Source of the DNA: Eubacteriales bacterium
GTDB lineage: Bacteria > Bacillota > Clostridia > Oscillospirales > CAG-382
Assembly: GCA_045595785.1 (NCBI GenBank)
Contig: JAZOBE010000043.1
Location: forward strand, 15,810 to 79,809
Reading direction: 5' to 3'
Length of the DNA: 64,000 nt
Under the pieces are notes generated by a model, which was not told where the DNA came from, made no database searches, and saw nothing but the letters and a program-made list of their open reading frames with translations. A program made the position numbers and the translations under genes. Shown here in pieces: positions 1-64,000 of this stretch; the first letter of the stretch is position 1; the number at the start of each line of letters is the position of its first letter.

Positions 1-2
1 TT

Positions 3-545
3 GCGCTTTCCGCAAACCTTGACATTCTCATTTGTGACGAGCCTACCACCGCACTTGACGTTACAATTCAGGCTCAGATACTTGAGCTTATCAACAAGAT
101 AAAGAGAGAAAGAAACCTTTCTGTAATCTTTATTACCCATAATATGGGTGTTGTTGCTAACATGGCTGACCGTATCGCCGTTATGTACGCAGGTAAGATA
201 GTAGAGAAGGGTACTGCAGACGAAATCTTCTATGAACCTGCACATCCTTATACCTGGGCGCTTCTCAGCAGTATGCCTGACTTGCATACTACCGAAAAGC
301 TGGATTCCATTCCCGGAACTCCTCCCGATATGCATTTCCCTCCCAAGGGCGACGCATTTGCACCCAGAAACAAGTATGCGCTTGAGATTGATTTCGAGGA
401 AGAGCCTCCTCTGTTTGAGATAACTCCCACCCACTATGCCGCTACCTGGCTGCTTCATCCCAACGCTCCCGCTGTTGAAATGCCTCAGCTTATCAAGGCG
501 CGTATTGAGCGTATGAAAAAGGAGAGAGAAGACAATGGAAAATAA
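3..545 (+). CDS. oppD: Opp/Dpp-family ABC transporter ATP-binding protein, C-terminal part (5' end lies outside the window)
   Basis: The frame is open from the window edge. The translation shows Walker B LICDEPTTALD, H-loop ITHNMG and the Opp/Dpp C-terminal motif HPYTWALLSSMP. The stop overlaps the start of a second ATPase gene. Confidence 0.85.
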   Translation, partial: ALSANLDILICDEPTTALDVTIQAQILELINKIKRERNLSVIFITHNMGVVANMADRIAVMYAGKIVEKGTADEIFYEPAHPYTWALLSSMPDLHTTEKLDSIPGTPPDMHFPPKGDAFAPRNKYALEIDFEEEPPLFEITPTHYAATWLLHPNAPAVEMPQLIKARIERMKKEREDNGK

Positions 546-1626
546 TATGGAAAAAGAAGTATTATTAAGTGTTCGCAATCTCCAGCAGTATTTTAAGATG
601 GGCAGACGTGAGCTTAAGGCTGTTGATAACGTCAGCTTTGACGTTTTTAAGGGCGAGGTATTCGGTCTTGTTGGTGAATCCGGCTGTGGTAAGACTACTA
701 CCGGACGTTCCATCATCCGTCTTTATGATATTACCGGCGGCTCCGTTTACTACAAGGGTGAGCGTATCTGTGCAGGTGTCCGCAGCTATAAGGACGCTAT
801 AAAGAAGGCACGCAAGGATTTTTCGGAAAAGAAGATATCCAAGGAAGAATTGGATAAGATTATTGCCGAGAACCGTGCAGAAATAAAGCAAGCTTATAAG
901 GACCACAAGAGATGGTCCCGTAAAAAGAGCAAAAACCAGCTCACCAATGAGATTCAGATGATCTTCCAGGATCCTGTGTCTTCTCTCGACCCTCGTATGA
1001 CCGTACGCGAAATCATCGCTGAAGGACTTATTATCCGCGGCATAAAGGACAAGAAGTTTATTGATGAGCAGGTATACAAGATACTTGAGACCGTTGGCTT
1101 GGTTAAGGAGCATGCAACCCGCTATCCGCACGAGTTCTCCGGCGGTCAGAAACAGCGTATCGGTATCGCACGCGCCGTAATTATGAACCCTGAATTGATT
1201 ATTGCAGACGAACCTATCTCTGCACTTGACGTTTCTATTCAGGCGCAGGTAATCAACCTGCTCAACGAGCTGAGCCAGAAAATGGGTCTTACCGTTCTGT
1301 TCATCGCTCACGACCTCGCGGTAGTTAAGTACTTCTCCAACAGAATTGCAGTAATGTATTACGGTAAGATAGTTGAGTTGGGCACCAGTGATGAGCTTTT
1401 TGCACATCCTTTCCATCCCTATACCCGTTCCTTGCTGTCTGCTATTCCTCTGCCTGATCCTATTACCGAAAAGAACAGACACAGAATAGTATATAATCCT
1501 ATGCTGGATCATGATTATTCTGCTGAAGGTCCTTCTATGCGTGAGGTTTATCCCGGTCACTACGTACTTTGCAATACCGAAGAGTTTGAAAAGTATCAAA
1601 AGGAATATCAAGAAACCGCAAAATGA
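535..1626 (+). CDS. oppF: Opp/Dpp-family ABC transporter ATP-binding protein with a charged insertion
   Basis: Walker A GESGCGKTT, Q-loop region IQMIFQDP, ABC signature FSGGQKQR, Walker B IIADEPISALD, H-loop IAHD, C-terminal HPYTRSLLSAIP. It overlaps the upstream ATPase gene. Confidence 0.85.
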   Translation: MENNMEKEVLLSVRNLQQYFKMGRRELKAVDNVSFDVFKGEVFGLVGESGCGKTTTGRSIIRLYDITGGSVYYKGERICAGVRSYKDAIKKARKDFSEKKISKEELDKIIAENRAEIKQAYKDHKRWSRKKSKNQLTNEIQMIFQDPVSSLDPRMTVREIIAEGLIIRGIKDKKFIDEQVYKILETVGLVKEHATRYPHEFSGGQKQRIGIARAVIMNPELIIADEPISALDVSIQAQVINLLNELSQKMGLTVLFIAHDLAVVKYFSNRIAVMYYGKIVELGTSDELFAHPFHPYTRSLLSAIPLPDPITEKNRHRIVYNPMLDHDYSAEGPSMREVYPGHYVLCNTEEFEKYQKEYQETAK

Positions 1627-2018
1627 AAACCTTAAAAAAGTATTTAATTGCACTTTCAGTCGGTATTCTTACGGTGCTTCTTGTAGTCTGGTACCGTGGT
1701 ATTTTCAGTGAAACCGAATTGGTGAATATATTTCATATTTTGTGTGATGCGTTTTTTATAGCAGGTGTGCTTCTTTCCTGCGGTGGACTTTTGGTCTTTT
1801 CCGCAAACGAAGGCACCTTCGATATGATAGTTTACGGATTGGATTCCTTTTTCGATCTGTTCAGACGCAAAAGCACAAAGAAATATGCTACCTTTTATGA
1901 TTACAGAGAAAGCAGGGCAGATAAAAAAGTAAGCTTCGGCTACATCGTTTTTACAGGTCTGTTTTTCCTGGCGATATCCGGTGTTATGTATGCTTTTTAC
2001 AGCAAATATGCAGGATAA
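1623..2018 (+). CDS. small integral membrane protein (DUF3899-like, from memory)
   Basis: 131 aa with 3-4 hydrophobic segments. An ATGA overlap couples it to oppF. The family assignment is from memory only. Confidence 0.55.
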   Translation: MKTLKKYLIALSVGILTVLLVVWYRGIFSETELVNIFHILCDAFFIAGVLLSCGGLLVFSANEGTFDMIVYGLDSFFDLFRRKSTKKYATFYDYRESRADKKVSFGYIVFTGLFFLAISGVMYAFYSKYAG

Positions 2019-2037
2019 AGCTTAATAATTACAAATT

Positions 2038-2069
2038 AAGTCTATCACAAACGTGGTAGACTTTTTTGT
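2038..2069 (+). terminator. rho-independent terminator
   Basis: Hairpin aagtctatcac/gtggtagactt followed by a T-run, just after the stop at 2018. Confidence 0.6.
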
Positions 2070-2124
2070 TTAACGATATATCTATAGATTTCTAAAAGCC
2101 GTTCGCTGGACGAACGGCTTTGGG

Positions 2125-2153
2125 TTGACTTAATAAGCAATTTGTGATAAAAT
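2125..2153 (+). promoter_or_regulatory. sigma-70-type promoter candidate
   Basis: TTGACT, 17-nt spacer, TAAAAT with an upstream TG, about 30 nt ahead of the SD and TTG start of the 2187 gene. Confidence 0.45.
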
Positions 2154-2186
2154 ATTTATTTAGAAACAGCATAAGGAGGGAATACG

Positions 2187-2864
2187 TTGAAACGTGTTAT
2201 CTGGCTTGGTCAGGCAGGATTGCTTTTTGAATTTGATAACTGTACCGTTATGGTAGATCCGTATCTTTCAGACAATGTTAAGAAAATTGAACCGCAGAAC
2301 TACCGGAGAGTACCTGTTGACGAGCGTTTTTTTGATATCCGACCTGACGTGCTTGTGTTTACTCACGCTCATCTTGACCATTATGACCCTGAAACGGTAA
2401 AGCATTTTATAACCGAAACAAGCGGAATTACCGTGCTTTCACCTTCTTCGGTATGGAGCAAGGTGCGCAGTATAGGCGGAAACAACAATTACGTTCTTTT
2501 TAACCGTCATACCCGTTGGACCGAAAATGGTATAACCATTACCGCAGTAAAGGCTTGCCACAGTGATCCTTATGCTGTCGGTATTATAATTGATGATGGT
2601 GAGAAGAAGTATTTTATCACCGGCGATACGCTATATAACGATGATATTTTCGCTGATATTCCCGAGGATATATATGCCGTGTTTCTTCCTGTGAACGGTG
2701 TTGGCAACAATATGAATATGGCGGATGCTGCCGCTTTTGCCGCCCGTGTTAATGCAGAAAAAACAGTTCCCGTACATATCGGTATGTTTGATAATAAGCG
2801 AGCAGACGCCTTTGATGTAAATAATAAAGTGATTCCCGAAATATATAAGGAGATAAAATTATGA
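2187..2864 (+). CDS. MBL-fold metallo-hydrolase
   Basis: HAHLDHYD (the HxHxDH metal motif). Strong SD AAGGAGG 7 nt before the TTG start. It overlaps the next gene. Confidence 0.75.
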   Translation: MKRVIWLGQAGLLFEFDNCTVMVDPYLSDNVKKIEPQNYRRVPVDERFFDIRPDVLVFTHAHLDHYDPETVKHFITETSGITVLSPSSVWSKVRSIGGNNNYVLFNRHTRWTENGITITAVKACHSDPYAVGIIIDDGEKKYFITGDTLYNDDIFADIPEDIYAVFLPVNGVGNNMNMADAAAFAARVNAEKTVPVHIGMFDNKRADAFDVNNKVIPEIYKEIKL

Positions 2865-4021
2865 AGGTAACAGACGTTAAATGCTTTACAGTGGATTGCT
2901 TCCGCACCAACTGGGTATTTGTTAAGATATATACCGACGAGGGTATAGAAGGTGTTGGCGAAGCTACGCTTGAGTATAAGGAAAAGGCGCTTATCGGCGC
3001 GGTTGAGCACATTAAGGAATATCTCGTAGGCAAGAATCCTCTTGACGTAGAAAAGCATTTTCACGATATTTACCGTGATGCTTATTGGCGCGGCGGTGCT
3101 GTGCTTATGTCAGCACTTTCCGCAGTAGAATGTGCGCTCTGGGATATTCTGGGAAAGCATCTGGGCGTTCCCGTATATCAACTTCTCGGCGGCAGGGTAA
3201 ACGACAAAGTCCGCATATATGTAAACGGCTGGTTTGCAGGCGCAAAAACACCTGAGGAATTCGGCGAAAAAGCGCGTATCGCAGTTCAGCGCGGCATTAC
3301 CGCTATGAAGTGGGATCCCTTTGGAAAATCTTATCTTGAAATATCCAATAAAGACCTTAATACAGCACTTGAATGTGTTGCGGCAGTAAGAGATGCTGTA
3401 GGCAATGATGTTGACCTGCTTATCGAAGGTCACGGCAGATTTAACGTTCCCACCGGCATCAAGATCGCAAAAGAGCTTGAGCAGTTTAAGCCTATGCTGT
3501 TTGAGGAGCCTACTCCTCCCGATAACCTTGAGGCGCTTAAGGCCGTGCGCGATAAGTCTCCCGTCGCTATTTCTGCAGGCGAAAGACTTTATACCCTTAA
3601 ATCCTATAAGGATCTGTTCGAGATGCGTGCCGCTGATTATATCCAGCCTGACATCTCCCATGCAGGCGGTATTATGGAGTTGAAGAAGATAGCCGCAGTA
3701 GCAGAGGCATATTATATTCCTTTTGCACCTCACAATCCTTCAGGACCCGTTGCAAACGCCGCAACTCTTCAGATTGCCGCTTGCTGTCCTAATTTCTCTA
3801 TTCTTGAGATCATGTACAGTGACGTTGAGTGGCGTAAGGATGTAACCAACGAATCCCTTGAATATAAGGACGGTTATATAACCATTCCCTCAAAGCCCGG
3901 TCTTGGTATTGAGATAAATGAGGAGGAGTGCTTGAAGCATCCTTATCAGCCTCATACTCTTCGTCACTATACCGGTGCCCTTACGGATATCCGTCCCGCT
4001 AAGAGCGAATTCTATTTTTAA
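2861..4021 (+). CDS. enolase-superfamily enzyme (mandelate racemase/muconate lactonizing family, sugar-acid dehydratase-like)
   Basis: 386 aa. N-terminal capping-domain pattern (VKIYTDEGIEGVGEA), barrel metal-ligand regions (DLLIEGHG, LFEEP) and PDISHAGGI typical of the family. Confidence 0.75.
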   Translation: MKVTDVKCFTVDCFRTNWVFVKIYTDEGIEGVGEATLEYKEKALIGAVEHIKEYLVGKNPLDVEKHFHDIYRDAYWRGGAVLMSALSAVECALWDILGKHLGVPVYQLLGGRVNDKVRIYVNGWFAGAKTPEEFGEKARIAVQRGITAMKWDPFGKSYLEISNKDLNTALECVAAVRDAVGNDVDLLIEGHGRFNVPTGIKIAKELEQFKPMLFEEPTPPDNLEALKAVRDKSPVAISAGERLYTLKSYKDLFEMRAADYIQPDISHAGGIMELKKIAAVAEAYYIPFAPHNPSGPVANAATLQIAACCPNFSILEIMYSDVEWRKDVTNESLEYKDGYITIPSKPGLGIEINEEECLKHPYQPHTLRHYTGALTDIRPAKSEFYF

Positions 4022-4033
4022 GGAGAGGCTTTT

Positions 4034-4843
4034 ATGAGCAACGCAGTATTTATTTCCGGCGCCTGCAAGGGCACAGGATATAGAATAGCAGAGGTCTTCG
4101 CAGAAAACGGTTGGAACGTTTTTATTACCGGCAGAAACGGTGCGGAGGCTGAGAAAAGCGCAAAGGTAATTTCTGAAACCTATGGCGTTTTCGCAAAGGG
4201 ATATGAATGTAATATCCGTAACGAACAGCAGATAATCGATATTTTTAACGATATAGATTCTACAGGCATCTTTGTTGAGACGGTAGTGCTTTGTGCCGCC
4301 GACCTTGGATTTGGTACAGACCCTGCAAAAGGAATGGACTTCTTTTCCGTGCCTGTGGAGGAGTTTACCAGAGTGTTTGAAACTAATCTGGTGTGGAACT
4401 TTACTATCGTTCGTCAAGCGGCTTTGCGTATGAAGGAGAAGGGAAAGGGAAGTGTTGTATTCCTCAGCTCCAATACCGCATACCGCGCAATCCCCAACAG
4501 AAGCGCATACTGCGCCTCCAAGGGCGGCATCAACTCAATGTCAAAGGCGTTTGCCATTGACCTTGGCAGATACGGAATAAGAAGTAACGTTGTTCTTCCC
4601 GGTACTATCAAGACCCAGCGTTGGGAAGCTATGGGAAGCAAACAAATAATCAACGGCACTCTTGCGCCTATCGGCGATATTTCAGATTTTGACGATATCG
4701 CAAACGCAGTTTGGTTTTTGGGCACAGATCTTTCCAAGAATATCACTGGCACAGAGCTTGCCGTTGACGGCGGTATGTCCGCACAGCTTTTCCCAGAGAA
4801 ATTAAGCTATCTTGCAAAAAAGGAGCTTGAGGAGCAGCAATGA
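4034..4843 (+). CDS. SDR-family oxidoreductase
   Basis: N-terminal nucleotide-binding loop ISGACKGTGYRIA, catalytic YCASK (YxxxK), and a typical length of about 270 aa. Confidence 0.8.
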   Translation: MSNAVFISGACKGTGYRIAEVFAENGWNVFITGRNGAEAEKSAKVISETYGVFAKGYECNIRNEQQIIDIFNDIDSTGIFVETVVLCAADLGFGTDPAKGMDFFSVPVEEFTRVFETNLVWNFTIVRQAALRMKEKGKGSVVFLSSNTAYRAIPNRSAYCASKGGINSMSKAFAIDLGRYGIRSNVVLPGTIKTQRWEAMGSKQIINGTLAPIGDISDFDDIANAVWFLGTDLSKNITGTELAVDGGMSAQLFPEKLSYLAKKELEEQQ

Positions 4844-5196
4844 ACGGACTTGAGGTATTAAACTACGATGGAAAGGGCTATTTTTCCCACTTTTCTTTTG
4901 AAGAATGGAAGATAGCATATCTCAACCACGCACATATGTTTACACAAGACGGTATTACTTATCTTGAAAGGCATATGCTCACCGACGAAGTGTTTATCCT
5001 TCTTGAAGGAAGTGCTACTCTACTGATGGGCGAGAACGCCGAAGAAGTAAAAATGGAAAAATTTGTTACCTACGTGGTAAAAAAGGCGGCTTGGCATAAT
5101 ATTATCGTATCCGAGGATGCCAAGGTGCTGATAGTAGAGAATAAAGATACGGGCAAGCATAATTCGGAATATCTGCCCTTCAGGTATGAAAAATGA
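4840..5196 (+). CDS. small cupin-fold-like hypothetical protein
   Basis: 118 aa, overlapping both neighbouring genes. The beta-rich pattern (VFILLEGSATLLMGE ... AKVLIVEN) resembles a cupin. The function is not supported further. Confidence 0.4.
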   Translation: MNGLEVLNYDGKGYFSHFSFEEWKIAYLNHAHMFTQDGITYLERHMLTDEVFILLEGSATLLMGENAEEVKMEKFVTYVVKKAAWHNIIVSEDAKVLIVENKDTGKHNSEYLPFRYEK

Positions 5197-6392
5197 ACAG
5201 CGAAAAATTTGAAACTGCGACGGAGAGCGCAGCGCGGCTGGGTGTAACCGTACGCGCGGTTCAAAAGTGGGCATCTGCAGGCAAGATACCTGGCGCACAA
5301 AAAATTGGTAGAACTTGGTTTATTCCTAAGGATGTAAAATTTTATGAGCAGGCTGTAATAGAGAATGCCAAAACCGAAAGCGAGTTTATTTCGGTGAACA
5401 GAACGATGCCGTTGCTTACCGGTGCCTTTGAGCCGGGAAAAGTATTAAGCTTTATTGATTCCATCGAAAATGACGATGAACGTGAGCTTGCGTTGGGCCA
5501 GTATTATTTTTATCGCGGCAAAACAAAGGAAGCCGTAGAGATACTTGAAAAGTATCTTGATTCAGATGATAATTCTTTCAGATATACTGCGTCTGTGCTG
5601 TGTGTATTTGCAAGTATTTCCCATGGAAACAACGCATGTTCCGCACGTGCGGCAGAGGTAATTAGGGAAATTATTTACAAAATGGGTTCTCCTGAATTAC
5701 CTCCCGATATACGGGCGCTGGGTCTTATAAGTGCAGTTGGTGCTTCTGTTTTATGGCACGCGCCCATTCCCGACAATCTTCCTCCGCTGGAGAGTTGTTT
5801 AAGATATCTTCCCGAGGGCTACCGCTTGTGGGGATGTTATCTGTTGGCACATAAGGCATATCTCGAAAAGGATTATAATCGTACACTGGCAATTGCGGAT
5901 ATGGGCTTGGCTATGTGCACCAAAACGTATCCTATTGCCGCAATATATAATCATATTATGGCAGTCATCGCACTGATGAATCTGAGACGTCCTGAGGAGG
6001 CAAAAAAACGATTTGATGAGGTGTGGCTCCTTGCCCATCCGGACGGTCTTGTTGAGGCTGTGTCTGAGCATCACGGAATGATGCTGGGTATAGTTGAGGT
6101 GTATCTTAAGCGTGCGTATCCCTCTGATTATAAGCAGGTGGTTGCAAACTCTGCTGTATTCAGTTCCAATTGGAAGCAGATACATAATTTACGAACCTTT
6201 TCCGAGGTCACGTCCGATTTGTCCGCTACCGAATTTTCCGTTTCAATGCTGTACAGCCGCGGATGGTCTGCACAGGAAATCGCGACATTTATGGAGCTTT
6301 CGGAGGCTACCGTGCGCAATTATATCAAAACCGTTTATATAAAATTGGGCATTTCCGACAGAAAAGCGCTCATCAAATATATGCTTAAATAG
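5193..6392 (+). CDS. LuxR/GerE-family transcriptional regulator with an additional N-terminal HTH
   Basis: The C-terminal LSATEFSVSMLYSRGWSAQEIATFMELSEATVRNYIKTVYIKLGISDRKALI is a GerE/LuxR HTH. The N-terminal AARLGVTVRAVQKWASAGKIPGAQKIGRTWFIP looks like a MerR/excisionase-type HTH. The middle is helical-repeat-like. Confidence 0.7.
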   Translation: MNSEKFETATESAARLGVTVRAVQKWASAGKIPGAQKIGRTWFIPKDVKFYEQAVIENAKTESEFISVNRTMPLLTGAFEPGKVLSFIDSIENDDERELALGQYYFYRGKTKEAVEILEKYLDSDDNSFRYTASVLCVFASISHGNNACSARAAEVIREIIYKMGSPELPPDIRALGLISAVGASVLWHAPIPDNLPPLESCLRYLPEGYRLWGCYLLAHKAYLEKDYNRTLAIADMGLAMCTKTYPIAAIYNHIMAVIALMNLRRPEEAKKRFDEVWLLAHPDGLVEAVSEHHGMMLGIVEVYLKRAYPSDYKQVVANSAVFSSNWKQIHNLRTFSEVTSDLSATEFSVSMLYSRGWSAQEIATFMELSEATVRNYIKTVYIKLGISDRKALIKYMLK

Positions 6393-6436
6393 TAAAACCG
6401 CGTTCGTTCGTTTAACGAACGGCAAAACAAAAACAG

Positions 6437-6470
6437 AAAAAACGCCTTTTTCAAGGGCGTTTTTTGTTTT
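6437..6470 (+). terminator. rho-independent terminator
   Basis: aaaaaacgcc ... ggcgtttttt hairpin followed by a T-run after the LuxR stop. Confidence 0.7.
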
Positions 6471-6593
6471 ATATATAACAAATTACGGTAATTTGGGACG
6501 CGAAAAATTATCTAAAAAATTTTTTATATGGTTCTAACTGTTTTTATGAAAATGCTGTTATACTTTTATCGTAATAATTTAACGAGGTTTTAT

Positions 6594-6896
6594 ATGGAGA
6601 ACACAAAAACAAGAATTTACAATATAGACGGCGACGTACTGCATACTGTTTCCAAATACAACGAAGAGTTTGGAATATGGGTGGAAGAATACGTTGATTT
6701 TGAAAACGTTCCCCGTTACACTCCCAACGGCAGACGATGGCGTAGCGTAACTACCACCAACTGCATTTATTCTCATCACGAGTATAAGGATTGCGGGACA
6801 TGTCCGTATCTGTGTAAAGAAAAAACAGATGACCTTATAGGGGTCTGCTTTAACGAACAGCTTCGTATGGCATCCCAAGAATTAAATCAAGAATAA
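6594..6896 (+). CDS. small Cys/His-rich hypothetical protein
   Basis: The ATG at 6594 has an SD-like ACGAGG 6 nt upstream, so the track ORF's earlier start is less likely. 100 aa containing NCIYSHHEYKDCGTCPYLC. It ends 30 nt before the giant adhesin gene. Confidence 0.5.
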   Translation: MENTKTRIYNIDGDVLHTVSKYNEEFGIWVEEYVDFENVPRYTPNGRRWRSVTTTNCIYSHHEYKDCGTCPYLCKEKTDDLIGVCFNEQLRMASQELNQE

Positions 6897-6926
6897 AAAC
6901 ATTCATATACAGAAAGGTAATTCATT

Positions 6927-9900
6927 ATGAAGATTAAAAGCGTAACAAAGAAAATACTAAGCTTACTGCTTGTTATTTGTCTTATTCTTCCGTGCATTCC
7001 CGTTATATCTATACCGTTTAAGGCTGCTGCTGCGCCGGGAACCGGCACAGTTGTTGTGGATCCTTCAACTGCTGACAGTTATACCAATATGCTCGGTACG
7101 GCAATTGACGGCAACCGATACTCCGGCAGAGTATGGTTCGATAAATCTGTATATGCATACGGAAGCGAAGCACAGCTTCCTTTGCACTCCGATTTCATCG
7201 GACTCCCTCTCGATACCATTAAGATCGACAGCAACTTTTTGGTTGTTGGCTCTGCTATAGGTTCTACCACTTCCGTTATAACTACCACGTCTACTGCTGC
7301 TTATCTTGATGTGGTTATCATTCTTGATAACTCTTCCTCTATGAAAAACACAAGTAACGGCACAACAAGATTTGTAAAGGTAAGAGATGCGGCAAACAAG
7401 CTTATTCAAAGCATCACTTCCAATAAGAATAATCGTCTTGCCATCGTTGCTTATTCCAGCGACTCCCAAGAGATACTTCCCCTTGATTTTTACAATGAGA
7501 AAGCAAACGTGCTTACTCTTTCCGAGACAGGAAACTACTATAACAGAAATTATCAGTTTACAGCTTCTGCAACTCCCGTAGGCTCCTCTACTGCAATCGG
7601 AGGCAAGTACACCGGAAGTGCCAACGGTACTAATGTTCAGTCCGGTGTAAACCAAGGTATGAAGATACTTGCAAACGCTGAAAACACTTCCGGTAGAATT
7701 CCCGTTGTTATTCTTCTTACCGACGGCGAAACCAACCACGCAGTTAGCAATGACTGGTATAATGCTGCATCTTCTAACATCACAAATAATAATTTTACTT
7801 ATCACAAGCAGGTTGCAGTAAGTACTTTGCTTAATGCAGCGTATATGAAGTATTTGGCTTCCACCAATTACGTTACTGCCCCTGTTGTATACGGAATAGG
7901 TGTTGACCTTGGCGCAGGAAGCAATGCCAACGTCGTTATGGACCCTGCAAATACAGTTAAGAGCACCGCAAACGGTCTTGCAAAGGAAACGTACGACCTG
8001 CTTGAGCAATGGAAGAACTCCTCTTCCACTGTTACTTCCAATTACGGCGGTACCACTTGGCGCTTCCCTCAGCTTCCCTCCAACTATCCCGGCACCAAGC
8101 AGGATGTTATTGACAATATCAATTACGTTGATAAATACTATAACATCGGCAGCGAAGAGCTTTCCGGCACCTTTGATGAAATCCTTGTAGAGATCAACGA
8201 AAAAGCATTCGTTCCTCTGGTTGATAAGGTCGTTCAGGGTGAGATAGAGGTTGACACTCCTCTTACCTACGTTGACTTTATCGGCGATTATATGGAGGTC
8301 AAGGAATTCAAAGCCGTAACATTGTTCGGCAAGGTATATTCTATCTCCAAATCCCTTGAAGCTCCCGTTATCACAGATACCGTAAATACTGACGGTACCG
8401 TTACCCGTAAGGCAGTTACCACCTATGTTGTTGAATCCGGTACTGCTACCAATCCCACTCTCGGTGTTTCCTTTAACGTTTCCGACGCAATCAAGATAAC
8501 CGTTACCGAAACTTATCTTGCAAAGAACGTAAACGGCGTTTACGAAAAAATAGGCGTTGGCAAGCAGGAGGTTCGTGCAACAATTCCCTCAATCGTTCTT
8601 CCTCTTATTTACGATAAGGTTTCCAACGATCAGGGCGATATTTCTTACGAATCCAACCGCGGTGAGGTTGTTCCCCTTCGTCTTTACTATACTGTTGATA
8701 TCGCAGACGAGGTAATCGATTCTAACGGCGACGTTATTACCGACCTCATTTCTTCCGATTATCTCGCAAATAATACCAATACAAACGGTTCTGTTAATTT
8801 CTATCCCGGTCAGTACGGTGTAATGAACACTATTGAGACCATCAATGGTGTTACCGGCCTTTTCAAGGGCGATGCACACGCAGCTGCTACTCCCGCTCTT
8901 GATAACCGTTATTACTATTACCAGAACAATTATCCCGTTTATATTTCCGCAACCAACAAAAACGGCTCCGCTATCACTTGGGATAAGGATGAATACGGCG
9001 TGCTCTATTATCAGGGCAACGGTATTGATAAGACTCTCAATGATAATTATAAGACCGAATACCTTCTTTATTCCGACGTTTCTTCTCTCTCCGATACCGA
9101 CTTGGTTTACACCATGGTAGCATTCTACCGTCCCACTTCAGGCGGAAAGGGCGAAGCAGTAGGATACCTTACATACAACGATTGGCAGTATATAAAGGAT
9201 TCTCTTGCTTACTATGATAACGTAAACAAGGTATATATCAACGGATATTCCGGTGGCGCATACGAAACCTCCGAAACCGAAGGGCATCACGTTTCCGCAG
9301 GCATCGTTGATTCTTATATAACCGCAAAGGGACTTAAAAAATCCGATATAATCTGCGTTTTGGGCATAGGCGCTTGGCGTACGAGCCGACTCCACAACAT
9401 GGAGGTTCACAAAACCACCAACGAATCCGGCACTGCTGAGTTTACTGTTGTTCCTACTCATAACGAAGACGCACTTCACGATGGCAGCCTTGTTTCTTGG
9501 CTTGGTAACAACGGTAAGCTGACACTTGCTCCTCAGCAGGGTATCTCGATCACCAAGACCGTTACCGAAGCAGTTGCAGGCGCAGAGACAGAATTCGTAT
9601 TCACCGTAACTGTAAGCGGCACGGATTTTACTCCCAAGTTTATTGATCAAAACGGAAACAGCTTTAACAGTGTTCCCGTCGTTAAGGATACATCCCTTAA
9701 TAAGACCACTATAACTCTTACCCTTAAGGCAGGGGAGACGGCATATGTTACAGGTCTTCCTACCGGTGCATCTTACACCGTTGCCGAAGCGCTGAGCAAT
9801 TACTATTCCGCTTCTTACACCAATGAAGCAGGCACAGTAAAGGCTAACGAGATGGTTTACGTTTCTGTTGAGAACGCTCCCAAGGCATATGGCGATCTTG

Positions 9901-12900
9901 TTATCACCAAGGAGGTTTACCATCCCTTTGACGGTAACCTTGATAATGAGTTCGACTTTACCGTTATCATCTCCGGCGTTACTCAGTGGGAAGCTGATAA
10001 CAAGCTGGCTCTTCCCGCAGGCGCAACCTACGTTTACGCAGGCGGCGTGGTTACCGTAAGCGGAATAAAGGTTAAGGGTGACGGCTCTGCTACCATCACC
10101 GGTATTCCCGCAGGCGCAGCATACACCGTTACCGAACTGCCTGAAACCGGCTTTGAGCTGGATACTTCCAAGACTGTAGGTGCAAACGGAACCATTTCTG
10201 CCAACACAGTTATCAATGCACAGTTTGTAAATAATTACGTACCTAACCCTCCCGTTAACGCGGATATCACCGTTAGCGGTACCAAGACTGTTCAGGCTAA
10301 TGCCCTTATTACCGAGACTTATACATTCAAGGTTCAGAAGCTTGACGAATCCACAGGCACTTACGTAGACGTAAGCGGAGCAGTTGCTTCCGTTGATATC
10401 ACCGCTACTATTGGCGGCGCAATAGAAAGCTATACCATTTCTCTTAACGAAACCTATACCAACGTGGGAACTCACTATTACCGCGTTGTTGAGGTAGGCG
10501 GAACTACCGACGGTATGACCTACGATACCACCGAAGGCCTCTTTAAGGTAACCGTTTCCGACCCCGGCGTTATCGACGGTATTCTTGAAGTAAACGTTGA
10601 AGCGATTGCTGATTCCACCGTTTCTCCCACTACCGGCGGATTTGACGTAAAGGTTGACTTTATTAACGTATATGCCGTTGACAGTACCCACGCAGATATC
10701 GTTATCAAGAAGGTACTTAACAACAATACCGGCGTAAGCATCCCTCTCAATATATTTGAGTTTGCGCTTTCCTCCGGCGGCGTAGTCATCGATACCGTTC
10801 ATACAGATGCTCTGGGTAATGCAACCATCCGTATTCCCATTGATGCAGAAGGCACCCTCGTTTACACTCTTACTGAAGTAAACGGCGGTATGCCCGGCAT
10901 GACCTACGATTCCAAGGAATACACCGTAACCATCGTTACCACTACCGTTGGCGGCAAGCTTTCGGCAGAGGTTACCGTTTCCGATACCACCGATGATATC
11001 GCATTGTTTACCAATGCATATTTTCTTACTTCCGCCATCGTTTCTATCGACGGCACCAAGATCCTTGACAACAAAGCAATAACCGACGGTCAGTTTGAAT
11101 TTATCATCAAGGCGGCAGATGAGCTTTACGCTCCCATTACTTCCGGCTGGTCCCAGACTGTTTCCAACATAGGCGGCGGCTTTACCTTCGTTCTCCCCGA
11201 ATATACCAAGGTGGGCACCTACAGATACGTTGTTAACGAGGTAATTCCTGCTGCGGCAGTAAACAATCTGCTTGATGGTATTACCTATGATACCTCTGTT
11301 TACCACGTAACAGTTGTTGTTACCGACGATGGTAACGGCAAGCTTGCTTCTGCAGTTCAGCTCACCAAGGTCGGCACTGGCGACGTTACCGATATAGTCT
11401 TTACCAACACCTATAACGTAACCGGCACCCAGACTATCACCTTTGAGGGAGATAAGATACTCATCGGCAGAGAGCTCCACGGCTCCGAGTTTACGTTTAA
11501 TATTGACGTATACAAGGACGGCGTAAAGCAGCCCTCTCTTACCACCACCAACCTTTCCACCGGCGTTATCCAGTTCCCCGAATTCACTTATACTGCTTCC
11601 GATATCGGAGTTGAATATAAGTACGTTATCAGTGAGGTTCTTCCCACCGGAGCAGTTGGCGGCAAATATCAGGGTGTTACCTATGATGATACCGTATATG
11701 AAGTTATCGTCAACGTAACCGATAACGGTGTGGGCGGCATTCAGCTTGTTGTAAGCGGAGACGATGAAAAGGCACTCCACTTTGAAAACACCTATTCCGC
11801 AGAGCAGGTTTCCGTATCTCTTTCCGGTGATAAAACTCTCAACGGCAGAGATATTGAAGACGGCGAGTTTGAATTCGTTCTCAAGAATGAAGTTGGCTCT
11901 GTTATCGAGACCGTTTCTAACGTAGCCGATAAGTTTAATTTCAGCCCCATCACTTATACCGCCGCAGGCGTATATAAGTACACTGTTTCCGAGGTTAAGG
12001 GAACCAAGGGCGGCGTAACCTATGACGATACCGTTTACACCATCACCGTAACCGTTACCGACAACGGCAAGGGTATACTTACTGCATCTACCGTTATCGA
12101 CGGCATAGGAACTCTTTCCTTTACCAATAACTACAATACTCAGAATGTAGTTATTGAAATTCCCGGCAACAAGACTCTGGTAGGCAGACCCATTGCAGAA
12201 GACGAGTTCTTGTTCGGCGTATACCACGCAACCGTTTCCGGCGGCGTCTACACTATCAACGGTGACGTAATTGTTACCACCACCAATAAGGCAGACGGCA
12301 CCTTCGTATTCGAAAACGGCGTATTCACTTCTCCCGGTACTTATCATTATGTAGTTAAGGAAATCAACGAAGGCGAGCTTGGAATTACCTACGATACCAA
12401 ACAGTTTAACATTAAGGTTGTAGTTACCGATGATCTTAACGGTAATCTGGTTGCAGATCTCACCGTTGAAAACGGTCCCATCGAGTTTAACAATACCTAC
12501 GTTCCCGTAGAAACCTCCGTTACCTTTAGCGGTACCAAGGTTCTTAACGGCAGAAGCCTTGCAGACGGCGAATTCAAGTTCGTTCTCAAGGATTCCACCG
12601 ATGCTGTTATCCAGACCGTTTCCAACGTAGGCGGCGCGTTCACATTTGATGCGCTTGTTTATAATGCAGTAGGTGGTCCTTACACCTATACCGTATCCGA
12701 AGTTAACGAGGGCAAGGGCGGTGTAACCTACGATTCCACCGTATATACCGTAACCGTTAAAGTAGTTGATGACGGCCACGGAAGCCTTGTAACCGAGGTA
12801 ACCGGCGGAACAAGCTTTGCATTCACCAATGATTACAGCGCAGATCCCGTTGATCACGCAATTTCCGGTACCAAGGTTCTTAGCGGAAAAGCTCTTGCAG

Positions 12901-15449
12901 ACGGCGATTTCAGCTTTGTACTCAAGAATTCCTCCGGCACTCCCATTGATACTGCTTCCAACGTAGGCGGCACCTTCACCTTTGGCGCTATCACCTACAA
13001 CACCGCAGGCACTTATACCTATACCGTTTCCGAGGTTAATGACGGCAAGGGCGGAATCACTTACGATACCACCGTATACACCGTAACCGTAGTTGTAACC
13101 GATAACGGCGACGGCACTCTCTCCGCAACTCAGCAGGTAGTCGGTGCAGCTGCACTTGAGTTCAACAACTCTTACAACGTAACCGTAAACGCAACCGTAG
13201 TTCTTGACGGTGTTAAGTATCTTAACGGCAGACCCCTTAATGCAGGCGAATTTGAGTTTGCTCTGAAGGACAAAAACGGCACAACCCTCCAGACCGTATC
13301 CAACCTTGCAGACGGCACCTTCATATTCGCACCTCTCAGCTTCTCCGCTGCAGGCGAATATAAGTACACCGTAACCGAGGTAAACAACGGTAAGGGCGGC
13401 GTAAGCTATGACGATACCGTTTATGATATTACCGTAACCGTAACCGACGGCGGCAGCGGCGCATACGTTGCAACAGTTGATATCAAGAATAATCCTGAAA
13501 TTATCTTTACAAACAGCTATTCTGTAGGTCCCATTTCCGTTCCTCTTACCGGCAAAAAGATTCTCGAGGGCAGAAAGCTTAACGCAAACGAATTTGAATT
13601 CGCGCTTTATACCACAGACGGCAGACTTATGCAGACTGTTACCAATAAAGCAAACGGCGAGTTTAAGTTCGAGAACATCACCTTCAGCGTAGCAGGCACT
13701 TATACCTTTATCGTAACCGAAACTCTTGGCAAAGTAAGCGGCGTAACCTATGATAATACCGCATATACCGTGAGAGTTATCGTTACCGATAACGGTGACG
13801 GAACCCTCTCTTACACCACTACCGTAAGCAGCAAGGGTGAATTGGTATTCACCAACGTATACAGCGTTAACGAAGTTACCGAAACTATCGTCGGCACCAA
13901 GGTGCTTAACGGCAGAGAACTTTTGAACGGCGAATTCAGCTTCCAGCTTAAGGATGAAAACGGCACGGTTCTCCAGACCGTTTCCAATCTTGCAGACGGA
14001 TCCTTCGCATTTGAACCCATCACTTATACTCAGCCCGGCGTATACAAGTACACTGTAAATGAGGTAAAGGGTGATGCGCCCGCTATAAAGTATGACGGAC
14101 AGAAGTTCTTCGTAACCGTTACCGTAACTGATAACGGCGCAGGACAGCTTGTTACCGATACCTCCATCACCGGCGGCAGAATCAAGTTCGTTAACACCTA
14201 TGCGGCAGAAGAAGTTTCCGTTTCCTTCAGCGGCACCAAGACTCTTGAAGGCAAGGCTCTTGCAAACGGTCAGTTCGGATTTGTTCTTACCGATGAGTTT
14301 GGCAACCTTGTTCAGACAGTTACCAACGATGAAAACGGCGTATTCAACTTTGCTCCCATTACCTATAGCGTAGCAGGGGAATACAAGTACACCGTAACCG
14401 AGGCAAATGACGGTCAGGGCGGTATTACTTATGATGAAACCGTATATACCGTTACCGTTAACGTAGTTGATAATATGGAAGGCAAGCTGGTTGCAGATGT
14501 TACCGTCAGCGGCAACGGCAGCATCGAGTTTGTAAACAGCTACACCGTGTCTCCCGTTTCCGTACCTCTTTCCGCAGTAAAGACTCTTGAGGGCAAAGAA
14601 CTTACACAGGGCGCGTTCGTATTCTACCTTAAGGATGAAAACGGCGCAGTTCTCCAGACTGTTTCCAACAGCGGCGACGGCTCTATCGCGTTCAATGATC
14701 TCACCTTTACCGCAGCAGGAACCTATGTTTACACCGTAAACGAGTTTGTAGGATCTGCAAACGGAATGACCTATGACGATACAGTTTACACCGTAACCGT
14801 AGTTGTAACCGATAACGGCGATGGCACTCTTACTGCAGTTAAGACCGTTGACGGCGGCGAAATCGTGTTTAACAACGTATACGACGCAATTGATGCAGTT
14901 GTTGACCTTGCAGGTAAGAAGGTTCTCAACGGCAGAGAGCTTTTGAACGGCGAATTCAGCTTTGCTCTCACCGATGAAAGCGGCGCAGTTGTTCAGACTG
15001 TTACCAACGATGAAAATGGAGCGTTTGCATTCGATACTCTCACTTTTGATTCCGAGGGCGTATATCAGTACACCGTAACCGAGATCAAGGGTGATGATGA
15101 AACGATCGTTTATGATACCACCGTTTACAACGTGGTTATTACCGTAATAGACGAGGACGGTACTCTTGCCGCAACCGTTTCTCTCGGCGCAGATGAAATG
15201 GTATTCACCAACGCTGTTGATAAGGGCGACGAGTCTGATCCCGACGTATCTGATCCCGACGTATCTGATCCTGACGTATCTGATCCCGACGTTTCAATAC
15301 CTGATGAGTCTGATCCCGATATTTCCGAGCCTGAGGAAACTCCCGAGCTTGGTGATAATTCTCAGTTCTTCGTTTGGGTATCTCTTCTCACCATAAGTGT
15401 TATCGGACTTGCAGTTTTGCGTATTAACAGACGTAAGATTTCCGAATAA
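6927..15449 (+). CDS. giant cell-surface adhesin: signal peptide, vWA domain, SpaA-like prealbumin-fold domains, about 14 isopeptide-type pilin repeats, acidic linker, C-terminal membrane tail
   Basis: N-terminal signal peptide (K-rich, hydrophobic, AAAA). MIDAS motif DNSSS at nt 7326 plus LLTDGETN. Two GxxxxxTGxPxGAxYTVxE modules. Repeats carry GTKxLxGR ... YxYTVxEV ... GVTYD ... FxNxY, which is the Lys/Glu/Asn pattern of Spy0128/FctA-type isopeptide domains. The tail reads SDPDV x4 ... hydrophobic stretch ... RINRRK. Confidence 0.85.
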   Translation: MKIKSVTKKILSLLLVICLILPCIPVISIPFKAAAAPGTGTVVVDPSTADSYTNMLGTAIDGNRYSGRVWFDKSVYAYGSEAQLPLHSDFIGLPLDTIKIDSNFLVVGSAIGSTTSVITTTSTAAYLDVVIILDNSSSMKNTSNGTTRFVKVRDAANKLIQSITSNKNNRLAIVAYSSDSQEILPLDFYNEKANVLTLSETGNYYNRNYQFTASATPVGSSTAIGGKYTGSANGTNVQSGVNQGMKILANAENTSGRIPVVILLTDGETNHAVSNDWYNAASSNITNNNFTYHKQVAVSTLLNAAYMKYLASTNYVTAPVVYGIGVDLGAGSNANVVMDPANTVKSTANGLAKETYDLLEQWKNSSSTVTSNYGGTTWRFPQLPSNYPGTKQDVIDNINYVDKYYNIGSEELSGTFDEILVEINEKAFVPLVDKVVQGEIEVDTPLTYVDFIGDYMEVKEFKAVTLFGKVYSISKSLEAPVITDTVNTDGTVTRKAVTTYVVESGTATNPTLGVSFNVSDAIKITVTETYLAKNVNGVYEKIGVGKQEVRATIPSIVLPLIYDKVSNDQGDISYESNRGEVVPLRLYYTVDIADEVIDSNGDVITDLISSDYLANNTNTNGSVNFYPGQYGVMNTIETINGVTGLFKGDAHAAATPALDNRYYYYQNNYPVYISATNKNGSAITWDKDEYGVLYYQGNGIDKTLNDNYKTEYLLYSDVSSLSDTDLVYTMVAFYRPTSGGKGEAVGYLTYNDWQYIKDSLAYYDNVNKVYINGYSGGAYETSETEGHHVSAGIVDSYITAKGLKKSDIICVLGIGAWRTSRLHNMEVHKTTNESGTAEFTVVPTHNEDALHDGSLVSWLGNNGKLTLAPQQGISITKTVTEAVAGAETEFVFTVTVSGTDFTPKFIDQNGNSFNSVPVVKDTSLNKTTITLTLKAGETAYVTGLPTGASYTVAEALSNYYSASYTNEAGTVKANEMVYVSVENAPKAYGDLVITKEVYHPFDGNLDNEFDFTVIISGVTQWEADNKLALPAGATYVYAGGVVTVSGIKVKGDGSATITGIPAGAAYTVTELPETGFELDTSKTVGANGTISANTVINAQFVNNYVPNPPVNADITVSGTKTVQANALITETYTFKVQKLDESTGTYVDVSGAVASVDITATIGGAIESYTISLNETYTNVGTHYYRVVEVGGTTDGMTYDTTEGLFKVTVSDPGVIDGILEVNVEAIADSTVSPTTGGFDVKVDFINVYAVDSTHADIVIKKVLNNNTGVSIPLNIFEFALSSGGVVIDTVHTDALGNATIRIPIDAEGTLVYTLTEVNGGMPGMTYDSKEYTVTIVTTTVGGKLSAEVTVSDTTDDIALFTNAYFLTSAIVSIDGTKILDNKAITDGQFEFIIKAADELYAPITSGWSQTVSNIGGGFTFVLPEYTKVGTYRYVVNEVIPAAAVNNLLDGITYDTSVYHVTVVVTDDGNGKLASAVQLTKVGTGDVTDIVFTNTYNVTGTQTITFEGDKILIGRELHGSEFTFNIDVYKDGVKQPSLTTTNLSTGVIQFPEFTYTASDIGVEYKYVISEVLPTGAVGGKYQGVTYDDTVYEVIVNVTDNGVGGIQLVVSGDDEKALHFENTYSAEQVSVSLSGDKTLNGRDIEDGEFEFVLKNEVGSVIETVSNVADKFNFSPITYTAAGVYKYTVSEVKGTKGGVTYDDTVYTITVTVTDNGKGILTASTVIDGIGTLSFTNNYNTQNVVIEIPGNKTLVGRPIAEDEFLFGVYHATVSGGVYTINGDVIVTTTNKADGTFVFENGVFTSPGTYHYVVKEINEGELGITYDTKQFNIKVVVTDDLNGNLVADLTVENGPIEFNNTYVPVETSVTFSGTKVLNGRSLADGEFKFVLKDSTDAVIQTVSNVGGAFTFDALVYNAVGGPYTYTVSEVNEGKGGVTYDSTVYTVTVKVVDDGHGSLVTEVTGGTSFAFTNDYSADPVDHAISGTKVLSGKALADGDFSFVLKNSSGTPIDTASNVGGTFTFGAITYNTAGTYTYTVSEVNDGKGGITYDTTVYTVTVVVTDNGDGTLSATQQVVGAAALEFNNSYNVTVNATVVLDGVKYLNGRPLNAGEFEFALKDKNGTTLQTVSNLADGTFIFAPLSFSAAGEYKYTVTEVNNGKGGVSYDDTVYDITVTVTDGGSGAYVATVDIKNNPEIIFTNSYSVGPISVPLTGKKILEGRKLNANEFEFALYTTDGRLMQTVTNKANGEFKFENITFSVAGTYTFIVTETLGKVSGVTYDNTAYTVRVIVTDNGDGTLSYTTTVSSKGELVFTNVYSVNEVTETIVGTKVLNGRELLNGEFSFQLKDENGTVLQTVSNLADGSFAFEPITYTQPGVYKYTVNEVKGDAPAIKYDGQKFFVTVTVTDNGAGQLVTDTSITGGRIKFVNTYAAEEVSVSFSGTKTLEGKALANGQFGFVLTDEFGNLVQTVTNDENGVFNFAPITYSVAGEYKYTVTEANDGQGGITYDETVYTVTVNVVDNMEGKLVADVTVSGNGSIEFVNSYTVSPVSVPLSAVKTLEGKELTQGAFVFYLKDENGAVLQTVSNSGDGSIAFNDLTFTAAGTYVYTVNEFVGSANGMTYDDTVYTVTVVVTDNGDGTLTAVKTVDGGEIVFNNVYDAIDAVVDLAGKKVLNGRELLNGEFSFALTDESGAVVQTVTNDENGAFAFDTLTFDSEGVYQYTVTEIKGDDETIVYDTTVYNVVITVIDEDGTLAATVSLGADEMVFTNAVDKGDESDPDVSDPDVSDPDVSDPDVSIPDESDPDISEPEETPELGDNSQFFVWVSLLTISVIGLAVLRINRRKISE
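10255..15215 (+). repeat. about 14 tandem coding repeats (roughly 95-110 aa each) inside the adhesin gene
   Basis: I counted 15 successive F-x-N-x-Y/V domain-boundary motifs in the translation. The repeats are diverged at the DNA level but clearly homologous at the protein level. Confidence 0.8.
15233..15337 (+). repeat. 15-bp tandem repeat encoding (S-D-P-D-V)n
   Basis: tctgatcc(c/t)gacgt(a/t) occurs four times in perfect register (15233-15292), followed by three degenerate units. Confidence 0.9.
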
Positions 15450-15461
15450 TCAATAAATCTT

Positions 15462-15497
15462 AAAAGCTCCCGATATCATTATCGGGAGCTTTTTTTG
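15462..15497 (+). terminator. rho-independent terminator
   Basis: aaaagctcccgat / atcgggagctttt hairpin followed by a T-run after the adhesin stop. Confidence 0.8.
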
Positions 15498-15537
15498 TGT
15501 GAAAAATATTCGGTTAACAAAATTAACAGAATACTAT

Positions 15538-15566
15538 TTGACAAATCAACATTTTATTATTATAAT
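15538..15566 (+). promoter_or_regulatory. consensus sigma-70 promoter
   Basis: TTGACA, exactly 17 nt, TATAAT, about 40 nt upstream of the 15604 start. Confidence 0.6.
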
Positions 15567-15603
15567 ATAACTGTATAAATACCGAGTTCGGAGAGAGCGT
15601 ATA

Positions 15604-16803
15604 ATGGCAAAAAGAAAAAATGAAAAATGGATACATTTTCGCCACAGCGTTGTGCGCAATCTGCTGTATCTTGTTTTGTACCCATATTCCCGTGTCGTTT
15701 ACGGGGTGAAGATAGAAAAGTTCAAGGAGCAGGGAAACCGCAAGTATCTTGTTCTGCTTAACCATCAAACACCCTTTGACCAGTTTTTTGTCGGCATGTC
15801 TTTTAAGGGACCGGTATATTATATGGCGACCGAGGATATATTTTCAATGGGCTTTGTGTCAAAGATTATTAAATATCTTGTTGCACCCATTCCCATAAAA
15901 AAGCAGACTACGGATATTCGTGCCGTGCTTAATTGTATGCGTGTCGCCAAGGAGGGCGGTACCATCTGTATCGCGCCCGAGGGAAACCGCACGTATAGCG
16001 GACGAACCGAGTATATGAACCCTGCCATTGTTTCTCTTGCCAAAAAACTTTCGCTTCCCATCGCTTTTTATCGTCTTGAAGGCGGCTACGGTGTTCAGCC
16101 CCGCTGGAGTGACGTTGTGCGAAAGGGATATATGCGCGGCTATGTTTCCGATGTTATCGAGCCTGAGGACTACAAAGCAATGTCGGACGAAGAGCTTATG
16201 GAGCTTATCCGTACCAAGCTTTTTGTTGATGAAGCTAACTCTGTTGGTATCTTTAAGCACAAAAAACGTGCCGAGTATCTTGAAAGATGTATTTACGTCT
16301 GTCCCTTCTGCGGGTTGTCTTCCTTTTACAGCGAAGGTGATTTTACTCGTTGCGAAAAATGCGGCAGGGAAGTGGAGTACACGGAAAACAAGCAGATAAA
16401 AGGCGTTGGATATGAGCATCCCTTTGCCTATGTTGCAAATTGGTATGATTATCAGAAGGATTATATCAACAGCCTCGACACTACCGTTCTTACTCAAGAA
16501 CCTATATACAGCGAAAGGGTCAGCGTGTATGAGGTAGAGGTATACAAAAAGAAAAAACTTGTTTATAAAAAAGCGATGCTTTCTCTTTACGGAGACCGTG
16601 TAACCATAAATAATACCGTGTTTTCTTTTGATACTGTCTCGCATTTTACAGTACTGGGGAAGAATAAGCTTAACATATATTCGGATGGAAAGGTATATCA
16701 AATCAAAGGCGATAAGCACTTTAACGCACTTAAATATACCCATTTTTTCCATCGGTATAAAAACATAAAAGGAGCAAACAATGATCAATTTCTCGGACTT
16801 TAG
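15604..16803 (+). CDS. PlsC-like lysophospholipid acyltransferase with a C-terminal extension
   Basis: Acyltransferase motifs NHQTPFD (HX4D) and PEGNRT. The extension contains CPFCG...CEKCG (zinc-ribbon-like). Confidence 0.7.
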   Translation: MAKRKNEKWIHFRHSVVRNLLYLVLYPYSRVVYGVKIEKFKEQGNRKYLVLLNHQTPFDQFFVGMSFKGPVYYMATEDIFSMGFVSKIIKYLVAPIPIKKQTTDIRAVLNCMRVAKEGGTICIAPEGNRTYSGRTEYMNPAIVSLAKKLSLPIAFYRLEGGYGVQPRWSDVVRKGYMRGYVSDVIEPEDYKAMSDEELMELIRTKLFVDEANSVGIFKHKKRAEYLERCIYVCPFCGLSSFYSEGDFTRCEKCGREVEYTENKQIKGVGYEHPFAYVANWYDYQKDYINSLDTTVLTQEPIYSERVSVYEVEVYKKKKLVYKKAMLSLYGDRVTINNTVFSFDTVSHFTVLGKNKLNIYSDGKVYQIKGDKHFNALKYTHFFHRYKNIKGANNDQFLGL

Positions 16804-18163
16804 CGTTTGGGGCAGCTTTATGCTGTTCGCGGTTCTTCTCGCCAGCCTGCTTCTGGCAAATATGCTCAGACGCTCTATACCTTTTTTGGATAAATCTCTC
16901 ATTCCCACCTCCGTTCTCGGCGGCGGAATACTGTTAGTCATTGCAGTAATATATAAAGCCTTTACGGGCGAGCTTTTATTCAATACCGCTTTCTTCGGCG
17001 GAAACGGGTATGATACTCTTGAGACACTTACATACCATACTCTCGCTTTGGGATTTATTGCTACCGCGTTCAAGACCTCCAACGGTAAGCTTAGCAAAAA
17101 GCGCTCTGTGGAGATCTTTAATACCGGTGTTACAACTGTTTCCACTTACCTTATGCAGGCAGTTGCAGGTATGGCGATCACCATTATCGCAAGCTATGTA
17201 GCTAAAGATCTCTTTTCTGCCAGCGGTATATTGCTTGCTTTCGGTTACGGTCAGGGCACGGGTCAGGCAATGAATTACGGCGGCATTTATGAAAGAGACT
17301 ATAACTTTATCGGCGGCGGCAGCTTTGGTCTTACTATTGCGGCGCTGGGATTCCTTTCTGCCAGTATCGGCGGTGTTATCCATCTTAACATCCTTCGCAG
17401 AAAAGGAAAGATAAAGGTAAAGTCATCTACCGATATTTCTCTTCACAACGACCAGATACAGTCCAACAAAGAGATTCCCATGCAGGCAAGCATTGATAAA
17501 ATGACTGTTCAGATAGCCCTTATCGCGGTGGCGTATCTGCTGGCGTTCCTGCTTATGTATCTGTTGGGCAACCTGATTCCCGGTATGCGGTCTGTTATTT
17601 TCGGCTTTAACTTCCTTTTGGGTGTTCTTGTTGCAACTGTTATGAAGATAGTCATTGAATATCTCCACAAAAAGAATATCATTCACAGACAGTATACCAA
17701 CGATTTTCTTATGACTCGCGCCAGCAATTTTTTCTTTGATATTATGGTCGTTGCAGGTATCGCCGCTATCCGCCTTGATATGCTTAAGAAATATTGGGGC
17801 GTTATCATCATTCTTGGTGTAACCGGTTTGATTCTTACCTATGTATACAATTATTTCGTTGCAAATACGCTTTTCAAAGAATATGCCGAAGAGCAGTTTT
17901 TAATGATGTACGGCATGCTTACGGGAACCGCATCCACAGGCGTAATTTTATTGCGTGAGATAGACGGCGAGTTTGCTTCTCCCGCATCGGATAATCTGGT
18001 ATATCAGAATTTCCCTGCAATAGTATTCGGCTTTCCTCTTATGATGCTGGCTACCCTTGCTCCCAAAAAACCTATACTTACTCTTATTATACTTGCCGCT
18101 TTCTTCGTGGTTATGAACATTATTCTGTTCAGAAAATTCATTTTCAGAAAAAAGAAAAAATAA
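16781..18163 (+). CDS. polytopic membrane transporter, sodium/glutamate symporter (GltS)-like
   Basis: 460 aa and highly hydrophobic. The N-terminal pattern (LR..IPFL.K.LIP.SVLGG) and FGYGQGTGQA resemble GltS-family proteins as I remember them. SD AAAGGAG. Confidence 0.55.
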   Translation: MINFSDFSVWGSFMLFAVLLASLLLANMLRRSIPFLDKSLIPTSVLGGGILLVIAVIYKAFTGELLFNTAFFGGNGYDTLETLTYHTLALGFIATAFKTSNGKLSKKRSVEIFNTGVTTVSTYLMQAVAGMAITIIASYVAKDLFSASGILLAFGYGQGTGQAMNYGGIYERDYNFIGGGSFGLTIAALGFLSASIGGVIHLNILRRKGKIKVKSSTDISLHNDQIQSNKEIPMQASIDKMTVQIALIAVAYLLAFLLMYLLGNLIPGMRSVIFGFNFLLGVLVATVMKIVIEYLHKKNIIHRQYTNDFLMTRASNFFFDIMVVAGIAAIRLDMLKKYWGVIIILGVTGLILTYVYNYFVANTLFKEYAEEQFLMMYGMLTGTASTGVILLREIDGEFASPASDNLVYQNFPAIVFGFPLMMLATLAPKKPILTLIILAAFFVVMNIILFRKFIFRKKKK

Positions 18164-18168
18164 AGCTT

Positions 18169-18204
18169 AAAACGGGCACTTCAAGTACGAAGTGCCCGTT
18201 TTTT
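18169..18204. terminator. bidirectional rho-independent terminator
   Basis: aaaacgggcacttc ... gaagtgcccgtttttt lies between convergent genes (stops at 18163 on + and 18213 on -). Confidence 0.8.
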
Positions 18205-18212
18205 CGGTGTTG

Positions 18213-18539
18213 TCAGGTAGTAATACTTTCGGTAATTATCTGCCGCCGCAGTTCATTGGCTTTTTTGGTGTATAACGCATAATCCTTTTCTGCCGCCTCC
18301 AATTCACTTTCGCTGCATTTTCCACGGCTGAACCTTGCTAACGTAAGCACCAATGCCGCTATCCTTTCTTCGCCCTCCATGCGCAGAAGCTCTTGTCGGT
18401 TCCTTTCTTCCTTTCGTCGTTCTGCGTCCTTTCTCGCCTTCTCCAATGCTCTTCTAAGCAAAAAACACACGAAGACAGAGACGAATCCGCCTGCAGACAA
18501 AAACGCTGCAGCGGCTTCTACGAGGCTTTCGAAAACCAT
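18213..18539 (-). CDS. small membrane-anchored coiled-coil protein (phage cluster, function unknown)
   Basis: 108 aa with an N-terminal hydrophobic segment followed by charged helix-prone sequence. It lies just downstream of the holin. Confidence 0.5.
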   Translation of the reverse strand: MVFESLVEAAAAFLSAGGFVSVFVCFLLRRALEKARKDAERRKEERNRQELLRMEGEERIAALVLTLARFSRGKCSESELEAAEKDYALYTKKANELRRQIITESITT

Positions 18540-18578
18540 CAGATTTCGTAAATCAGACGGGCGATAGCGTCAAAAAGC

Positions 18579-18914
18579 TCATCCCACCGAAGTGTCAGTG
18601 TCAGTACCAGCGTTTTCAGTATTCTCATCGTCCTTACCCTTAATCTGCTTGTAAATATTATTGGTATAAACGCTGGCGGCGGCGCACAGCATACCTTGTG
18701 TAATGCTTGCAAATATCATATTCAGTACGCTCTGCGCCCCGTTCACCGTGTTGTTGGCAAATATCCAGAGTCCTGCCAGAGTAATACCCACTGCTCCAAG
18801 AATAAGAGGTATCTTCCAGTCGCTTATGCGGCTGTTTTTAATTGCAATACCTAATATGTAAAGTATGGGTATCAGAACGTAAAGCTCACCGGATATATAT
18901 TCTGTGAATTCCAA
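18579..18914 (-). CDS. phage holin-family protein
   Basis: 111 aa with three hydrophobic segments and a charged acidic C-terminus. It sits at the distal end of the phage cluster and resembles LL-H/phage_holin_5-type holins as I remember them. Confidence 0.65.
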   Translation of the reverse strand: MEFTEYISGELYVLIPILYILGIAIKNSRISDWKIPLILGAVGITLAGLWIFANNTVNGAQSVLNMIFASITQGMLCAAASVYTNNIYKQIKGKDDENTENAGTDTDTSVG

Positions 18915-20116
18915 TTTCTTTCTCCTCTCAGATTATTTGTGTTTATAAGATTACCGCCCAGATTAACGGCGTTTGTTTTGTTTTTACGCGCATCCACGTT
19001 GCGGAGATAGTCTCTTACCTCGTAATCGGAAAGATCCAGCAATCCGCACGCGGTATAAAACTCGTTTATATCCGCACATCTGGTATAAATATAGTCAAGT
19101 CTTGCTAATTTAGCGCGCTTCTCCGCGTAGTTTTTACGGTCATCGTAGTCGTTGAACAGCATCTGCGCCAGCTTCTCAGCCATATTGTACTCAATTTCGT
19201 ATTCGTCTGCCGAATTGCTTACAATAGTGGCAATTCCGATAGCGCTTTCGTCCATAGGCGTGTATCCCAAGGCATCAAGCACAAACAGCACCTTGTCCAT
19301 ATATTCATCGGTAAAGGTGTATCGTTGCTTTAGTCCGTTAAGATATTTGCTTATATTAATGTTTGCCTCGGCGGTGGTTACCGTGTCAGAGGTGCCGTAT
19401 CTTTTTGCAATGGCGTTTGCAAGCTGATACGCCGTCATAGACGGTTCAAAACTTGTGCTTTCCTCTGTTTTTGTGTCCTCCTTGTCTTCTTCGGCATCCT
19501 TGTCGGAAGTGTTTCCCGTTGAAGGCTTTTTGTCTGTGCTTCCGGATGATGAGCCGGAATTATTATTTCCGCCGCCGTGGCTTCCGCCGTTGACTGCAGG
19601 AGGAGGCGTTTCGGTTACTTTATCCTCCTCGGGCGTTGGGTCTCCCACCACTACGTCGCCGTATTTTATCTTGTCCTCCGTCACCTTAATAGCTGTGTCG
19701 GTAAGCTCCTTTTGGTTTTCAAGCAGCTTTTCAGCATAGTCAAGGTCAAGGGAAGCCATATAACTGTTTTTGTCATTTTCCAGCTTTGCAAGATTTTCCG
19801 CGTGGCCGCTTGCAAGTGAGGATAGCGTGTTTTTGTATATCATATCCGAATTAAGCTTAGCCTGCGCGCTTTCACCGGAAAACGCAAGTCCTCGGGACGC
19901 AAGAAATTCTCCCGTGTTCTTTTCATCCAGCTTTTGCTGTGCGGAAGCCGCGTTTTTGCTTTTTTCGTAATCGCTGTTAAGCTTTTCCACCGAGTTACTG
20001 TATGACTTTTCATAGTTTTCTTTTGCCTTGTTATACAAGTCTGTAAGTGCCTTTGTGTTGTCAGAATACTTTTCAAGCTCTTTTCTGGTCTGTTCAATAA
20101 CAGAATCGTATGTCAT
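18872..20116 (-). CDS. phage-cluster protein, coiled-coil N-terminus plus G/S/N-rich low-complexity linker (function unknown)
   Basis: 414 aa. A 4-nt overlap couples it to the upstream gene, and its 3' end overlaps the holin start by 43 nt. Confidence 0.55.
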   Translation of the reverse strand: MTYDSVIEQTRKELEKYSDNTKALTDLYNKAKENYEKSYSNSVEKLNSDYEKSKNAASAQQKLDEKNTGEFLASRGLAFSGESAQAKLNSDMIYKNTLSSLASGHAENLAKLENDKNSYMASLDLDYAEKLLENQKELTDTAIKVTEDKIKYGDVVVGDPTPEEDKVTETPPPAVNGGSHGGGNNNSGSSSGSTDKKPSTGNTSDKDAEEDKEDTKTEESTSFEPSMTAYQLANAIAKRYGTSDTVTTAEANINISKYLNGLKQRYTFTDEYMDKVLFVLDALGYTPMDESAIGIATIVSNSADEYEIEYNMAEKLAQMLFNDYDDRKNYAEKRAKLARLDYIYTRCADINEFYTACGLLDLSDYEVRDYLRNVDARKNKTNAVNLGGNLINTNNLRGERNWNSQNIYPVSFTF

Positions 20117-21840
20117 CTTTCCACCTCCTTACTGTTGGTCTTAAAGGTTACCGATCTTATATGGGCGCCTCTGCTTCCGTGTGAGGAGGACAGGGTTACT
20201 GCCGCCCCGTAAGCGCGTTTTATCTCGGTTCTGAATTTATAGCTTTTTGTAATATCGCTTCCGTTCTTGTCAACGGAAACTGTCTGTGAATTCATAAGCT
20301 GTCCTGCCTCCGTTGGTGCGGCGGTTACAGTAATATCCGTTCCTCCGCTATTGTCCGCTTCCACAATTACCGCCGTAAGATCAAACCTTTTTCCGTTTGC
20401 TCCGAACTTTCCCGCAGGTGTGCACCAATATGCGTTTATTGCACCCTTTTGGTCGTTTTTCAGGTCATCGGAAAAATAGTATAATTCTCCGCTTTCGTTC
20501 AGCCAATACAACTTTCCGGGTATTTCGCAAAACTGAACAGCGTTGATTGCGTCATATTTATACCAGACATCAGTTGCGTAATTATATATAAACAACCCGT
20601 AAGGGGTAGAAAAATATAATTCGTTCTCGGTCTGTCTGTCGTAAATACAGCATCTGTCCGTATACCCGTTTTTAATTATACGCTTTACCGTTTCACCAAT
20701 AGGCTTTGAAAAACACTCTGCGTTTCTTTCGTCCTGCACCGATGTCGATACCCATCGGTTCAAGCCGTCATCGGATAATGTTACGGGGGTGTTGTCTATC
20801 ACCGCGTTGCTTCTCTTAAGAAGATTTCCCTTTTCGAAATTAAGATTATAGACGGGGAATGAGGGATAGTAGTTACCCAAAGCGTCAGTTCTCAGCTCAC
20901 AGTAAGAATAATATGCTCTGTCCTCAGTGAAAATGAGCTGTCTGTCATAATGCTGTACCATATCGGTTATGTTGGAATGACCTATTATCGTGTAGTTGGT
21001 TTCGGGAAAGTATTCTGCGCTGGGAAGTCCGTTTGCAAGCTCGGAATAAAAACGATAATTGGGATAATTGGGGTTTCCGTATAAAAACACCCTTGTATCC
21101 GTGTTACCGCCGAAATTCATGCTGCCCGTACAGTCAACTATTAGCCTTTCTTTGTCGGCACGTCCCTTGGACCAGCATATCTCAACGTTGTTTGTTCCTG
21201 CAGGTGGAATTTCCACCGAAGAAAAGCTTAACGTTCCCGCTTCTTCGTTTACATCCCAGTTTTCCCGTTCTTCTCCGTTTACCTTTACCCATTCAATACC
21301 ATCAATATTCTGTTCTGCCAGAGTAAAGGTTCTGGAGTTGCCGTCTGCCGAAAACTGCTGTCTTCGTTTTGCCGTAAGCATATTCAGCTTTTCATACAGC
21401 GTTCCGCTTCCGTCAGGCAGAGTAGATACCGCAATAAGGGGAACATACGGCTCAAGTAAATCAAAAACTCCGTTTTCATACTTGCAAATACCAACGTCAC
21501 ACAGAAAATATACGGCGTTACCAAAGCTGAAAATATGGTGGCAGCCGCCTGCGGTAATGCTTATGGTGTCAAACTGTTGGGTGCCGAAGTTATATTTATA
21601 TATGCGCTGTCCGGCACAGACGATAAAAGTAAGCACACCGCTTATATAGCCGCGCCACATTCGGTAAACACTTCCGTTGAATCCGCAGTTTGACATTCTG
21701 CTTCCCGGACGTTTTTTAAGCGAACCGTTTTCGCACACCTTGAAATTACACATATCCGGTGAGAGAGCAGGGGAGTCCGAAAAAACGTTTCTTTCGTCCA
21801 GCCCGCCAAATCTGTTGATTTTCAAATATCTGTTGGACAT
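20113..21840 (-). CDS. large phage structural protein (possible tail/nozzle-type beta-rich protein)
   Basis: 575 aa and beta-strand-rich. It is located after the head genes. There is no motif-level assignment. Confidence 0.45.
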   Translation of the reverse strand: MSNRYLKINRFGGLDERNVFSDSPALSPDMCNFKVCENGSLKKRPGSRMSNCGFNGSVYRMWRGYISGVLTFIVCAGQRIYKYNFGTQQFDTISITAGGCHHIFSFGNAVYFLCDVGICKYENGVFDLLEPYVPLIAVSTLPDGSGTLYEKLNMLTAKRRQQFSADGNSRTFTLAEQNIDGIEWVKVNGEERENWDVNEEAGTLSFSSVEIPPAGTNNVEICWSKGRADKERLIVDCTGSMNFGGNTDTRVFLYGNPNYPNYRFYSELANGLPSAEYFPETNYTIIGHSNITDMVQHYDRQLIFTEDRAYYSYCELRTDALGNYYPSFPVYNLNFEKGNLLKRSNAVIDNTPVTLSDDGLNRWVSTSVQDERNAECFSKPIGETVKRIIKNGYTDRCCIYDRQTENELYFSTPYGLFIYNYATDVWYKYDAINAVQFCEIPGKLYWLNESGELYYFSDDLKNDQKGAINAYWCTPAGKFGANGKRFDLTAVIVEADNSGGTDITVTAAPTEAGQLMNSQTVSVDKNGSDITKSYKFRTEIKRAYGAAVTLSSSHGSRGAHIRSVTFKTNSKEVER

Positions 21841-22220
21841 CAGTTCACCTCGGTAATAGAATGAAGACGTGCTCGGGAATATCTTTGAGCGCTTCTGTAT
21901 GCGTAACGGTACTTTTCCTCAAGCTTTGCGGAAAGAGCGGGGTCTTCGTCTGCCGAAAGGTTTGCCGCAACCCCGTAGGGAATAACCGATAACAGCAAAC
22001 CTTCATCATAATCCACTGTATCGTTAAGACTTGTTATAACGGGAATATGTTTTTCTCTGTTGCAAAGTCTGCAGTTAAGAGGTGTACATTCGGCAAGACA
22101 GATGTTTATAATATTTATTGCTCTTGCCTCCATATCCGCACAGCTTGCAGGCAGTACCCCGTTGCTTCCACGGATATTCATCAGGTCCAGAGCGATATTC
22201 AATATGCTTTTTCCTGTCAT
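21840..22220 (-). CDS. small phage structural protein (possible head-tail adaptor by position)
   Basis: 126 aa, lying between the capsid gene and the large structural gene. The call is by position only. Confidence 0.4.
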   Translation of the reverse strand: MTGKSILNIALDLMNIRGSNGVLPASCADMEARAINIINICLAECTPLNCRLCNREKHIPVITSLNDTVDYDEGLLLSVIPYGVAANLSADEDPALSAKLEEKYRYAYRSAQRYSRARLHSITEVN

Positions 22221-22285
22221 TATAATACCTCGCTTAAAATGCGTTGCCGTATCGATAATGATACGGCAACTAGTTTATTCTGTTT

Positions 22286-23116
22286 TTATGCTATTGCGTT
22301 ACCGCCGTCGGTTACCGCAACGCTTACCAGCTCTTCGGGCTTGATAACCTTTGCACCGTATACGATTCTGCCGCGTACTGCGGAATCAAAGGAATTTTCA
22401 AGTCTGTCGATATACTGAACGTCGAGAAGCTGTTCAGCGTATGCAATTGCGTTGTAGGAGCCTGCCATCATATGAACGGAGCCGTCGTCCTCGGTTGCAA
22501 GCTGGTTGGATACAAAGATATCGCATCCCAATTCATCGGTAAATCCGATAGTGCCGCTTCCGTTAACTCCGTTGTTGATCTGGAATTTGATTCCCGCCAG
22601 CATAAGCTTGGTCTTAACGAAGGGAGGAACAACGATCCAGGTTCTGCCGTCCTGAACGTTAGCCTTTTCCAGAGTCTCCTTTACTTCGCCGATAAGCTGA
22701 AGCACGTTTGCGGGAGTTACGGTAGTGGCATCCATAGTGGTGCCTGCCTTTCTGTGCAGGCTGAATACGTAGGTATCCACTTCCTTTTTAAGGTTGTAGG
22801 ATGCGCGCTTTGCCTGAGAATCCTTAAGACCGAGAGAGCTTCTCAACGCCTCAAGGTCAGCTACCTTAAAGGAAAACGCCTTGTCCTGGTCAATGCTGAG
22901 AATAACGGCAGAGTCGTCGATCTCCTCGTAATTAACGGTACCCTCGTAATCATATACGGTGGGATCGTTAAGACCTACGAAGGTAACGCTGTCACCGCGG
23001 TTCTTGATATCACCTACGAAAGAGGTGTTGCAGATCTTGTTTGCCAGAAGATTATCTTCGTTGGTACGGAGTATCTCGGCGGAAATTACTTTTTCAATGC
23101 TGTTGTAGTTAGACAT
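22286..23116 (-). CDS. putative major capsid protein
   Basis: 276 aa, immediately after the scaffold-like gene and preceded by an SD. The codon usage looks like that of a highly expressed gene. The order portal-scaffold-capsid supports the call. Confidence 0.6.
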   Translation of the reverse strand: MSNYNSIEKVISAEILRTNEDNLLANKICNTSFVGDIKNRGDSVTFVGLNDPTVYDYEGTVNYEEIDDSAVILSIDQDKAFSFKVADLEALRSSLGLKDSQAKRASYNLKKEVDTYVFSLHRKAGTTMDATTVTPANVLQLIGEVKETLEKANVQDGRTWIVVPPFVKTKLMLAGIKFQINNGVNGSGTIGFTDELGCDIFVSNQLATEDDGSVHMMAGSYNAIAYAEQLLDVQYIDRLENSFDSAVRGRIVYGAKVIKPEELVSVAVTDGGNAIA

Positions 23117-23137
23117 GTTTTTTACTCTCCTGTTTTG

Positions 23138-23575
23138 TTAGATTTTCCAGTTCTTAATGGAACGGATAATGTTTTTGAAGTTTTTCTTTACGTTTTCATC
23201 GGACATACTCTCCACCTGCTCGGGAGTAAAGGATTGCTCCGCGTCCGCTTCTTTTCCTGCAGGTGCGCTTCTGCGCATGTTTTCGGTGTTTACCTCTTCT
23301 GCCTTCTTGTTTTTTGCGTCGGCACCGCAGAGATATACTGCGTATGCGGCGGTAAGGGAAACGCCATCTGCCACCTTTTCCCAAACCTCATCGGGAATAT
23401 CAGCAGGAAGCACATCGGGGAACAGCTTTTTGAATTCCTCAACGTCCTTGCTTATTTTGTCCTGCTGCTTTTTGCTTTTTCTTTCGGTCTTAACTGCGGA
23501 AAGCAATTCCTCGGCGGTAGTTCCGTCTTCCTTTGCCATTTCCGCAATTATTTCAAGAATATCCTGTTCTTTCAT
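23138..23575 (-). CDS. putative scaffolding protein
   Basis: 145 aa, highly charged and helical (E/K-rich). An ATGA overlap couples it to the portal gene. Confidence 0.55.
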   Translation of the reverse strand: MKEQDILEIIAEMAKEDGTTAEELLSAVKTERKSKKQQDKISKDVEEFKKLFPDVLPADIPDEVWEKVADGVSLTAAYAVYLCGADAKNKKAEEVNTENMRRSAPAGKEADAEQSFTPEQVESMSDENVKKNFKNIIRSIKNWKI

Positions 23576-25110
23576 TTTACCTCCGTTTGAATTTGAATAC
23601 TGTCCATAAGCTCCTTTTTCATGGGAATAATGTTGTCGGGCAGTCTTTCAAGATATTGTTTAATATTAATAAGTCCCATCTTAAGCAGATTATCAAGGGT
23701 ATTGACGGCGGTTATCTCAGACCACCATCCGCTTTCGCCTACCTCGATACTGCACTCAAACAGCGCTTCTCTGTAGTCGGAAAAGGGGAACGATGTAAAC
23801 TCGTTCATTCCGCCGGAAATAGGCAGTAAGCGGTTGTCATCGTAGTAAGCGAACATAAAGTTCAGCCATATAAGACCAATATCCTCTACAAAGCCGTAAA
23901 GCGCACGCTTTACGTTTTCAAGAGGCTGTGCAGATGCCCTCTGTAATGCAAGTATTGCAGAGGTATTGTTTGCTTTTTCGCTTCCCAAGGCTGAATCTGT
24001 CGCACCCAGAAAATCCTTGGTGTGTGCTATCGCCATATTAATGACGTCCAGCATACCGCTTTGCATACTTCCGCCGTTAAGGACTGCAGCAACGCTGTCA
24101 ACGGGACCGTTTACCGCTACTGCCTCGCCCACCTTGTTGGACCAATCCTCAATTACCGTGGAGTCGTATACTACCTTGGAAAAGGCGGTGTCCATCATAT
24201 GCTTCATAACCATAGCGTAGCCCTTGTTTATGAATATCTGGTTGTCCACCAGTCCTGTGCCGGCGGCTTTTCCGTGCCAGGAATTCTTTACTCTCGTCCA
24301 GCTGAAATACGCCAGCGGATATAACATAAGACCGGTGTCGATATCTTCTGTAATGGCAGTATCTCGCACACTCTTTCTGTACATTATATTTCCGTTTTCA
24401 TTTTTCCACAGCTTTACAAGAGTAACGCATTTTGTGTTTTCCAATTCCTTGTTCGACATATCACCTGCAAAGCAATCGGTTTCGTTGTCGGAAACAATAA
24501 GACTTATTTTTTCCTTGGGAATTCCGTTTCTTTCCGCCTGCTTTTTAACTTCGGACACTGTTTCTCTTCCGGAAATCAGTATATAAGGCTGTGCTTGCAC
24601 GTTTGTAATATTGGGATTTCCGAAAAACACGTTTGTGTTGTCGATAAGCACCGTGCGAAAATCACCGGTATAGCTTTGTCCCGTCTTGATGGTAGGATCC
24701 CAATAGGTGTAGGCAAATGCATCGCCGGTAATGGCGGCATCATACAAAGCGTCGGAAATAAGCGAATCCATTTTCAGCTTTTCCCAACGGTGCTCCGCCG
24801 TGCGCTTTAACGTCTCATCCAGCTTATGCTGCTCCTCCGACGAAAGCATCGGGGTGGGGGATGAATATCGGTAATTCAATTTTACTGATGACGATGCGAT
24901 GTTGGAAACATAGTAATCGATTATACGCTTGTAAAAATTGAATACCGGTGTGGGCAGACCTGTAGAGCTTACACCCGTCCATTGATCTCCGCGGTAAAAC
25001 CTTTCGTTGGTATCCACCTCGTCATACAGACCAATAGAACGGTTGTACTCCTTGCCTTTTTCATAGAGTGCCCACTCCTCCGTAAAGGCTCTTTTGTTTC
25101 TCAAATTCAT
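23572..25110 (-). CDS. putative portal protein
   Basis: 512 aa, directly downstream of the large terminase gene. Size and position are typical of a portal. Confidence 0.65.
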   Translation of the reverse strand: MNLRNKRAFTEEWALYEKGKEYNRSIGLYDEVDTNERFYRGDQWTGVSSTGLPTPVFNFYKRIIDYYVSNIASSSVKLNYRYSSPTPMLSSEEQHKLDETLKRTAEHRWEKLKMDSLISDALYDAAITGDAFAYTYWDPTIKTGQSYTGDFRTVLIDNTNVFFGNPNITNVQAQPYILISGRETVSEVKKQAERNGIPKEKISLIVSDNETDCFAGDMSNKELENTKCVTLVKLWKNENGNIMYRKSVRDTAITEDIDTGLMLYPLAYFSWTRVKNSWHGKAAGTGLVDNQIFINKGYAMVMKHMMDTAFSKVVYDSTVIEDWSNKVGEAVAVNGPVDSVAAVLNGGSMQSGMLDVINMAIAHTKDFLGATDSALGSEKANNTSAILALQRASAQPLENVKRALYGFVEDIGLIWLNFMFAYYDDNRLLPISGGMNEFTSFPFSDYREALFECSIEVGESGWWSEITAVNTLDNLLKMGLINIKQYLERLPDNIIPMKKELMDSIQIQTEVK

Positions 25111-25117
25111 TTTTCTC

Positions 25118-26470
25118 CTAATCGTATTCTATTACGCCTGCATAATTATCACTTTGACGCGGGATATCAAAGGAATATATGCTTCGGCGGAATTTCGGTT
25201 TTTTGGGCATTGAATTCATAGGCTCTCTGGACATCAGCCCATACCGCAACGCTTCGGGTGCATGAGTAATATCGTGGGGATGTGAGGATGCATCCTCGCG
25301 CACCTTTTCATCAAATCGAAGAAGCGGCAGACACCGTATAAGCTCCTTGCATTGGGCAGATATTTTCAGCCTTGCGCCCTTTTCTCCGTTCCACAGATAT
25401 TCTCTTACCACACGCCAGCCTGTAATACGGCTGTTGTCGGCTTTTATAAGGCCCTTAAGTCCGTTTGATACAAGTATCTCAAATCCGCTTTTACCGCTGT
25501 CCTGACGCCTGTTCCACAGGTCGGGGGATGCCACGGTGTATCGTATTTTTTCATCCTTCGGCGTCAAAGCAATAATCTTTTTCGCCGCCTCCGAAAGTAT
25601 AAGCCCCGATTGATTGAATTCACGGTATACGGTAATATTACCTTTTCCGTCTGCTGCACACCACAAGCAGGAGGTCATATCAAGACCGTAATCCAACGCA
25701 CGGAACAGTACCGCGTTTTTGGGTATCTCGGGTTCGCGTATAACGTGGATTCTGGCATCAAACTCAGGGAAAAACGCGCCCTCAAATGCGTTCCAATCAC
25801 CGTAAAGCATTGCCCGCTTTCTCGCCTCGGGTAATGCCGCCAGCGCCGCAACGTAGTCGGGATCGTTTTCGGTAAGATACTTGTTATCAAATACCAAGCT
25901 TTGAATAAATTTGTAGTCATCGGGGTTTTCTCCATCACGGTACAGCTTGTCTATAAACAGACGCTTTACCCAGTCGTGACCCACCCCGCCGGGGTTACAG
26001 GTAAAATACATTCTCGGTCTGAACCGAGTTTTCATATTACCCGATATTCTGTTACATTCGGTAAGACATTGGAATTGAAAATAGGTGAAGTGAGTGGCTT
26101 CCTCCATACCTATTACCTCGTATGCCTGACCCTGATACTGAAGCACGTCCTGCTCTCCGTCACAGTACCCCAATTTTATTCGAGACCCGTTGGGGAACAC
26201 AAACTCCTTTTTGGTCTCACTGTAGATGGCAGCATCGGCAAGCAGCTTTTGCAGAGGAACTATATGATTATCCCGCAGTTCCCCAAGCGTTCTGCGCAAA
26301 AGCAGTATCTGTATGCCGGGGTGCTTAAGCGCCAGCAACACGAACTTGGTACGCATCGCCCAACTTTTTCCTCCGCCTCTGGCACCGCCGTAGGCAACGT
26401 ATCTGTGTTGTGAAACGAAAAACTCCTCCTGCTTTTTATTGGGGCAAAGCTTTACCGTCAGTCGCCCCAT
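25118..26470 (-). CDS. phage terminase large subunit
   Basis: Walker A-like GGARGGGKS, Walker B-like VIGMEEAT, and C-terminal nuclease-domain acidic motifs (ALDYGLD, HDITHAPEALRYG). Confidence 0.85.
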   Translation of the reverse strand: MGRLTVKLCPNKKQEEFFVSQHRYVAYGGARGGGKSWAMRTKFVLLALKHPGIQILLLRRTLGELRDNHIVPLQKLLADAAIYSETKKEFVFPNGSRIKLGYCDGEQDVLQYQGQAYEVIGMEEATHFTYFQFQCLTECNRISGNMKTRFRPRMYFTCNPGGVGHDWVKRLFIDKLYRDGENPDDYKFIQSLVFDNKYLTENDPDYVAALAALPEARKRAMLYGDWNAFEGAFFPEFDARIHVIREPEIPKNAVLFRALDYGLDMTSCLWCAADGKGNITVYREFNQSGLILSEAAKKIIALTPKDEKIRYTVASPDLWNRRQDSGKSGFEILVSNGLKGLIKADNSRITGWRVVREYLWNGEKGARLKISAQCKELIRCLPLLRFDEKVREDASSHPHDITHAPEALRYGLMSREPMNSMPKKPKFRRSIYSFDIPRQSDNYAGVIEYD

Positions 26471-26868
26471 TTTCCCGCTTCTCCTTTAAGTATTACCGTG
26501 CTCTTTTCCGGATTGTCGCAGTTTTCCGGCTTGTCCTTGTATGAATGGTTGTTTTTCATGTCAAATGCAAAAACAGCCGCCGGGATCTTCCCCTTGAAAG
26601 CAAGCTGTTTTTTAATAAAGGCTATTCTGTTCATTGCCTGCGTAACTGCAAGCGAGTATTTTTTGTCTGACATCATTTCAAAAATGTCGGTTCTGGTGCA
26701 GTGGAGATAATCAGCCAACGCCTCTACATCCGCCACCTCATCTGTGTGAGCAGGCAGATGTTCGCAAAAATAACTGTTTATCTTTTCCGCACACTCTTCA
26801 GGGCATGAAAAAACCGCCTTGTAGGGCGGTTTGCGATTGTTCGGTTTTGGTTGACTCTGTAAAGTCAT
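26458..26868 (-). CDS. putative terminase small subunit
   Basis: Start taken at MTLQSQ (SD AAGGAGA). It overlaps TerL. The C-terminal pattern AAVFAFDMKNNHSYKDK resembles the Terminase_2 tail as I remember it. Confidence 0.55.
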   Translation of the reverse strand: MTLQSQPKPNNRKPPYKAVFSCPEECAEKINSYFCEHLPAHTDEVADVEALADYLHCTRTDIFEMMSDKKYSLAVTQAMNRIAFIKKQLAFKGKIPAAVFAFDMKNNHSYKDKPENCDNPEKSTVILKGEAGKWGD

Positions 26869-27293
26869 TTTTTCTCCTTGCTGGTGAAAATGTAGATCTT
26901 GCTTGCGACATAATTTATTATAAGGCACAGCACCGATGATATTACGGTAGCTATCATCGAAGAGAAGGGCAGGAAGGAGAGCAGCGTGGGAAGAAACAGC
27001 ATGAACACCATATCCAAAAGCATTACGGCTATTCGTGTAACAAAAAACAGTATGCTTTCCTTGGTTACCGCAGATGCGGTCTTGTTCTTGCTGTCAAACA
27101 CCCATATTCGGTTGGGAATATATGCAAATGCAATTCCCGCAATATTTTTAATTATTGTAGACACGGTATCGTTCAACTTTAACGGATAAAATGCTATCCA
27201 GAAGGCTATAAAGGATACAACCGTGGTCAACGCGCCTACTATAAGATATTTGCCCTTTTCGGTGCAAAACAGCATGTTTATAAGTTTCTTCAT
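26865..27293 (-). CDS. GtrA-family small membrane protein
   Basis: Start taken at MKKLINM (SD GGAGA). There are four hydrophobic segments, and NRIWVF is typical of GtrA-like proteins. The stop overlaps the TerS start (ATGA). Confidence 0.55.
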   Translation of the reverse strand: MKKLINMLFCTEKGKYLIVGALTTVVSFIAFWIAFYPLKLNDTVSTIIKNIAGIAFAYIPNRIWVFDSKNKTASAVTKESILFFVTRIAVMLLDMVFMLFLPTLLSFLPFSSMIATVISSVLCLIINYVASKIYIFTSKEKK

Positions 27294-27445
27294 TTGCTTC
27301 TCCGCCCATTGACGGTGCAGGTGAGGTCTCTGTCTCACGTAAACCATTATAGCACCGTTCTTATCAAATTTCATCTCAACTTTGTTGCAATTTTTTATTG
27401 CATACTGCACAAAAACAAACTATGCCGTTTGTCTATATTGCTGTT

Positions 27446-28477
27446 TTAAGCCAGCAGGTCGCCTATAACGGCATTGGATATCCAGAATCCGTCCTCGGTA
27501 AGCCTTAGTATACCGTTATCATATTCCGCATATCCGAGCGATATGTATTTTTTTACCTTTTCTGCCTGCTCGGGACTTACCGAAACACCCTGCGCCATAC
27601 GCAGACCCAGCATTATACGCTCGGTCTCTATTTCCTCAGGGGTTATCTGTTCCATATATCCCGTGTAGTTAAAGCGGTATCCTGCCGCGTAACTGTGGCT
27701 TCCGCTTCCGCAGCCGATATATTCTCCGCCGCGCCAATAATTACAGTTGTGCCGTGATTCTTTTCCGGGCAGACAGTAATTGGATATCTCGTAGTGTATA
27801 TATCCCGCTTCCTTTAACATACGGCAAATAAGCTTGTACATGGCATATTCCGTGTTTTCATCGGGCTTTTGTACGTTTCTGGCATAGAAAAGCGTGCCGT
27901 GCTCTATGGAGAGTGGGTAAAGAGATATGTGATCGGGACGTATTTCCAGCATTTTTCTCACGTCCTCTTCCACCATTTGTATAGTCTGCCCGGGGAGTGC
28001 AAACATCAGGTCGCAGGAAATATTGTCAAACCCCGCTTTTCTTCCGTCACTTACGCATTTTACCGCATCGTCGGCATCGTGTATACGCCCCAATGTCTTA
28101 AGCATATCGTTATTAAGCGATTGCACTCCTATAGAAAGACGGTTAAATCCTGCCTCCCGCATACTGCACAAAAACTCATAATTGACGGTTTTGGGGTTTA
28201 CTTCACAGGTTACCTCTGCGCCCGACGGTATCTCAAACATTTCGTATGCATACCGTATCAGCCCCGTGAGACGGCTTATGCCGATTACGGGAGGTGTTCC
28301 TCCGCCGAAATATACCGTTTCTGCCTTGGGACGTAGTCTGGCGGCATACATCATATCGATTTTTATACGCTCGTACTCAAAATTAAGTGCGTCGTCATTA
28401 AATCTGTCACGGGATTCAAAGGCGCAGTAAGGACATTTATGCAGGCAAAAGGGAATATGAACGTATATACTACTCAT
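27446..28477 (-). CDS. hemW: radical SAM heme chaperone HemW / oxygen-independent coproporphyrinogen oxidase-like protein
   Basis: Start at [19 protein letters not shown] is the radical-SAM CxxxCxxC motif. The gene order lepA-hemW is conserved. Confidence 0.85.
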
Positions 28478-30278
28478 CGTCCAGCTTAAGCACAGCCATA
28501 AACGCTTCCTGAGGAACCTCCACGGTACCGAAGGTACGCATACGCTTTTTGCCTTCCTTTTGCTTTTCAAGCAGCTTTTTCTTTCGTGTAATATCGCCGC
28601 CGTAGCACTTTGCAAGTACGTCCTTGCGCATTGCTTTTACTGTCTCTCGTGCGATTATTTTTCCGCCGATAGCTGCCTGAACCGGTATCTCGAACAGCTG
28701 ACGGGGAATATGGTCCTTCAACTTCTCACAGATTTTTCTCGCTCTGGCATATGCCTTGTCCGCATGAACGATAAATGACAAAGCATCAATAACGTCGCCG
28801 TTAAGCAGTATATCCAGCTTGACCAGCTTGGACTGCTGATATCCGTTAGGCTCATAATCCAAAGAAGCGTATCCTCTCGTACGGGATTTCAGCGAATCAA
28901 AGAAATCGTAAACTATCTCGTTAAGGGGCATATCGTAGTGCAGTTCTGCGCGGTCGGTATGGATGTATTTCATATCAATAAAGGTGCCGCGTCTGTCCTG
29001 ACACAATTCCATAACCGCACCTACGTATTCGGGAGGTGTTATAATGGACGCCTTTACGATAGGCTCTCTGGTAGATTCTATCTCATCCGGAGAAGGGTAG
29101 TTTGTGGGGTTATCAATAGTAACCACCTGTCCGTTTTTTAGTGTAATTTCATAAATAACGCTGGGTGCCGTGGTTATAAGGTCAAGATTAAACTCTCTTT
29201 CAAGTCTTTCCTCAATAACGTCCATATGAAGCAGACCCAAAAATCCGCATCTGAATCCGAATCCCAGCGCTATGGAAGTTTCCGGCTCAAATACAAAGGA
29301 TGCGTCGTTAAGCTGTAATTTTTCAATAGCGTCCTTCAGATCACCGTATTTTGCGCCGTCTGCGGGGTAAATACCTGCAAATACCATAGGCATCGCCTTT
29401 TTGAATCCGGGCAGGGGAGCGGGGGCAGGGTCGGAAGCAGAAACGATGGTATCGCCTACCTTGGTGTCTGCAATATTTTTAATGCTGGCGGTAAGATATC
29501 CTACCTCGCCTGCATAAAGTCTGTCTCTGGGCTCCAGAGAGAATGCAGACATGGTTCCCACTTCAACCAGCTCAAACTCTGCGCCGGTGTGGAACATCTT
29601 AACCTTGTCGCCTACGCCTATACTTCCTTCGTTAACTCGGAAATATACTATAACGCCTTTATAGGAATCATAAAAGGAATCGAATATAAGTGCCTTTAGA
29701 GGTGCGTTTACGTCTCCCGTAGGTGCAGGCACGTCTGCAACCACACGCTCAAGCACGTCTCCAATGTTTATACCCATCTTAGCGCTTATTTCGGGCGCAT
29801 TATCCGCAGGTATACCGATAATATCCTCAAGCTCCTCCTTCGCGCCCGCAATATCGGCAGAGGGAAGGTCGATCTTATTTATTACGGGTACGATCTCAAG
29901 GTCATTGTCGATAGCGAGATACGCATTGGCAAGGGTCTGCGCCTGGATACCCTGAGTAGCGTCAACGATAAGAATTGCACCCTCACACGCCTTTAATGAG
30001 CGTGATACTTCATAAGTAAAGTCAACGTGACCAGGAGTGTCAATAAGGTTCATTGAGTAGGTCTCGCCGTCTTTTGCGGTATATTCAAATCTTACTGCAC
30101 GGGCTTTAATGGTAATTCCGCGCTCTTTCTCCAGCTCCATATTATCCAGCATCTGCTCGCCAACCTCACGCGCGGAAACGGCGCGGGTATGCTCAAGCAA
30201 TCTGTCTGCCAGCGTGCTTTTACCGTGGTCTATATGAGCTACTATGGAAAAATTTCTTATTTTGTTAATATCGTACAT
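28470..30278 (-). CDS. lepA: translation elongation factor 4 (LepA)
   Basis: [21 protein letters not shown]1 motif, DTPGH, NKID, and the characteristic LepA C-terminal domain. 602 aa. Confidence 0.95.
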
Positions 30279-30343
30279 ATTTTACTTTCCGCCTGTTTAT
30301 TATTGTCGGGGTCCCCGAGAAGCCGTAAGGCTTCTTGGGGCGA

Positions 30344-31237
30344 TTATCTGGTTCCCGTAAGAAGCATAAGCTTTCTATTGGAAAGAGAAAAAGATACTGT
30401 CTTTTGCTTTCCGCCGTCCTCACCGTCCAACGTCCACTCGGTGGAAGCCGGGATGGTAAGCTCCGCGTGTGATATTTTTCTCAAGCTTATGAGAGGGTTG
30501 TCAAAGTTGGACTGCATTATATCGCCTATCAGCTCCATCATTTCCTGTCCTGTCTTAGGCGCGGCGATAAGGCACAATTCAAATAATCCGTCGTTAAACA
30601 GAACCATACCTCGGTCCAGCTGTATCAGTCCGCCGACGCTTGTGGAGTTTGACAGCGAGCAGAAAAGATATTCTCCGTCAAAGCTGCCTCTGTCCGTAGT
30701 TCCGGAAATGCGTATCTTTTGTATCTCTGATACGGATTTAATACCCTCCAACACGTATGCAAGATGACCCATAGCGTTTTTCATGGATTGGCTGGTGGCA
30801 TAAGACACCTTGGTAAATGCACCAGTTGCCGCGATGTAGGTGAAATATCTGTCATTAAACATACCAACGTCATACTTGCGGGGGATAAACATTGATATAG
30901 TCTCTGCCGCTTCCTTGTGGTTTGTGGGAATTCCCAAGGATTTCGCCATATCGTTGGTGCTTCCCGTAGGAATGTAGCCGACCGGAATATTCTTTTCACC
31001 CATCATAACACCGTTGACTACCTCGGAAAGCGTTCCGTCGCCGCCGATAGCGACCACAGCTTCGTATTCCTCGCATGCATCTCTTGCAGTAGAAATTGTC
31101 GATGCTTTGTTTTTAGTCAGATAAACGGTGCAAAGAAACCCGTTTCTTGATAAAATATCTATAACGTCCGAAAGAATAGCCTTTGCACGGCCCATTCCGG
31201 AATGAAAATTAACTATTAACAATGCTTTTTTGGGCAT
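30344..31237 (-). CDS. diacylglycerol/lipid kinase family protein (YegS/DagK-like)
   Basis: GGDGTLSEVVNG motif. Start taken at MPKKALLIVN, which has an SD. Confidence 0.8.
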   Translation of the reverse strand: MPKKALLIVNFHSGMGRAKAILSDVIDILSRNGFLCTVYLTKNKASTISTARDACEEYEAVVAIGGDGTLSEVVNGVMMGEKNIPVGYIPTGSTNDMAKSLGIPTNHKEAAETISMFIPRKYDVGMFNDRYFTYIAATGAFTKVSYATSQSMKNAMGHLAYVLEGIKSVSEIQKIRISGTTDRGSFDGEYLFCSLSNSTSVGGLIQLDRGMVLFNDGLFELCLIAAPKTGQEMMELIGDIMQSNFDNPLISLRKISHAELTIPASTEWTLDGEDGGKQKTVSFSLSNRKLMLLTGTR

Positions 31238-31342
31238 ATATGGAAGCCTCCGTTTCAAAAGTTATTGTACCACAAATAATTTTGTATTGCAATATTAAAC
31301 ATCATGTGTTAAAATTATTTTGTATAGGCAGGAGTGTGAAAA

Positions 31343-33673
31343 ATGAAAAAACAAGTTTCTTTTGTACTGGCATTGATACTGTTGGTGTTATGTTTTGTCC
31401 CTTGCTTTGAGGTACCTGCTTCTGCAGAGGGATTCGCTTATCCTTCTCAGCTGAACGGGGTAAATAACGTAATGCTCATGTATACCTTCGGTCAGCAAGG
31501 TGCCGTTTCCGGCAGGCATACTGTGGAGACACTGCTTCCTTATGTTGGCTATTACAACACAGATGGCCGGTTAAAGGATATATTTTTTGATTCGTTTTTA
31601 ATTCTGCCTTGTGTTTCTACCGGTCCTTCCGGCGGAACTATGTATATAAGCAAAAATCCTGCTGTCGCCTCTGATTGGCAAGCTTACAGGGACGATATTT
31701 TTGCGGATGATTATAATCTCGATGCACTTAATACCGCTGTCGGTCAGGTGAAAAAACAGCTTGGTATGAGTGATTATAAGGCGAAGGTATTTTTCACCGT
31801 GTCTTATCCCAACGAGGGACAAACGAACTTTGGTTCAATTGGCGGCAGAAATTATGATTTTTCTGTTTTGCAGGACAGAATAGATTACTGCAAGTGGCAG
31901 ATAGACGATTACCTTGCTCGTTTTGAAAAAGGTGATTACGAAAACCTTGAAATCGTAGGATTTTATTGGTTTGAGGAATTTATAAATCTTAACTCGTCAA
32001 CCGAAAAGACTCTTCTTACGTCAGTCACCTCATATATCCGCCAAATAGGATATAAATCCATTTGGATACCTTACTATATGGCAAGCGGCTGGAACAAATG
32101 GAAGGAATACGGAATTGACGTTGCCTGTCTCCAGCCCAACTATATGTTTAATTATGATGCAGCGAACACCCGCGTAAAGGAAGCTGTTGAAAACGCGAAA
32201 AAGCACGATATGTGTAACGAGGTCGAGATAAGCGGAAGCGTTTTTACCTCTGCCGAGTATTATAACAGATATCTTACATACTTGCGGGACTTTACCGCTT
32301 ACGGCGCTATTGACGCCATTAAAATGTATTATCAGGATGTAAAGTTTTATTACGAATGTTACCGCTCCGAAATGCCGGAAAAACGTGTTCTTTACGATCT
32401 TACTTATAAATATGCCAAGGGCACACTTAAAGAGTCCGATCTGGAAGATAAATATCTTGAATCTTCCGGAGTTTCTCAAAAATATGACGTTGTCTCATAC
32501 GGATGCTATTATACCGCTACCAAGCCGTATACCAATACTACTCTGGAATACGCCAATGTGGACGGCAAGGAGCTTACCGACGGAAGGTACGCCATGACCA
32601 ATTACGGTACTGAGTGGCATGCTTTTTACAGACCTTATGCAGATAGAGACGGCAATCTGAGTATCACCCTTGATCTGGGCAGTTATTACGATAATCTTGA
32701 GTATATCTATTTGGAATTCCGTGATGATGCAAAGGCGTCCATTGGTGTTCCCGCGAAAGTAGATTTTTACGTTTCTTCCGACGGAGTGAATTTTTCTCCT
32801 CTCAGTACCGTAACTCCGGCAGGTCCCGTTATCGGTGAGATTGCCGCAAGATATGAGGACGGCACTTTTGGCGCCCGTTACATAAAGGCAGTATTTCCTT
32901 ATAATCCCGATCGAGTTTTTGTCTTTGCCTCTGAAATAGCGGTAGGTGCAAGTAAGTTTGATAAATCCTTGGGCGAGGGGTACGATATTATCTCTAAAGG
33001 TTGTCCTTATACTGCTTTTGAACCGTATACAAATACTGCCGAGTGGAATGCACCTTATATGCAGATAGACGGCAAAGAACTCACCGACGGCATATTGGGT
33101 TCCTCTCCTCACGGTACAGAATGGCACGATATGCATGCCAGCGCTCTTAAAGAGGGAGAAAAGTTTTTTGTTAATATAGATCTCGGCTCGGTACGGAATA
33201 ATATTTCCTACATAGGCATGCAGTTTGGTAACGACCCATCCAGCGGAATAGCCAAGCCGGGTAACGTTACCTATTACCTGTCTGAAGACGGTGTTAATTA
33301 TACCCAAGCAGGCACAGTGGCAGTGCGGTTGGGAACCGACGGATATGGCTACGGAGTTTTGATTTCCGCCGACCCTTTGTCCGCACGGTACGTCAAAGCC
33401 GAGTTTGCATCCGGAAAATCGGTACACAATTTTGTTTCCGAAATGTCTGTAGGTGTGAACAAAAAAACGCAAGGCGAATATACTCTCGGAGATGTCAATC
33501 TGTCCGGAAGTATTGAGATAGCAGATTATTTATCGGCAAAACGTATTGCGGCGGGTAATCTAAATGCAACGGATACCGCATTATCTGCCGCTGATATTGA
33601 CTGCGATGGCAAGATTACCGAATCCGATTGTATCAAGATAAAGCAGCTTTTTTTGAAATCACGCGGTTTTTAG
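31343..33673 (+). CDS. secreted dockerin-containing protein: TIM-barrel-like N-terminal domain (DUF4855-like, from memory), two discoidin (F5/8 type C)-like modules, C-terminal type I dockerin
   Basis: Signal peptide. Two modules end in ...RYIKAVF...ASEIAV and ...RYVKAEF...VSEMSV. The dockerin duplicated Ca-loop segments are GDVNLSGSIEIAD and ADIDCDGKITESD. Confidence 0.75.
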   Translation: MKKQVSFVLALILLVLCFVPCFEVPASAEGFAYPSQLNGVNNVMLMYTFGQQGAVSGRHTVETLLPYVGYYNTDGRLKDIFFDSFLILPCVSTGPSGGTMYISKNPAVASDWQAYRDDIFADDYNLDALNTAVGQVKKQLGMSDYKAKVFFTVSYPNEGQTNFGSIGGRNYDFSVLQDRIDYCKWQIDDYLARFEKGDYENLEIVGFYWFEEFINLNSSTEKTLLTSVTSYIRQIGYKSIWIPYYMASGWNKWKEYGIDVACLQPNYMFNYDAANTRVKEAVENAKKHDMCNEVEISGSVFTSAEYYNRYLTYLRDFTAYGAIDAIKMYYQDVKFYYECYRSEMPEKRVLYDLTYKYAKGTLKESDLEDKYLESSGVSQKYDVVSYGCYYTATKPYTNTTLEYANVDGKELTDGRYAMTNYGTEWHAFYRPYADRDGNLSITLDLGSYYDNLEYIYLEFRDDAKASIGVPAKVDFYVSSDGVNFSPLSTVTPAGPVIGEIAARYEDGTFGARYIKAVFPYNPDRVFVFASEIAVGASKFDKSLGEGYDIISKGCPYTAFEPYTNTAEWNAPYMQIDGKELTDGILGSSPHGTEWHDMHASALKEGEKFFVNIDLGSVRNNISYIGMQFGNDPSSGIAKPGNVTYYLSEDGVNYTQAGTVAVRLGTDGYGYGVLISADPLSARYVKAEFASGKSVHNFVSEMSVGVNKKTQGEYTLGDVNLSGSIEIADYLSAKRIAAGNLNATDTALSAADIDCDGKITESDCIKIKQLFLKSRGF

Positions 33674-33698
33674 CGTTTTTTAACGAGGAAGGTAAAAT

Positions 33699-35495
33699 AT
33701 GGACGCATTTGATTTTATTACGTTATTGGGCGGTCTCGCAATGTTCCTTTACGGAATGGAGATCATGAGCGACGGACTTAAAAAATCCACCGGCAGTGCG
33801 CTTAAAAACGTACTGGGTAAGCTTACTCACACCGTTGTTCTGGGCTTTTTGACGGGCGCTGCGGTTACTGCGGTAATTCAGTCATCAACGGCAACCATCG
33901 TGCTTACCGTCGGTCTTATTTCTGCCGGAATACTTAACCTTAAGCAGGCTGCAGGTATCGTTATGGGCGCCAACGTAGGCACTACCGTTACTGCACAACT
34001 TATAAGACTTATGGATATTGATTCCTCCGGCGGTTTCTGGCTAAAGATATTTAAGCCCGATACTTTGGCTCCCGTTGCGCTTGTGGTCGGTATCGTGCTT
34101 ATAATGTTTACCAAATCCAGCAAATTCAAAAACTCCGGTGAAATTTTCGCAGGATTCGGCGTTTTGTTTATCGGTCTTATGAATATGACCGGTGCTGTTG
34201 AAGGTCTTGAGGATTCTCAGTTCTTTGTTGATATGATCACAAAGGTTACCGATATCCCTGCGCTCAGCATTTTAGTCGGTCTAGTTATAACCGTTATAAT
34301 CCAGTCTTCGTCTGCTACCGTAGGTATTTTGCAGGCACTGTCCTCTACCGGCACTCTTACCTTCTCTCTTGTATACCCTATGATAATGGGTATCAACATC
34401 GGTACCTGTGTTACCACGGCAATGGTATGCTCTATCGGAAGCAATAAGGATGCAAAGCGTATCGGTATCATTCATATCGTATTTAACGTAATCGGTACTA
34501 TTCTCTTTATGATAGCAATATCTATTCTCCGTGCGTGCGGCGTTTGGCCTGAGCTTTGGGAGTCTGTTTCCAATAGCGGTGATATTGCTAACTTCCAGTC
34601 TATTTTCAATATTGCCACAGCACTCGTTCTGCTTCCTTTCGCAGGATTGCTGGTTAAGCTCAGCACCAAGATTATTAAGGACGACCCTGTTAAGGATGAT
34701 ATCAAGCCCTTCCGCGTACTGGACGAAAAGCTGTTCATCTCTCCCGATATCGCTGTTGCAGAGGCTGAGAAGGCTATCGGTGAAATGGGCAGAATGGCGG
34801 CAAATAACCTTTCTCTGTCTTTTGAGCTGTTCGGAAAATACTCCGAAGAAAACGCCGAAAAGATTCGTGCAAGGGAAGACCGTATCGACGAGTTTACCGA
34901 TACTTGCGATAACTTCTTAGTTCGCCTTTCCAAGCATGCAAAATCCGGCAGCCAGACCCGTGCAATCAACCGCCTTATGCAGACAAACACTAATTTTGAG
35001 CGTATAGGCGACTATGCTACAGATATCCTTGAATACGCAGAAGAAATGAAACGAGAGGGAACCTCCTTCTCCGCAGGTGCGGCGAAAGAACTTGCTCTTA
35101 TGTGCTCTGCTGTTGAGGAAATAGTTGATCTTACCGTTTCCGCCGTAGAAAGCGGTGACTTGTCCCTTGCAGAAAAGGTTGAGCCCCTTGAGGAAACTAT
35201 CGACGATATGATAGCACTGCTTAAGGACCGCCATATCGAGCGTCTGAAGGCAGGCACTTGCGTTGTCAGTGCAGGACTTTCCTTTGTGGAAACTCTTACT
35301 TATCTTGAGCGTTCCGCAGACCAATGCTCATCTATTGCACTTTTGCTTCTTGCAAGAGAAAACCCCGAAATTATGTCTAACCATCATCAATATCTCCGCG
35401 AACTGCACAAGGGTGCCAAGCGTGAGTATACTGACGAGCTTAACCGCCGTCACCAGCAGTATATGGTTCCTCTGCTGGAAATCACCGCACAGTAG
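33699..35495 (+). CDS. Na/Pi cotransporter family protein with C-terminal PhoU-like domain
   Basis: N-terminal LLGGLAMFLYGMEIMSDGLK and duplicated QSSSAT motifs, followed by a soluble helical C-terminal half. Confidence 0.8.
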   Translation: MDAFDFITLLGGLAMFLYGMEIMSDGLKKSTGSALKNVLGKLTHTVVLGFLTGAAVTAVIQSSTATIVLTVGLISAGILNLKQAAGIVMGANVGTTVTAQLIRLMDIDSSGGFWLKIFKPDTLAPVALVVGIVLIMFTKSSKFKNSGEIFAGFGVLFIGLMNMTGAVEGLEDSQFFVDMITKVTDIPALSILVGLVITVIIQSSSATVGILQALSSTGTLTFSLVYPMIMGINIGTCVTTAMVCSIGSNKDAKRIGIIHIVFNVIGTILFMIAISILRACGVWPELWESVSNSGDIANFQSIFNIATALVLLPFAGLLVKLSTKIIKDDPVKDDIKPFRVLDEKLFISPDIAVAEAEKAIGEMGRMAANNLSLSFELFGKYSEENAEKIRAREDRIDEFTDTCDNFLVRLSKHAKSGSQTRAINRLMQTNTNFERIGDYATDILEYAEEMKREGTSFSAGAAKELALMCSAVEEIVDLTVSAVESGDLSLAEKVEPLEETIDDMIALLKDRHIERLKAGTCVVSAGLSFVETLTYLERSADQCSSIALLLLARENPEIMSNHHQYLRELHKGAKREYTDELNRRHQQYMVPLLEITAQ

Positions 35496-35571
35496 ACCCA
35501 AAAACAAGTCATTGACATAATGCTGCGAACATAGTAAAATATATTCATCAAAACCGCAAAGGAGAATTTTA

Positions 35572-36390
35572 ATGAAAAAATTAATTATTTTTGCACTTGT
35601 TCTTACTCTTGCACTTTCTTCGCTTTGTCTTTCCGCTTTTGCGAAAGGGGAGACAAACTACGCTTCGGGCATAACCGTCGACAGTCCTGCTTATCTTGAA
35701 AAGTACAATGGTAATCTTACCGACGGACAGATAGGCGGCAACGCATACGATAATCTTTGGGCGGGCTTTTATCACAACGAAGACAATGCCGATAATAACT
35801 ATGACGGTGTTTCAGGTGTTGTTGTAGTGGATTTTGGCGAAAAGAAAAACGCTATTGATTCTATTGAAGCTCACATCTGGGATGCGCAAGGCACTTCCGG
35901 AATTGGTTCTCCCGAGTCTATTAAGGCGTATGCTTCCGTAGACGGCGAGAATTACGCTTATCTGGGCGATCTTACCTTTGGCGCAGAAACCATAGATTGG
36001 GCTACTCTTACTCTTGAAACTCCCGTAAACGCGCAGTATATCAAGTATGAGTTCGTAAAGGGCTCCGGCGACGGTGTGTTCATGTTCGTTTCTGAGCTGG
36101 CTGTATACGGCACTCCCGACGGCACTGGCACCGATGCTTCTGAGCTTGTCGGTGATACCGAGCCCGAGGTATCCGTTGTTCCCGATGATGAATCTGCTCC
36201 TGCTGACGAATCCGTTCCCGCAGATGAGTCAAAGCCCGCAACCGAATCTGCTCCCGCAGACGATTCCTCTGCATCCGATCCCACACCCGAACCCGAAAAC
36301 AACAATACCGTTCTCTGGGTAGTTCTCGGAATTGTAGCGGCAGTCGTTATCGTTGTTATCATAGTTGCAGTTTCCAAGAAAAAGAAATAA
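35572..36390 (+). CDS. surface protein with a discoidin-like domain, acidic P/E/S linker and C-terminal membrane tail
   Basis: Signal peptide. AQYIKYEF...FVSELAVYG. Repeated (E/D)S(A/V)PAD linker. The tail reads TPEPENNN, then a hydrophobic stretch, then KKKK. Confidence 0.7.
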   Translation: MKKLIIFALVLTLALSSLCLSAFAKGETNYASGITVDSPAYLEKYNGNLTDGQIGGNAYDNLWAGFYHNEDNADNNYDGVSGVVVVDFGEKKNAIDSIEAHIWDAQGTSGIGSPESIKAYASVDGENYAYLGDLTFGAETIDWATLTLETPVNAQYIKYEFVKGSGDGVFMFVSELAVYGTPDGTGTDASELVGDTEPEVSVVPDDESAPADESVPADESKPATESAPADDSSASDPTPEPENNNTVLWVVLGIVAAVVIVVIIVAVSKKKK

Positions 36391-36420
36391 ACCTTATTGG
36401 CGTCATGTATTGACCCGCCA

Positions 36421-36460
36421 CACCCCGACTGACGCAATTTTAGTCGGGGTGCAGTTTTTT
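36421..36460 (+). terminator. rho-independent terminator
   Basis: caccccgact ... agtcggggtg hairpin followed by cagtttttt. Confidence 0.75.
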
Positions 36461-36493
36461 AGTTTTAGAATCAGCCTGATAGGAGCGTGCTTT

Positions 36494-37909
36494 ATGGAAA
36501 AGAATACCGATACTTCAGCTCAGATACACAAAATGCCTGATGGCAGTGTTTTTCACGGGACGCTTAAATATAACAAAAAAGAAGGATTTGGCTTTTGGAA
36601 AATGGCAGACGGTTGCTTTTACAGGGGAGAGTTTGCTAATGACCTTCCAAACGGAAAAGGCGAAGTATATTTTCCAAACGGCAATTATTATAATGGCGAA
36701 ATAGTTGATAACTTATTGTGTGGATATGGCGTTATGACATACGCTAACGGCACGAAATATGAAGGATATTTTGAACAAGGTCGTTTTAGTGGGATGGGAG
36801 TTCAAACATATCCTGACGGTTCGAAATACGACGGTTGGTGGCGTTACGGCCAAAAGAACGGCAGAGGCGTCATTACATGGCGTGACGGAACCAAAGTTGA
36901 AGCCATATTTGAAGACGATTTTCCGGCAAGTGAAATTAAGTTTTCATATTTTGACGGCGCCATTTATGAAGGCGAAATGCGCCGTGGACAAAAGCACGGT
37001 AAAGGCAAGTTCACATACCCAGATGGAAGTATATATGAAGGTGACTTCAAAAAGGATAAAATTCACGGTAATGGTGTGCTTAACATGCGAGGTAAGCGCG
37101 AAGGCGGTAATCGTTATGAAGGGCATTTCCGCAACGATTTGAAGTGGGGAAAAGGCATTATGCGTTATGCCTATTTGCTGCGCTATGATGGGTATTGGAA
37201 AAATAATCTTCGTCATGGATTTGGTGTTTTGACTTGGCCCAACGGTGCCAAATACAAAGGCTGGTTTTATAAAGAATGGGCTTATGGTCCCGGATTATTT
37301 GTCGATCCAAATGGTAAAAAACACTTTGGATGGTGGAAAAACGGTATAAGAACTTGCTTTGGCAATAGATTGAATATGGATTCGCACTGGAAAATTGATG
37401 GTTATGCAGAGCGGCAGATCATTAATAGAAAAGGTGCCAAAGTTTATTTTAAAGGCGAACTCATTGGGGGCGCCCCTTGGGGAAAGGGTAAACTTACCGC
37501 CGATAACGGGTGGTGTTTTGAAGGCGATTTTATCAACGGCTTACCAAATGGTTATGGTAAGATTGTGAGTCCGGGCAAGAGCGTTTACGTTGGCGAAGTA
37601 AAGGATGGTAGGCGTAACGGTTACGGAGCAGTTGATTATGAATGTGGTCATCATTACGAGGGCCACTTTGTGGACGATAAGGGTCACGGACACGGTGTAT
37701 TCCTTACCAAAGACGGCGATCGGTACGAAGGCGAATTTTATAAAGGTTCTTGTTCAGGTCGTATGATTTTTGATGGTGCTGACGGGTCTCATTATGAAGG
37801 GTATTTGGATGATGATGATAAACCGCACGGCGAGGGTGTCCGTATTTTACTTGACGGAACCGTACAGGAAGGTATGTTCGAGCATGGTGAGTTTGTCGGT
37901 CCAAAGTAA
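36494..37909 (+). CDS. MORN-repeat protein
   Basis: Start at MEKNTD (SD AGGAG). About 20 consecutive YxGxxxxxxxxGxGxxxxxxG units are visible throughout. No signal peptide. Confidence 0.8.
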   Translation: MEKNTDTSAQIHKMPDGSVFHGTLKYNKKEGFGFWKMADGCFYRGEFANDLPNGKGEVYFPNGNYYNGEIVDNLLCGYGVMTYANGTKYEGYFEQGRFSGMGVQTYPDGSKYDGWWRYGQKNGRGVITWRDGTKVEAIFEDDFPASEIKFSYFDGAIYEGEMRRGQKHGKGKFTYPDGSIYEGDFKKDKIHGNGVLNMRGKREGGNRYEGHFRNDLKWGKGIMRYAYLLRYDGYWKNNLRHGFGVLTWPNGAKYKGWFYKEWAYGPGLFVDPNGKKHFGWWKNGIRTCFGNRLNMDSHWKIDGYAERQIINRKGAKVYFKGELIGGAPWGKGKLTADNGWCFEGDFINGLPNGYGKIVSPGKSVYVGEVKDGRRNGYGAVDYECGHHYEGHFVDDKGHGHGVFLTKDGDRYEGEFYKGSCSGRMIFDGADGSHYEGYLDDDDKPHGEGVRILLDGTVQEGMFEHGEFVGPK

Positions 37910-37932
37910 AAAAATCAAATAGCCAAAACAAT

Positions 37933-37962
37933 AAAAACCGGCTTTAACAGCCGGTTTTTTGT
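37933..37962. terminator. bidirectional terminator
   Basis: aaaaaccggct ttaac agccggtttttt lies between convergent genes. Confidence 0.75.
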
Positions 37963-37975
37963 TTCTTATTTTGGT

Positions 37976-39217
37976 TTATTTGATCATATCTGCGGTAATG
38001 GTAAGCTCTTTTACGTCGTCCCGAGATGGCATCTCGTACATAAGCTCGTTCATTACGCTTTCAAGAATTCCGCGCAATCCTCTTGCGCCGGTCTTAAGTT
38101 CAATTGCTCTGTCGGCAATCTTTTCAATAGCATCATCTGTAAAGGAAAGCTCAATTCCGTCAAACAAAAACAGCTTTCTGTATTGCTTTGTAAGAGCATT
38201 CTTGGGCTCTTTGAGAATACGCACCAAAGCATCTCTGTCCAACGCATCAAGGGAAACTATCACAGGCAGTCTGCCAATCAGCTCGGGAATAAGGCCGTAT
38301 TTCACAAGGTCGTGAGGAACGACTTCTTTGATTATGTCCTCTTTGTCCTTTTTAGAGGAAAGTCCGGAAGAATAACCTATTATCTGTCTTCCGTTACGGC
38401 TCTCGATAATATCGGCAATACCGTCGAAGGCACCACCGCATATAAACAGAATGTTAGTTGTGTCGATCTGGATATATTCCTGGTTTGGGTGCTTTCTTCC
38501 GCCCTGAGGAGGTACGTTGGACTGTGTACCTTCAAGTATCTTAAGCAGAGCCTGCTGCACGCCTTCGCCGGAAACGTCACGGGTGATGGAACGGTTTTCG
38601 CTTCTGCGTGATATCTTGTCGATCTCGTCAACGTAAATTATACCTTTTTCTGCTTTCGCAATATCAAAATCTGCAGCCTGAATAAGACGGAGCAGAATAT
38701 TCTCCACGTCCTCACCTACGTAACCTGCTTCAGTCAGCGTAGTAGCATCTGCAATAGCGAAAGGAACGTCAAGTATTTTTGCCAGCGTCTGTGCAAGCAG
38801 TGTCTTGCCGACACCGGTGGGTCCCAGCAAGAGTACGTTGCTCTTTTGAAGAACCACGCCGTCATCCGGTCCCGTAAGTGAATTTATTCGCTTGTAATGG
38901 TTGTATACAGCCACAGCCAAAGCTTTCTTTGCCGCGTCCTGACCGATAACGTATTCGTCCAACGCCGCCTTTATCTCCATAGGCTTCATCAGCTTTTTAT
39001 CGACAGGGGACAGGGGCGCGGAAATCTCGTTTCCGGTTGTCAGGGCAACGGCGGTCTCGTCATCATCGCTCATAAGGGTTGCTTCGTATTCCGCAACGAT
39101 CTCCTCGCAAATGGAAATACATTCGTCGCAAAAATCAAGATGCTGTCCGCCAATGGAAAGCTCTGTCACCTTAAAAGCAGGTCTGCCGCAGAATGAGCAT
39201 ATTTTGCTTTTAGACAT
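37976..39217 (-). CDS. clpX: ATP-dependent Clp protease ATP-binding subunit ClpX
   Basis: N-terminal zinc finger CSFCGR...CDEC, Walker A GPTGVGKT, Walker [10 protein letters not shown]. It is adjacent to clpP. Confidence 0.95.
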
Positions 39218-39220
39218 TAT

Positions 39221-39802
39221 TTATCTCTTTTCAATTATTTTATCAATAAGACCGTATTCCAAAGCCTGTGCAGCGGTCATGTAATTATCTCTGTCAGTAT
39301 CACGGCGGATAGTCTCAATATCCTGTCCGGTCTGCTGTGCAAGGATCTCGTTCATTTTATCCTTGATGCGGAGTATGTGCTCAGCGTGGATCTTAATATC
39401 CGAAGCCTGACCCTGCATACCGCCCAAGGGCTGGTGTATCATTATCTCGCTGTTGGGAAGAGCAATTCTCTTTCCCTTTGCGCCTGCAGAAAGCAGGAAT
39501 GCGCCCATAGAAGCCGCCATACCGATACAGATGGTGGAAACGTCACACTTGATAAAGTTCATAGTGTCGTAGATCGCCATGCCTGCGGAAATGCTTCCTC
39601 CGGGGCTGTTGATATAAAGGCAGATGTCTTTATCGGCATCCTGCGCTTCAAGAAACAGAAGCTGGGCCACAACCAGAGAAGCGGTTGTATCGTTCACTTC
39701 ATCACAAAGAAAAATAATTCTGTCGTTAAGCAGACGTGAAAAAATATCATAAGATCTTTCTCCGCGGCTGGTCTGCTCTACTACGTAAGGCACTAATGCC
39801 AT
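39221..39802 (-). CDS. clpP: ATP-dependent Clp protease proteolytic subunit ClpP
   Basis: Start taken at [11 protein letters not shown]. Active-site Ser context [20 protein letters not shown]. Confidence 0.95.
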
Positions 39803-39831
39803 AAACCACACTATCCTTTCAAATATAAATT

Positions 39832-39868
39832 AAAAAATTCGGGCTGCCGCATCCGAATGAGACAGCCC
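39832..39868 (-). terminator. terminator downstream of tig
   Basis: On the minus strand, a gggctg...cagccc hairpin is followed by gaatttttt. Confidence 0.5.
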
Positions 39869-39893
39869 TTCTTGGTATACTTGTAATTAAAAA

Positions 39894-41174
39894 TTACTTA
39901 ATGTTTGCGTTTTCCTTTACACAGTCAACAGCTTTGCGAAGAACAACGTCTTCGGTAATGCCGGTAACGGGAATGGAAGCCTTAACCTTTTCGATCTCAA
40001 CAGCATAACCGGAAGCGATCTTTGCGTATTCAGCCTCGATCTCCTCTTCGGTAGCGGTGATGTTCTCGGTCTTTGCAATGTATTCAAGAGCAAGACGGGT
40101 CTTAACCTGCTTTTCAGCGCCTGCCTTGAAGGATTCACGGAGCTGCTCCTCGGTCTGACCGGTATACTTGTAGTACAGGTCAAGAGAGCCGCCCTGCATC
40201 TGCAGACGGTAATCGTAATCGCGAACGTATCCGTCAATTTCGGTCTCGATCATGCAATCGGGAATCTCAACGGTGGTCTTTTCGATAACAGCGTTAAGAA
40301 GATCTTCTTCCAGCTTGCGGTCGCTGTCAGCAGTCTTTCTTTCCTTGATTTTAGCCTTGATGTCAGCTTCGTATTCAGCAACGGTGTTAAATTCGGAAAC
40401 GTCCTTAACAAACTCGTCGTCCAATTCGGGAAGATCGGTACGCTTTACTTCGTGAAGCTTGATCTTGAATACTGCGGGCTTGCCTGCAAGGTTTTCTGCG
40501 CCGTAATCAGCAGGGAAGTTAACGTCAATATCAAATATCTCATCAGAGGGAACCTTACCTACAAGCTGTTCTTCAAAGCCTTCGATAAAGGAATGGCTGC
40601 CCAGCTTAAGAGAATACTTCTCAGCCTTGCCGCCTTCAAATGCAACGCCGTCAACAAAGCCTTCGAAATCTATAACTACCTCGTCGCCGTTTTCAGCAGC
40701 AACATCGGTAAGAGTAAGTATACGCGCATTACGCTGACGGATCTTGTCGATCTCTGCAGCGATCTCATCTTTTGTTACGCGAACCTTGTCCTTTTTAACC
40801 TCAATGCCCTTATAGTCTGTAACAACAGCCTCGGGCTTGGTGTAAACCTTTGCAACAAGAAGCACGCCGTTATCATCCATAGACTTAACGTCGATCTCAG
40901 GACGGGAAACGGGGTCGATACCTGCTTCTGCAATAGCGGCAGCATATTCATCGGGAAGCAGATTGTCAATAGCTTCTTCGAAGAAATAAGCAGTGCCGTA
41001 CATTTTCTCGATAATCTTACGGGGAGCCTTGCCCTTTCTGAAACCGGGAACAGTTATCTTTTCGGCATTCTTTTTGAACACCTTGTCAACCTCTGCGTCA
41101 AACACGGATTTTTCAATCAGAATCTCGATCTCCGCAAGGTTAAGAGTTTCTTTGTTAACACTCTTCAAACTCAT
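39894..41174 (-). CDS. tig: trigger factor
   Basis: 426 aa. Contains VPGFRKGKAPR (the ribosome-binding signature) and a central FKBP-type region. The gene order tig-clpP-clpX supports the call. Confidence 0.9.
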   Translation of the reverse strand: MSLKSVNKETLNLAEIEILIEKSVFDAEVDKVFKKNAEKITVPGFRKGKAPRKIIEKMYGTAYFFEEAIDNLLPDEYAAAIAEAGIDPVSRPEIDVKSMDDNGVLLVAKVYTKPEAVVTDYKGIEVKKDKVRVTKDEIAAEIDKIRQRNARILTLTDVAAENGDEVVIDFEGFVDGVAFEGGKAEKYSLKLGSHSFIEGFEEQLVGKVPSDEIFDIDVNFPADYGAENLAGKPAVFKIKLHEVKRTDLPELDDEFVKDVSEFNTVAEYEADIKAKIKERKTADSDRKLEEDLLNAVIEKTTVEIPDCMIETEIDGYVRDYDYRLQMQGGSLDLYYKYTGQTEEQLRESFKAGAEKQVKTRLALEYIAKTENITATEEEIEAEYAKIASGYAVEIEKVKASIPVTGITEDVVLRKAVDCVKENANIK

Positions 41175-41307
41175 TTTATTTCTCCTTTAATATGTTTACA
41201 TAGTTAAGCACCATAATATATTACAACAAAAACCCCGAATTGTCAATTCCTTTTTATGTTTTTTGAATGTTTTTTGTCATCAAAACAAAAAAATTAACAA
41301 TTCGTAC

Positions 41308-41336
41308 TTGCGTTCTTAAACATATTTCACTATAAT
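41308..41336 (+). promoter_or_regulatory. promoter candidate
   Basis: TTGCGT, 17 nt, TATAAT upstream of the sortase gene. Confidence 0.4.
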
Positions 41337-41366
41337 AGCAGTATACAAAGTTAAAGGAGTTTAGCC

Positions 41367-42323
41367 TTGAACCAAAACAACAACGAATTTTTAGATTCAA
41401 TTTCATCAATGTCGCCTGAGCAAACGGGTTATGATAAAAACGCATTCAAAAAACGCAAAGGCTCTGCTGACGGAATTCTCCGCGGTATCCTGCTGTGCGT
41501 CTTTTTGGGCATATTCGCGTTTTCCGCAGGCAGTATAGTTGAGCGTCTGTATCAGGATAAGCTGGAGGAGCAGACCTACGCAGAGCTTACCAATGCAGAC
41601 AGCGCACTTAAGCCATTGGCGTCTTCCGTTACACCGGACAGTCTGCTGTCTCTTTATAACTCTATCAACCTCACCGTTGACAATACCGTTACCGGCAGTG
41701 CTGATAAGGATTATGACGATCCTGCACGCTACTCCAAGTATCGTTCTGCGATGATGGCGTTAAAGAAAAAATATCCTGATGTTTACGCATGGATAGTGGT
41801 TACCGGCACAAACATAGATTATCCCGTGTTAAAGGGTGCGACCAACGATACTTATATCCGTACCGACTATAAGGGCAACCCTGCCAACGCAGGCTGTATC
41901 TTTGTGGACTATCGTATGTCCGATACGTATAACCTTAACCTTAACACTGTAGTATACGGTCATAATATGACCAACGGCACAATGTTCCGCGCTATACGAA
42001 ATTGGTTTGAGAGCGCCAACAGAAACTCTGCCGCAGAGACCATGCGTATCGAGATATATACAGAGGATGCGCTGTACGTTTATTCGCCCTTCTCCGCATA
42101 TAGGGCTGACGGTACTGACTTTACCAAAATCAGCTTTGCTTCTTATGAGGATTACGTGGATTATCTGGATATGATCCGCTCCCGTTCAATTATCCCTTGC
42201 AGCCTTCCTTACGATTCTTCCTCTAAAATAGCAACTCTTGTTACCTGTACCAATAACTACAGCAACGCAAAGGAGCGTTACGTGCTTCATTGCCTGCTTA
42301 CCCAAGTCGTTAAATACAACTGA
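41367..42323 (+). CDS. srtB: class B-like sortase
   Basis: N-terminal TM segment. YGHNM (the catalytic His region) and ATLVTC (the TLxTC catalytic Cys). The YPVLKGATNDTYIRTDYKGNP pattern is typical of SrtB-type enzymes. Confidence 0.75.
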   Translation: MNQNNNEFLDSISSMSPEQTGYDKNAFKKRKGSADGILRGILLCVFLGIFAFSAGSIVERLYQDKLEEQTYAELTNADSALKPLASSVTPDSLLSLYNSINLTVDNTVTGSADKDYDDPARYSKYRSAMMALKKKYPDVYAWIVVTGTNIDYPVLKGATNDTYIRTDYKGNPANAGCIFVDYRMSDTYNLNLNTVVYGHNMTNGTMFRAIRNWFESANRNSAAETMRIEIYTEDALYVYSPFSAYRADGTDFTKISFASYEDYVDYLDMIRSRSIIPCSLPYDSSSKIATLVTCTNNYSNAKERYVLHCLLTQVVKYN

Positions 42324-42343
42324 TATATAAAGGAGCTTTTGTT

Positions 42344-42967
42344 ATGAAGACAATTCTTTTCCAGGGCGATTCCATTACCGATGCAGGCAGAGATTATTAT
42401 GACGATAACCGCCGCGGCCTCGGCTATCCCCAGCTTGTTACGGCTCATCTCGGATTTGAGAATCCCGGTGAATTCACCTTCATTAACCGTGGCATCTCCG
42501 GTAACCGCATAGTTGATGTTTATGCACGCATCAAAAAGGATATCACCAATCTCAATCCCGATATTATGTCTGTTCTCATCGGCGTAAACGATGTTTGGCA
42601 TGAGATCAATTATCAGAACGGTGTTGATACCGACAAGTTTGAAAAGATCTATTCAATGCTCATAGAGGAAGTCCTTGCGGCTTGCCCCAACTGTAAGATC
42701 ATGATATTCGAGCCCTTTGTGCTTAAGGGAACTGCTACCGAGGAGCATTGGGACGAGTTTCTTAACGGCGTAAAGGAAAAGGCACTTGCTTCCCGCCGCG
42801 TTGCTGAAAAGTACGGTCTTGCGTTTATCCCTCTGCAGGATAAGCTTGATGCACTCTGCGAAAAAGCTCCTGCTTCATATTGGCTTTGGGACGGCGTTCA
42901 TCCCAATCCCGCAGCACACGAGCTTATCGCCCGTGAATGGCTTAATACATACGAAAAAATAAAATAA
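42344..42967 (+). CDS. SGNH/GDSL-family hydrolase
   Basis: FQGDSITDAGR (block I Ser), GxND block (IGVNDV), and DGVHPN (the DxxH block). Confidence 0.8.
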   Translation: MKTILFQGDSITDAGRDYYDDNRRGLGYPQLVTAHLGFENPGEFTFINRGISGNRIVDVYARIKKDITNLNPDIMSVLIGVNDVWHEINYQNGVDTDKFEKIYSMLIEEVLAACPNCKIMIFEPFVLKGTATEEHWDEFLNGVKEKALASRRVAEKYGLAFIPLQDKLDALCEKAPASYWLWDGVHPNPAAHELIAREWLNTYEKIK

Positions 42968-42970
42968 CCC

Positions 42971-42999
42971 TTGACAATATGGCGGCGGTGTGCTATAAT
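42971..42999 (+). promoter_or_regulatory. consensus sigma-70 promoter for tRNA-Leu
   Basis: TTGACA, exactly 17 nt, TATAAT, ending 19 nt before the tRNA 5' end. Confidence 0.7.
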
Positions 43000-43018
43000 T
43001 ACGCCGTTGCCAAAATAT

Positions 43019-43105
43019 GCGGGTATGGCGGAATTGGCAGACGCGCTAGATTCAGGTTCTAGTGGGGGCAACTTCGTGTAGGTTCAAGTCCTATTACCCG
43101 CACCA
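43019..43105 (+). tRNA. tRNA-Leu (anticodon CAG), with encoded CCA
   Basis: Acceptor stem GCGGGTA/TACCCGC. Anticodon stem CTAGA/TCTAG with loop TTCAGGT. Long variable arm (class II). T-loop GGTTCAAGTCC. 3' ACCA. Confidence 0.95.
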
Positions 43106-43113
43106 AAGCATTC

Positions 43114-43165
43114 AAACCCGAACCTTTTACCAATCGGTGAAACGTTCGGGTTTGTTGTTTTTCTC
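43114..43165 (+). terminator. rho-independent terminator after tRNA-Leu
   Basis: aaacccgaac ... gttcgggttt hairpin followed by gttgttttt. Confidence 0.75.
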
Positions 43166-43195
43166 AATGAGACAGCGTAGTTAAAGAAAAATGAT

Positions 43196-43224
43196 GGAGG
43201 TACGGGTTTTGAACCTGTACCTCC
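43196..43224 (-). terminator. hairpin terminator of the integrase operon
   Basis: ggaggtacgggtt / aacctgtacctcc forms a 13-bp stem with one mismatch, just past the small ORF stop. Confidence 0.5.
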
Positions 43225-43232
43225 ATTGTTCT

Positions 43233-43397
43233 TTAGGTATCCTTTTCAGATTGTTCCTTTTTCCACTGTTCAAATTCTTGTCTGCCTTCTTCGGATTCAA
43301 AGAAGTCTACTATGTCCGGCAGAAAGCATTTTGCCAATGCTTCTATTTCATCTTCAGGTATGTGGGATTTGAAAATGATTTTAACCTCTCTGCCCAT
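43233..43397 (-). CDS. 54-aa acidic hypothetical protein downstream of the integrase (below the ORF-track cutoff)
   Basis: ATG with SD GAGGAGGGGA, 16 nt after the integrase stop. Translation: MGREVKIIFKSHIPEDEIEALAKCFLPDIVDFFESEEGRQEFEQWKKEQSEKDT. Confidence 0.3.
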   Translation of the reverse strand: MGREVKIIFKSHIPEDEIEALAKCFLPDIVDFFESEEGRQEFEQWKKEQSEKDT

Positions 43398-43412
43398 TTG
43401 TCCCCTCCTCTC

Positions 43413-44384
43413 TTATGAGTCTTTCAGAAATTCCGAATAGAACTTTTTAATGTCGTTGCGGTGGTGTCCCATACGCTCGCTCATCTCTTTATCAATCTGG
43501 CGTTCAGTCATACTGCTCTCGGCAATCAAGCGGCGGCGATTCTCCTGAAAGTACAGGTGTCTAAGTCCGTGCCAGGAGGGTCTTTTGATTCTGGGTTTAC
43601 AGTCAGGAGCAACATAATCACACCTATCGGGATCTACAAACTTTTTGCTATGATTGCTGCGCCAATTCTGTAACGAAGCCTTCTCCTTCTTTACGCTGTG
43701 TTTGTGGTTGTCGCAGATCAGATAATCCTTTGACTTTTTACCGCTTGCACGAAGATAAGCAACAATCTCATTTAGAATTTTCTCCTGAATCGGACGATCC
43801 ACAGGAATATCTCTTACAAGACCACCCTTGGTGTTCTTGACGTTCAACTGCTTATAGCGGATAGCATCCTCCAACTGATACAAACGGAGCGTAGCGGCTT
43901 CTTCAAAGCGTAAGCCATAGTATCTTGACAGATAGGCTTGAATCACAACATCATAGCGATTCATCGAACGGGCAACCTTGATCATCATATCAAACTCTTC
44001 GGGTAAAAACGCACGGTCAAATTCGTAGTCGTTCTTTTCGGATATACCCAAATCTCTGTTTGACGGCAGAATGTTTTTGCTGTGCGTCAGACTGTGATAG
44101 TGTCTGATTGCCGACATTTCGGTGCGGATGTAGCTGTTCAAACACTCTCTGTCGAAGAAACTTTCGATATACGGATAAATATATTTAGCCGATATATTCT
44201 TGAGATTCTTTAACTCGGTGTTTTCACCAAGCCATTTACAGAAACGATACATACCATCTTCATAGCGTTCGATACAACCGATACTGTTGATGTTACTGCT
44301 GGCTTTAAGATGATCTGCCTGCCCTATGAGATTTTTGGCTTTGTTCGCATTTCTGACCTTTCGTTGTTCTTCCGTAAGTGCCAT
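43413..44384 (-). CDS. tyrosine-type site-specific recombinase/integrase
   Basis: Start taken at MALTEEQ (SD GGAGG 7 nt upstream). Catalytic pattern: GLRFEEA (Arg), HGLRHLY (HxxR), MGHHRNDIKKFY (His/Tyr). Confidence 0.85.
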   Translation of the reverse strand: MALTEEQRKVRNANKAKNLIGQADHLKASSNINSIGCIERYEDGMYRFCKWLGENTELKNLKNISAKYIYPYIESFFDRECLNSYIRTEMSAIRHYHSLTHSKNILPSNRDLGISEKNDYEFDRAFLPEEFDMMIKVARSMNRYDVVIQAYLSRYYGLRFEEAATLRLYQLEDAIRYKQLNVKNTKGGLVRDIPVDRPIQEKILNEIVAYLRASGKKSKDYLICDNHKHSVKKEKASLQNWRSNHSKKFVDPDRCDYVAPDCKPRIKRPSWHGLRHLYFQENRRRLIAESSMTERQIDKEMSERMGHHRNDIKKFYSEFLKDS

Positions 44385-44521
44385 AGGCATTCCTCCTTTC
44401 TCTGAAATTGGCCTTTTGATTTCAGGTAAATGAAATATGAAAAAAGAGATTTGATTTGGCAAGTAAATTATGAAAGAAAATATTATCCATAAAATATACT
44501 CAAACCCGATTACCGAAAATG

Positions 44522-44550
44522 TTGATTTGTTTCCGTTTGCGTTGTATAAT
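44522..44550 (+). promoter_or_regulatory. promoter candidate
   Basis: TTGATT, 17 nt, TATAAT upstream of the DeoR-type gene. Confidence 0.55.
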
Positions 44551-44599
44551 ATCGGTGTCAGATCTGATAATACATTTGAATTAATTTGGAGGTATGGCT

Positions 44600-45376
44600 A
44601 TGTTTATGGAAGAACGCCATCAAGAAATTGCAGATATAATAAAAGCTAATGGAAAAATCACCGTTTCGGAAATTACAAACAAATATGGTATATCCGATGA
44701 ATCAGCTCGCAGAGATCTTCGATTACTTGAACAAAAAGGGATTTGTAAGCGAACTCATGGTGGGGCTATTTTAGCTTCACAGGTTGGATTGAAAGCTCCT
44801 GCCGATAGAGATTTCAGCTCTATGCAGATTTTAGATAATTACAAAGAAATCGCACGTGTTGCCGCAAGCAAAATCAAAGAAAACGATGTTATTTATCTTA
44901 CAAGTGGTTCTTTTGGATATATAATGCTTTCATATTTGCCTATGGATATGCATTACACCGTGGTTGTGAATTCGGTGGATATAGGTAAAGAATTAAGGAA
45001 CTTTGAGAATATTGAAGTATATATGATTGGTGGCAAAATGCGACAAAGCGGTTCGATAGTGGACAGTTTTGCAACCGAATTTGTAAGTAAATTGCATTTT
45101 GACCTTTGCTTTATTACGGGTTCGGGCTTGACTGCAGATTGTGGTTTATCCAACGGTACAGACGAAACTGCAACTTTCCAACGAACTGTTATCGCCAACA
45201 GTAAAAATAAATATCTTTTAATGCCAAGTGCCAAAATCGGCAATAATGCTTTTGTTAAGGTTTGCGACGTAGATGTTTTTAACTGTGTTATCACCGATTG
45301 TGATTGCGTTGAAGATCAGATTCAAGCTATCGAAGAAAAGGGCGTAGAAGTTATTGTTGTTGAGGAATCGAAATGA
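44600..45376 (+). CDS. DeoR/GlpR-family transcriptional regulator
   Basis: N-terminal winged HTH (RHQEIADIIKANGKITVSEITNKYGISDESARRDLRLLEQKG) plus a C-terminal DeoR sugar-binding-like domain. The ATG at 44600 has better SD spacing than the one at 44594. Confidence 0.8.
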   Translation: MFMEERHQEIADIIKANGKITVSEITNKYGISDESARRDLRLLEQKGICKRTHGGAILASQVGLKAPADRDFSSMQILDNYKEIARVAASKIKENDVIYLTSGSFGYIMLSYLPMDMHYTVVVNSVDIGKELRNFENIEVYMIGGKMRQSGSIVDSFATEFVSKLHFDLCFITGSGLTADCGLSNGTDETATFQRTVIANSKNKYLLMPSAKIGNNAFVKVCDVDVFNCVITDCDCVEDQIQAIEEKGVEVIVVEESK

Positions 45377-45561
45377 CCCGCGAGCAGAAGCTACGTAATC
45401 TCATTCTTGATAAATACAATAGTCTTAGGCAGTTCGCAATGGAAGCGGATATTCCGTACAGTACGCTTATGACTTTGTTATCTCGTGATATCGGCGGTGC
45501 TTCTTTTGACGTTGTGATGAAAATATGTAAAAAACTTGAAATAGATCCATTAGAGCTATAA
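45373..45561 (+). CDS. small XRE-family HTH protein
   Basis: 62 aa containing LRQFAMEADIPYSTLMTLLS...KICKKLEIDP. An ATGA overlap couples it to the DeoR gene. Confidence 0.65.
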   Translation: MTREQKLRNLILDKYNSLRQFAMEADIPYSTLMTLLSRDIGGASFDVVMKICKKLEIDPLEL

Positions 45562-45570
45562 AAAAATTCG

Positions 45571-45609
45571 GCGGGGCAGGAGCTTCAATCTCCTGCGCCA
45601 CCTTTTAAA
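45571..45609 (+). terminator. terminator candidate
   Basis: gcaggag cttcaat ctcctgc core hairpin with flanking G/C pairs, followed by ttttaaa. Confidence 0.5.
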
Positions 45610-45629
45610 TAGAAGGTCATTTTTGCCGT

Positions 45630-46087
45630 CATTCCGAAAGGATGGTCATAATCATATCGGAAATGTTTATTCAGCCGACTGTTTGATGTTTAATTGGTAT
45701 CATTCCGAAGTGTTATCCTTTGAACATCAAACAGCCGGAACACGCCGTAAGGCGTGCATACATAAATCAATAACAAATCCAAAGGGAATCATCTGTATAT
45801 GTATATCATCTTAAATCCGTTCCGAAATTATTTATCATTTTTCATTCCGAAATGAGCGCAAAGCATAGTTCTCCCATTGGCAGTTTTATCGGTTTTACCT
45901 GCCGTTACTCCCGTTTTCTTTTTCAAGGGTTCCGGAATGCTTTGCGAACAGGGGCTTTTTGTTCGCCACCGGGCTCAGTTTCTATTTCCCTGCGAGAAAT
46001 AGAAACTGGCCCAACGATGGTCATATCTATCATTCCGAAGGGTAAATCATAAGTCATTCCGATTCGCAAATCATTTTTATTCCGAAG
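45630..46087 (+). repeat. dispersed same-strand copies of the decamer TCATTCCGAA in non-coding DNA
   Basis: Exact copies start at 45630, 45701, 45843 and 46031. One- or two-mismatch copies start at 45818 (ccgttccgaa), 46055 (tcattccgat) and 46078 (ttattccgaa). A palindromic ttccggaa lies at 45931. Confidence 0.85.
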
Positions 46088-46104
46088 AGAGAATCATATT
46101 AAAT

Positions 46105-46510
46105 TGTTCCCATTAAAGTTGGTCAGTACTATGAGGCATACGCCCCAACGCATACCTGCCGCTTGACAGGTGCCCTGACGGGCTACGCCTACACCACACA
46201 CTAGCTATTAGATAGTCTACCGCTGAACTCGGCAGGGTGGCGGGGTTTCGATCTTCCATTGAAAGCCCATAACGTTGTCTGCTCAAAGGCAGATAAGCGG
46301 CTCTTCGCAGATGAGATAATTTAGTACGACAAGCTTCGTACAATTTTTGCTGCTCAACAAGTGAGCTTATTATCTCAACGCCCCGTTGTCTTCCGCACGG
46401 GTGGCTGTCAGCAAATGGTGCAATATACGTACAAAACCGTTGCACATCCATACGCTCTTCCATTTACCATACGTCGGTCACTCCAGCCATACTGTGACCG
46501 CACCTGTTTT
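46105..46510 (-). ncRNA. candidate structured RNA of unknown class (strand assignment tentative)
   Basis: A GC-rich block inside AT-rich non-coding DNA. Many nested complementary segments are visible, for example gagataat...attatctc enclosing hairpins gctca/tgagc and gtacga/tcgtac, also cctgccg...cggcagg, gccc/gggc and aggtatgcg/cgtatgcct. The only ORF there has a non-protein-like composition. Confidence 0.3.
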
Positions 46511-46517
46511 GAACATC

Positions 46518-46544
46518 TACAATTTGACTTGCTTTTTCAACATT
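46518..46544 (-). other. 8-codon mini-ORF (MLKKQVKL) with a strong SD, immediately upstream of the candidate RNA
   Basis: AGGAGGAATTGAA ATG TTG AAA AAG CAA GTC AAA TTG TAG. A second AGGAGGAATT copy lies 24 nt further upstream. Confidence 0.3.
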
Positions 46545-46681
46545 TCAATTCCTCCTATCTGTATTACTGTAATTCCTCCTTAGTGTATTTAAAGAGTTCG
46601 TATGTAATATGGAAGAGAGCATTGCGAAATGCAAGTAAAAATACAATTTAATTGGAAAATGAGAAGAAGGATTAACGAGAA

Positions 46682-46710
46682 AGGCAGAGAGTGGTTTACT
46701 CTCTGCCTTC
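46682..46710. terminator. hairpin (possible terminator or element boundary)
   Basis: aaggcagagag tggttta ctctctgcctt forms a perfect 11-bp stem. Confidence 0.45.
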
Positions 46711-47097
46711 TTCATGTGAAATTTAATAATTCAAAAAGTCATAAGTGTCGAGTTTGCTGATATATTATAGAATTGACATAATAATCATGTAAATTCTTCT
46801 CAAACCATGCAATATAACATTGATTCTAATTTAGGTTCAAAATATAATATGCAGATTCGTTAAATGCTTATAGAACAGTTTTACAAAAAGAACATTCTGG
46901 TATTGAATATGTCAAAATAAAAATTCTAACCGATGAGAAAATATGCCCAAATGAAAAAGTACATTTGATGGGATAACAGCACGGTTCAAAAACGATAATC
47001 ATATCACGCAAGAAAACCAGTGTATATAACTTTCACACAAAATTCTAGTTCTTATATTTCCGTTCAAAATAGCATTGCAATAATCTCTTCAAAACTA

Positions 47098-47979
47098 TTA
47101 TATTAATTTGAATAAATCAATTGTTTCTCCCATCTGGTTGTTATTTACGTTTACATCATTAATAGCAGGTGCGCTCTGCAAACTATTACCTTCAGAAACC
47201 ATAACTTTTTGCTTTTGCTTGACATGTTCCTTTATTTCTCTAAAAATAGTTTCATAATCTTCTGGTTTAATCATCTTGTACTTCTCGCTAAATCCAACAG
47301 GCGACTTTCCAATGGGAAACATGTCACGTAGCCTAGACATGTCAGCTCCTTCGCCAATGCCTAACGGAAAAATATGCAAATCGCCATTTATGACACGCTC
47401 ACGAATATTGGCAAACTCTGGGCGAGGGTCATCGGTTGGAGTTCCATCAGTCATAAATACGAGAATAGGCGTGTAATAATCATTATCGGCATTTCTTAAT
47501 TCGTTACGCATTTCATCTAATTGCGCAAGTGCAGTTCGTATTCCATCTCCCATGGAAGTTTCAGCCTTTTCAACTGAACATTCACAAGAATGAATACTCA
47601 AAGCTTCACAATCTAAAAAATCATATTTTACATTAGCAAATCGGCTATATGTAACAATGGATACAGCGACTTGACGACATAATTCCGTATCTCGTTTTAA
47701 ATCAGTTAAAAGACCACAAAGAGTCTCGTTCATTTTGTCAATCTTCTTATAATGTGCGTATCCTGGCCGAATATCATTTAAACTAAAATAGTTTACATTA
47801 TGTCCATCCGAGAATCCCCTGCCTGTATTGCGTTTCAAGCCGCCCTCTTGTATCCACCATTCATCCATAGACTGACTTACATCTACGCAAAAACAAATAA
47901 GTGCACGTGGGTCCCCATTGATTAGCAATCTACGCTGTTGGCTAAAATATTCACTTGAATAGTATGCTTCGTTTGCCAT
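47098..47979 (-). CDS. TerY-like von Willebrand factor A (vWA) domain protein
   Basis: MIDAS DVSQS (D33, S35, S37), later ETSMG and FMTDGTPTD. 293 aa, cytoplasmic (no signal peptide). SD GAGGAG. This is the last gene of the three-gene operon. Confidence 0.8.
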   Translation of the reverse strand: MANEAYYSSEYFSQQRRLLINGDPRALICFCVDVSQSMDEWWIQEGGLKRNTGRGFSDGHNVNYFSLNDIRPGYAHYKKIDKMNETLCGLLTDLKRDTELCRQVAVSIVTYSRFANVKYDFLDCEALSIHSCECSVEKAETSMGDGIRTALAQLDEMRNELRNADNDYYTPILVFMTDGTPTDDPRPEFANIRERVINGDLHIFPLGIGEGADMSRLRDMFPIGKSPVGFSEKYKMIKPEDYETIFREIKEHVKQKQKVMVSEGNSLQSAPAINDVNVNNNQMGETIDLFKLI

Positions 47980-48001
47980 AATCGTCTCCTCATTTTAATT
48001 A

Positions 48002-50152
48002 TTAATATCTTCGGTTGCGACATTTAGGACATCGAGTCGGTAAATTAAGTCCTTTCTTTTTATAAAACTCAACTTCACCATTAGTAATGGGGAAACGACA
48101 ACCACAGTATCGATTGCTGCAAGAACGCCACATATAAATATCATTATTCCATTTTTCGCGTTCGCGCTTGGCATCATTCAACTTGATTTTGAAACATTCA
48201 CCGCAAACATTAACCTTAAGATTGCGTAGTTTATCTTCAAATTCTCGCATTTGATATATTGGAACTTCACGACCACAATTGCCACATTTCGTAGTACGTT
48301 TTTTACAATCTCTACACCAACGTTGATCATACCAATTAAAATCCATTTTCCCTATATCGTGAACAATTTTGGTACGATTCGTATAATAAAACTCTCGTCC
48401 GCAACACTCGCATTTAAAATGCACTGCTGACTTATCGTTAGCACAAGGAAGGCATATCCTATATCCTCTTTCCCATATATTAATCGTTTCTTTATGAACT
48501 TGAACATTATGCATAAAGTAAAAATTAGGATGTTCTTGTCCGCAATGTTTGCAACGTACAAAAATCCTCTTATTATCTCTACGAAAAGTTTTGGGAAATA
48601 TATTGCATGAATCGGATTTATCTAAAGTAGATAGACTTCTATTAAAATCTCTAACTATATTGAGCCAATCTTTCGCCTTTAATCTTTTGTTAGGAACAGC
48701 ATATTTACCATTTGGGTTAAAAGTATTAAAAAAGGCCTCGCACATTCTATACGGTAGATGATCCCATACAATACGCCATATACCACTAGGACGCTCTGCA
48801 TCTACAGAACGCCTCATACCACCAATACCGAACGGAAAGGTCATGTTGATAATACTAATTCGTTCATCTGTCCCTTTTGATTTAGCATACGGAAATTTCC
48901 CTGGCATCATTAGCATAAATGTCAACAACGCAACTTGATAATTTTCTTGATCTGCTGTATAAAGAAGACGCGGATAATCATCACGTAACAATTCGGGAGG
49001 GGTAAATGTTTGATTTCGTGAAATAGCTGGATATCCTTCAATTTGCCAACAATCTGTATCAACGAAATATACCTCATCAGGTTTTTCAACATATATTGTG
49101 GCTGGATTTATACATCCGAAGTATAACCCATAATTATGCATACTGCAAATTTTATCAAGAATCGTTATTGCTAACGTACAAAGATCTTGCCTATCCCATC
49201 GTGGAAAATATTGAAACAATCCCGTGACTCCATTTAATACTGAACGTGTCAGCTGTATCCCTTTAGAAGCTGGCACCAATATACCGACAAATTCTCCAAT
49301 ATCATTTTTTAAGATATCTACCGGCCAACATACCCCTGGTATTTCTACTTTTCCCTTTATCATCCTTCGAGCTTTATTCTCCCAAATGTCTATTCGAAGC
49401 GATTTTAAAGTGTATATTTTTGCAAAAAATCCACTATCATTAGTTGCATAGGTTATTGAAGTATGGTCTGTCATCATTGCATCTTTTAAATAAAAAACAG
49501 TACGGCAACACTCTGCTATAACCCTTTCACCATTGGTTGGAACACTGCTAGTTGCATTAACGACCGAATTAATAGATACAAGTTCAGTAGTTAACTTAAA
49601 AAGATTTTCAGTTTTGTATTCAATTTGCTTTTTTGTGTAAAGTGCTTGAAGTTGCCCTTCTTGATTCATACCATACCATCGCAATTGTAATCCTTTAGAA
49701 TTTGCCGATGATTTAGCATCGTAACCATTATCACCGCTAGCGGTAAGAAAAACAATCTTCCAATCAAGATATTGGTCAGCAATTTTCTCAAAGCATGCAT
49801 TTAGATCATTCCCCGCAAGTTCTCGATAATCTTCAGAAATCAGATCCTTACATTCTTCTTTAGTGAGTTTCATTATTTCAAAGCTCGGCACATAAAAAAA
49901 TTTCGTGGTATGCATAGAGTCTTTATTAACATGCCACTCATTTGCAAATTTAGAGAAAGCAGTACTTTTAACAAATGAAGCATCTACAAACACTCGAATT
50001 TGTTGTGATTTTATCAAATCACTTATTGTTGTCCCAAATTTTGGCCAATTCTCGAGCTTATTATTTGATTTTTCATTATGCGATAAAGAAGGTTCTTTTC
50101 TTTCGTTCTCATTTTTTATCTCTGCTTTATTGAATAAAGTTGTAAATGCCAT
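48002..50152 (-). CDS. multidomain protein: PIN-like N-terminus, protein-kinase-like core with a substituted catalytic loop, four C-terminal zinc-ribbon units
   Basis: Kinase-like landmarks: FAK245, E258, H339-NYGLYFG-C347, VD365TD, TPPE387, MPGKFPY. Acidic PIN-like pattern: VFVD57AS, FE92I, GND116, SGD141. CxxC pairs: C534/C537-C567/C570, C581/C584-C613/C616, C623/C626-C650/C653, C683/C685-C708/C711. The last unit resembles the F..T..E..FY..KG...P.RC..CR zinc-ribbon. Confidence 0.65.
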   Translation of the reverse strand: MAFTTLFNKAEIKNENERKEPSLSHNEKSNNKLENWPKFGTTISDLIKSQQIRVFVDASFVKSTAFSKFANEWHVNKDSMHTTKFFYVPSFEIMKLTKEECKDLISEDYRELAGNDLNACFEKIADQYLDWKIVFLTASGDNGYDAKSSANSKGLQLRWYGMNQEGQLQALYTKKQIEYKTENLFKLTTELVSINSVVNATSSVPTNGERVIAECCRTVFYLKDAMMTDHTSITYATNDSGFFAKIYTLKSLRIDIWENKARRMIKGKVEIPGVCWPVDILKNDIGEFVGILVPASKGIQLTRSVLNGVTGLFQYFPRWDRQDLCTLAITILDKICSMHNYGLYFGCINPATIYVEKPDEVYFVDTDCWQIEGYPAISRNQTFTPPELLRDDYPRLLYTADQENYQVALLTFMLMMPGKFPYAKSKGTDERISIINMTFPFGIGGMRRSVDAERPSGIWRIVWDHLPYRMCEAFFNTFNPNGKYAVPNKRLKAKDWLNIVRDFNRSLSTLDKSDSCNIFPKTFRRDNKRIFVRCKHCGQEHPNFYFMHNVQVHKETINIWERGYRICLPCANDKSAVHFKCECCGREFYYTNRTKIVHDIGKMDFNWYDQRWCRDCKKRTTKCGNCGREVPIYQMREFEDKLRNLKVNVCGECFKIKLNDAKREREKWNNDIYMWRSCSNRYCGCRFPITNGEVEFYKKKGLNLPTRCPKCRNRRY

Positions 50153-50168
50153 TTTTCCTCCATTAACA

Positions 50169-51431
50169 CTAATTCACAATAAAAGATTTTATTTCATCGA
50201 GTAATGCTCTGGTATTGGGTTCGCAATTAGGAATCGATTCCAACTCATAATATATATTTTTTACTTTTTGTAGTTCGCTGTTAAAACCACTTTTTGATTT
50301 ATTGTAAAAGAATAACAATAAACTTCGACCAATTGTTTCATTATGATTAGATTGCCAAACATTTTCTGCTTCTCTCACCCATTCGCCTTTCATAAATTCA
50401 TGCCGCTGGTTATGTGCAAGATTTTTTACTAGATTAATAAGCCTGTTTGTTTTATTGTCTAAACTATCATAATCACAAATCATTGGAAAATAATACTGTC
50501 TATCGATGTTATATACATATGCAGAGTCTTCAATAAAACCAGTTTTAGGTGACCAACGATAAGCTCGAACATAAGTGTTATTATCATTTCGCCATTCATA
50601 ATATATTACGCCAATATCTGAGTAGGAGTCTCCCGATTGTGGTGCAGATTTACCACATGCGATACTCGGAATCGTTCGATTAGGCAAGGAAATTGTCGAA
50701 ATAGGATTATTGGCATATTTATGCATATCTCCATGAAGATATGCACTAATGCATCTTCGATCTATAACGCTGTGTATTCTGTCAATGTGACTTGAAAATA
50801 GCGTTTCAATCCAATGATGTCCTAACATTAATGTGGGAAGATTAATGTCAATTGAACAGTTCGATAATGAATTAATGTCAACTATTTGTTTATGCATATC
50901 TCCATCACTAATTAATGCAGTGTTAAGCAACAAAATATTTATCAGATTGTTCCAAACGATACAATTAACGCCGCTAGGATTAGTAACTCTCCCGTCTGTC
51001 ACGCCAGAGCTGGCATAAAAGTTACGCGCAAAAATGTCATATTCAACAAATCCATCATACAGTGACTTTGTGCCATTTAAGTATTGCGAGTATATATTAT
51101 AGTTACTTTCAGAATGATCACATATAGTCCTAATAGCTTCGCGCCTTCCATCATAGTTATTCACATCATGATTTCCAGGAACTAAAAATGTATCTTTTTT
51201 ATCGATATTAAATGCTGTTAAAATCGACTCTAAATATTTCATTGAAACATTAAACTCTGTTTTATATTTTGCATGGCGAAAATCTCCCGTTGCTATAAGA
51301 AATTGTGGGGAGATTTTTTTTGCTAATTTGTTATAATCTTCTGAAATAAAAGTTGTATCTGCTTCTGAAAATACATGTAAATCAGATATTTGTAGCCAAG
51401 ATGCATTAACATGTTTGCGATTGGTATTCAT
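50169..51431 (-). CDS. calcineurin-like metallophosphoesterase with a C-terminal extension
   Basis: Motifs in canonical order: ISDLH (DxH), ATGDFRH (GD), PGNHD (GNHD), LGHH, YLHGDMH (GHxH-like). An unassigned helical tail of about 120 aa follows. Confidence 0.85.
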   Translation of the reverse strand: MNTNRKHVNASWLQISDLHVFSEADTTFISEDYNKLAKKISPQFLIATGDFRHAKYKTEFNVSMKYLESILTAFNIDKKDTFLVPGNHDVNNYDGRREAIRTICDHSESNYNIYSQYLNGTKSLYDGFVEYDIFARNFYASSGVTDGRVTNPSGVNCIVWNNLINILLLNTALISDGDMHKQIVDINSLSNCSIDINLPTLMLGHHWIETLFSSHIDRIHSVIDRRCISAYLHGDMHKYANNPISTISLPNRTIPSIACGKSAPQSGDSYSDIGVIYYEWRNDNNTYVRAYRWSPKTGFIEDSAYVYNIDRQYYFPMICDYDSLDNKTNRLINLVKNLAHNQRHEFMKGEWVREAENVWQSNHNETIGRSLLLFFYNKSKSGFNSELQKVKNIYYELESIPNCEPNTRALLDEIKSFIVN

Positions 51432-51804
51432 AATAGCTATGCTCTCTTACTTAATTCTTAAAAATTTTGATAGTCGAAAAGACAATCTATATGATTCAAT
51501 CATACAGTTTCTGTGAAATTATCGATTTGTTAAGGTGTGTTTGACCAAAATCCATGCATGAATTTTGGAATGTATTTCAACAAAAATCAATATACCTTGG
51601 AGTGAACCGACAAAATTCGGGAGTGAATGGAGAATGCGAGATATGACATCACTTCGTAAACGGTCATTCATACGATATTTGTCAATTTTTACTACTCTAC
51701 TTATATAATGTCGAAAAAGGTCAAAACGTCTATAAAAAAGTTTGAAAATTTTAATTGTTTTTTCCACAAAGCGCAAGATGTAATTTCACTAGACATAAAT
51801 CGTA

Positions 51805-51836
51805 GACAAAGAAACCGCCGAGGAATTCTCGACGGC
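51805..51836 (-). terminator. rho-independent terminator
   Basis: On the minus strand, a ccgtcgag aattc ctcggcgg hairpin is followed by tttctttgt, after the stop at 51870. Confidence 0.6.
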
Positions 51837-51869
51837 TGATTTTAAATATTGACGATTATGTGTACGATA

Positions 51870-53117
51870 TTAATTAAGTTTTCCCCAATAGCAAACGGTT
51901 ATTATTGTTGTGTTGATTTTTCCGTCTTTGGAGTATTTATCGAAAATTGCTTTTACATCGCTAATAAAACACTCGTAATCTTCGCTGGATTTGTCAGGTG
52001 CAAAGGAAGTTGACAACATCCCACCGCAAAACTCCTCGAAAGTTTGTTGTATACTGTTATCGAATTTATTGGTATTATAATTATTTTCGCCAAACAGATT
52101 ATTCGCACGTTCTTTATAAGAAATTCCCGATGTTTTTTGTTTTTTCTTTGCACGATATGATATTTTTAGATTTGTCAGTTCCTCATCAAACTCATCTCCC
52201 CCGAACACATTCCACAGCAAAAACACATAACCGTCTTTTTTCAAAATTCTGCGCATTTCGGTATGTGTTTTCTCATTATCAAACCAATGGAAAGATTCAG
52301 CAGCAGTTATTATATCTACGCTGGAATCAGGAAGCGTTGTTTGCTCCGCAAAAGAAGCGATGGAAATATAATTGGCGTGGCAACTCATTATATCCTCGGC
52401 GCTTTTTCTCATTTGTCTGTTGGGTTCGATAGAGTATAGCGTTTTTGCACTTTCTACAAGCAATTTCGAGAGTTTTCCTGTGCCGCTACCTATGTCTGCA
52501 ATAACGGGCGTTTCGATTTGCGCCAAAATGAGTTCAACCACCGCAGAAGGATACGAAGGTCTATAATTTTTATAATTAGAGGTTTGCAAAGTAAATAGCG
52601 AGCAATCGAAGCGATATTTATTAATTTGTCGCTTTAAGGAATCAGAAGTAAAATATGCATCAATATCGGCTTCGTCAACGGAATATCCGTTCAACAAACT
52701 TTGTATAACGGCTTCAGCAAGTAATAATTCTTTGCCGGATTCGTCAAGAAAACAATTCTCAATATCGAAATTCATTTTATTGTTGATTCCTTCGATTGCG
52801 CCTTTATAGAAAGTTGAATATTCACCAAAACAAGATTTCAAGCTTTCAATCGCAACTATTCCCACCTTTAATTTCTCGATGTCTACTTTTCTGTTCTTGC
52901 GAATAACTAACTGACCACCGCTTAAAATTTTATCGGTTGTGGTGTCCAAGACATCTGCTAAGTCAAGCAATATAGAAGCATCGGGAAGATTTTCGCCATT
53001 CTCCCATTTAGAAACAGCTTGGAACGTTACCGAAAGTAATTCCGCCAAGCCTTTCTGCGAAAGTCCTTTTTGTTTGCGAAGCGTTTGAATGTAATTGCCG
53101 ATGTTCTTTGTGTTCAT
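51870..53117 (-). CDS. XRE-family HTH fused to a class I SAM-dependent methyltransferase
   Basis: N-terminal IQTLRKQKGLSQKGLAELLSVTFQAVSKWENG. MTase motif I IADIGSGTGKLS and post-I/II regions downstream. Confidence 0.8.
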   Translation of the reverse strand: MNTKNIGNYIQTLRKQKGLSQKGLAELLSVTFQAVSKWENGENLPDASILLDLADVLDTTTDKILSGGQLVIRKNRKVDIEKLKVGIVAIESLKSCFGEYSTFYKGAIEGINNKMNFDIENCFLDESGKELLLAEAVIQSLLNGYSVDEADIDAYFTSDSLKRQINKYRFDCSLFTLQTSNYKNYRPSYPSAVVELILAQIETPVIADIGSGTGKLSKLLVESAKTLYSIEPNRQMRKSAEDIMSCHANYISIASFAEQTTLPDSSVDIITAAESFHWFDNEKTHTEMRRILKKDGYVFLLWNVFGGDEFDEELTNLKISYRAKKKQKTSGISYKERANNLFGENNYNTNKFDNSIQQTFEEFCGGMLSTSFAPDKSSEDYECFISDVKAIFDKYSKDGKINTTIITVCYWGKLN

Positions 53118-53379
53118 TTTACGCCCTCCGTTTGTTGATTACGAATATATGATACCAAAAAACACAGAAAAAACAATAACGGTATTCTTGAAGTTGCTCA
53201 ACTTAAAATAGAATTCGTCGACTTATTCTATTGCATTTTTATTTGCTTTAAAGTGTATGACTAACCTATAAGGCGAAGATAAGTAAAATAATAGGTTATT
53301 GTTTTATAATTATTGATAAGATATAATATGATTAAAAGCAGGGCTCAGCTTAAATATTAAATTTCAAAGGATTTGTAAT

Positions 53380-53997
53380 ATGTTATATTTAACGTCAAAT
53401 TTAAAAAAGTATCGGATTTTAAAAGGATTGACACAAGAAGAATTAGCTAATTATTTGAATATCACACCTCAAAGTATTTCAAAATGGGAACGTGGTGAAA
53501 CATATCCCGATATAACATTACTACCTGCATTAGCGAACATTTTCGAAACGAGTGTAGATTTGCTAATCGGTATGGATGTAATGCGTGCAGATGAAACAAA
53601 ATATAATATTCACAAAACTGCGAATGGTTTTATGAAAATCAGCGATTATGAATCAGCTGAAAAAGTGTACCGCGACGCTCTTCTAATATATCCGAATAAT
53701 TCGGGAATGCTTCTTGGACTTGGAAGTGTATTAGCCTTGAACAATAAAACCGAAGAATCCATTAAATTTATAGAAATAGGATTACCGTTGTCAAACAATG
53801 AAAAACAAAAAGCCACTATGCGTGCAACACTTTGTTTCCTATATCAAAAACACGGAGAAATAGACAAAGCGCAAGCTCTTGCTTCTGAATTGCCGCATTT
53901 AAGAGAAAGCCGAGAAATCATTCAGCCTATCATTATGAAAAATCCCTGTATCGATGAAATTGACAAAGAACTCAAATCGATTTTATTAGGAGAATAA
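53380..53997 (+). CDS. XRE-family HTH fused to a TPR-like helical domain
   Basis: N-terminal LKKYRILKGLTQEELANYLNITPQSISKWERG. The C-terminal half has TPR-like A/Y/L periodicity (AEKVYRDALLIYPNNSGMLLGLGSVLA). Confidence 0.7.
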   Translation: MLYLTSNLKKYRILKGLTQEELANYLNITPQSISKWERGETYPDITLLPALANIFETSVDLLIGMDVMRADETKYNIHKTANGFMKISDYESAEKVYRDALLIYPNNSGMLLGLGSVLALNNKTEESIKFIEIGLPLSNNEKQKATMRATLCFLYQKHGEIDKAQALASELPHLRESREIIQPIIMKNPCIDEIDKELKSILLGE

Positions 53998-54016
53998 TAG
54001 CAGCATAATTAACACA

Positions 54017-54047
54017 ACAGCCGAGGAATTACCTCGGCTGTTCTTCT
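54017..54047. terminator. bidirectional terminator
   Basis: acagccgagg aatta cctcggctgt lies between convergent genes. Confidence 0.7.
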
Positions 54048-54108
54048 ACGTATTATTAAGCATGTTCTGTAAAGCAGATCAAATTAACCGCCACCAATTC
54101 CGCAAGGA

Positions 54109-54996
54109 CTACTTTATACGTTCAACCGGAATCGCAACTCTTGCTCCAAGTTCAGGCTCTGCACCGAGGTTTAGTGTGGGTGCAATACTTGTTGCATATT
54201 TATAGCCGTATCGCTCGAAGTCATAATGTTCAATCGCCTTGAACACTTGCACGATATATTTACCAAAATCATCCGGATTAGCGTAAGGCTCGCTTTGAAA
54301 ATAAAGCATTACACATTCGGGAAGTTCTGCCACTCTATATCCTTCTGGCAGAGGTTTTTCGTAGTCGATAGGCACTTCAACACCTGCGGCAATTGTACGG
54401 ATACCTTGCTCTTGCAAAAAATCGGGTAAATTAATCAACGCTGCCGTATCAAACTTTTCGTGTATGCTATTAAGCAAGCCTTCCCAATCACAACCAACTT
54501 CCTCGCAATAAGAAAGGTAGTCGGTTGCCGACTTTGATGTAAGATAAATCAATTTCCTTTTAGGTCTGTTAACGGGTGTAACCGTGCAAATTGTTGGCGT
54601 GTCCATTCTTTGTCCCTCTTTCAAAATATGATAATGATTAGCAGGGTGCTGAGTAAATAACGGAATAGCAATTTGGCTCTTACGGTACTCTTTTGGCGTA
54701 ACAGAAAAACGCTTTACAAATGACCTTGTGTAACCTTCATGAGATTGATAGTGACTGTCAAAAGCAACATCAATAACAGAGTTCTCGGTGTCAAGCAGTT
54801 TGTTCGCACTCTCGCTCAATACAACGGCATTTATGTATTCGCTAAGCGTAATCTTCATATGCTTTTGAAATAATCTGTCAAGTTGACGGCGAGAATATCC
54901 AACTGCGCTACAAACATTCTCAACACCAAATTCCATATCAGTGTGATGTTCTTTGATATACTCCTGTGCCTTAACTACCGCTTTTATATCATCCAT
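54109..54996 (-). CDS. AraC-family transcriptional regulator with a GyrI-like effector-binding domain
   Basis: N-terminal double HTH (VCSAVGYSRRQLDRLF ... AFDSHYQSHEGYTRSFVKRFSVTPKEYR). The size and pattern of the C-terminal half are typical of the GyrI-like fold. Confidence 0.75.
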   Translation of the reverse strand: MDDIKAVVKAQEYIKEHHTDMEFGVENVCSAVGYSRRQLDRLFQKHMKITLSEYINAVVLSESANKLLDTENSVIDVAFDSHYQSHEGYTRSFVKRFSVTPKEYRKSQIAIPLFTQHPANHYHILKEGQRMDTPTICTVTPVNRPKRKLIYLTSKSATDYLSYCEEVGCDWEGLLNSIHEKFDTAALINLPDFLQEQGIRTIAAGVEVPIDYEKPLPEGYRVAELPECVMLYFQSEPYANPDDFGKYIVQVFKAIEHYDFERYGYKYATSIAPTLNLGAEPELGARVAIPVERIK

Positions 54997-55102
54997 CTTG
55001 CACCCTTAATATATGATAGCAGAATATTATTTATATTTCTTGACAAATATGGACAGTTTAAAAAAGTAAAAATCACTTCAAAGGTTATTATTTAGTTTTG
55101 TT

Positions 55103-55669
55103 TCAATCTGTATAAAGTTTTCCGTAAATAACGCAATCGTGCAATCCATCGTTCAACGGGAAACAATGGCGCAGATGACCTTCTTTTATGAAGCCGTTCT
55201 TTTCGAGAACTCTTTGTGATGCGATATTGTTCGGTTCGACGGATGTGAAGATGCGTTCAAGCTTTAACTGTTCAAATCCAAACTTTACAACAGCTTCTGT
55301 GCAAGCCGTCATAATACCTTTGTTCCAATACTTACGGTCAAGGAAATAACCAATATTTGCAGCGGTATTGTTGTTTTGAAAATCGCTTAATAGGATTCTT
55401 CCCAAAACCTCATCGGTATTTCTGTCTGCGATAGTCCAATTATATTCACGGCATTTTTCAAAAGCATTGATTTGGTTTTGGATGATTTTCTTTGCCTGTT
55501 CAAGATTTGCAGGTGGTTTGCCGTAACCCAAATAATATTTCAAGGCGTCGGAATCACTGTATATTTCAAAATACTTTTCGCAATCCCGTTCCGGCTTGAC
55601 TTGTCGCAGGATAATGTTTTCATTAACTGCAATCGGCTGAAATTCAGCAAACATTTCTTTTAATGTCAT
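55103..55669 (-). CDS. GNAT-family N-acetyltransferase (RimJ/RimL-like)
   Basis: Start at MTLKEM (SD GGAGA). Contains WNKGIMTACTEAVVKFGF (acetyl-CoA binding motif A region) and NIASQRVLEKNGF. Confidence 0.8.
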   Translation of the reverse strand: MTLKEMFAEFQPIAVNENIILRQVKPERDCEKYFEIYSDSDALKYYLGYGKPPANLEQAKKIIQNQINAFEKCREYNWTIADRNTDEVLGRILLSDFQNNNTAANIGYFLDRKYWNKGIMTACTEAVVKFGFEQLKLERIFTSVEPNNIASQRVLEKNGFIKEGHLRHCFPLNDGLHDCVIYGKLYTD

Positions 55670-55689
55670 AGTACATCTCCAAACATTTT

Positions 55690-56448
55690 TTATGATAATT
55701 TCTGCGCAACGACACAATACCAATCAAATGTATCAACATCAAAATCAGCAAATGCGGGCATACACATTACCTGTATATTTCCATATCCAAGGCTCGTCAG
55801 TTTGTTCATAATATCGCAACGTTTAATTGGAAAAACGTGTTCTTTGAAAACTTCATTTTCGGTAATAATACCATTTTTCTCCAATAGATATAAGATGTTG
55901 AAATCCATTGAACCATCCACGTTATAATCCCATAGTTGAACACAGTTGATTCTTGTTTCGCCGATGAATGCAGGATTGTATGGCCAAAAACGTTTACGCT
56001 CAACTAATATTTTGTCCCAATTTCTTGTATCGATATAAATATATCCGTTTTCATTCACAAGTGAATCCATTTGCTCGATTACATCGAATGCTTCTAAATT
56101 AGTAACATAAGGTAGCGAATTTCCCGTGGAGGCAACACAATCGAATTTCTGATTAAGACGACTTGAAACATTCCTAAAATCGCATTGAGTTAGTTTGATT
56201 GAAATGTCCTTGCTTTTTGCTTTTTTAGCGCATCGGTCAAGCATAGTTTGACTTATATCCGAACCATACAATTCTATTCCCAATTCCGCCAATGGAAGTG
56301 TGAGTGAGCCAGTTCCGATACTAACATCAAGAAAAGATTTGATATAGGTACCTTCCAATACCTTTTTCCAATGCAATATTGTTTGTTGATATTTACGCTC
56401 TGTTTCAAAAGCGTCATATAAATCGGCTCTATCGTATAAACTTGGCAT
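55690..56448 (-). CDS. class I SAM-dependent methyltransferase
   Basis: Motif I FLDVSIGTGSLTLPLAE, followed by YGSDIS and FDCVASTGNSL. Confidence 0.8.
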   Translation of the reverse strand: MPSLYDRADLYDAFETERKYQQTILHWKKVLEGTYIKSFLDVSIGTGSLTLPLAELGIELYGSDISQTMLDRCAKKAKSKDISIKLTQCDFRNVSSRLNQKFDCVASTGNSLPYVTNLEAFDVIEQMDSLVNENGYIYIDTRNWDKILVERKRFWPYNPAFIGETRINCVQLWDYNVDGSMDFNILYLLEKNGIITENEVFKEHVFPIKRCDIMNKLTSLGYGNIQVMCMPAFADFDVDTFDWYCVVAQKLS

Positions 56449-56473
56449 GATTTTTCTCCTAAATTATAACAAT

Positions 56474-57106
56474 TCAATCATTAATATATGACATATCACT
56501 TAACTTCGATATCATACGATGTTCACCATCATCAAGCAAAATCGAAACACTACCGGCTTTGCCCCAAATCACAGTTTGGTCGAGTGAATGTATACCCATA
56601 CCCAACCAAATCGCAAACAAAACACTTAAAGTTCCGCTATGCGAAACAATTATCAAGTTCTTTTCCGAGGGAAAGATTATATCGTTATAGAACTGCAACA
56701 CCCTATCCCAAACGTCACGTCTTGTTTCTGCATTACGGAACACTTGTCCATCGGCAGTACAAGCCCAATCTATCGTTCCTTCCCAAACAGGGCAACATAG
56801 ATTGTTTTTTGCCCATTCTTTGGATTTTCCTATTGCTTCACCTAAATTGAACTCTCTGATTCGTTCATCAAATATAGGGGTTGTATTAAGATAACTTGAA
56901 ATAACCTCGGCGGTATGTTTTGTTCTTAATAAATCCGACGAATATATTGTATAATCGTCGCCGGTGATTTCGGCAGAAAGTTTCTTGGCAATGTTATGTG
57001 CTTGCTTAATACCTAATTCGGTTAAATCCCAATTGTACCACGAACCGATCATTCGGTTGATATGTTGTTCGGATTGAGGATGCTGGATGACAATGATTTT
57101 TTTCAT
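56474..57106 (-). CDS. histidine phosphatase (phosphoglycerate mutase-like) family protein with an atypical N-terminal motif
   Basis: Overall pattern KIIVIQHPQSEQH...DLTELG...SSDLLRTKHTAE...VSHSGT. The usual RHG reads QHP. Confidence 0.65.
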   Translation of the reverse strand: MKKIIVIQHPQSEQHINRMIGSWYNWDLTELGIKQAHNIAKKLSAEITGDDYTIYSSDLLRTKHTAEVISSYLNTTPIFDERIREFNLGEAIGKSKEWAKNNLCCPVWEGTIDWACTADGQVFRNAETRRDVWDRVLQFYNDIIFPSEKNLIIVSHSGTLSVLFAIWLGMGIHSLDQTVIWGKAGSVSILLDDGEHRMISKLSDMSYIND

Positions 57107-57170
57107 ATAACGGATATTGCCTCATTTCAATTTTTCTGAAATGCTTTAGTATAAAAGCATTTCAAGAGTT

Positions 57171-57746
57171 TTATATGCTTCGTATAGATAATATTTCATC
57201 TACGAGTGCTTTGGGTAGACGTGGAAACGGAATGATGGGTTTCGGAGGACATAAATCTCCTATGGTTTTCTCGTACCAAACGACGTCTAACCACTGTTCT
57301 TTTTTATAACCAACCGCATGATATGTGCCAACGACATTAAATCCGAATTTTTCGTGCAAAGTAGCGCTTGCGGGATTTGGTGTAGTAACACCGGCGTAAA
57401 GACTGACGAAATTTTGAAGTTTTAATATATCGATTAGCGCTGTATATAACCGTGTACCAATCCCTTGGTATCGCTTAGTTTTATCAATATATATAGACAA
57501 TTCCGCATCCCAACCATACGCCGCTCTTTCTCTAAATGCTGATGCGTATGCATATCCAATAATACAACCATCTTCTTCAGCAACAATAAACGGATATTTT
57601 CCCAATTTCTCTGTAATGCGTTTCGAAAATTCATTGACATCTGGTGCTGTGTATTCAAATGATATTGTTGTATTTTCGACATAATATTTATAAATTTCAG
57701 AAAGCTCTTTTGCATCTGATATATTTGCCACGCGTAAATTCATCAT
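57171..57746 (-). CDS. GNAT-family N-acetyltransferase (phosphinothricin acetyltransferase-like)
   Basis: Start at MMNLRVA. Contains YYVENTTISFEYTAP ... RYQGIGTRLYTALIDILK ... NPASATLHEKFGF, typical of the PAT/bar-like subgroup. Confidence 0.7.
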   Translation of the reverse strand: MMNLRVANISDAKELSEIYKYYVENTTISFEYTAPDVNEFSKRITEKLGKYPFIVAEEDGCIIGYAYASAFRERAAYGWDAELSIYIDKTKRYQGIGTRLYTALIDILKLQNFVSLYAGVTTPNPASATLHEKFGFNVVGTYHAVGYKKEQWLDVVWYEKTIGDLCPPKPIIPFPRLPKALVDEILSIRSI

Positions 57747-57801
57747 ATTCTTTCTCTTTCCTAAAATAACTTGCAATTGGTTTTCAAAACGGGTTATTCG
57801 T

Positions 57802-58593
57802 TTATTTCATATCCTGCTTACAAAGCTGTTCTTTACAACGTTCAAATCTTTCTTTACCGCAATATGGAATAACGAGCAGGTCGAGCTGTTCGGGCGTAAG
57901 TCCTACATTGCATCTTCCGGGATGCGTAAAAGCGCCTAAAACCGTTTCGCAAGGGTATTCCTCGCATTGCACGCAAACGTCATATCCTTTTCCCTTTGCA
58001 CAATCTCTTGTTTTACAGCCTGAATAACAACCGGCGCAGTTGACGCCGGAATAGTCCTCTTTTTGTTCATCGGGCGAGAAGTATATTTTGTAATTCTCGT
58101 CGGTGAACAGAACTCGGTTTTCTTTGCCGCCATTAGTGGCTCTTAAAAGACATTGGTCACAACGGTTACCGCAACAGCCTATTTCAGCATCTTTTAAATT
58201 CTCAACCTTACGGTTGGGTTTCTTTTTTATCTTAATGAGTTCAATAATTTCATCGACGTTTGTATTGACGTCAACATCAATGAACATCCATTTTCCGTCG
58301 TGATATGTACGGCTGTTGTCATAGTAATTGAGAATATAATCGGAAAAATTATCTCTGACCGCGTCAAACTTTTCTCGTTCCGCTTTTCCGAATATGACAA
58401 GTGCATTGAAACGGTTTTCTTGTACACTCAAGCTAACAAGCGTTTTGCCGCTTTTGCGGAATTTCAATATTTCCTTTCCATCCCACCATTCTTCCATTAT
58501 ATAGTAGGCACGAATAAAACCAACGAGCTTTTCCCAAGACTTCGAGACTTCATCACCGAGCTTGTTCTGTATATTTATATATGCTTCAATCAT
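57802..58593 (-). CDS. two-domain hypothetical protein (DUF3788-like N-terminus, Cys-rich DUF3795-like C-terminus, from memory)
   Basis: The C-terminal half has CCGNRCDQC ... CAGC ... CxxxxxxxxCVQCEEYPC clusters. The family names are from memory only. Confidence 0.5.
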   Translation of the reverse strand: MIEAYINIQNKLGDEVSKSWEKLVGFIRAYYIMEEWWDGKEILKFRKSGKTLVSLSVQENRFNALVIFGKAEREKFDAVRDNFSDYILNYYDNSRTYHDGKWMFIDVDVNTNVDEIIELIKIKKKPNRKVENLKDAEIGCCGNRCDQCLLRATNGGKENRVLFTDENYKIYFSPDEQKEDYSGVNCAGCYSGCKTRDCAKGKGYDVCVQCEEYPCETVLGAFTHPGRCNVGLTPEQLDLLVIPYCGKERFERCKEQLCKQDMK

Positions 58594-58622
58594 TATTTTC
58601 CTCGTTTCTTTTATAAACTGAA

Positions 58623-59003
58623 TTATGTGTTAGGCCAACAACGAAAACATATTATATTTCCATCTGGGTCTCTGAAATGCACTGACTTTGCGCCCCATGG
58701 ATATGTTTTGGGACCAGATACAAATTCAACATTTAATTCTTTAAGCTTTAACACCGCACTATCAATCTCATCAAGATTAAATCCTGTTGTCATTTTTCCT
58801 GTTCCATGATACCGGTCGAAATTAAAGTTCATATCCGATTCTGCCGCCATTTGAGAATACAATGTAATTCTTAAAGAGCCTATTTCAAATTGGGTATGGA
58901 TCTCATTTTTCTCGATAGAAATGTCAAATAGTTTCTCGTAAAAATCAACGAGATTGAGTACGTCTTCTGTGATCAGCGTAATGTCTGTGAATGTAATGTT
59001 CAT
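58623..59003 (-). CDS. VOC-family (glyoxalase/bleomycin-resistance fold) protein
   Basis: 126 aa with the C-terminal PWGAKSVHFRDPDGNIICF pattern. Confidence 0.65.
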   Translation of the reverse strand: MNITFTDITLITEDVLNLVDFYEKLFDISIEKNEIHTQFEIGSLRITLYSQMAAESDMNFNFDRYHGTGKMTTGFNLDEIDSAVLKLKELNVEFVSGPKTYPWGAKSVHFRDPDGNIICFRCWPNT

Positions 59004-59032
59004 ATTGTGCCTCTTATAAAATACAGAATATT

Positions 59033-59338
59033 TTATAACGATAAATCGCTATAATAAATAATTTCTTTTCCTAATGATTCCGCAAATTCAATTTCACTTT
59101 TCGTACTATTTCCAATATAACCGTTCACATCGACAACCAAAATAGCATCCGACAATTTGATTTTCTCTTTATGCATTTTATCAAACATTAATGCTTCTGA
59201 TTGAGAATAGCTTTCCTTATCAGGACGAGTTAATTCATTGGGCATTAAAACACAGTGTCCCTCAAGGGTTAACTTTTCCGCCACTTCAATCATTTGTCTT
59301 TTGAATTTATAACTTCCGCAAATCGTTATTATTTTCAT
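59033..59338 (-). CDS. small hypothetical protein (possibly nucleoside 2-deoxyribosyltransferase-like fold)
   Basis: 101 aa with a Rossmann-like start MKIITICGS and an ATGA overlap with the upstream gene. The fold guess is weak. Confidence 0.35.
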   Translation of the reverse strand: MKIITICGSYKFKRQMIEVAEKLTLEGHCVLMPNELTRPDKESYSQSEALMFDKMHKEKIKLSDAILVVDVNGYIGNSTKSEIEFAESLGKEIIYYSDLSL

Positions 59339-59865
59339 AGGAGCGCCTTCTTTGCTTCATCTATACATTTTTTTATAAATGTACTTTTATAATTTGAATA
59401 TGCCAAAACATCTGTCGGAAAAAGCTCGGTAGCTTTAATCTTGATTTGTTCATATTCGATTGCTTTATCGGGATGAGCATTCATATAATCTCTAAACAAA
59501 ATATGCTTATTCCATTGTTCTTCACCATATATGACTACTTGAATATTATTCAATCGGTTTCCGTTTTCATCGTCTTTTGAAAATAAGACAATATCTGAAA
59601 AGGGTTGACCGGACGATTTATAAACGCCAATATTTAATAGAGGTTCAATATAATTATCCAAGCTATCAAAACTATTAACACCGATAGCGATATCAATAAT
59701 CGGCTTAGCTTTAATGTTCTTTATTGACGTACTCCCAATGTGCTGAACATCCACAGCAAAAGCACCCAATATATCTTTAAGTTGAGTTATAATACGATTC
59801 GCTTCTATTTCCCAATCTTTACAATGGTCGCACAACATAACTGTTCCGCGTTTTAGTCCAAGCAT
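59335..59865 (-). CDS. GrpB-family protein
   Basis: Start taken at MLGLKRG (SD GGAGG 5 nt upstream). VQHIGSTSI...KPIIDIAIGV is the GrpB signature. Confidence 0.7.
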   Translation of the reverse strand: MLGLKRGTVMLCDHCKDWEIEANRIITQLKDILGAFAVDVQHIGSTSIKNIKAKPIIDIAIGVNSFDSLDNYIEPLLNIGVYKSSGQPFSDIVLFSKDDENGNRLNNIQVVIYGEEQWNKHILFRDYMNAHPDKAIEYEQIKIKATELFPTDVLAYSNYKSTFIKKCIDEAKKALL

Positions 59866-60074
59866 ACATACCTCCAACTTAAATGATTTTTATAAATTAT
59901 ACCACAGCAAAGATAAATTATCAATATACATAAAATCCTATGAGACTGAAATATTTTCTGCAATAGCTATACTCCGAATAAACTCACTTTTTATTAAAAC
60001 TGCTTTTTACTTGCCAAATTGTATCTTGTTTTTCATATTAACTTCGCATTCTTAAAAACAGAAAGGTGGAGTTT

Positions 60075-60221
60075 ATGTTAGGCAAAAGAAAAAGACTGCA
60101 ACACAGGCACATCAATACGGTGTTTGCGTTGGGCAAGGCAAAAACAGAACAAATGAAAGGGCGTGATAAAACTATGTTACAAAAGAAAACTGAATATTGG
60201 CAGGAGGTGAACAGCGAATGA
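60075..60221 (+). CDS. 48-aa basic hypothetical protein translationally coupled to the serine recombinase (below the ORF-track cutoff)
   Basis: SD AAAGGTGGAG before the ATG at 60075. The stop TGA overlaps the recombinase ATG (ATGA). Confidence 0.3.
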   Translation: MLGKRKRLQHRHINTVFALGKAKTEQMKGRDKTMLQKKTEYWQEVNSE

Positions 60222-61684
60222 CCGCAGTAATTTACGCAAGATATTCCTCAGACAGTCAGCGTGAGGAAAGCATTGACGGTCAGCTTCGTGAGTGTATGGC
60301 ATTTGCGGAAAGACAAGGTATCTCCGTAATTGATACCTACATTGACAGAGCATTATCTGCAAAAACGGATAACCGACCGCAATTTCAGAAAATGATTAAA
60401 GACAGTTCTAAGAAGAAGTTTGATATAATCATTGTTTGGAAATTGGATCGTTTTGCAAGAAATCGCTACGACTCGGCTCGTTACAAAAATGCACTAAAAA
60501 AGAACGATGTCAAAGTGATCTCGGCAACCGAAAATATATCTGCCGGTTCGGAGGGTATATTGCTTGAATCTGTGCTGGAAGGTATGGCAGAATACTACTC
60601 CGCAGAGCTTGCTGAAAAGGTTACAAGAGGTCTTACGGAAAACGCCTTAAAGTGCAAATTCAACGGTGGTACAGTTCCTATTGGATATGTCATTAACAAT
60701 GAGCAGATGTTTGAAATTGATCCGTTAAAAGCTCCCTGGGTACTTGAAGCATTCAAATTATACGACAAAGGTAAGACCATTAAAGAGATCGTAACTCTGT
60801 TAAATACAAAGGGATTGACTACTTCTCTCGGGAGCAAGATTTCCATCAACATTGTGACGACTATGCTAAAGAATAGGCGTTACATCGGTGAATATAAGTT
60901 TCAAGAGATTATTCACGAGAACGGTATTCCGCAGATAGTTCCAAAAGATTTGTTCAACAAGGTACAGGAGCAGTTGCAGAAAAACAAAAAAGCCGCCGCA
61001 AGGCACAAAGCCGAGGACGACTATCTGTTGACTACTAAGCTGTACTGTGGCAAGTGTGGTGTCTATATGACAGGAGAAAGCGGTACGGGCAGGAATGGTA
61101 CGGTGCACCGCTACTATAAATGCAACAATACAAAGTACAAGCACTCCTGTGATAAAAAGACTGTTAAAAAGGAATGGATCGAAGACATTGTTGTTCGATA
61201 CACCAAGGAAATGCTATTACAGGACGATGTAATCGAGGACATTGCAAACATCGTACTCCGCGTAGCCAGCACCGAAAACACATCTGTCACCCTTCTGAAA
61301 CAACAATTGAGCGAAACAGAAAGAGCGATAGCCAATCTGATGAACGCTATCGAACAGGGAATCATTACAACTACCACGAAACAGCGTTTGATTAAACTTG
61401 AAACTACCAAAGAAGAATTGGAATTAAAGATTATTAAAGAAGAACTGAAACACCCTCCTCTTACCAAAGAGGGACTAATCTTCTGGTTGCACAGATTTCG
61501 TAGCTTAGATACAACGAAAAAAGAACACAAGCAGAGACTCATTGACAGCTTCGTGAATGCAGTGTATGTATATGACGATAAGCTGGTTTTGACCTTTAAC
61601 TACAACGAAGCAAATACTACCGTTACTCTTGATGAGGTAAATGGTTCGATTATAGAATGCTCTGGTGCACCAAAAAAGAAGTAA
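60218..61684 (+). CDS. large serine recombinase
   Basis: Start at MTAVIYARYSSDSQ (catalytic Ser region, SD AGGAGGTG). Contains a resolvase domain, a recombinase domain, a zinc ribbon CGKCG...YYKCNN, and a C-terminal coiled coil. Confidence 0.9.
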   Translation: MTAVIYARYSSDSQREESIDGQLRECMAFAERQGISVIDTYIDRALSAKTDNRPQFQKMIKDSSKKKFDIIIVWKLDRFARNRYDSARYKNALKKNDVKVISATENISAGSEGILLESVLEGMAEYYSAELAEKVTRGLTENALKCKFNGGTVPIGYVINNEQMFEIDPLKAPWVLEAFKLYDKGKTIKEIVTLLNTKGLTTSLGSKISINIVTTMLKNRRYIGEYKFQEIIHENGIPQIVPKDLFNKVQEQLQKNKKAAARHKAEDDYLLTTKLYCGKCGVYMTGESGTGRNGTVHRYYKCNNTKYKHSCDKKTVKKEWIEDIVVRYTKEMLLQDDVIEDIANIVLRVASTENTSVTLLKQQLSETERAIANLMNAIEQGIITTTTKQRLIKLETTKEELELKIIKEELKHPPLTKEGLIFWLHRFRSLDTTKKEHKQRLIDSFVNAVYVYDDKLVLTFNYNEANTTVTLDEVNGSIIECSGAPKKK

Positions 61685-61716
61685 CTTTTGTTTATCAAAA
61701 GTTACTTCTTTTTTTA
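61681..61716 (+). terminator. rho-independent terminator
   Basis: gtaacttttg ... caaaagttac hairpin followed by ttcttttttt, overlapping the recombinase stop. Confidence 0.75.
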
Positions 61717-61766
61717 TCCAAGCCACAGGCGTGGCATATCATCACGGCGCGAAGTGCTGTATATAG

Positions 61767-64000
61767 TTATTCGGTTATTTCCAATCTTCCGGGGAGCGCG
61801 GTTATGTCGTAGCAATCGCTTACGTCCTTGGTAATTCCGTTTTTGGTTTCATAAACGTAAACGTGAAGTATTTGGTTTACCGCAGTTCCCACCTCGGTTA
61901 TTTCGCCGATCGTTTCGACCCGGATTTCCGTGTTCGGCAGTATGGTACCGCTTACTAGCCGCCATTCTTCACATTTTAGCGGAGTGCCGTCATACGTTTT
62001 GGAAGCAGAACCAAGCTGTATCACCAGCTTGCGCTTATTTATCGTCAGTTTTCCGCCGGTGTATGATACCTTGTAGTATTTGTCCGTAACGTCATTTCCG
62101 TTGGAATCGTATATCTTAACCTTTAATATCTCGGTTTTATATATCCCCGGCTTAATATGATTAATATCCTCGTGTATGTCTATCTTAGCCGTGTGTCCAG
62201 GCAAAAGTCTGCCTTCGTTTATAACTACCTTTTCTCCGTTCCACTCACCAAAGGGCTGGCCGTCATACTCTTTTACCGCGTTATAAGCGCTTATGCTTAC
62301 TTCGTTTTTCGTTCCCGGTACACCGAATCCCGAACCGGTTACCTCTACGGGTATCCAGCCTAACGAATCAATGAATATTTCTACCCAAGCGTGTCGGTCA
62401 AAGGTCGAAAGAGACACAGTGGTATCAGGCTCCAGATATACGGAAAAACCGGTAACGTATCTGGCAGGGATGCCGTACGCACGGTACATCATTGTCGCCG
62501 CCGCAGCAAAATGCTGGCACACGCCTTCCTTGGCAACGTCAAGGAAATATACCGCCACGTCAACGCTTTCCGGGTACGGAGCACCGTAAAGGTTATACGT
62601 TCCTGCGTTCTGCACGTATTTTCGTATGCTGTCGGCAAGAATGAATATATCCTTGGTATCATCAATTCCGTTTTCCTTACCTATACGAAGCATTTCCGTT
62701 TTTGTGTAGTCGGGTATCTGCAGATATTCGGAATACACGAACTGCGTATAATCCCACAATGCGCCGGAGAAATCATCGTGAATATACTCTCGCATTTCCG
62801 TAATGCTGTCGGTCAGCTTAACAAATTTATAGTCGTATTTGTTCATGCCGGAAAGAAAATACGAATCACTGGTTCCGAACATAGAGGAATCGTATGAATA
62901 ATAGGGAATAATAACGGGACAGTTGGTGTTTCTTTCCACGGTAATAGTCCACAGTGAATGTCGGTTTCCGTTAACAGAGCGTCCTATAAAATCCAGCGGG
63001 GACATATAGAGCTTGTTATAATCGGTTGCGGAATCAAATCCGCTGCCGTTATAATCGCCGTAAGATGTGGCTCTCAGAAATGCGGAAAAGGGATATGCTC
63101 CGCTTCCCGTCAGCTTAACTCTTGCATATATAATTTCGGGCGCATCAGTAGGAGGGAATCCTATTCCCGTCGCTCCTCCTACACCGAACATACCGTCGGT
63201 GGTGCCGTCTCCGTTGCTGCCCGGTTCGCTCGAACCTCCTGCTCCGTCTTCGGGGCCAACGGTTGTTCCGCCGGGGCCGTTACCGATATTTCCGCTTCCA
63301 GGGTCATTGGGGTTATAGTCGTCGTTGGGAAGCACCGTAAGCGTACCGAGCTTGTAGGTAATATCGTAGTTTTTGGTACAATTTCTGCCTCCGTTTAATA
63401 TCATCGCCGTGAAATAATTGGGACTTTCTCCCACTTCGGTCTGTGAGCCGGTAAATGTCGGGTTAACAACGTCACCGTTTACCAATGAGTTATCCGATAC
63501 CGAAAAGCTGTGAGCCGTAAGCGCTGTGGCGTCGTACAGCTTTTGTGCGCTTGAAGAAGCAATGGTGATAGGGCGGGGAGTTATCTTCAGTGTGCCGTAT
63601 TCAACCACTATTTCATATCCCGCAGCTGTCACATTAACGTTGTTTTCGTTGTAAATCATAACCAAGAGGGTGTTGTCCTTTTCGCCTACGTCAATTAACA
63701 TTCCGTTAGCTTCGCCCTCAAGTCTGTGTCCCGGCAGAAGCTGACCTGAAATCAGCTTATAACCCGGCGCTTGCAACAATTTTCCGTCATAAACCTTTTG
63801 AGCGGAATCGGTGGTGAAGGTAAGCAGGATAGGATTAATTGTAAGCTCGCCTGCGTCAACCAGTATATTATAATTGTGAGTGACATCTTTTTTGTTTTCG
63901 TCGGTTATTATTACGCTCAGCACGTTTTTGCTTTTGCCTACAATCGTTCTTGTTCCCACCGCCTCTGCGGTAATCGTGTGACCTTCAAGCACTGCGCCGC
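61767..64000 (-). CDS. large transglutaminase-core domain protein with repeated beta-rich modules (5' end outside the window)
   Basis: The frame is open to the window edge. Transglutaminase Cys-His-Asp context: GVCQHFAAAATMMYRAYGIPARYVTGF ... DRHAWVEIF ... GWIPVEVT. Flanking repeated modules have the form KxYDGxxL...GxLLPGH. Confidence 0.8.
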   Translation of the reverse strand, partial: GAVLEGHTITAEAVGTRTIVGKSKNVLSVIITDENKKDVTHNYNILVDAGELTINPILLTFTTDSAQKVYDGKLLQAPGYKLISGQLLPGHRLEGEANGMLIDVGEKDNTLLVMIYNENNVNVTAAGYEIVVEYGTLKITPRPITIASSSAQKLYDATALTAHSFSVSDNSLVNGDVVNPTFTGSQTEVGESPNYFTAMILNGGRNCTKNYDITYKLGTLTVLPNDDYNPNDPGSGNIGNGPGGTTVGPEDGAGGSSEPGSNGDGTTDGMFGVGGATGIGFPPTDAPEIIYARVKLTGSGAYPFSAFLRATSYGDYNGSGFDSATDYNKLYMSPLDFIGRSVNGNRHSLWTITVERNTNCPVIIPYYSYDSSMFGTSDSYFLSGMNKYDYKFVKLTDSITEMREYIHDDFSGALWDYTQFVYSEYLQIPDYTKTEMLRIGKENGIDDTKDIFILADSIRKYVQNAGTYNLYGAPYPESVDVAVYFLDVAKEGVCQHFAAAATMMYRAYGIPARYVTGFSVYLEPDTTVSLSTFDRHAWVEIFIDSLGWIPVEVTGSGFGVPGTKNEVSISAYNAVKEYDGQPFGEWNGEKVVINEGRLLPGHTAKIDIHEDINHIKPGIYKTEILKVKIYDSNGNDVTDKYYKVSYTGGKLTINKRKLVIQLGSASKTYDGTPLKCEEWRLVSGTILPNTEIRVETIGEITEVGTAVNQILHVYVYETKNGITKDVSDCYDITALPGRLEITE

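Follow-up and report, generated by a model that had tools for sequence, protein, structure and literature searches.

The window analysed here, the whole 64,000-nucleotide stretch of DNA, carries one compact operon on the minus strand that extends from promoter to terminator over positions 18169-27377. In about 9 kb, it combines phage head, packaging, short-tail and lysis genes in the order promoter, GtrA-like gene, TerS, TerL, portal, scaffold-like gene, capsid, p126, p575, p414, holin, p108 and terminator. Checks of coordinates and family matches placed the eleven minus-strand open reading frames where the original prediction had put them. Along the operon, 5' to 3', successive junctions measure -4 (GtrA/TerS, ATGA), -13, +7, -4, +21, +65, -1, -4, -43 and +39 nt, and a Shine-Dalgarno sequence precedes every gene except p108. 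The reading frames, described earlier as intact, are all open here, and they are also intact in 38 complete loci of the same family.

Transcription appears to start from a dedicated promoter (27337-27377, minus strand), with GAGATGAAA at the -35 position (27377-27369), a TG-extended -10 element, TGCTATAAT, at 27354-27346, and a conserved CGT at 27339-27337. This promoter scores 10/12 with the TG in a consensus scan. In 38 of 50 family loci, the motif GATGA-N17-23-TAnnAT-N4-8-CGT recurs at a fixed distance 5' of TerL, against a background of 0.036 per kb. Across the family, GnGA repeats with 11-nt phasing lie 5' of the promoter; the window's own array is degenerate, with the proximal repeat alone intact and GCAAC replacing GnGA. 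A weak, terminator-like 6-bp hairpin after hemW was confirmed (27411-27432, minus strand; stem 27432-27427 and 27420-27415, ACAAAC/GTTTGT, then a T-run), and the closest loci have a comparable hairpin. Since the cluster has its own promoter, it need not depend on read-through from lepA-hemW. Co-transcription with these genes, which had been implied earlier, is unlikely given the conserved dedicated promoter between hemW and the cluster. The operon ends at a strong intrinsic terminator, as had been noted (18169-18202, minus strand), which has a T-run after its 15-bp stem.

The first gene of the operon in the window's clade, 3' of the conserved promoter, encodes a GtrA-like small membrane protein (26865-27293, minus strand, as for all genes below; PF04138, E 5e-19). 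Its stop codon overlaps the TerS ATG, and a GtrA-like gene lies directly 5' of TerS in 13 further family loci. TerS (26458-26868; 136 aa counted from the ATG at 26868) is a small terminase of the P22 gp3 type, recognised by phrog_606 and by a PF16677 match (E 2.5e-6) that falls narrowly below the Pfam cutoff. It has AAGGAGA as its Shine-Dalgarno sequence and shares the core GEVADIESLADYLGxTRxEL...IAKIKKQLAF...FDLKNNHGY with its family. A helix-turn-helix-like segment is retained and conserved in TerS, so packaging could be sequence-specific. The large terminase TerL (25118-26470; 450 aa; PF04466, PF03237; phrog_979, E 7e-51) has the Walker A motif GGARGGGKS and is 60-93% identical within the family. 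It is followed by a P22-type portal of 512 aa (23572-25110; P22_portal PF16510, E 2e-11; phrog_156, E 8e-28). The next gene encodes a family-conserved 145-aa protein (23138-23575) that matches phrog_14606 (E 3e-10) and nothing in Pfam, NCBIfam or PDB searches; its position suggests a scaffold. The 276-aa major capsid protein (22286-23116; PF25209; phrog_267, E 2e-36) belongs to the HK97/P22-coat-like family, with 62-96% identity among family members. Between the capsid gene and p126 lies a hairpin with an 11-bp stem followed by GCATTTT (22243-22270, minus strand). This is probably a leaky attenuator; in phage Page, a terminator is annotated at the corresponding position.

Tail functions appear to be encoded by the next three genes. 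The family-conserved p126 (21840-22220) has no match to known families or the PDB, and its position suggests a head-to-tail adaptor. For p575 (20113-21840), an AlphaFold2 model with a pLDDT of 89 was compared with the PDB using Foldseek. The top 30 matches were all podovirus tail complexes, including those of Pa223, T7 and P22, with an E value of 5e-14 to P22 gp10 (8eap_D). The modelled fold is that of a podovirus tail nozzle, or hub, of the P22 gp10/T7 gp12 type, and p575 is also about 29% identical to the virion protein gp15 of phage Page. The nozzle fold bears out the podovirus-like character proposed in the original prediction and overturns its statement that tail genes were missing. In the model of p414 (18872-20116), a coiled coil in the form of a helical hairpin is followed by a disordered linker and a C-terminal domain that is all-alpha, and the fold search returned no significant match. 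The protein has an invariant motif, RGLxxSGESAQ, and 286 representatives in a 50%-identity library at E <=1e-3; it may serve as tail plug, needle or ejection protein. Lysis is represented by a Hol44-family holin (18579-18914; PF16079, E 4e-24; phrog_1129), which starts at a TTG with GAGGAGA just 5', and probably by p108 (18213-18539), a candidate lysis accessory protein. In the latter, a transmembrane helix at the N-terminus is accompanied by a charged helix; it is without family matches in Pfam, NCBIfam or phrog, and nearly all loci that extend that far keep its length within 104-129 aa.

The surroundings of the operon are cellular. The lepA-hemW flank was confirmed (LepA; HemW TIGR00539, 257 bits), while the downstream gene, previously called GltS-like, encodes a 460-aa membrane protein without a Pfam or NCBIfam match, so that the earlier name lacks support. 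GC content and codon usage agree with the host-like composition reported before: the cluster has a GC content of 0.43-0.48 versus 0.31-0.41 in a low-GC island of the window, and its RSCU correlation is 0.78 with the host and 0.23 with the island. No direct (att) repeats bracket the cluster in the window, and no integrase, replication or repressor genes were found near it. The nearest recombinase, a serine recombinase at 60197-61684, is part of the low-GC island. Endolysin, tail-fibre and receptor-binding genes were likewise not recognised in the cluster or among the scanned window ORFs of at least 150 aa.

These absences bear on whether the cluster could be a mobile element, such as a capsid-forming satellite, that needs a helper phage for receptor binding, lysin and induction. 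Its small size, its own packaging and head genes and the missing fibre and lysin genes would all fit such an element, as would IMG/VR record L084, whose 9150 bp run exactly from TerS to p108. However, L084 is probably no free genome but a unit that the IMG/VR pipeline cut out in the manner of a provirus, and integrase, excisionase, replication and repressor genes are all missing, as are att repeats. Among 126 flanking ORFs from 30 family loci, cellular families such as SecD/F, AsnA and glutamine synthetase were found, with no integrase, integration, replication or phage families in the top 25. In addition, the chromosomal position is stable and host-like and recurs in deeply diverged hosts, and the divergence of the genes parallels that of LepA. 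A satellite, including one that has lost its integrase, is therefore disfavoured and seems improbable.

Collinear clusters were found in about 60 loci of the same family, from distinct GTDB species of uncultured Oscillospiraceae/Ruminococcus-like gut Clostridia, all represented by metagenome-assembled genomes. The 38 loci found complete by BLAST span 8.5-10.5 kb, with near-constant ORF lengths. Conservation at lepA-hemW among relatives, a question raised in the original prediction, is seen in 25 of the 44 loci whose sequence reaches far enough upstream to judge, where these genes lie immediately upstream on the same contig and strand. The remaining clades have cellular neighbours of their own, common within each clade. 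Distances between cluster proteins follow those of LepA (Pearson r 0.86-0.97, Mantel p <=0.0005), in a comparison that took in only loci with physically linked lepA and whose correlations clade structure inflates. The slopes on LepA distance are 0.96 for capsid, 1.07 for TerL and 2.0 for HemW, so capsid evolution is about as slow as that of LepA, with HemW changing faster. In eight independent pairs of close relatives whose dS is unsaturated, and in the window paired with locus L005, values of dN/dS for all ten phage-derived genes lie mostly at 0.02-0.2, and a few reach as high as 0.36. They are far below 1 for every gene, indicating the purifying selection that had earlier been proposed as a check. 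Judged from these genome comparisons, the cluster is inherited vertically and kept intact by dozens of uncultured gut Clostridia species.

A decaying prophage remnant without present function would account for the roughly 30 kb of a typical podovirus genome that is gone, including replication, lysogeny, fibre and endolysin genes. Yet this reading is already contradicted by the frames intact in the window and the 38 complete loci, their near-constant lengths, the low dN/dS, the capsid conservation equal to that of LepA and the conserved promoter, and it is very improbable. Of the three options first put forward, collinearity, position, LepA co-divergence and dN/dS support the gene transfer agent (GTA)-like module; prophage decay fell away and the satellite lost ground.

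The cluster is thus probably a domesticated, chromosomally fixed podovirus remnant, kept by the host lineage as a GTA-like (viriform) particle factory. An activator-dependent, sigma-A-type promoter (27377-27337) would fire in a subpopulation, and the operon would make TerS/TerL, portal, scaffold and a small HK97-fold capsid, as its gene identities indicate. A stubby tail would be assembled from the putative p126 adaptor, the p575 nozzle supported by its modelled fold and the putative p414 plug or ejection protein. The P22-type terminase would then headful-package pieces of cellular DNA into small heads, and the holin and p108 would release the particles, helped by a host autolysin or by a lysin whose gene lies elsewhere. 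Particle formation, random DNA packaging and transfer by window-type clusters are all predicted. Without replication, integration and immunity genes, the locus persists only by vertical descent; a particle with a head capacity of about 9 kb could hold the operon itself.

A domesticated particle-forming element could also be selected for something other than gene transfer, for instance as a PBSX-like killer or defective particle, for programmed lysis releasing extracellular DNA, or for delivery of protein cargo. The evolutionary data show retention and purifying selection, not the selected purpose, and the cluster has no receptor-binding gene. PBSX packages host DNA without delivering it, and the authors describing the GTA of Faecalibacterium prausnitzii (FpGTA) leave the same question unsettled (PMC12946183). 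On the other hand, TerS, TerL and portal rank with the most conserved genes, so DNA packaging itself is under selection. The cluster also has no contractile sheath or other killing device, and a nozzle with a plug- or ejection-like protein is the DNA-delivery apparatus of a podovirus. A purpose other than transfer is accordingly unlikely, though it keeps some weight beside the GTA-like reading.

Among known systems, the nearest phage relatives are far more distant than family members (capsid <=47%, nozzle <=36% identity), and the nearest free phages found are contigs of about 39 kb. Bacillus phage Page (Pagevirus) and 35-42 kb IMG/VR gut podophage contigs likewise have TerS, TerL, portal, scaffold and capsid followed by the tail, and their nozzle is homologous (28-36%). 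Identities in L096 and L097, the closest contigs, are 54-59% for TerL, 43-45% for portal and 44-47% for capsid. However, these podophages, at about 39-40 kb, have replication, recombination, regulation, tail spike or fibre and endolysin genes that the window cluster lacks, and capsid and nozzle lie about 5 kb apart in the closest contigs versus 1-1.7 kb in window-type clusters. The cf-PICI satellites are also small clusters (about 10-15 kb) with their own terminase, portal, scaffold and capsid, but they have integrase, regulatory and replication modules, absent here, and use helper tails, whereas the window element has its own nozzle and is not mobile. PBSX of Bacillus subtilis is another defective, phage-like element in the chromosome of a Gram-positive bacterium, and it packages host DNA; the window TerL matches its terminase model weakly (70 bits, cutoff 105). 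Unlike the window element, PBSX is of the myovirus type: its tail is contractile, its genes take up about 28 kb, it has its own repressor and it acts as a killing particle.

GTAs of the RcGTA type (viriforms; Kogay et al. 2022, PMC9662315) are also phage-derived head and packaging clusters fixed in the chromosome, vertical over deep host divergence, slow-evolving and without replication or integration genes; their host control is a further likeness. RcGTA is, however, siphovirus-like, with a tape measure and long tail, while the window element is podovirus-like. The protein families are unrelated, and the hosts are Alphaproteobacteria for RcGTA and Gram-positive anaerobes here.

The closest known system is FpGTA (PMC12946183, Nat Commun 2026), although it appears to belong to a different lineage. 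Its very similar operon has 10 ORFs in about 10 kb, and host DNA of about 9 kb is packed in its roughly 40-nm particles. Further Ruminococcaceae and Oscillospiraceae showed GTA-like packaging too, though the locus was not identified in them (PMC12946183). FpGTA was set apart from the window cluster by annotations, model matches and the nozzle relatives, in which Faecalibacterium is absent from the best 80 of 89 (185,579 species genomes). In FpGTA, the capsid has an N4-gp56 family annotation, and portal and capsid are separated by a Prp-like protein, whereas the window's capsid and 145-aa protein do not match the respective models. Holin and endolysin of FpGTA are encoded about 125 kb away, in a second operon, while the window cluster has its holin in cis. 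In the draft assembly of strain ATCC 27766, LepA (RCH50650) is about 200 accession numbers from FpGTA operon I (RCH50844-52), and this spacing suggests that lepA is not adjacent to it. The FpGTA host is likewise a gut member of the Clostridia. FpGTA is podovirus-like too, an integrase is not described for it, and its gene order matches that of the window: TerS, TerL, portal, small protein, capsid, small proteins, nozzle and a coiled-coil ('TolA'-annotated) protein. The FpGTA nozzle and the p575 model both match the same structure, PDB 8eap (P22 gp10).

The minus strand of the window from 27377 to 18169 forms a single compact transcription unit, so that the orphan phage cluster noticed in the original prediction is confirmed as one intact unit. 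Its first four genes, identified through Pfam and PHROGs, encode a GtrA-like membrane protein (26865-27293), a P22 gp3-type small terminase, TerS (26458-26868), the large terminase, TerL (25118-26470), and a P22-type portal (23572-25110). They are followed by a 145-aa protein in the scaffold position (23138-23575), which matched no model in Pfam or NCBIfam and hits only phrog_14606, a family of unknown function, and by the major capsid protein (22286-23116; PF25209/phrog_267). Next comes an intergenic hairpin with a short T-run (22270-22243), at a position equivalent to an annotated terminator of phage Page. The remaining genes, also on the minus strand, are p126 (21840-22220), the tail nozzle p575 (20113-21840), p414 (18872-20116), a Hol44 holin found with Pfam and PHROGs (18579-18914) and p108 (18213-18539), where the p-names give lengths in amino acids; p126, p414 and p108 lack informative family matches. 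A strong terminator (18202-18169) ends the unit. Gaps and overlaps at successive junctions are -4, -13, +7, -4, +21, +65, -1, -4, -43 and +39 nt, and every gene but p108 has a Shine-Dalgarno sequence. Rfam searches of the leader and cluster found no riboswitch and no other known RNA. GtrA is considered part of the operon in the window's clade because it follows the conserved promoter and its stop codon shares bases with the TerS start (ATGA).

For p575, PHROGs gave only a weak match. Its AlphaFold2 model, built from 26 homologues (pLDDT 89), has podovirus tail complexes as all of its top 30 PDB matches, including those of Pa223, T7 and P22 gp10 (8eap_D, E 5e-14). On the strength of these matches, p575 is assigned by its model as a podovirus tail nozzle, and this fold upholds the podovirus-like character proposed in the original prediction. 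In the p414 model, a disordered linker (159-221) joins a long helical hairpin (20-151) to an all-alpha domain (229-376), and an RGLxxSGESAQ motif is invariant in the protein. Foldseek comparison of this model with the PDB returned generic coiled coils only, and comparison with BFVD returned only weak matches (E of 3.5e-3 or above), all to uncharacterised phage proteins. Profile searches of PDB sequences with p126, the scaffold-position protein and TerS gave nothing significant. A helix-turn-helix-like segment is conserved in TerS, and for this reason non-specific packaging is not claimed for the cluster.

At least 188 nozzle homologues were found, with identities from 89% down to 30%; nearly all full-length ones measure 560-600 aa, and many lie on long contigs. 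A GTDB scan with the nozzle as query, using one genome per species, gave 89 relatives, the best 80 of which were taken as loci. About 60 of these 80 constitute family 1, with the collinear order TerS-TerL-portal-scaffold-capsid-p126-nozzle-p414-holin-p108. By BLAST, 38 family-1 loci are complete (8.5-10.5 kb), and most of the incomplete ones are cut off at contig ends; four long loci (L022, L025, L064 and L072) have no detectable lysis genes and another (L054) has no p414 match. ORF lengths are near-constant, with TerL at 448-457 aa and the capsid protein at 272-280 aa in most loci. The hosts are uncultured, carry titles such as Oscillospiraceae, Ruminococcus sp., Eubacteriales or Clostridia, and come from the guts of ruminants, horse, chicken, rabbit and human. 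All of the best 120 capsid homologues are metagenome or MAG sequences, with zero named cultured organisms, and no description of family 1 was found in the literature. A JGI metagenome scan with the window's HemW returned only distant HemW proteins (31-41%).

Some variation accompanies this pattern. In most family-1 clades (L011, L014-L057), an additional beta-rich ORF of 114-132 aa separates the capsid gene from p126 (for example, L017:9186-9536); it has the C-terminus ...KKRYVTNH and matches a PHROG 'tail protein' weakly (E 0.005). The window's clade (the window, L004-L010 and L012) and L064/L072 lack this ORF, and only a hairpin of 47-146 nt remains in its place. A second, more distant family (family 2: L061, L062, L066-L071, L073-L079 and L083; match located at ~6.6-12.5 kb in each locus) comprises genes for a portal, a scaffold, a 278-aa capsid protein, p127, a 567-aa nozzle and a p244-270 protein, with identities to the window of ~30% for the capsid, 47% for the portal and 33% for the nozzle. 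TerS and TerL are not adjacent to these genes; in L061, a TerL 59% identical to the window's lies ~6 kb downstream among cellular genes, and a YitT-type membrane gene adjoins the portal. Family 2 may be a multi-locus lineage resembling gene transfer agents (GTAs).

Conservation of the cluster at lepA-hemW across species was a check proposed in the original prediction. Of the 44 loci whose upstream sequence extends to 1.5 kb or more, 25 have lepA-hemW immediately before the cluster, in the same orientation and on the same contig. Clades with other surroundings have their own cellular neighbours, common within the clade. Pairwise distances of every cluster protein correlate with those of LepA (Pearson r 0.86-0.97, Mantel p <= 0.0005), with slopes on LepA distance of 0.96 for the capsid, 1.07 for TerL and 2.0 for HemW; between loci whose LepA is ~79% identical, capsids are ~72% and HemW ~40% identical. 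Nei-Gojobori dN/dS for all ten phage-derived genes, calculated over eight independent close pairs (dS 0.06-0.9) and the window versus its closest relative, L005, is mostly 0.02-0.2, with a few values up to 0.36, which agrees with the purifying selection that the original prediction had proposed to look for. Flanking genes gave 0.01-0.15 in the window-versus-relative comparisons. Taken together, these sequence comparisons indicate that the element evolves in concert with the host genome, through vertical descent and purifying selection.

Compared with L005, the window has a nucleotide identity of 86-99% over the stretch spanning lepA through the capsid gene (29.2-22.3 kb) and of 71-85% from p126 onward, downstream host genes included, with a boundary at ~22300. 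A swap of the tail module was considered for the high dS of p126-p108 in this pair and rejected, as the lower identity runs on into the downstream host genes. This same extension indicates that a tract of at least 7 kb, reaching from lepA through the capsid gene as far as the capsid/p126 hairpin, was exchanged by recombination.

These data bear on the first option of the original prediction, that the cluster is a decaying prophage remnant. This is disfavoured, since the ORFs are intact and of near-constant length and dN/dS is far below 1, with no pseudogenes, frameshifts or relaxed selection. The second option, a mobile satellite, is disfavoured by gene content as well as by co-divergence with LepA. 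Phage satellites of the cf-PICI type have an integrase, att sites and a replication/regulation module, none of which was found in the cluster. A scan of the window's ORFs found no replication, integration or lysogeny-control genes in or adjoining the cluster, so the element is not autonomously mobile. Neither direct repeats bracketing the cluster nor att repeats were found in the window. An exact 17-nt direct repeat, GCATACTGCACAAAAAC, occurs in the hemW-GtrA spacer (27400-27416) and inside hemW (28159-28175); it does not bracket the cluster. As originally reported, no integrase, repressor, replication, tail-fibre or endolysin gene was recognised in or next to the cluster, and a scan of the window's large ORFs likewise picked out no gene for an endolysin, a tail fibre, a repressor or replication. 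The sole recombinase in the window (60197-61684) lies at the end of a separate island.

That island (43019-61684) is low in GC (0.31-0.41), begins at a tRNA-Leu(CAG) gene (43019-43105) and ends with this large serine recombinase; its cargo includes HTH regulators, methyltransferases, GNAT acetyltransferases, and VWA and metallophosphatase proteins. This mobile island is distinct from the phage-like cluster and has no relation to it. In GC content and codon use, the cluster resembles its host, with an RSCU correlation of 0.78 with host genes versus 0.23 with the island, in line with the original description of its composition.

The surroundings of the cluster are cellular. Genes for TerS, TerL, portal, capsid, nozzle and holin are flanked by cellular genes on the same contigs, and the other large ORFs of the window include those for an ABC ATPase, enolase-superfamily and SDR enzymes, a Na/Pi transporter, ClpX, ClpP, trigger factor, a sortase and dockerin/DUF4855 proteins. 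The label 'GltS-like' given earlier to the downstream 460-aa membrane protein found no support in Pfam or NCBIfam. Among 126 flanking ORFs of 30 diverse loci, SecD/F, DUF4855, GtrA, AsnA, glutamine synthetase and similar families predominate, and neither an integrase nor a phage family is among the 25 commonest. Several species have, close to the cluster, DUF4855 proteins that carry F5/8 type C and dockerin or Ig-like domains (6 of the 126 flank ORFs; window 31343-33673, L004, L039 and other flanks), which probably reflects conserved host synteny and not a functional link. In one clade (L018, L019, L023, L026 and L027), a cell-wall hydrolase of ~800-855 aa, with glucosaminidase, SH3, Big_2 and dockerin domains, adjoins the cluster promoter divergently (for example, L018:1699-4266, minus strand) and is a candidate lysin partner in that clade. 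Elsewhere in the window, a 2840-aa ORF (6927-15449, plus strand) follows a gene for a 399-aa HTH/TPR/LuxR-type regulator (5193-6392); long antisense ORFs within it (for example, 9138-12857) look like composition artefacts.

In ancestry, as distinct from current identity, the cluster is a P22-like/Page-like podovirus virion module, with the P22/Page-type order of gp3-type TerS, P22-type portal, HK97-fold coat and gp10/gp12-type nozzle. Its distance from phages is considerable. Capsid and nozzle identity to cultured phages is at most ~30%, and the best IMG/VR contigs (L096 and L097, 39 kb) reach 54-59% for TerL, 43-45% for the portal, 44-47% for the capsid and 33% for the nozzle. The capsid-to-nozzle distance is ~5 kb in these phage contigs and 1-1.7 kb in family 1, whose structural module has, by this comparison, been reduced. 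Two unannotated ~10-kb 'Bacteriophage sp.' scaffolds from human faecal samples in Mexico, L001 (MT836592.1) and L002 (MT836833.1), have the order TerS-TerL-portal-scaffold-capsid-small ORFs-nozzle, as in the window, with identities of 38-51% for TerL, 29% for the capsid and 24-25% for the nozzle; they are probably fragments of true podophages. Synteny, co-divergence, dN/dS and phage distance together contradict both a decaying remnant and a mobile satellite, and fit a host-retained element. The GTA-like option of the original prediction is thus favoured by synteny, LepA co-divergence, purifying selection and cellular flanks.

A conserved promoter of the cluster's own adds to this picture. In the window it lies at 27377-27337, between the weak hemW hairpin (27432-27411) and GtrA, and reads GAGATGAAA-N14-TGCTATAAT-N6-CGT. 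Across the family it pairs GATGAA with an extended -10. The general form GATGA-N17-23-TAnnAT-N4-8-CGT occurs in 38 of 50 family loci, against a background of 0.036 per kb, and its distance to TerL is fixed: in loci that begin with TerS it lies 410-565 nt upstream (mostly 430-500), and in those with GtrA in between, 890-1020 nt upstream (mostly 890-930). The motif is preceded by GnGA units at offsets -2, -13, -24, -35 and -46 in 72, 40, 40, 28 and 28% of 25 non-redundant loci; at the remaining offsets GnGA is seen in at most 8%, mostly zero. This array is phased at 11 bp, with its final unit reaching into the -35 position. The window retains just the proximal unit intact; some loci, for example L049 and L017, have five or six tandem units, and the array is seen across L004-L072. 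Judged against published consensus sequences, we take the -10 to be sigma-A-like and the -35 position to be activator-site-like. We infer a sigma-A promoter dependent on an activator that binds direct repeats, as response regulators do, and the 11-nt phasing of GnGA across the family suggests that this activator acts in trans and is shared. A sporulation or ECF sigma promoter was set aside on the sigma-A-like look of the -10. The family-1 motif is absent from family 2.

On its anatomy, the element is classed as a putative GTA-like domesticated phage element of podovirus type; anatomy, evolution and the precedent of FpGTA, the gene transfer agent of Faecalibacterium prausnitzii, argue for a function in DNA transfer. 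The identified genes, the fold of the nozzle, the conservation and selection of the cluster and its lack of mobility genes are the observed footing of a mechanism in which a subset of cells would induce the operon. They would then assemble small HK97-fold heads, each fitted with a portal and a stubby tail, the tail comprising p126 as adaptor, p575 as nozzle and p414 as plug or ejection protein. The P22-type terminase would load the heads with cellular DNA by headful packaging, and the holin and p108, with a lysin encoded elsewhere, would lyse the cell. Particles with a role other than transfer are a real alternative. The fullest version of the GTA reading, an ancient and independently domesticated podovirus-derived GTA family, fixed at lepA-hemW in the ancestor of a broad clade of uncultured gut Oscillospirales and driven by a conserved activator-dependent promoter, is put forward tentatively, at slightly less than even chances.

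GTAs of long vertical history are well documented mainly in Alphaproteobacteria. In gut Firmicutes, to our knowledge, FpGTA alone has been tied to a locus, and only since 2026. Family 1 provides specific candidate genes in dozens of species from ruminant, bird, rabbit and human guts, with a clear evolutionary signature of domestication. Its promoter motif offers a means of finding the regulator and any unlinked partner genes (fibres, lysin). If active, the element would let genes flow among abundant gut bacteria that degrade fibre and are not yet culturable.

Viriforms of this kind are defined by caudoviricete-derived packaging and virion genes in a cellular chromosome, by packaging of largely random host DNA with the whole encoding locus too big to be packaged, by production under cellular regulators and by delivery of the packaged DNA to recipient cells (PMC9662315). 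The cluster places caudoviricete-derived packaging and virion genes in the chromosome, lacks replication, integration and lysogeny-control genes, and evolves with its host by synteny, Mantel tests and dN/dS. The operon measures 8.7-9.2 kb versus the 8.4-8.9 kb held by FpGTA heads.

FpGTA is the closest described system, and its gene order is the same as that of the window operon. Its operon has 10 ORFs in ~10 kb, with a nozzle assigned to PDB 8eap; its particles of ~40 nm carry 8.4-8.9 kb of host DNA, and a second operon encodes a fibre, a receptor-binding protein, a holin and an endolysin (PMC12946183). FpGTA I and II are recorded under RCH50844-RCH50853 and RCH48794-RCH48800, and in CP030777 at 2536737-2546346 and 2672270-2677176. 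The P22 gp10-like nozzle is shared, p575 matching the same structure (8eap_D, E 5e-14). However, the FpGTA capsid is named after the N4-gp56 model, whereas the window's has no NCBIfam match at E up to 0.01 and matches PF25209/phrog_267 instead. A Prp-like protein lies between portal and capsid in FpGTA (RCH50850.1), and the window's 145-aa protein does not match the Prp model. The holin is in the main operon in the window and in the second operon in FpGTA, and the FpGTA operon does not appear to adjoin lepA, unlike the window's. No Faecalibacterium genome is among the best 80 of the 89 nozzle relatives in GTDB species genomes, ten distant p414 relatives checked by name are metagenome proteins only, with no Faecalibacterium entry, and the best 120 matches of the capsid search are all family-1 metagenome proteins. 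On family-model matches and gene context, the window element appears to belong to a different lineage. GTA-like packaging with no identified locus has been reported in Gemmiger, CAG-115, Ruminococcus callidus, Onthomonas and Christensenellaceae (PMC12946183). Family 1 could be the missing locus for some such packaging in Ruminococcaceae/Oscillospiraceae without FpGTA, namely in its own hosts, as a lead rather than a result. If the GTA reading is true, family 1, family 2 and FpGTA together would imply the repeated emergence of short-tailed GTAs among gut Clostridia.

What the first reader, a model, noticed from the sequence alone, without database searches (positions are those of the whole stretch)
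46105..46560. GC-rich, heavily self-complementary block with an upstream SD plus 8-codon mini-ORF: candidate structured RNA or leader
Within AT-rich intergenic DNA, a block of about 400 nt is conspicuously GC-richer. It contains many nested complementary pairs, read here on the minus strand:
- gagataat...attatctc closing a three-way junction with hairpins gctca/tgagc and gtacga/tcgtac;
- a long-range pair cctgccg...cggcagg;
- gccc gtca gggc;
- aggtatgcg ttgggg cgtatgcct;
- ggtcac...gtgacc.

Directly upstream on the same strand are two copies of AGGAGGAATT. The second serves as a perfect SD for ATG TTG AAA AAG CAA GTC AAA TTG TAG (46544 down to 46518).

The only long ORF overlapping the block (46113-46463, minus strand) is R/S/C-rich with no SD, so a protein product is unlikely. 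A leader peptide followed by a structured RNA is reminiscent of translation-sensing attenuators, yet no downstream gene follows. I could not match the block to any riboswitch, tmRNA, RNase P or T-box consensus that I know.
Basis: seen in the sequence. Interest (0 to 1): 0.55.

Follow-up and report, generated by a model that had tools for sequence, protein, structure and literature searches.

The report
Integrase-linked 1-kb structured noncoding RNA
The flagged block is the front half of a roughly 1,040-nucleotide folded RNA gene that matches no catalogued RNA family and that, in gut and rumen bacteria, almost always sits just upstream of one family of DNA-integrating enzymes; its function is unknown.

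Summary
The GC-rich block is real, but it is only the 5' half of a larger unit. That unit is a ~1,040-nt non-coding transcription unit on the minus strand (about 46600 to 45561). It has a conserved sigma-70-type promoter, a 5' AGGAGG, several supported helices and an intrinsic terminator.

I recovered 26 distinct core sequences from Oscillospirales and Selenomonadales MAGs and from gut metagenomes. Compensatory base changes support the helices:
- core: 14 of 41 pairs changed on both sides, against 5.8±1.5 in shuffles;
- 3' half and terminator: 14 of 52, against 4.0±1.4.

Conserved G·U pairs fix the strand. No Rfam family matches.

The 116-aa ORF is not coding. The 8-codon mini-ORF is not conserved: it has 2 codons in most homologues and is absent from one clade.

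The RNA carries 3–8 sense-strand copies of UUCGGAAUGA. It lies directly upstream of a diverged Xer/IntI-like tyrosine integrase, which inserts at the CCA end of tRNA and tmRNA genes. The genes upstream are often restriction or other defence-like genes and differ between loci.

Function is unknown. My best guess is a stable, trans-acting RNA that binds protein and serves this island family.

The parts
46606..46634 (-). Promoter-like site of the RNA gene: -35 TTGCAT (46634-46629), 17-nt spacer, -10 CATATT (46611-46606). The start of transcription is inferred at about 46600.
   Evidence: Read. It is conserved in all homologues that reach this far, and the variants keep the key -10 positions (CATATT, TATATT, AATATT, TATAGT, CATACT). 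Homology between loci begins exactly here.
46547..46580 (-). Two AGGAGGAATT copies near the 5' end, at 46580-46571 and 46556-46547. Proposed role (inferred): ribosome loading that stabilises the 5' end.
   Evidence: D7. At least one AGGAGG is kept in every intact homologue, including the clade that lacks the mini-ORF.
46517..46543 (-). Mini-ORF of 8 codons in this window. It is not a conserved coding feature.
   Evidence: In the alignment it has 2 codons (ATG TTG TAA) in most sequences and 8-10 codons in some. L010 reads ATA in place of ATG, and the L020/L029/L059 clade has no mini-ORF.
46300..46510 (-). Clade-specific 5' domain. It holds the GGTCAC/GTGACC hairpin (46499-46476), a long hairpin at about 46467-46408, the CCCGU/ACGGG hairpin, and a three-way junction closed by GAGATAAT/ATTATCTC (46376-46313) with two hairpins.
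   Evidence: Pair counts; RNAalifold. In the L020/L029/L059 clade this domain is replaced by unrelated sequence. It is partly deleted in L042 and L016.
46092..46262 (-). Core shared by all clades: a helix GGG.UUUC/GAAA.CCC, two three-way junctions, a hairpin, and a ~40-nt invariant single-stranded stretch (CAUAGUACUGACCAACUUUAACGGGAACAAUUUAAUAUGA).
   Evidence: Alignments A7 and A10. In one search, 97.7% of cells are paired and 14 of 41 pairs changed on both sides, against 5.8±1.5 in shuffles (0/500) and 1-6 in the slid controls. Covariance model R1 finds a single copy in the window.
45629..46097 (-). Array of six UUCGGAAUGA motifs (one mismatch allowed), with extended consensus AUGA-N4-5-C-N-U-UUCGGAAUGA. 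They lie at 46086-46077, 46063-46054, 46039-46030, 45851-45842, 45709-45700 and 45638-45629.
   Evidence: Each homologue has 3-8 copies, or 2 in the internally deleted L017 copy. All are on the sense strand. Outside the RNA only a few one-mismatch matches turn up in about 200 kb of flanks.
45970..46014 (-). Long hairpin GGNNCAGUUUCUAUUUC / GAAAUAGAAACUGNNCC.
   Evidence: I8. In one search, helix 1 has 16 pairs, 6 of them changed on both sides, and is 95% paired.
45675..45757 (-). Hairpin GCACGCC/GGCGUGU (45757-45739) and a 16-bp hairpin CCGGCUGUUUGAUGUU/AACAUCAAACAGUCGG (45737-45675) that carries a motif copy in its loop.
   Evidence: I1. In one search, helices 2-4 are 97-99% paired, with G.U <-> A-U <-> G-C exchanges.
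45559..45602 (-). Intrinsic terminator: stem GGUGGCGCAGGAG / CUCCUGCCCCGCC, followed by GAAUUUUUUU.
   Evidence: In one search, helix 5 has 13 pairs, 6 of them changed on both sides (for example GGCCGCAACAGCAG and GGCUGCGGCGGAAG in distant homologues). The U-run is always kept.
44594..45561 (+). Variable slot between the RNA terminator and the integrase promoter. Here it holds a DeoR-family regulator (44594-45376) and a small HTH_26 protein (45373-45561).
   Evidence: Pfam. In L010, L011 and L013 the slot is about 100 nt and empty; in L014 it holds a different HTH gene.
43413..44466 (-). Partner gene: a 324-aa tyrosine recombinase (43413-44387) with its own promoter-like site (TTACTTGCCAAAT at 44466-44454) and an AGGAGGAAT ribosome-binding site.
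   Evidence: weak XerD/XerC matches; invariant R, K, H, R, H, Y; two-domain fold; best matches XerA, IntI, XerH, Tn1549 Int, Cre. It lies directly downstream of the RNA in 9 distinct loci plus this window.
43019..43102 (+). tRNA gene with a long variable arm, next to the 3' end of the integrase gene; the likely attachment site of the island.
   Evidence: Homologous integrases sit about 370 nt from tRNA-Ala or tmRNA, with the junction at the CCA end.

Best explanation
Window ~46600->45561 (minus strand) is an independently transcribed, ~1,040-nt structured non-coding RNA gene. It forms a conserved two-gene module with the tyrosine integrase downstream. The module sits at the integrase end of small integrative islands that insert at the CCA end of tRNA and tmRNA genes.

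Proposed working (inferred, not shown):
- The RNA is made from its own sigma-70-type promoter.
- A ribosome bound at the 5' AGGAGG, with or without a 2-codon start-stop ORF, protects it from 5'-exonuclease decay, as STAB-SD-type stabilisers do in Firmicutes.
- It folds into a conserved core of two three-way junctions.
- It displays 3-8 single-stranded UUCGGAAUGA motifs as a multi-copy binding platform for a protein, either the integrase or a host factor.
- It therefore acts in trans as a scaffold or sponge that tunes the island's life cycle (integration, excision or maintenance).

My confidence by step: an RNA gene with this architecture, about 0.85; a functional link to the integrase or island, about 0.7; a protein-binding scaffold or sponge mechanism, about 0.3.
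For: Transcription unit:
- The -35/-10 pair keeps a 17-nt spacer and promoter-compatible variation.
- The terminator hairpin has 6 pairs changed on both sides and an invariant U-run.

Structure:
- Core: 41 pairs, 97.7% paired, 14 changed on both sides against 5.8±1.5 in shuffles (0/500), and 1-6 in the slid controls.
- 3' half and terminator: 52 pairs, 97% paired, 14 against 4.0±1.4.
- G.U pairs that are invariant or nearly so would be A.C mismatches on the other strand.

Non-coding:
- No ORF is conserved.
- Substitutions fall 121/124/103 by codon position, and indels are not multiples of three.
- The only protein 'homologues' are the same spurious ORF.

Link to the integrase:
- Every intact integrase of 55-95% identity with enough upstream sequence has the RNA directly upstream on the same strand.
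- No other gene is shared between loci.
- The core has 85% mean column identity, even among loci whose integrases are only about 55% identical.

Motif array: 3-8 copies per RNA (2 in the deleted L017 copy), all on the sense strand, with only a few one-mismatch matches in the flanks. Copy number changes through duplications.

5' stabiliser idea: the AGGAGG is kept while the ORF is not. The mechanism is established for B. subtilis hbs and for cryIIIA STAB-SD (PMC5737220, PMC4113751, PMC3997798).

Not a cis leader: the integrase has its own promoter, and opposite-strand genes are inserted between the two in the window and in L014.
Against: - There are no expression data.
- No binding partner has been identified, and the motif matches no binding site that I could test.
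- Single-sequence folding energies are ordinary.
- The compensatory changes come from few independent lineages: mainly the L019/L029/L059 clade, L042 and the L013/L045/L061 group. The statistics therefore overstate independence.
- L017/L018 carry the identical integrase with an internally deleted RNA. The RNA is thus not needed to keep the integrase gene intact, at least in the short term.
- Readthrough of the terminator into the integrase gene cannot be excluded.
Confidence: 0.4

Rival explanations
1. A self-assembling 'ornate' large RNA of the GOLLD/ROOL type. In this reading it is a mobile-element RNA that works through its own three-dimensional or multimeric architecture, for example during phage infection or island induction, and not as a protein sponge.
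For: - It shares their genomic habit: large, multi-junction, on mobile DNA next to tRNA genes. PMC5737381 describes this for GOLLD and ROOL.
- Those RNAs form RNA-only cages (PMC12286853).
- The genes upstream are often defence-like.
Against: No sequence or structure match to the ROOL, GOLLD, OLE, raiA or HEARO models, even at E<=10. The long, partly unstructured 3' half with its repeated linear motif looks more like a binding platform. No self-complementary kissing motifs were looked for.
Confidence: 0.17
2. A cis-acting leader. In this reading the 1-kb RNA is a long 5' leader whose terminator is read through under some condition, by protein-mediated or ligand-mediated antitermination at the repeat array, to raise integrase expression.
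For: - In L010, L011 and L013 the terminator is only about 100 nt upstream of the integrase ribosome-binding site.
- Arrays of short repeats upstream of a terminator are typical of protein-mediated attenuation, such as TRAP or HutP (established knowledge).
- The RNA and the integrase always share a strand.
Against: - The integrase has its own conserved promoter between the terminator and the start codon.
- In the window and in L014, genes on the opposite strand lie between the RNA and the integrase.
- I found no antiterminator alternative to the terminator stem.
- The RNA persists, little changed, where the integrase is lost or decayed (L001, L009, L016).
Confidence: 0.13
3. An RNA cofactor or guide of the recombinase. 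In this reading the RNA binds the integrase and contributes to site choice or directionality, as bridge or seek RNAs do for IS110/IS1111 recombinases or as an RNA counterpart of Xis.
For: - Strict co-occurrence and co-orientation with one diverged integrase family that lacks an arm-binding domain.
- No recognisable Xis is universally present: the small ORFs downstream of the integrase differ between loci.
- The identical integrase is found at two different targets, tRNA-Ala and tmRNA.
Against: - The two targets share the same TCCACCA 3' end, so recognition by the protein is enough to explain them.
- No match of 11 nt or more, direct or complementary, was found between the RNA and the att flank beyond scattered 11-14-nt matches that follow no consistent pattern.
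- The RNA core is nearly invariant across loci that use different tRNA genes.
- L017/L018 retain the integrase with a gutted RNA.
Confidence: 0.1
4. A DNA-level element. In this reading the conserved block works as DNA, for example as a folded single-strand origin or priming site, an oriT, iterons of a replication origin, or accessory recombinase-binding sites, and any transcription is incidental.
For: - Three motif copies are spaced 23-24 bp apart, which looks like iterons.
- Xer and IntI-type recombinases are known to use folded single-stranded DNA, as in CTX phage attP and integron attC (established knowledge). The closest folds include IntI.
- Covariation alone cannot separate RNA from ssDNA (PMC5737381).
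Against: - A conserved promoter and a canonical intrinsic terminator with a U-run bracket the conserved region exactly.
- The 5' AGGAGG is conserved.
- The island's actual crossover point lies about 370 nt beyond the integrase gene at the tRNA CCA end, not here.
- No rep, relaxase or other transfer gene is shared between loci.
- The motifs occur on one strand only.
Confidence: 0.08
5. A type III antitoxin-like or otherwise processed repeat RNA. In this reading the repeat array is cut into units that neutralise a toxin or effector.
For: The order promoter - repeats - terminator - protein gene resembles ToxIN-type loci (established knowledge). The neighbouring genes are often defence-like.
Against: - Repeat spacing is irregular (13 to about 180 nt), not tandem 34-45-nt units.
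- The downstream gene is a recombinase with an intact catalytic set, not a ToxN or AbiE-type toxin.
- The upstream genes differ in every locus.
Confidence: 0.04
6. A decayed protein-coding gene, or a leader-peptide attenuator.
For: A 116-aa ORF overlaps the block, and gene callers have called it in metagenomes. An SD plus mini-ORF exists in the window.
Against: - The ORF is broken in most homologues, and its substitutions show no codon-position bias.
- It has no Pfam match.
- The mini-ORF is not conserved.
Confidence: 0.02

Closest known systems
GOLLD and ROOL RNAs (large ornate bacterial ncRNAs)
   Same: Very large for a bacterial ncRNA. It has multi-junction conserved structure, is carried on mobile DNA, lies close to tRNA genes, and has no known function (PMC5737381, PMC12286853).
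   Different: No match to their Rfam models. It is about 1,040 nt long. It is linked to one tyrosine-integrase family rather than to prophage lysis regions. It carries a 5' AGGAGG and an array of a 10-nt linear motif. Its 5' domain is swapped between clades.
Protein-sequestering RNAs with repeated motifs (CsrB/RsmZ type)
   Same: Many copies of a short motif that contains GGA, in one stand-alone, terminator-ended RNA. Copy number varies between homologues.
   Different: The motif is a longer, strictly conserved UUCGGAAUGA, not A(N)GGA in hairpin loops. A large conserved structured core precedes the array. The RNA is encoded on a mobile island. No CsrA link was tested.
IS110/IS1111 bridge (seek) RNAs
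   Same: A structured ncRNA encoded immediately upstream of, and co-inherited with, a site-specific recombinase on a mobile element (PMC11208158).
   Different: The recombinase here is a tyrosine recombinase, not a DEDD/serine-type one. The RNA is about five times longer. No target or donor complementarity was found, and the att core is a generic tRNA CCA end.
STAB-SD / ribosome-mediated 5' stabilisers of Firmicute RNAs
   Same: A strong AGGAGG near the 5' end whose conservation does not depend on any conserved ORF. This fits a ribosome block to RNase J1 (PMC5737220, PMC4113751, PMC3997798).
   Different: Here it would protect a non-coding RNA. Often two copies are present, along with a 2-codon start-stop ORF. 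No stability data exist.
Abundant ncRNAs of phage satellites and phages (PLE IIR transcript, ICP1 ~800-nt ncRNA, P4 CI RNA)
   Same: Mobile elements that express a large or abundant non-coding transcript from an ORF-less gap near their regulatory or integrase end (PMC7567579).
   Different: No sequence relation. No antisense complementarity to the integrase leader beyond shuffled controls. The host range is Clostridia and Negativicutes.
Leader-peptide transcription attenuators
   Same: An SD plus a short ORF, followed by structured RNA and a terminator.
   Different: The peptide is not conserved and is mostly 2 codons. The structured part is about 1 kb. The terminator is followed by a separately promoted gene.

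Membership tests
Any Rfam 15 family (including ROOL, GOLLD, OLE, raiA, HEARO, riboswitches, T-box, tmRNA, RNase P, group I/II introns) | Match to the family covariance model at its gathering score | tested here: not met
   In the whole window only the tRNA passes. At E<=10 over 45000-47500 there are only chance miRNA or sRNA matches. The same holds for 8 homologous loci and for the L029 variant.
GOLLD/ROOL-like large mobile-element RNAs (as a kind, not a family) | Large (>500 nt), multi-junction conserved structure, located on mobile DNA near tRNA genes | tested here: met
   The unit is about 1,040 nt. Two three-way junctions in the core and a third in the 5' domain are supported by covariation. 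A tRNA or tmRNA lies 0.3-6 kb downstream in several loci.
Leader-peptide attenuator | Conserved leader ORF whose translation is sensed | tested here: not met
   The mini-ORF has 2 codons in most homologues and 8-10 in some. It has no ATG in L010 and is absent from the L020/L029/L059 clade.
Leader-peptide attenuator | Terminator directly controls a contiguous downstream gene | tested here: not met
   The integrase has its own promoter, and opposite-strand genes lie between the two in the window and in L014.
Independent RNA gene | Conserved promoter and intrinsic terminator bracketing the conserved region | tested here: met
   The promoter hexamers and 17-nt spacing are conserved. The terminator has 13 pairs, 6 of them with compensatory changes, plus a U-run. 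Transcription itself is not testable with these tools.
Protein-coding gene (ORF 46113-46463) | ORF kept open in homologues, with substitutions concentrated at third codon positions | tested here: not met
   The ORF is broken in most homologues. Substitutions fall 121/124/103 over the codon positions, with indels that break the frame.
Type III toxin-antitoxin antitoxin RNA | Regular tandem repeats of about 34-45 nt next to a ToxN/AbiQ-type endoribonuclease gene | tested here: not met
   The motifs are 10 nt long with irregular spacing. The neighbour is a tyrosine recombinase.
IS110-type bridge RNA | Partner is a DEDD/RuvC-like plus Tnp-domain recombinase | tested here: not met
   The partner has the tyrosine-recombinase catalytic set and fold.
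IS110-type bridge RNA | RNA loops complementary to the target and donor DNA | tested here: inconclusive
   No consistent match of 11 nt or more between the RNA and the att-side flank. Shorter split guides could not be assessed, because the other island end (attR) was not identified.
Csr/Rsm-type sponge RNA | Multiple GGA-containing sites, typically in hairpin loops, bound by CsrA/RsmA | tested here: inconclusive
   There are 3-8 GGA-containing UUCGGAAUGA motifs. Only one sits in a hairpin loop (helix 4). Protein binding is not testable here.
Tyrosine recombinase (partner gene) | Catalytic R-K-H-R-H/W-Y residues and a two-domain core-binding plus catalytic fold | tested here: met
   R160, K187, H273, R276, H308 and Y317 are invariant. 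The AlphaFold model has pLDDT 89.6. Its best PDB matches are XerA, IntI, XerH, Tn1549 Int and Cre. There are weak XerD/XerC HMM hits.
Integron attC / folded-ssDNA recombination site | Imperfect inverted repeat with conserved R/L boxes and extrahelical bases, located at cassette boundaries where crossover occurs | not tested
   Not examined in detail. The mapped junction of the island lies at the tRNA/tmRNA CCA end, about 370 nt past the integrase gene and not inside this block.

The most novel reading that the evidence does not exclude
The RNA is an obligate functional partner of its tyrosine integrase. It could be an RNA subunit that controls directionality, assembly or site use of a Xer/IntI-like recombinase that has no arm-binding domain and no universal Xis. 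That would make this the first RNA-dependent tyrosine recombinase system, carried by small islands whose upstream genes are often defence-like.
Probability: 0.1. Interest if true: 0.92.

Novelty: new variant of a known kind. Interest (0 to 1): 0.68.

Why it matters
At about 1 kb this would be one of the largest structured bacterial non-coding RNAs outside rRNA, and it is absent from Rfam 15. Unlike GOLLD and ROOL it has a fixed protein neighbour, one diverged integrase family. That gives a concrete handle for experiments on what large RNAs on mobile elements do.

It also marks a family of small tRNA/tmRNA-targeting islands. In these gut and rumen Firmicutes the genes upstream include restriction-modification, TIR and other defence-like systems.

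If the RNA regulates or assists recombination, it would add a new layer to site-specific recombination.

Tried and rejected
- Rfam scans at gathering and permissive thresholds, on the window and on homologues, found nothing.
- blastn against the phage and plasmid collections found nothing. A first loop-based pattern in viral contigs also found nothing.
- Single-sequence folding z-scores were uninformative on both strands.
- Covariation on the first 11 close homologues was uninformative, because they were too similar. It became useful only after I baited more distant loci with the spurious ORF, with the integrase and with a degenerate DNA pattern.
- Group II intron idea, prompted by GUGCG near the 5' end: rejected. 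There is no Rfam intron match, and the GUGCG region is absent from one clade.
- Minimal 2.3-kb element bounded at the RNA promoter: rejected. I found no att-like direct repeat between the promoter-proximal flank and the flank beyond the integrase.
- Guide-like identity or complementarity between the RNA and the att flank: none that is consistent.
- Antisense pairing with the integrase 5' UTR: no better than shuffled controls.
- Conserved small ORF inside the RNA: none.
- Universal small protein partner downstream of the integrase: the small ORFs differ between loci.
- Pseudoknot between the GUCA loop and CUGAC in the invariant single strand: the loop varies while the partner does not (alignment).
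- An HTH regulator is frequent next to the module but is not universal.
Full report
**What is in the window.** Read on the minus strand, the stretch between the vWA gene (47098-47979) and the HTH gene (45373-45561) is about 1.5 kb with no convincing gene. The flagged block is GC-richer than its upstream flank: 0.45-0.52 against 0.27-0.31. The two AGGAGGAATT copies are there, at 46580-46571 and 46556-46547. The 8-codon mini-ORF (46543-46517) and the 116-aa ORF (46113-46463) are also there. Rfam finds only a tRNA at 43019-43102 in the whole window. At E<=10 it finds nothing meaningful in 45000-47500. Folding energy of the block (z = -1.1) and of the later-defined core (z = -0.5) is ordinary compared with shuffles. 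The single sequence therefore does not show more structure than chance would give.

**Finding relatives.** blastn against phages and plasmids gave nothing. Gene callers often call ORFs inside RNA genes, so I used the 116-aa ORF as bait. It has three 'homologues', all the same spurious ORF. Their contigs and a genome-collection scan gave loci in MAGs of Ruminococcus, Acutalibacteraceae, Oscillospiraceae, other Clostridia and one Selenomonadales. blastn shows that the conserved unit is far larger than the flagged block. It runs from window ~46640 to ~45560, at 83-92% identity, and the flanks differ in every locus. Baiting with the neighbouring integrase and with a degenerate pattern taken from invariant columns added relatives at 64-80% identity. 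In total there are 26 distinct core sequences.

**It is a transcription unit.** Homology between loci starts exactly at a promoter-like TTGCWT-17 nt-CATATT. Its variants (TATATT, AATATT, TATAGT, CATACT) keep the positions critical for a -10 element. It ends at a strong hairpin followed by GAAUUUUUU. Six of the 13 stem pairs change on both sides in distant homologues (GGCGGCGCAGGAG, GGCCGCAACAGCAG, GGCUGCGGCGGAAG), while the U-run stays. The inferred RNA runs from ~46600 to ~45561, about 1,040 nt.

**It is not coding.** No ORF is conserved on either strand. Within the 116-aa ORF, substitutions fall 121/124/103 over the three codon positions, and most homologues carry indels that break the frame. 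Pfam finds nothing. The mini-ORF is ATG-TTG-TAA in most sequences and 8-10 unrelated codons in a few. It reads ATA in L010 and is absent from the L020/L029/L059 clade. At least one 5' AGGAGG is always kept.

**Structure.**
- A core shared by all clades (46262-46092) folds into a short helix, two three-way junctions and a hairpin. A ~40-nt invariant single strand follows.
- On 24 sequences, 97.7% of cells are paired. Fourteen of 41 pairs change on both sides, against 5.8±1.5 in column shuffles (0/500) and 1-6 when partners are slid.
- Several G.U pairs are invariant or nearly so. The fold therefore belongs to the minus strand.
- The 3' half has three long hairpins and the terminator: 52 pairs, 97% paired, 14 changed on both sides against 4.0±1.4.
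The three-way junction gagataat/attatctc and its hairpins, and ggtcac/gtgacc, hold up.
- That 5' domain is replaced by unrelated sequence in the L020/L029/L059 clade and is partly deleted in L042 and L016.
The long-range cctgccg/cggcagg has no compensatory change and breaks in one clade, whereas two local helices using the same bases do covary. aggtatgcg/cgtatgcct is 76% paired, against 97.5% for the overlapping hairpin.
- A caveat applies to all of this. The compensatory changes come from a handful of lineages, so the shuffle statistics overstate independence.

**Repeat array.** From the end of the core onwards the RNA carries UUCGGAAUGA, with extended consensus AUGA-N4-5-C-N-U-UUCGGAAUGA. 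The window has six copies and other homologues have 3-8; the internally deleted L017 copy has 2. All lie on the sense strand. Only a few one-mismatch matches occur in about 200 kb of flanks. Copy number changes through local duplication. I found no general pairing partner for the motif, so it is most simply a single-stranded recognition site.

**Genomic logic.**
- The only gene shared between loci is a 324-aa tyrosine recombinase directly downstream on the same strand.
- It keeps the full catalytic set.
- It gives only weak XerD/XerC HMM matches.
- It models as a two-domain recombinase without an arm-binding domain. Its closest folds are XerA, IntI, XerH, Tn1549 Int and Cre.
- The family is small, 44 clusters.
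- Every intact member of 55-95% identity with enough upstream sequence has the RNA. A 47%-identical relative does not.
- The integrase has its own promoter, of the same type as the RNA's. A variable slot between the RNA terminator and that promoter is empty in L010, L011 and L013. It holds DeoR plus HTH_26 in the window and another HTH gene in L014.
- The very same integrase protein lies about 370 nt from tRNA-Ala in some contigs and from tmRNA in others. The sequence diverges exactly at TGGTGGA, the CCA end. The window copy lies next to a long-arm tRNA, and L010 and L048 lie next to tRNA-Leu.
- Upstream of the RNA the genes differ in each locus and are often defence-like: EcoRII and SacI restriction-modification systems, GmrSD, cytosine methylases and a TIR protein. 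Here they are a vWA - kinase-like zinc-ribbon - metallophosphoesterase set with a PADLOC effector hit.
- Decayed copies exist: L015, L016, L009, L017 and the L046 group.

**How it most likely works.** What is shown: a conserved, structured, strand-specific, promoter-to-terminator unit tied to one integrase family. What is inferred:
1. The 5' AGGAGG, with or without a start-stop ORF, loads a ribosome and shields the RNA from 5'-exonucleolytic decay. This is established for Firmicute mRNAs (PMC5737220, PMC4113751, PMC3997798).
2. The motif array is a multivalent binding platform, so the RNA would act in trans as a scaffold or sponge for the integrase or a host protein.

I tested several alternatives and they lost ground.
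- Antisense control of the integrase leader: no better than shuffles.
- Guide-like matches to the att flank: none.
- A minimal element bounded at the promoter: no att repeat.
- A cis leader: the integrase has its own promoter and genes are interposed.

A DNA-level role (folded ssDNA, iterons) cannot be excluded by covariation alone. It does not, however, explain the promoter, the terminator and the one-strand motif bias.

**Comparison with what is known.** In kind it resembles GOLLD and ROOL: large structured RNAs on mobile DNA near tRNA genes, with unknown function (PMC5737381, PMC12286853). It fails their covariance models and differs in its integrase linkage, motif array and 5' ribosome-binding site. 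It resembles bridge RNAs only in lying next to a recombinase. A search of the held literature found no RNA-dependent tyrosine recombinase. I therefore file it as a new class within the known kind 'large mobile-element ncRNAs'. The more radical reading, an RNA partner of a tyrosine recombinase, remains open at about 10%.

Noticed in passing
window 47098-51431 (-): An operon of a vWA protein, a 716-aa kinase-like protein with C-terminal treble-clef zinc ribbons, and a metallophosphoesterase. The phosphoesterase hits a PADLOC 'Effector' model and NCBIfam's anti-phage phosphoesterase (weakly). This is a candidate defence system carried by the island. The arrangement resembles a TerY-phosphatase-kinase triad, a comparison from memory that I did not test.
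   Followed up: partly
window 59995-61684 (+): The same promoter type as those of the RNA and the integrase (TTTTTACTTGCCAAAT-17-CATATT, at about 60003-60045) precedes a small ORF and a 495-aa large serine recombinase. This may be a second mobile element, or the far end of the island region, using the same promoter signature.
   Followed up: partly
L019:2600-3150, L020:2542-3092, L022:1346-1896: An identical 324-aa integrase (P0038) is found next to tRNA-Ala(cgc) and next to two different tmRNA genes. The sequences are identical up to ...GTCCATT and diverge at TGGTGGA. The crossover region is therefore the shared TCCACCA 3' end.
   Followed up: yes
L020:341-640, L029:3676-3990, L059: In the clade whose integrase is about 55% identical, the first ~270 nt of the RNA (mini-ORF, GGUCAC hairpin, three-way junction) are replaced by unrelated sequence. 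The promoter, the first AGGAGG, the core and the 3' half are kept. This is a domain swap within an RNA gene.
   Followed up: partly
L017/L018:4299-4850: An internally deleted RNA keeps the promoter, about 100 nt of the 5' end and the last ~150 nt. It sits upstream of an integrase identical to the one that carries the full RNA in L019/L020. An IS (rve) element and a SacI-type restriction-modification system lie upstream.
   Followed up: partly
L046:6169-6341, L050, L051, L054, L057: A ~190-nt fragment of the RNA, holding the second half of the core and two motifs, survives in an intergenic region. By eye there is a ParA-like remnant upstream and an AAA-type ATPase gene downstream; neither was checked with Pfam. 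It appears to be a relic.
   Followed up: no
L015:9848-11136: The RNA copy is truncated after ~290 nt by what appears, by eye, to be the C-terminal two-thirds of a large serine recombinase gene. This suggests later rearrangement at the same site.
   Followed up: partly
window 43233-43397 (-); L016:3487-3699; L023:2724-2891; L029:6082-6288: A small ORF (54-70 aa) follows the integrase in several loci. In L016 and L023 it shares a motif of the type I-ELPQ-IIES-ARF; the window and L029 versions only loosely resemble it. It has no NCBIfam match (window copy). Other loci have unrelated small ORFs there, including a Tn916-Xis-like one in L014 and L028.
   Followed up: partly
alignment A9, columns ~125-175 (window 46556-46517): Where the mini-ORF is long, it reads M-x-K-K-x-x-G-N-S-S or M-L-K-K-Q-x-x-L. 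Most copies have a stop at codon 3. This looks like a decaying or dispensable peptide behind a conserved ribosome-binding site.
   Followed up: partly
L011:2979-3063 (-): A ZMP/ZTP riboswitch match above its gathering score, next to the homologue of the window's GDSL-lipase gene. It is unrelated to the finding.
   Followed up: no
L061 (IMG/VR contig): The only 'viral' contig that carries the RNA shows no phage genes in the 11 kb examined. The neighbours are giant dockerin, LRR and collagen-repeat surface proteins, so the viral label is doubtful.
   Followed up: partly

Follow-up and report, generated by a model that had tools for sequence, protein, structure and literature searches.

A probable new large structured non-coding RNA in the backbone of a tyrosine-integrase island family of gut Clostridia

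The window, by which we mean the whole 64,000-nucleotide stretch of DNA analysed here, carries on its minus strand a non-coding unit of ~1.04 kb (46639 to 45560) that is best read as a new, large structured non-coding RNA belonging to the backbone of a genomic island. We regard it as very probably a functional structured RNA gene of that island. From 5' to 3' the unit consists of a promoter-like box, a Shine-Dalgarno (SD) sequence with a mini-ORF, more than 15 helices together with seven UUCGGAAUGA boxes, and an intrinsic terminator. A sequence-only reading had proposed a GC-rich, self-complementary block at 46105–46560 as a candidate structured RNA or leader. The block is real and is the best-conserved stretch of the unit, but it was drawn too narrowly, since it represents only the 5' third, and ~530 nt of conserved sequence lie beyond it, up to the terminator. 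The base composition is as that reading described (GC of 0.45–0.515 over 46000–46500 versus 0.27–0.34 over 46500–47200), and its suggestion of a structured RNA is borne out by compensatory changes, G-U pairs on the minus strand, swaps between GNRA and UNCG loops, conservation far above that of neutral sites and the lack of a conserved ORF.

About a dozen distinct homologues, 64–97% identical, were found in Clostridia genomes and gut metagenomes; the sources are five GTDB genomes (Clostridia, Oscillospiraceae, Ruminococcus and two Acutalibacteraceae), metagenome contigs and one IMG/VR contig. All of these loci share the same 5' and 3' edges of conservation, and in its own genome the unit is single-copy. 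In many DNA sequencing runs a fraction of 0.24–0.29 of the sampled words was present, from which we draw nothing about habitat. A Megasphaera locus (L016) that emerged from a 20-mer scan was rejected as a homologue, the match being a 25-nt chance one. BLASTN of 45400–47100 against phage and plasmid collections gave no match, BLASTN of the core against 60 relatives of the same order gave chance matches of 22–40 nt only, and a further viral scan, using a pattern from the central domain, was negative. Searches of the literature, whether for an integrase-linked large RNA or for the box sequence, brought up nothing beyond primer lists and papers on other subjects. The unit is under strong purifying selection, as it evolves much more slowly than the four-fold degenerate sites of the neighbouring integrase: identity to loci L014, L015 and L032 is 0.905, 0.83 and 0.64 in the RNA unit (0.955 and 0.90 in the core for the first two) and 0.59, 0.68 and 0.37, respectively, at the integrase sites. 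No ORF of at least 25 aa is common to all families.

The 5' edge of conservation coincides with a promoter-like part spanning 46606–46639, with the box TTTACTTGC at 46639–46631, a −35 hexamer TTGCAT at 46634–46629, a spacer of 17 nt and a −10 hexamer CATATT at 46611–46606. Both hexamers are weak (3–4/6 each), and a consensus promoter and terminator scan reported neither the promoter nor the terminator of the unit. The box is kept in every homologue family, the sequence 5' of it is completely different between families, and a second copy precedes the integrase gene. Judged from its conservation, this part would act as a promoter, with transcription probably starting near 46600. The 5' leader that follows (46517–46581) contains the two SD-like copies of AGGAGGAATT described earlier, at 46580–46571 and 46556–46547, and the mini-ORF MLKKQVKL*, which is present as described except that its coordinates were one base off and run from 46543 (ATG) to 46517 (TAG).

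The position of the SD and ATG is conserved in all families, and the mini-ORF ranges from 2 to 14 codons, being ATG-TTG-TAA in most homologues and 8–14 unrelated codons in others. This speaks against the earlier comparison with leader-peptide attenuators: neither the peptide nor its length is conserved, regulatory codons are lacking, no terminator/antiterminator pair or adjacent alternative hairpins follow the mini-ORF, and the RNA runs on for ~1 kb. The terminator lies ~950 nt downstream of the leader ORF, and the next gene has its own promoter box, with inserted genes between the two in two lineages. The unit does resemble leader-peptide attenuators such as that of Tn916 orf12, and the STAB-SD elements of Bacillus, in that a Firmicute transcript ahead of recombination genes bears a strong SD near its 5' end, whether or not a very short ORF accompanies it. 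In STAB-SD elements ribosome loading stabilises the 5' end, and the analogy suggests that the SD and mini-ORF may likewise load a ribosome that stabilises the 5' end of this RNA; an SD with a two-codon ORF would fit a stabiliser better than a sensor.

Comparison of single-sequence folding energy with shuffled controls, a check proposed with the earlier reading, gave MFE z-scores of −1.1 for the minus strand and −3.0 for the plus strand. Folding energy alone is not above chance; what supports the structure is the comparison among homologues. At the heart of the finding stands the 5' structured domain (46300–46506), for which RNAalifold on 10 homologues gave 139 pairs, 98% of them canonical, with many invariant G-U pairs. 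Its helices lie at 46488–84/46407–03, 46468–60/46418–10, 46455–40/46434–20 and 46401–397/46386–82, and are followed by a three-way junction, 46381–69/46320–07, that encloses hairpins 46366–52 and 46341–24. This junction, GAGAUAAU/AUUAUCUC with GCUCA/UGAGC and GUACG/CGUAC, had been predicted from the single sequence and is recovered in the alignment, with wobble-compatible changes and a few compensatory ones. Two further predicted elements also covary, the GCCC-GUCA-GGGC hairpin becoming GUUC-UUCG-GAAC in the L032 family and the GGUCAC/GUGACC helix becoming GGUCAU/AUGACC in L018. The proposed long-range pair cctgccg...cggcagg does not survive, because each arm instead belongs to its own covarying local hairpin (CUGCCG/CGGUAG to CUGUCG/CGACAG for one arm, CCUGUC/GGCAGG to CUUGCC/GGCAAG for the other), and the AGGUAUGCG/CGUAUGCCU hairpin is particular to the window sequence, the conserved hairpin at that site being UGGGG.../...CCCCA. 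The window-type, L040 and L044 families have this 5' domain, and in the L032, L049 and L045 families unrelated sequence takes its place; it is the family-specific part of the unit.

The central domain (46084–46299) is conserved in most families, although L045 aligns poorly. It features a three-way junction closed by CGCCAC/GUGGUG (46242–37/46197–92) with hairpins 46235–17 and 46216–00 inside, further hairpins at 46183–72, 46170–55 and 46147–32, and after these a near-invariant single strand, ACUGACCAACUUUAAYGGGAACAAUUU.AUAUGA. Compensatory pairs in the central-domain helices number 4/6, 4/5, 3/4, 2/6 and 2/5. Among 111 consensus pairs, 96.3% are canonical and 35 show compensatory changes, compared with 5–11 when partners are slid, and a count of 35 was reached by none of 500 shuffles (pair counts, slid controls and shuffles were computed in Python); as there are only about five sequence clusters of modest diversity, the covariation counts are inflated by relatedness. 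The consensus energy is lower on the minus than on the plus strand (−87 versus −56 kcal/mol and −126 versus −94 kcal/mol). About 13% of the paired cells are G-U, for which reason the canonical fraction of the identical pairs drops to 85% when they are read on the plus strand; the minus strand is thereby identified as the one that carries the structure. Tetraloops at the same hairpin swap among GNRA, UNCG and other types between homologues. The covariation check suggested with the earlier reading yields compensatory changes above both kinds of control, together with a G-U strand asymmetry.

The box region (45629–46086) holds seven UUCGGAAUGA-type boxes, at 46086–77, 46063–54, 46039–30, 45851–42, 45826–17, 45709–00 and 45638–29. 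Between them lie covarying helices, at 46012–45972, in a domain closed by 45945–39/45864–58, at 45757–40 and at 45737–23/45690–76. Homologues contain 6–9 boxes each, in a single orientation and with a phasing of 23–25 nt within clusters; the box core does not vary between families and stays single-stranded in the consensus fold. Exact copies in the window number four against 0.26 expected, and of the six sites in the 2.1-Mb genome that fit the pattern YTTCGGAATGA, four fall in the unit and the remaining two are unrelated to it. The integrase mRNA contains no box or anti-box.

The 3' edge of conservation is an intrinsic terminator (45560–45602, minus strand) with the stem GGUGGCGCAGGAG/CUCCUGCCCCGCC (45602–45590/45582–45570), a loop of 7 nt and a U-run at 45566–45560. 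Its stem covaries fully, being GGCUGCGGCGGAAG/CUUCUGCCGCAGCC in L032 and GGCCGCAACAGUAG/CUGCUGUUGCGGCC in L037, with a U-run after each. For the family, the earlier remark on the lack of a downstream gene does not hold: an integrase gene comes after the terminator and is displaced here by a 1.1-kb insertion (44470–45560, plus strand), which splits the RNA terminator from the integrase promoter in the window genome. The insertion carries a DeoR regulator (44594–45376) and an HTH_26 protein (45373–45561), both on the plus strand and assigned by Pfam. L014, L015, L040 and L044 lack it and have the integrase immediately after the terminator, and one contig of run X15 skips from 44469 to 45561. HTH_26 proteins near the unit were considered as a conserved partner and rejected, since they are just 26% identical between families.

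The integrase is a tyrosine recombinase of 324 aa (43413–44384, minus strand) whose true start is M27 of a 349-aa ORF. It has weak matches to Integrase_1, XerD and phrog_216, and the R, K, HxxR and Y motifs are readable in its alignment. A TTTACTTGC-type promoter box lies near 44467–44459 on the minus strand, after the terminator, and its promoter-like hexamers, TTGCCA-17-TATATT, are better than those of the RNA. There are 41 integrase homologues, and those examined, at 55–95% identity, have the RNA unit upstream. The integrase is almost always downstream of the unit on the same strand and adjoins a tRNA-Leu, tRNA-Ala or tmRNA gene situated ~310–370 nt past it; L006 and L017, apparently decayed copies, are without an integrase in the DNA at hand. 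The genes upstream of the unit vary and include a VWA operon, LRR/Zn-ribbon genes, a C5 methylase, GmrSD, DUF5050 and giant surface proteins. In the window the insertion site is tRNA-Leu(CAG) at 43019–43105 (plus strand), and synteny with genus relatives ends at 43105–43107. The tRNA-Leu region has no repeat of at least 13 nt elsewhere in the window, hence the far end of the island was not placed, and no family was found for a 54-aa ORF after the integrase. These arrangements are best explained if the RNA gene and the 324-aa integrase form the conserved backbone of a genomic-island family in gut Clostridia.

In three RNA libraries, each from a different study (X17, X18 and X19), short contigs cover 46113–46476, and some cover the integrase too. 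They are unstranded, with a depth of 2–7 and possible DNA carry-over, and lend weak support to transcription of the unit; the leader and the repeat half are uncovered in these contigs, and such gaps carry no inference.

The unit matched no family of the Rfam 15 covariance models, which include GOLLD, ROOL, OLE, raiA, HEARO, T-box, riboswitches, RNase P and group I/II introns, the criterion being a score at or near the family gathering threshold; in the whole window only tRNA-Leu reaches its gathering score. At E up to 10, region 45400–47100 gave only chance-level matches to miRNAs, snoRNAs and sRNAs, none within the block, and at E up to 1 five divergent homologues gave only tRNAs and a FinP-like match on the terminator hairpin. 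ARAGORN found tRNA-Leu (43019–43105) as the sole tRNA or tmRNA, and the junction at 46242–46192 is three-way and not four-way as looked for in a tRNA/tmRNA-like RNA. Like GOLLD and ROOL (RF01998, RF03087), which are very large (600–800 nt or more), multi-helix, non-coding RNAs of prophages and mobile DNA, lie close to integrases and tRNA genes and are known from Firmicutes and from gut and rumen, the unit is a large RNA of mobile elements. It differs from them in matching neither covariance model (the window at E up to 10, the five homologues at E up to 1), in its greater length of ~1.04 kb with a family-specific 5' domain, in its 6–9 invariant single-stranded boxes of 10 nt, and in its fixed position upstream of one integrase clade.

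Other known systems share single features with the unit. As in the CsrB/RsmZ sponge RNAs, many copies of a short GGA-containing motif are spread over a structured RNA, but the box UUCGGAAUGA is not the CsrA (SELEX) consensus, is far sparser, and lies mostly in unpaired linkers rather than hairpin loops. A weak PrrB_RsmZ match (E 0.29) is located outside the unit on the other strand, and no link of the unit to CsrA was found. The order of promoter, repeat-bearing RNA, terminator and partner protein gene is that of type III toxin-antitoxin systems (ToxIN), but here the repeats are not tandem and identical, the RNA is mostly unique structured sequence, and the partner is a tyrosine recombinase with all catalytic motifs and not a ToxN-type endoribonuclease. 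The IS110 bridge RNA and IS1111 seekRNA are likewise structured non-coding RNAs beside the recombinase gene of a mobile element, but those recombinases are of the DEDD/serine type, the present RNA is about five times longer, and the identical RNA and integrase pair occurs at two target genes, with no target complementarity found.

The explanation towards which we lean, if only modestly, combines the ~1-kb island RNA gene with a role as a scaffold. The RNA would be transcribed on the minus strand from its own promoter, loaded at its SD and mini-ORF with a ribosome that probably protects the 5' end, folded into its more than 15 helices so as to display the 6–9 single-stranded UUCGGAAUGA boxes, and ended by the strong terminator at ~45560 just before the integrase promoter, in islands whose insertion sites are the 3' ends of tRNA-Leu, tRNA-Ala or tmRNA genes. 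By the logic of CsrB/RsmZ-type RNAs, the boxes might then bind one protein in several copies, the simplest candidates being the island integrase or a small accessory protein and the alternative a host factor, and such a multivalent scaffold or sponge might control excision, integration or maintenance of the island. We put this protein-binding mechanism forward tentatively, as a possibility well short of probable. A bolder version, which we think improbable, is that the RNA is a working partner of the tyrosine integrase whose boxes replace arm-type DNA sites or accessory proteins, so that recombination would be RNA-dependent and integrases would be assembled, sequestered or timed by it.

Several other explanations were weighed against the same data. 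The SD and mini-ORF at the 5' end, the TTTACTTGC box at both the RNA and integrase positions, and the constant placing of RNA and integrase on one strand with the terminator 60–100 nt before the integrase gene would all suit a long cis-acting leader of the integrase operon, in which a box-binding factor or ribosome traffic on the mini-ORF governs terminator read-through and so, in the style of Tn916, excision. We consider such a leader unlikely, given that the integrase has its own conserved promoter-like box after the terminator, that opposite-strand genes (~1.1 kb) separate terminator and integrase in the window and L018 with the RNA undecayed, that the mini-ORF is conserved in neither peptide nor length and no alternative antiterminator pairing lies near the terminator, and that 1 kb of conserved structure far exceeds the need of known attenuators. 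The unit could also work as DNA, as a replication or transfer origin or as accessory sites for recombination, with the boxes as iterons or arm-type sites in duplex and the hairpins forming in single-stranded DNA. The boxes are indeed direct repeats in one orientation with a 23–25 bp phasing like that of DNA iterons, such islands need cis sites for movement, and covariation alone does not separate RNA from single-stranded DNA. It is nonetheless improbable that this is the answer: conserved linkage to the unit is confined to the integrase and extends to no Rep, relaxase or primase, 45560–46639 is free of DnaA boxes even when 1 mismatch is allowed, and at 1.3–2.4 kb from the tRNA junction the unit is too far for arm-type sites. 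The ~13% of G-U paired cells and the GNRA/UNCG loop swaps are typical of RNA, and the conservation edges fall at a promoter-like box and at a terminator whose stem covaries and is followed by a U-run; known oriT and sso elements are much smaller than 1 kb.

That the RNA guides the integrase to its tRNA target in the manner of a bridge RNA is very unlikely, even though it lies directly upstream of a recombinase in a mobile element, its 5' domain differs between families, and it has the 10-mer CAAAGCATTC in common with the tRNA-Leu junction. An identical integrase (P0039) with an identical RNA (L032 versus L046, 100% over 1160 nt) occupies a tRNA-Ala site on one contig and a tmRNA site on a second. 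No other short match of note joins the att region to the RNA, and this 10-mer is within chance, since ~0.5 ten-mers are expected by arithmetic and shuffles give a mean of 2.1 nine-mer matches. Tyrosine integrases moreover recognise the att sites of tRNA genes without RNA. Scarcely credible, finally, is a decayed protein-coding fragment, be it the 116-aa R/S/C-rich ORF at 46113–46463 or another frame. Gene callers report this ORF in three public assemblies (P0001–P0003), but these are simply the same DNA element at 85–93% identity. The ORF is intact in the window and L006 only, and the frame is broken by indels of 1, 2 and 4 nt in L014, L015, L018, L019, L040 and L044; the earlier judgement that a protein product is unlikely agrees with this lack of conservation. 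Pfam, PHROG and PADLOC searches gave no match, amino-acid identity is not above nucleotide identity, and substitutions track base-pairing rather than codon position.

Bacterial non-coding RNAs of such size and structural complexity are rare, and OLE, GOLLD, ROOL and raiA have each opened structural and functional work. The unit described here joins a structured core to a repeated single-stranded box within ~1 kb and is fixed next to one clade of tyrosine integrases, and the islands that carry it bring defence and surface-protein cargo to gut Clostridia. If it is true that the RNA acts on the recombination module, it would represent a new layer of control over island mobility; if instead its binding partner is a host or phage protein, it would count as a new sponge RNA borne by a mobile element. 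Either way, it constitutes a defined and testable RNA family that is missing from Rfam.

The GC-rich block at 46105–46560 on the minus strand belongs to a longer conserved unit. Homologous DNA was reached through the spurious 116-residue ORF that overlaps the block (46113–46463) and is annotated in three public assemblies, and BLASTN extended the homology beyond the block, to an interval from 46638 to approximately 45561. When single genomes representing each prokaryote species were scanned for exact 20-mers, five further carriers emerged: MAGs of Clostridia (from roe deer), Oscillospiraceae and Ruminococcus, and two of Acutalibacteraceae. Divergent copies with 64–80% identity lie on contigs with more distant relatives of the neighboring integrase, a degenerate-pattern scan of metagenomes added more in the same range, and a further copy is on an IMG/VR contig. 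It was not found in phage collections, plasmid collections or 60 related genomes, and its own genome contains one copy.

The compositional contrast described in the sequence-only reading holds, with a GC content of 0.45–0.515 across 46000–46500 versus 0.27–0.34 in the adjoining non-coding DNA toward 47 kb. Both copies of AGGAGGAATT are found, at 46580–46571 and 46556–46547 (minus strand), as is the mini-ORF ATG TTG AAA AAG CAA GTC AAA TTG TAG, which spans 46543–46517, one base away from its first placement. Folding of the 456-nt block alone gave unremarkable z-scores of −1.1 (minus strand) and −3.0 (plus strand), so that single-sequence thermodynamics shows no more than chance. Rfam did not assign the block to any class: across the 64-kb window only tRNA-Leu (43019–43102) passed the gathering score, and a permissive scan of 45400–47100 returned chance-level matches only, none within the block. 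Chance miRNA-type matches arise from a perfect 12-bp hairpin, AAGGCAGAGAGT/ACTCTCTGCCTT, at 46681–46709 between a VWA gene and the putative RNA promoter; this hairpin probably terminates the operon upstream.

Comparison of homologues, on the other hand, bears out the proposal of a structured RNA. The RNAalifold alignment of ten window-type copies contains 139 pairs, 98% canonical, with many invariant G-U pairs. The wider alignment, covering the 3′ two-thirds of the unit with 13 sequences in about five clusters, contains 111 pairs that are 96.3% canonical; 35 of these show changes on both sides, compared with 5–11 when the partners are slid by 1–3 columns, and none of 500 within-pair shuffles attained either figure. 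Covarying helices include GCCC-GUCA-GGGC replaced by GUUC-UUCG-GAAC, CCUGUC-AAGC-GGCAGG by CUUGCC-GAAU-GGCAAG, CUGCCG...CGGUAG by CUGUCG...CGACAG and, in a 17-bp hairpin, GGCUCAGUUUCUAUUUC/GAAAUAGAAACUGAGCC by CGAUGCCGUUUCUAUA/UAUAGAAACGGCAUCG. The loop of one hairpin varies among homologues (GUCA, GCAA, GUAA, UUCG and others), as RNA tetraloops typically do. With about 13% of the cells being G-U, the canonical share of the identical pairs falls to 85% when they are read on the plus strand, and the consensus energies likewise favor the minus strand (−126 versus −94 and −87 versus −56 kcal/mol). The three-way junction and the GCCC/GGGC and GGUCAC/GUGACC helices drawn originally are retained, whereas conserved local hairpins take the place of the AGGUAUGCG/CGUAUGCCU hairpin and of the long-range pairing cctgccg/cggcagg.

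The unit is not coding. A protein product had been considered unlikely, and indels of 1, 2 and 4 nt do disrupt the 116-residue frame in most homologues; the ORF matched no protein family, and no ORF of at least 25 residues common to the families was found. The unit is under selection: window identity to the homologous loci L014, L015 and L032 is 0.905, 0.83 and 0.64, compared with 0.59, 0.68 and 0.37 at four-fold degenerate sites of the integrase, which makes it about as constrained as integrase codon positions 1 and 2. Identities in the 5′/central core are 0.955 and 0.90.

The 5′ edge of the unit is a box conserved in every family (46639–46606, minus strand), consisting of TTTACTTGC, approximately 17 nt and (C/A)ATATT, and nothing upstream of it is common to the loci. 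This putative promoter would place the transcription start near 46600; its hexamers are weak and it was not listed by a consensus promoter scan. The TTTACTTGC box heads both the unit (46639–46631) and the integrase gene (about 44467–44459) and also lies 3′ of the terminator in L014, L015, L032, L037, L040, L044 and L045; the box may act as a common operator or an extended −35 element that co-regulates the RNA and the integrase. The minus-strand leader carries one or two SD-like AAGGAGG elements and then an ATG at ideal spacing, opening an ORF that in most window-type copies reads ATG-TTG-TAA and in others has 8–14 codons of unrelated sequence, and the conserved feature is predicted ribosome loading, not the peptide. 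By analogy, a 5′ SD with a two-codon ORF would fit a ribosome-dependent 5′ stabilizer better than a sensor; the STAB-SD elements of Bacillus are stabilizers of this kind. There follow, on the same strand, the 5′ structured domain corresponding to the block (46506–46300), the central domain (46299–46084) and a repeat-bearing half in which hairpins are interleaved with seven UUCGGAAUGA-type boxes (46086–77, 46063–54, 46039–30, 45851–42, 45826–17, 45709–00 and 45638–29). The 3′ edge is a 13-bp GC-rich hairpin with a U-run (45602–45560, minus strand); compensatory substitutions change the stem in each family and the U-run is kept. In L031 (3216–4001), an intact integrase adjoins a copy that has lost about 560 nt internally; what is left of this copy is the promoter region together with the final repeats and terminator.

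On the same strand, the unit is followed downstream by the integrase, a 324-residue tyrosine recombinase (43413–44384, minus) with distant matches to XerD, Integrase_1 and phrog_216; the alignment reveals its R, K, HxxR and Y motifs. Approximately 310–370 nt beyond it is the 3′ end of a target gene, which is tRNA-Leu(CAG) in the window and L045, tRNA-Ala(CGC) in L031 and L032, and tmRNA in L033, L035, L036 and L046. Synteny with genus relatives ends at the tRNA-Leu 3′ end and the genes to its right are missing from them, which places the RNA unit in an inserted island. A single integrase protein, P0039, stands beside the target in all six tRNA-Ala and tmRNA loci, the integrase-to-target gap is 369 nt in both L032 and L033, and the RNA is 100% identical between L032 and L046. 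The shared integrase and RNA indicate that one element uses two target genes, probably through a shared alanine-tRNA-like 3′ end. The association has limits, in that the L038 integrase, 47% identical, is without the RNA, and L006 and L017 resemble remnants with no integrase. A 54-residue ORF between the integrase and tRNA-Leu (43233–43397, minus) is conserved in L014, where DNA homology reaches down to 43220; it matched no family and could encode an excisionase-like accessory protein.

The RNA terminator and the integrase promoter directly flank a 1.1-kb insertion (44470–45560) that carries DeoR and HTH_26 genes. Uninterrupted loci occur in other genomes, and a contig in the DNA sequencing run X15 joins 44469 to 45561; in L018 a different insertion, an HTH gene, occupies the same spot, which suggests an insertion hotspot. 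Cargo upstream of the RNA varies and elsewhere includes LRR proteins, C5 methylases, GmrSD and giant surface proteins. In the window it is a minus-strand operon (47098–51431) encoding a metallophosphatase (420 residues), a 716-residue protein with a C-terminal treble-clef zinc finger and the VWA protein. The metallophosphatase has weak matches to PADLOC 'Effector endonuclease'/PDC-S60 and to an NCBIfam anti-phage phosphoesterase, the tested stretch 46640–50200 is missing from nine of nine genus relatives, and the operon is a candidate island-borne defense system. An HTH-methyltransferase fusion (415 residues) and an HTH-TPR protein (205 residues) at 51870–53997, both with PADLOC RmrA/HTH matches, may be further defense or regulatory cargo. 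In the IMG/VR contig L056, classed as viral, two giant surface proteins with dockerin, LRR_5, Listeria-Bacteroides repeats and collagen repeats accompany the RNA and integrase (2032–10799). A separate feature of the window is a 2840-residue ORF at 6927–15449.

Several properties of the unit are settled: its structure is conserved, under selection and specific to one strand, its edges are defined, and it is linked to a single integrase clade. We propose that an independently transcribed RNA would act as a multivalent platform, with the boxes as a protein-binding array. The array is suggested because the boxes, numbering 6–9 per copy, are invariant, unpaired, in one orientation and over-represented: the window holds four exact copies of the 10-nt box against 0.26 expected, and, of six occurrences of the pattern YTTCGGAATGA in the genome, four fall inside the unit. 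Only the integrase and the small ORF after it always accompany the RNA, and a host factor is an equally possible box-binding partner.

The tolerated insertions and the integrase's own promoter-like box, whose hexamers are better than those of the RNA unit, argue against the unit being a long leader read through into the integrase. Box phasing fits an origin or transfer site acting as DNA, but Rep, relaxase and a DnaA box are all missing, and G-U content, tetraloop swaps and edges formed by a promoter-like box and a terminator point away from it. A guide RNA is difficult to reconcile with identical RNA and identical integrase at both tRNA-Ala and tmRNA, and only a 10-mer, no more than chance would give, matches the att region. 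This 10-mer, CAAAGCATTC, occurs at the tRNA-Leu/island junction (43104–43113) and in a conserved helix region of the RNA (45944–45935), a chance-level recurrence though curious in position. A decayed protein-coding gene was also considered and rejected. As regards the proposed independent RNA, three RNA libraries from three studies yielded short unstranded contigs of depth 4–7 on 46113–46476, with similar contigs on the integrase, which are compatible with transcription of the unit but do not prove it.

In non-exhaustive searches, neither the window copy nor any of five divergent homologues matched an Rfam 15 family, and no description of such an RNA was found in the full-text literature. The unit is similar in kind to GOLLD and ROOL, large ornate RNAs carried on mobile DNA, but differs from them in size, in its repeated box and in its fixed integrase partnership. 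Within the limits set by a narrow distribution, modest diversity, and a transcription and function that we infer, the finding is of relevance to RNA biologists and to researchers of genomic islands.
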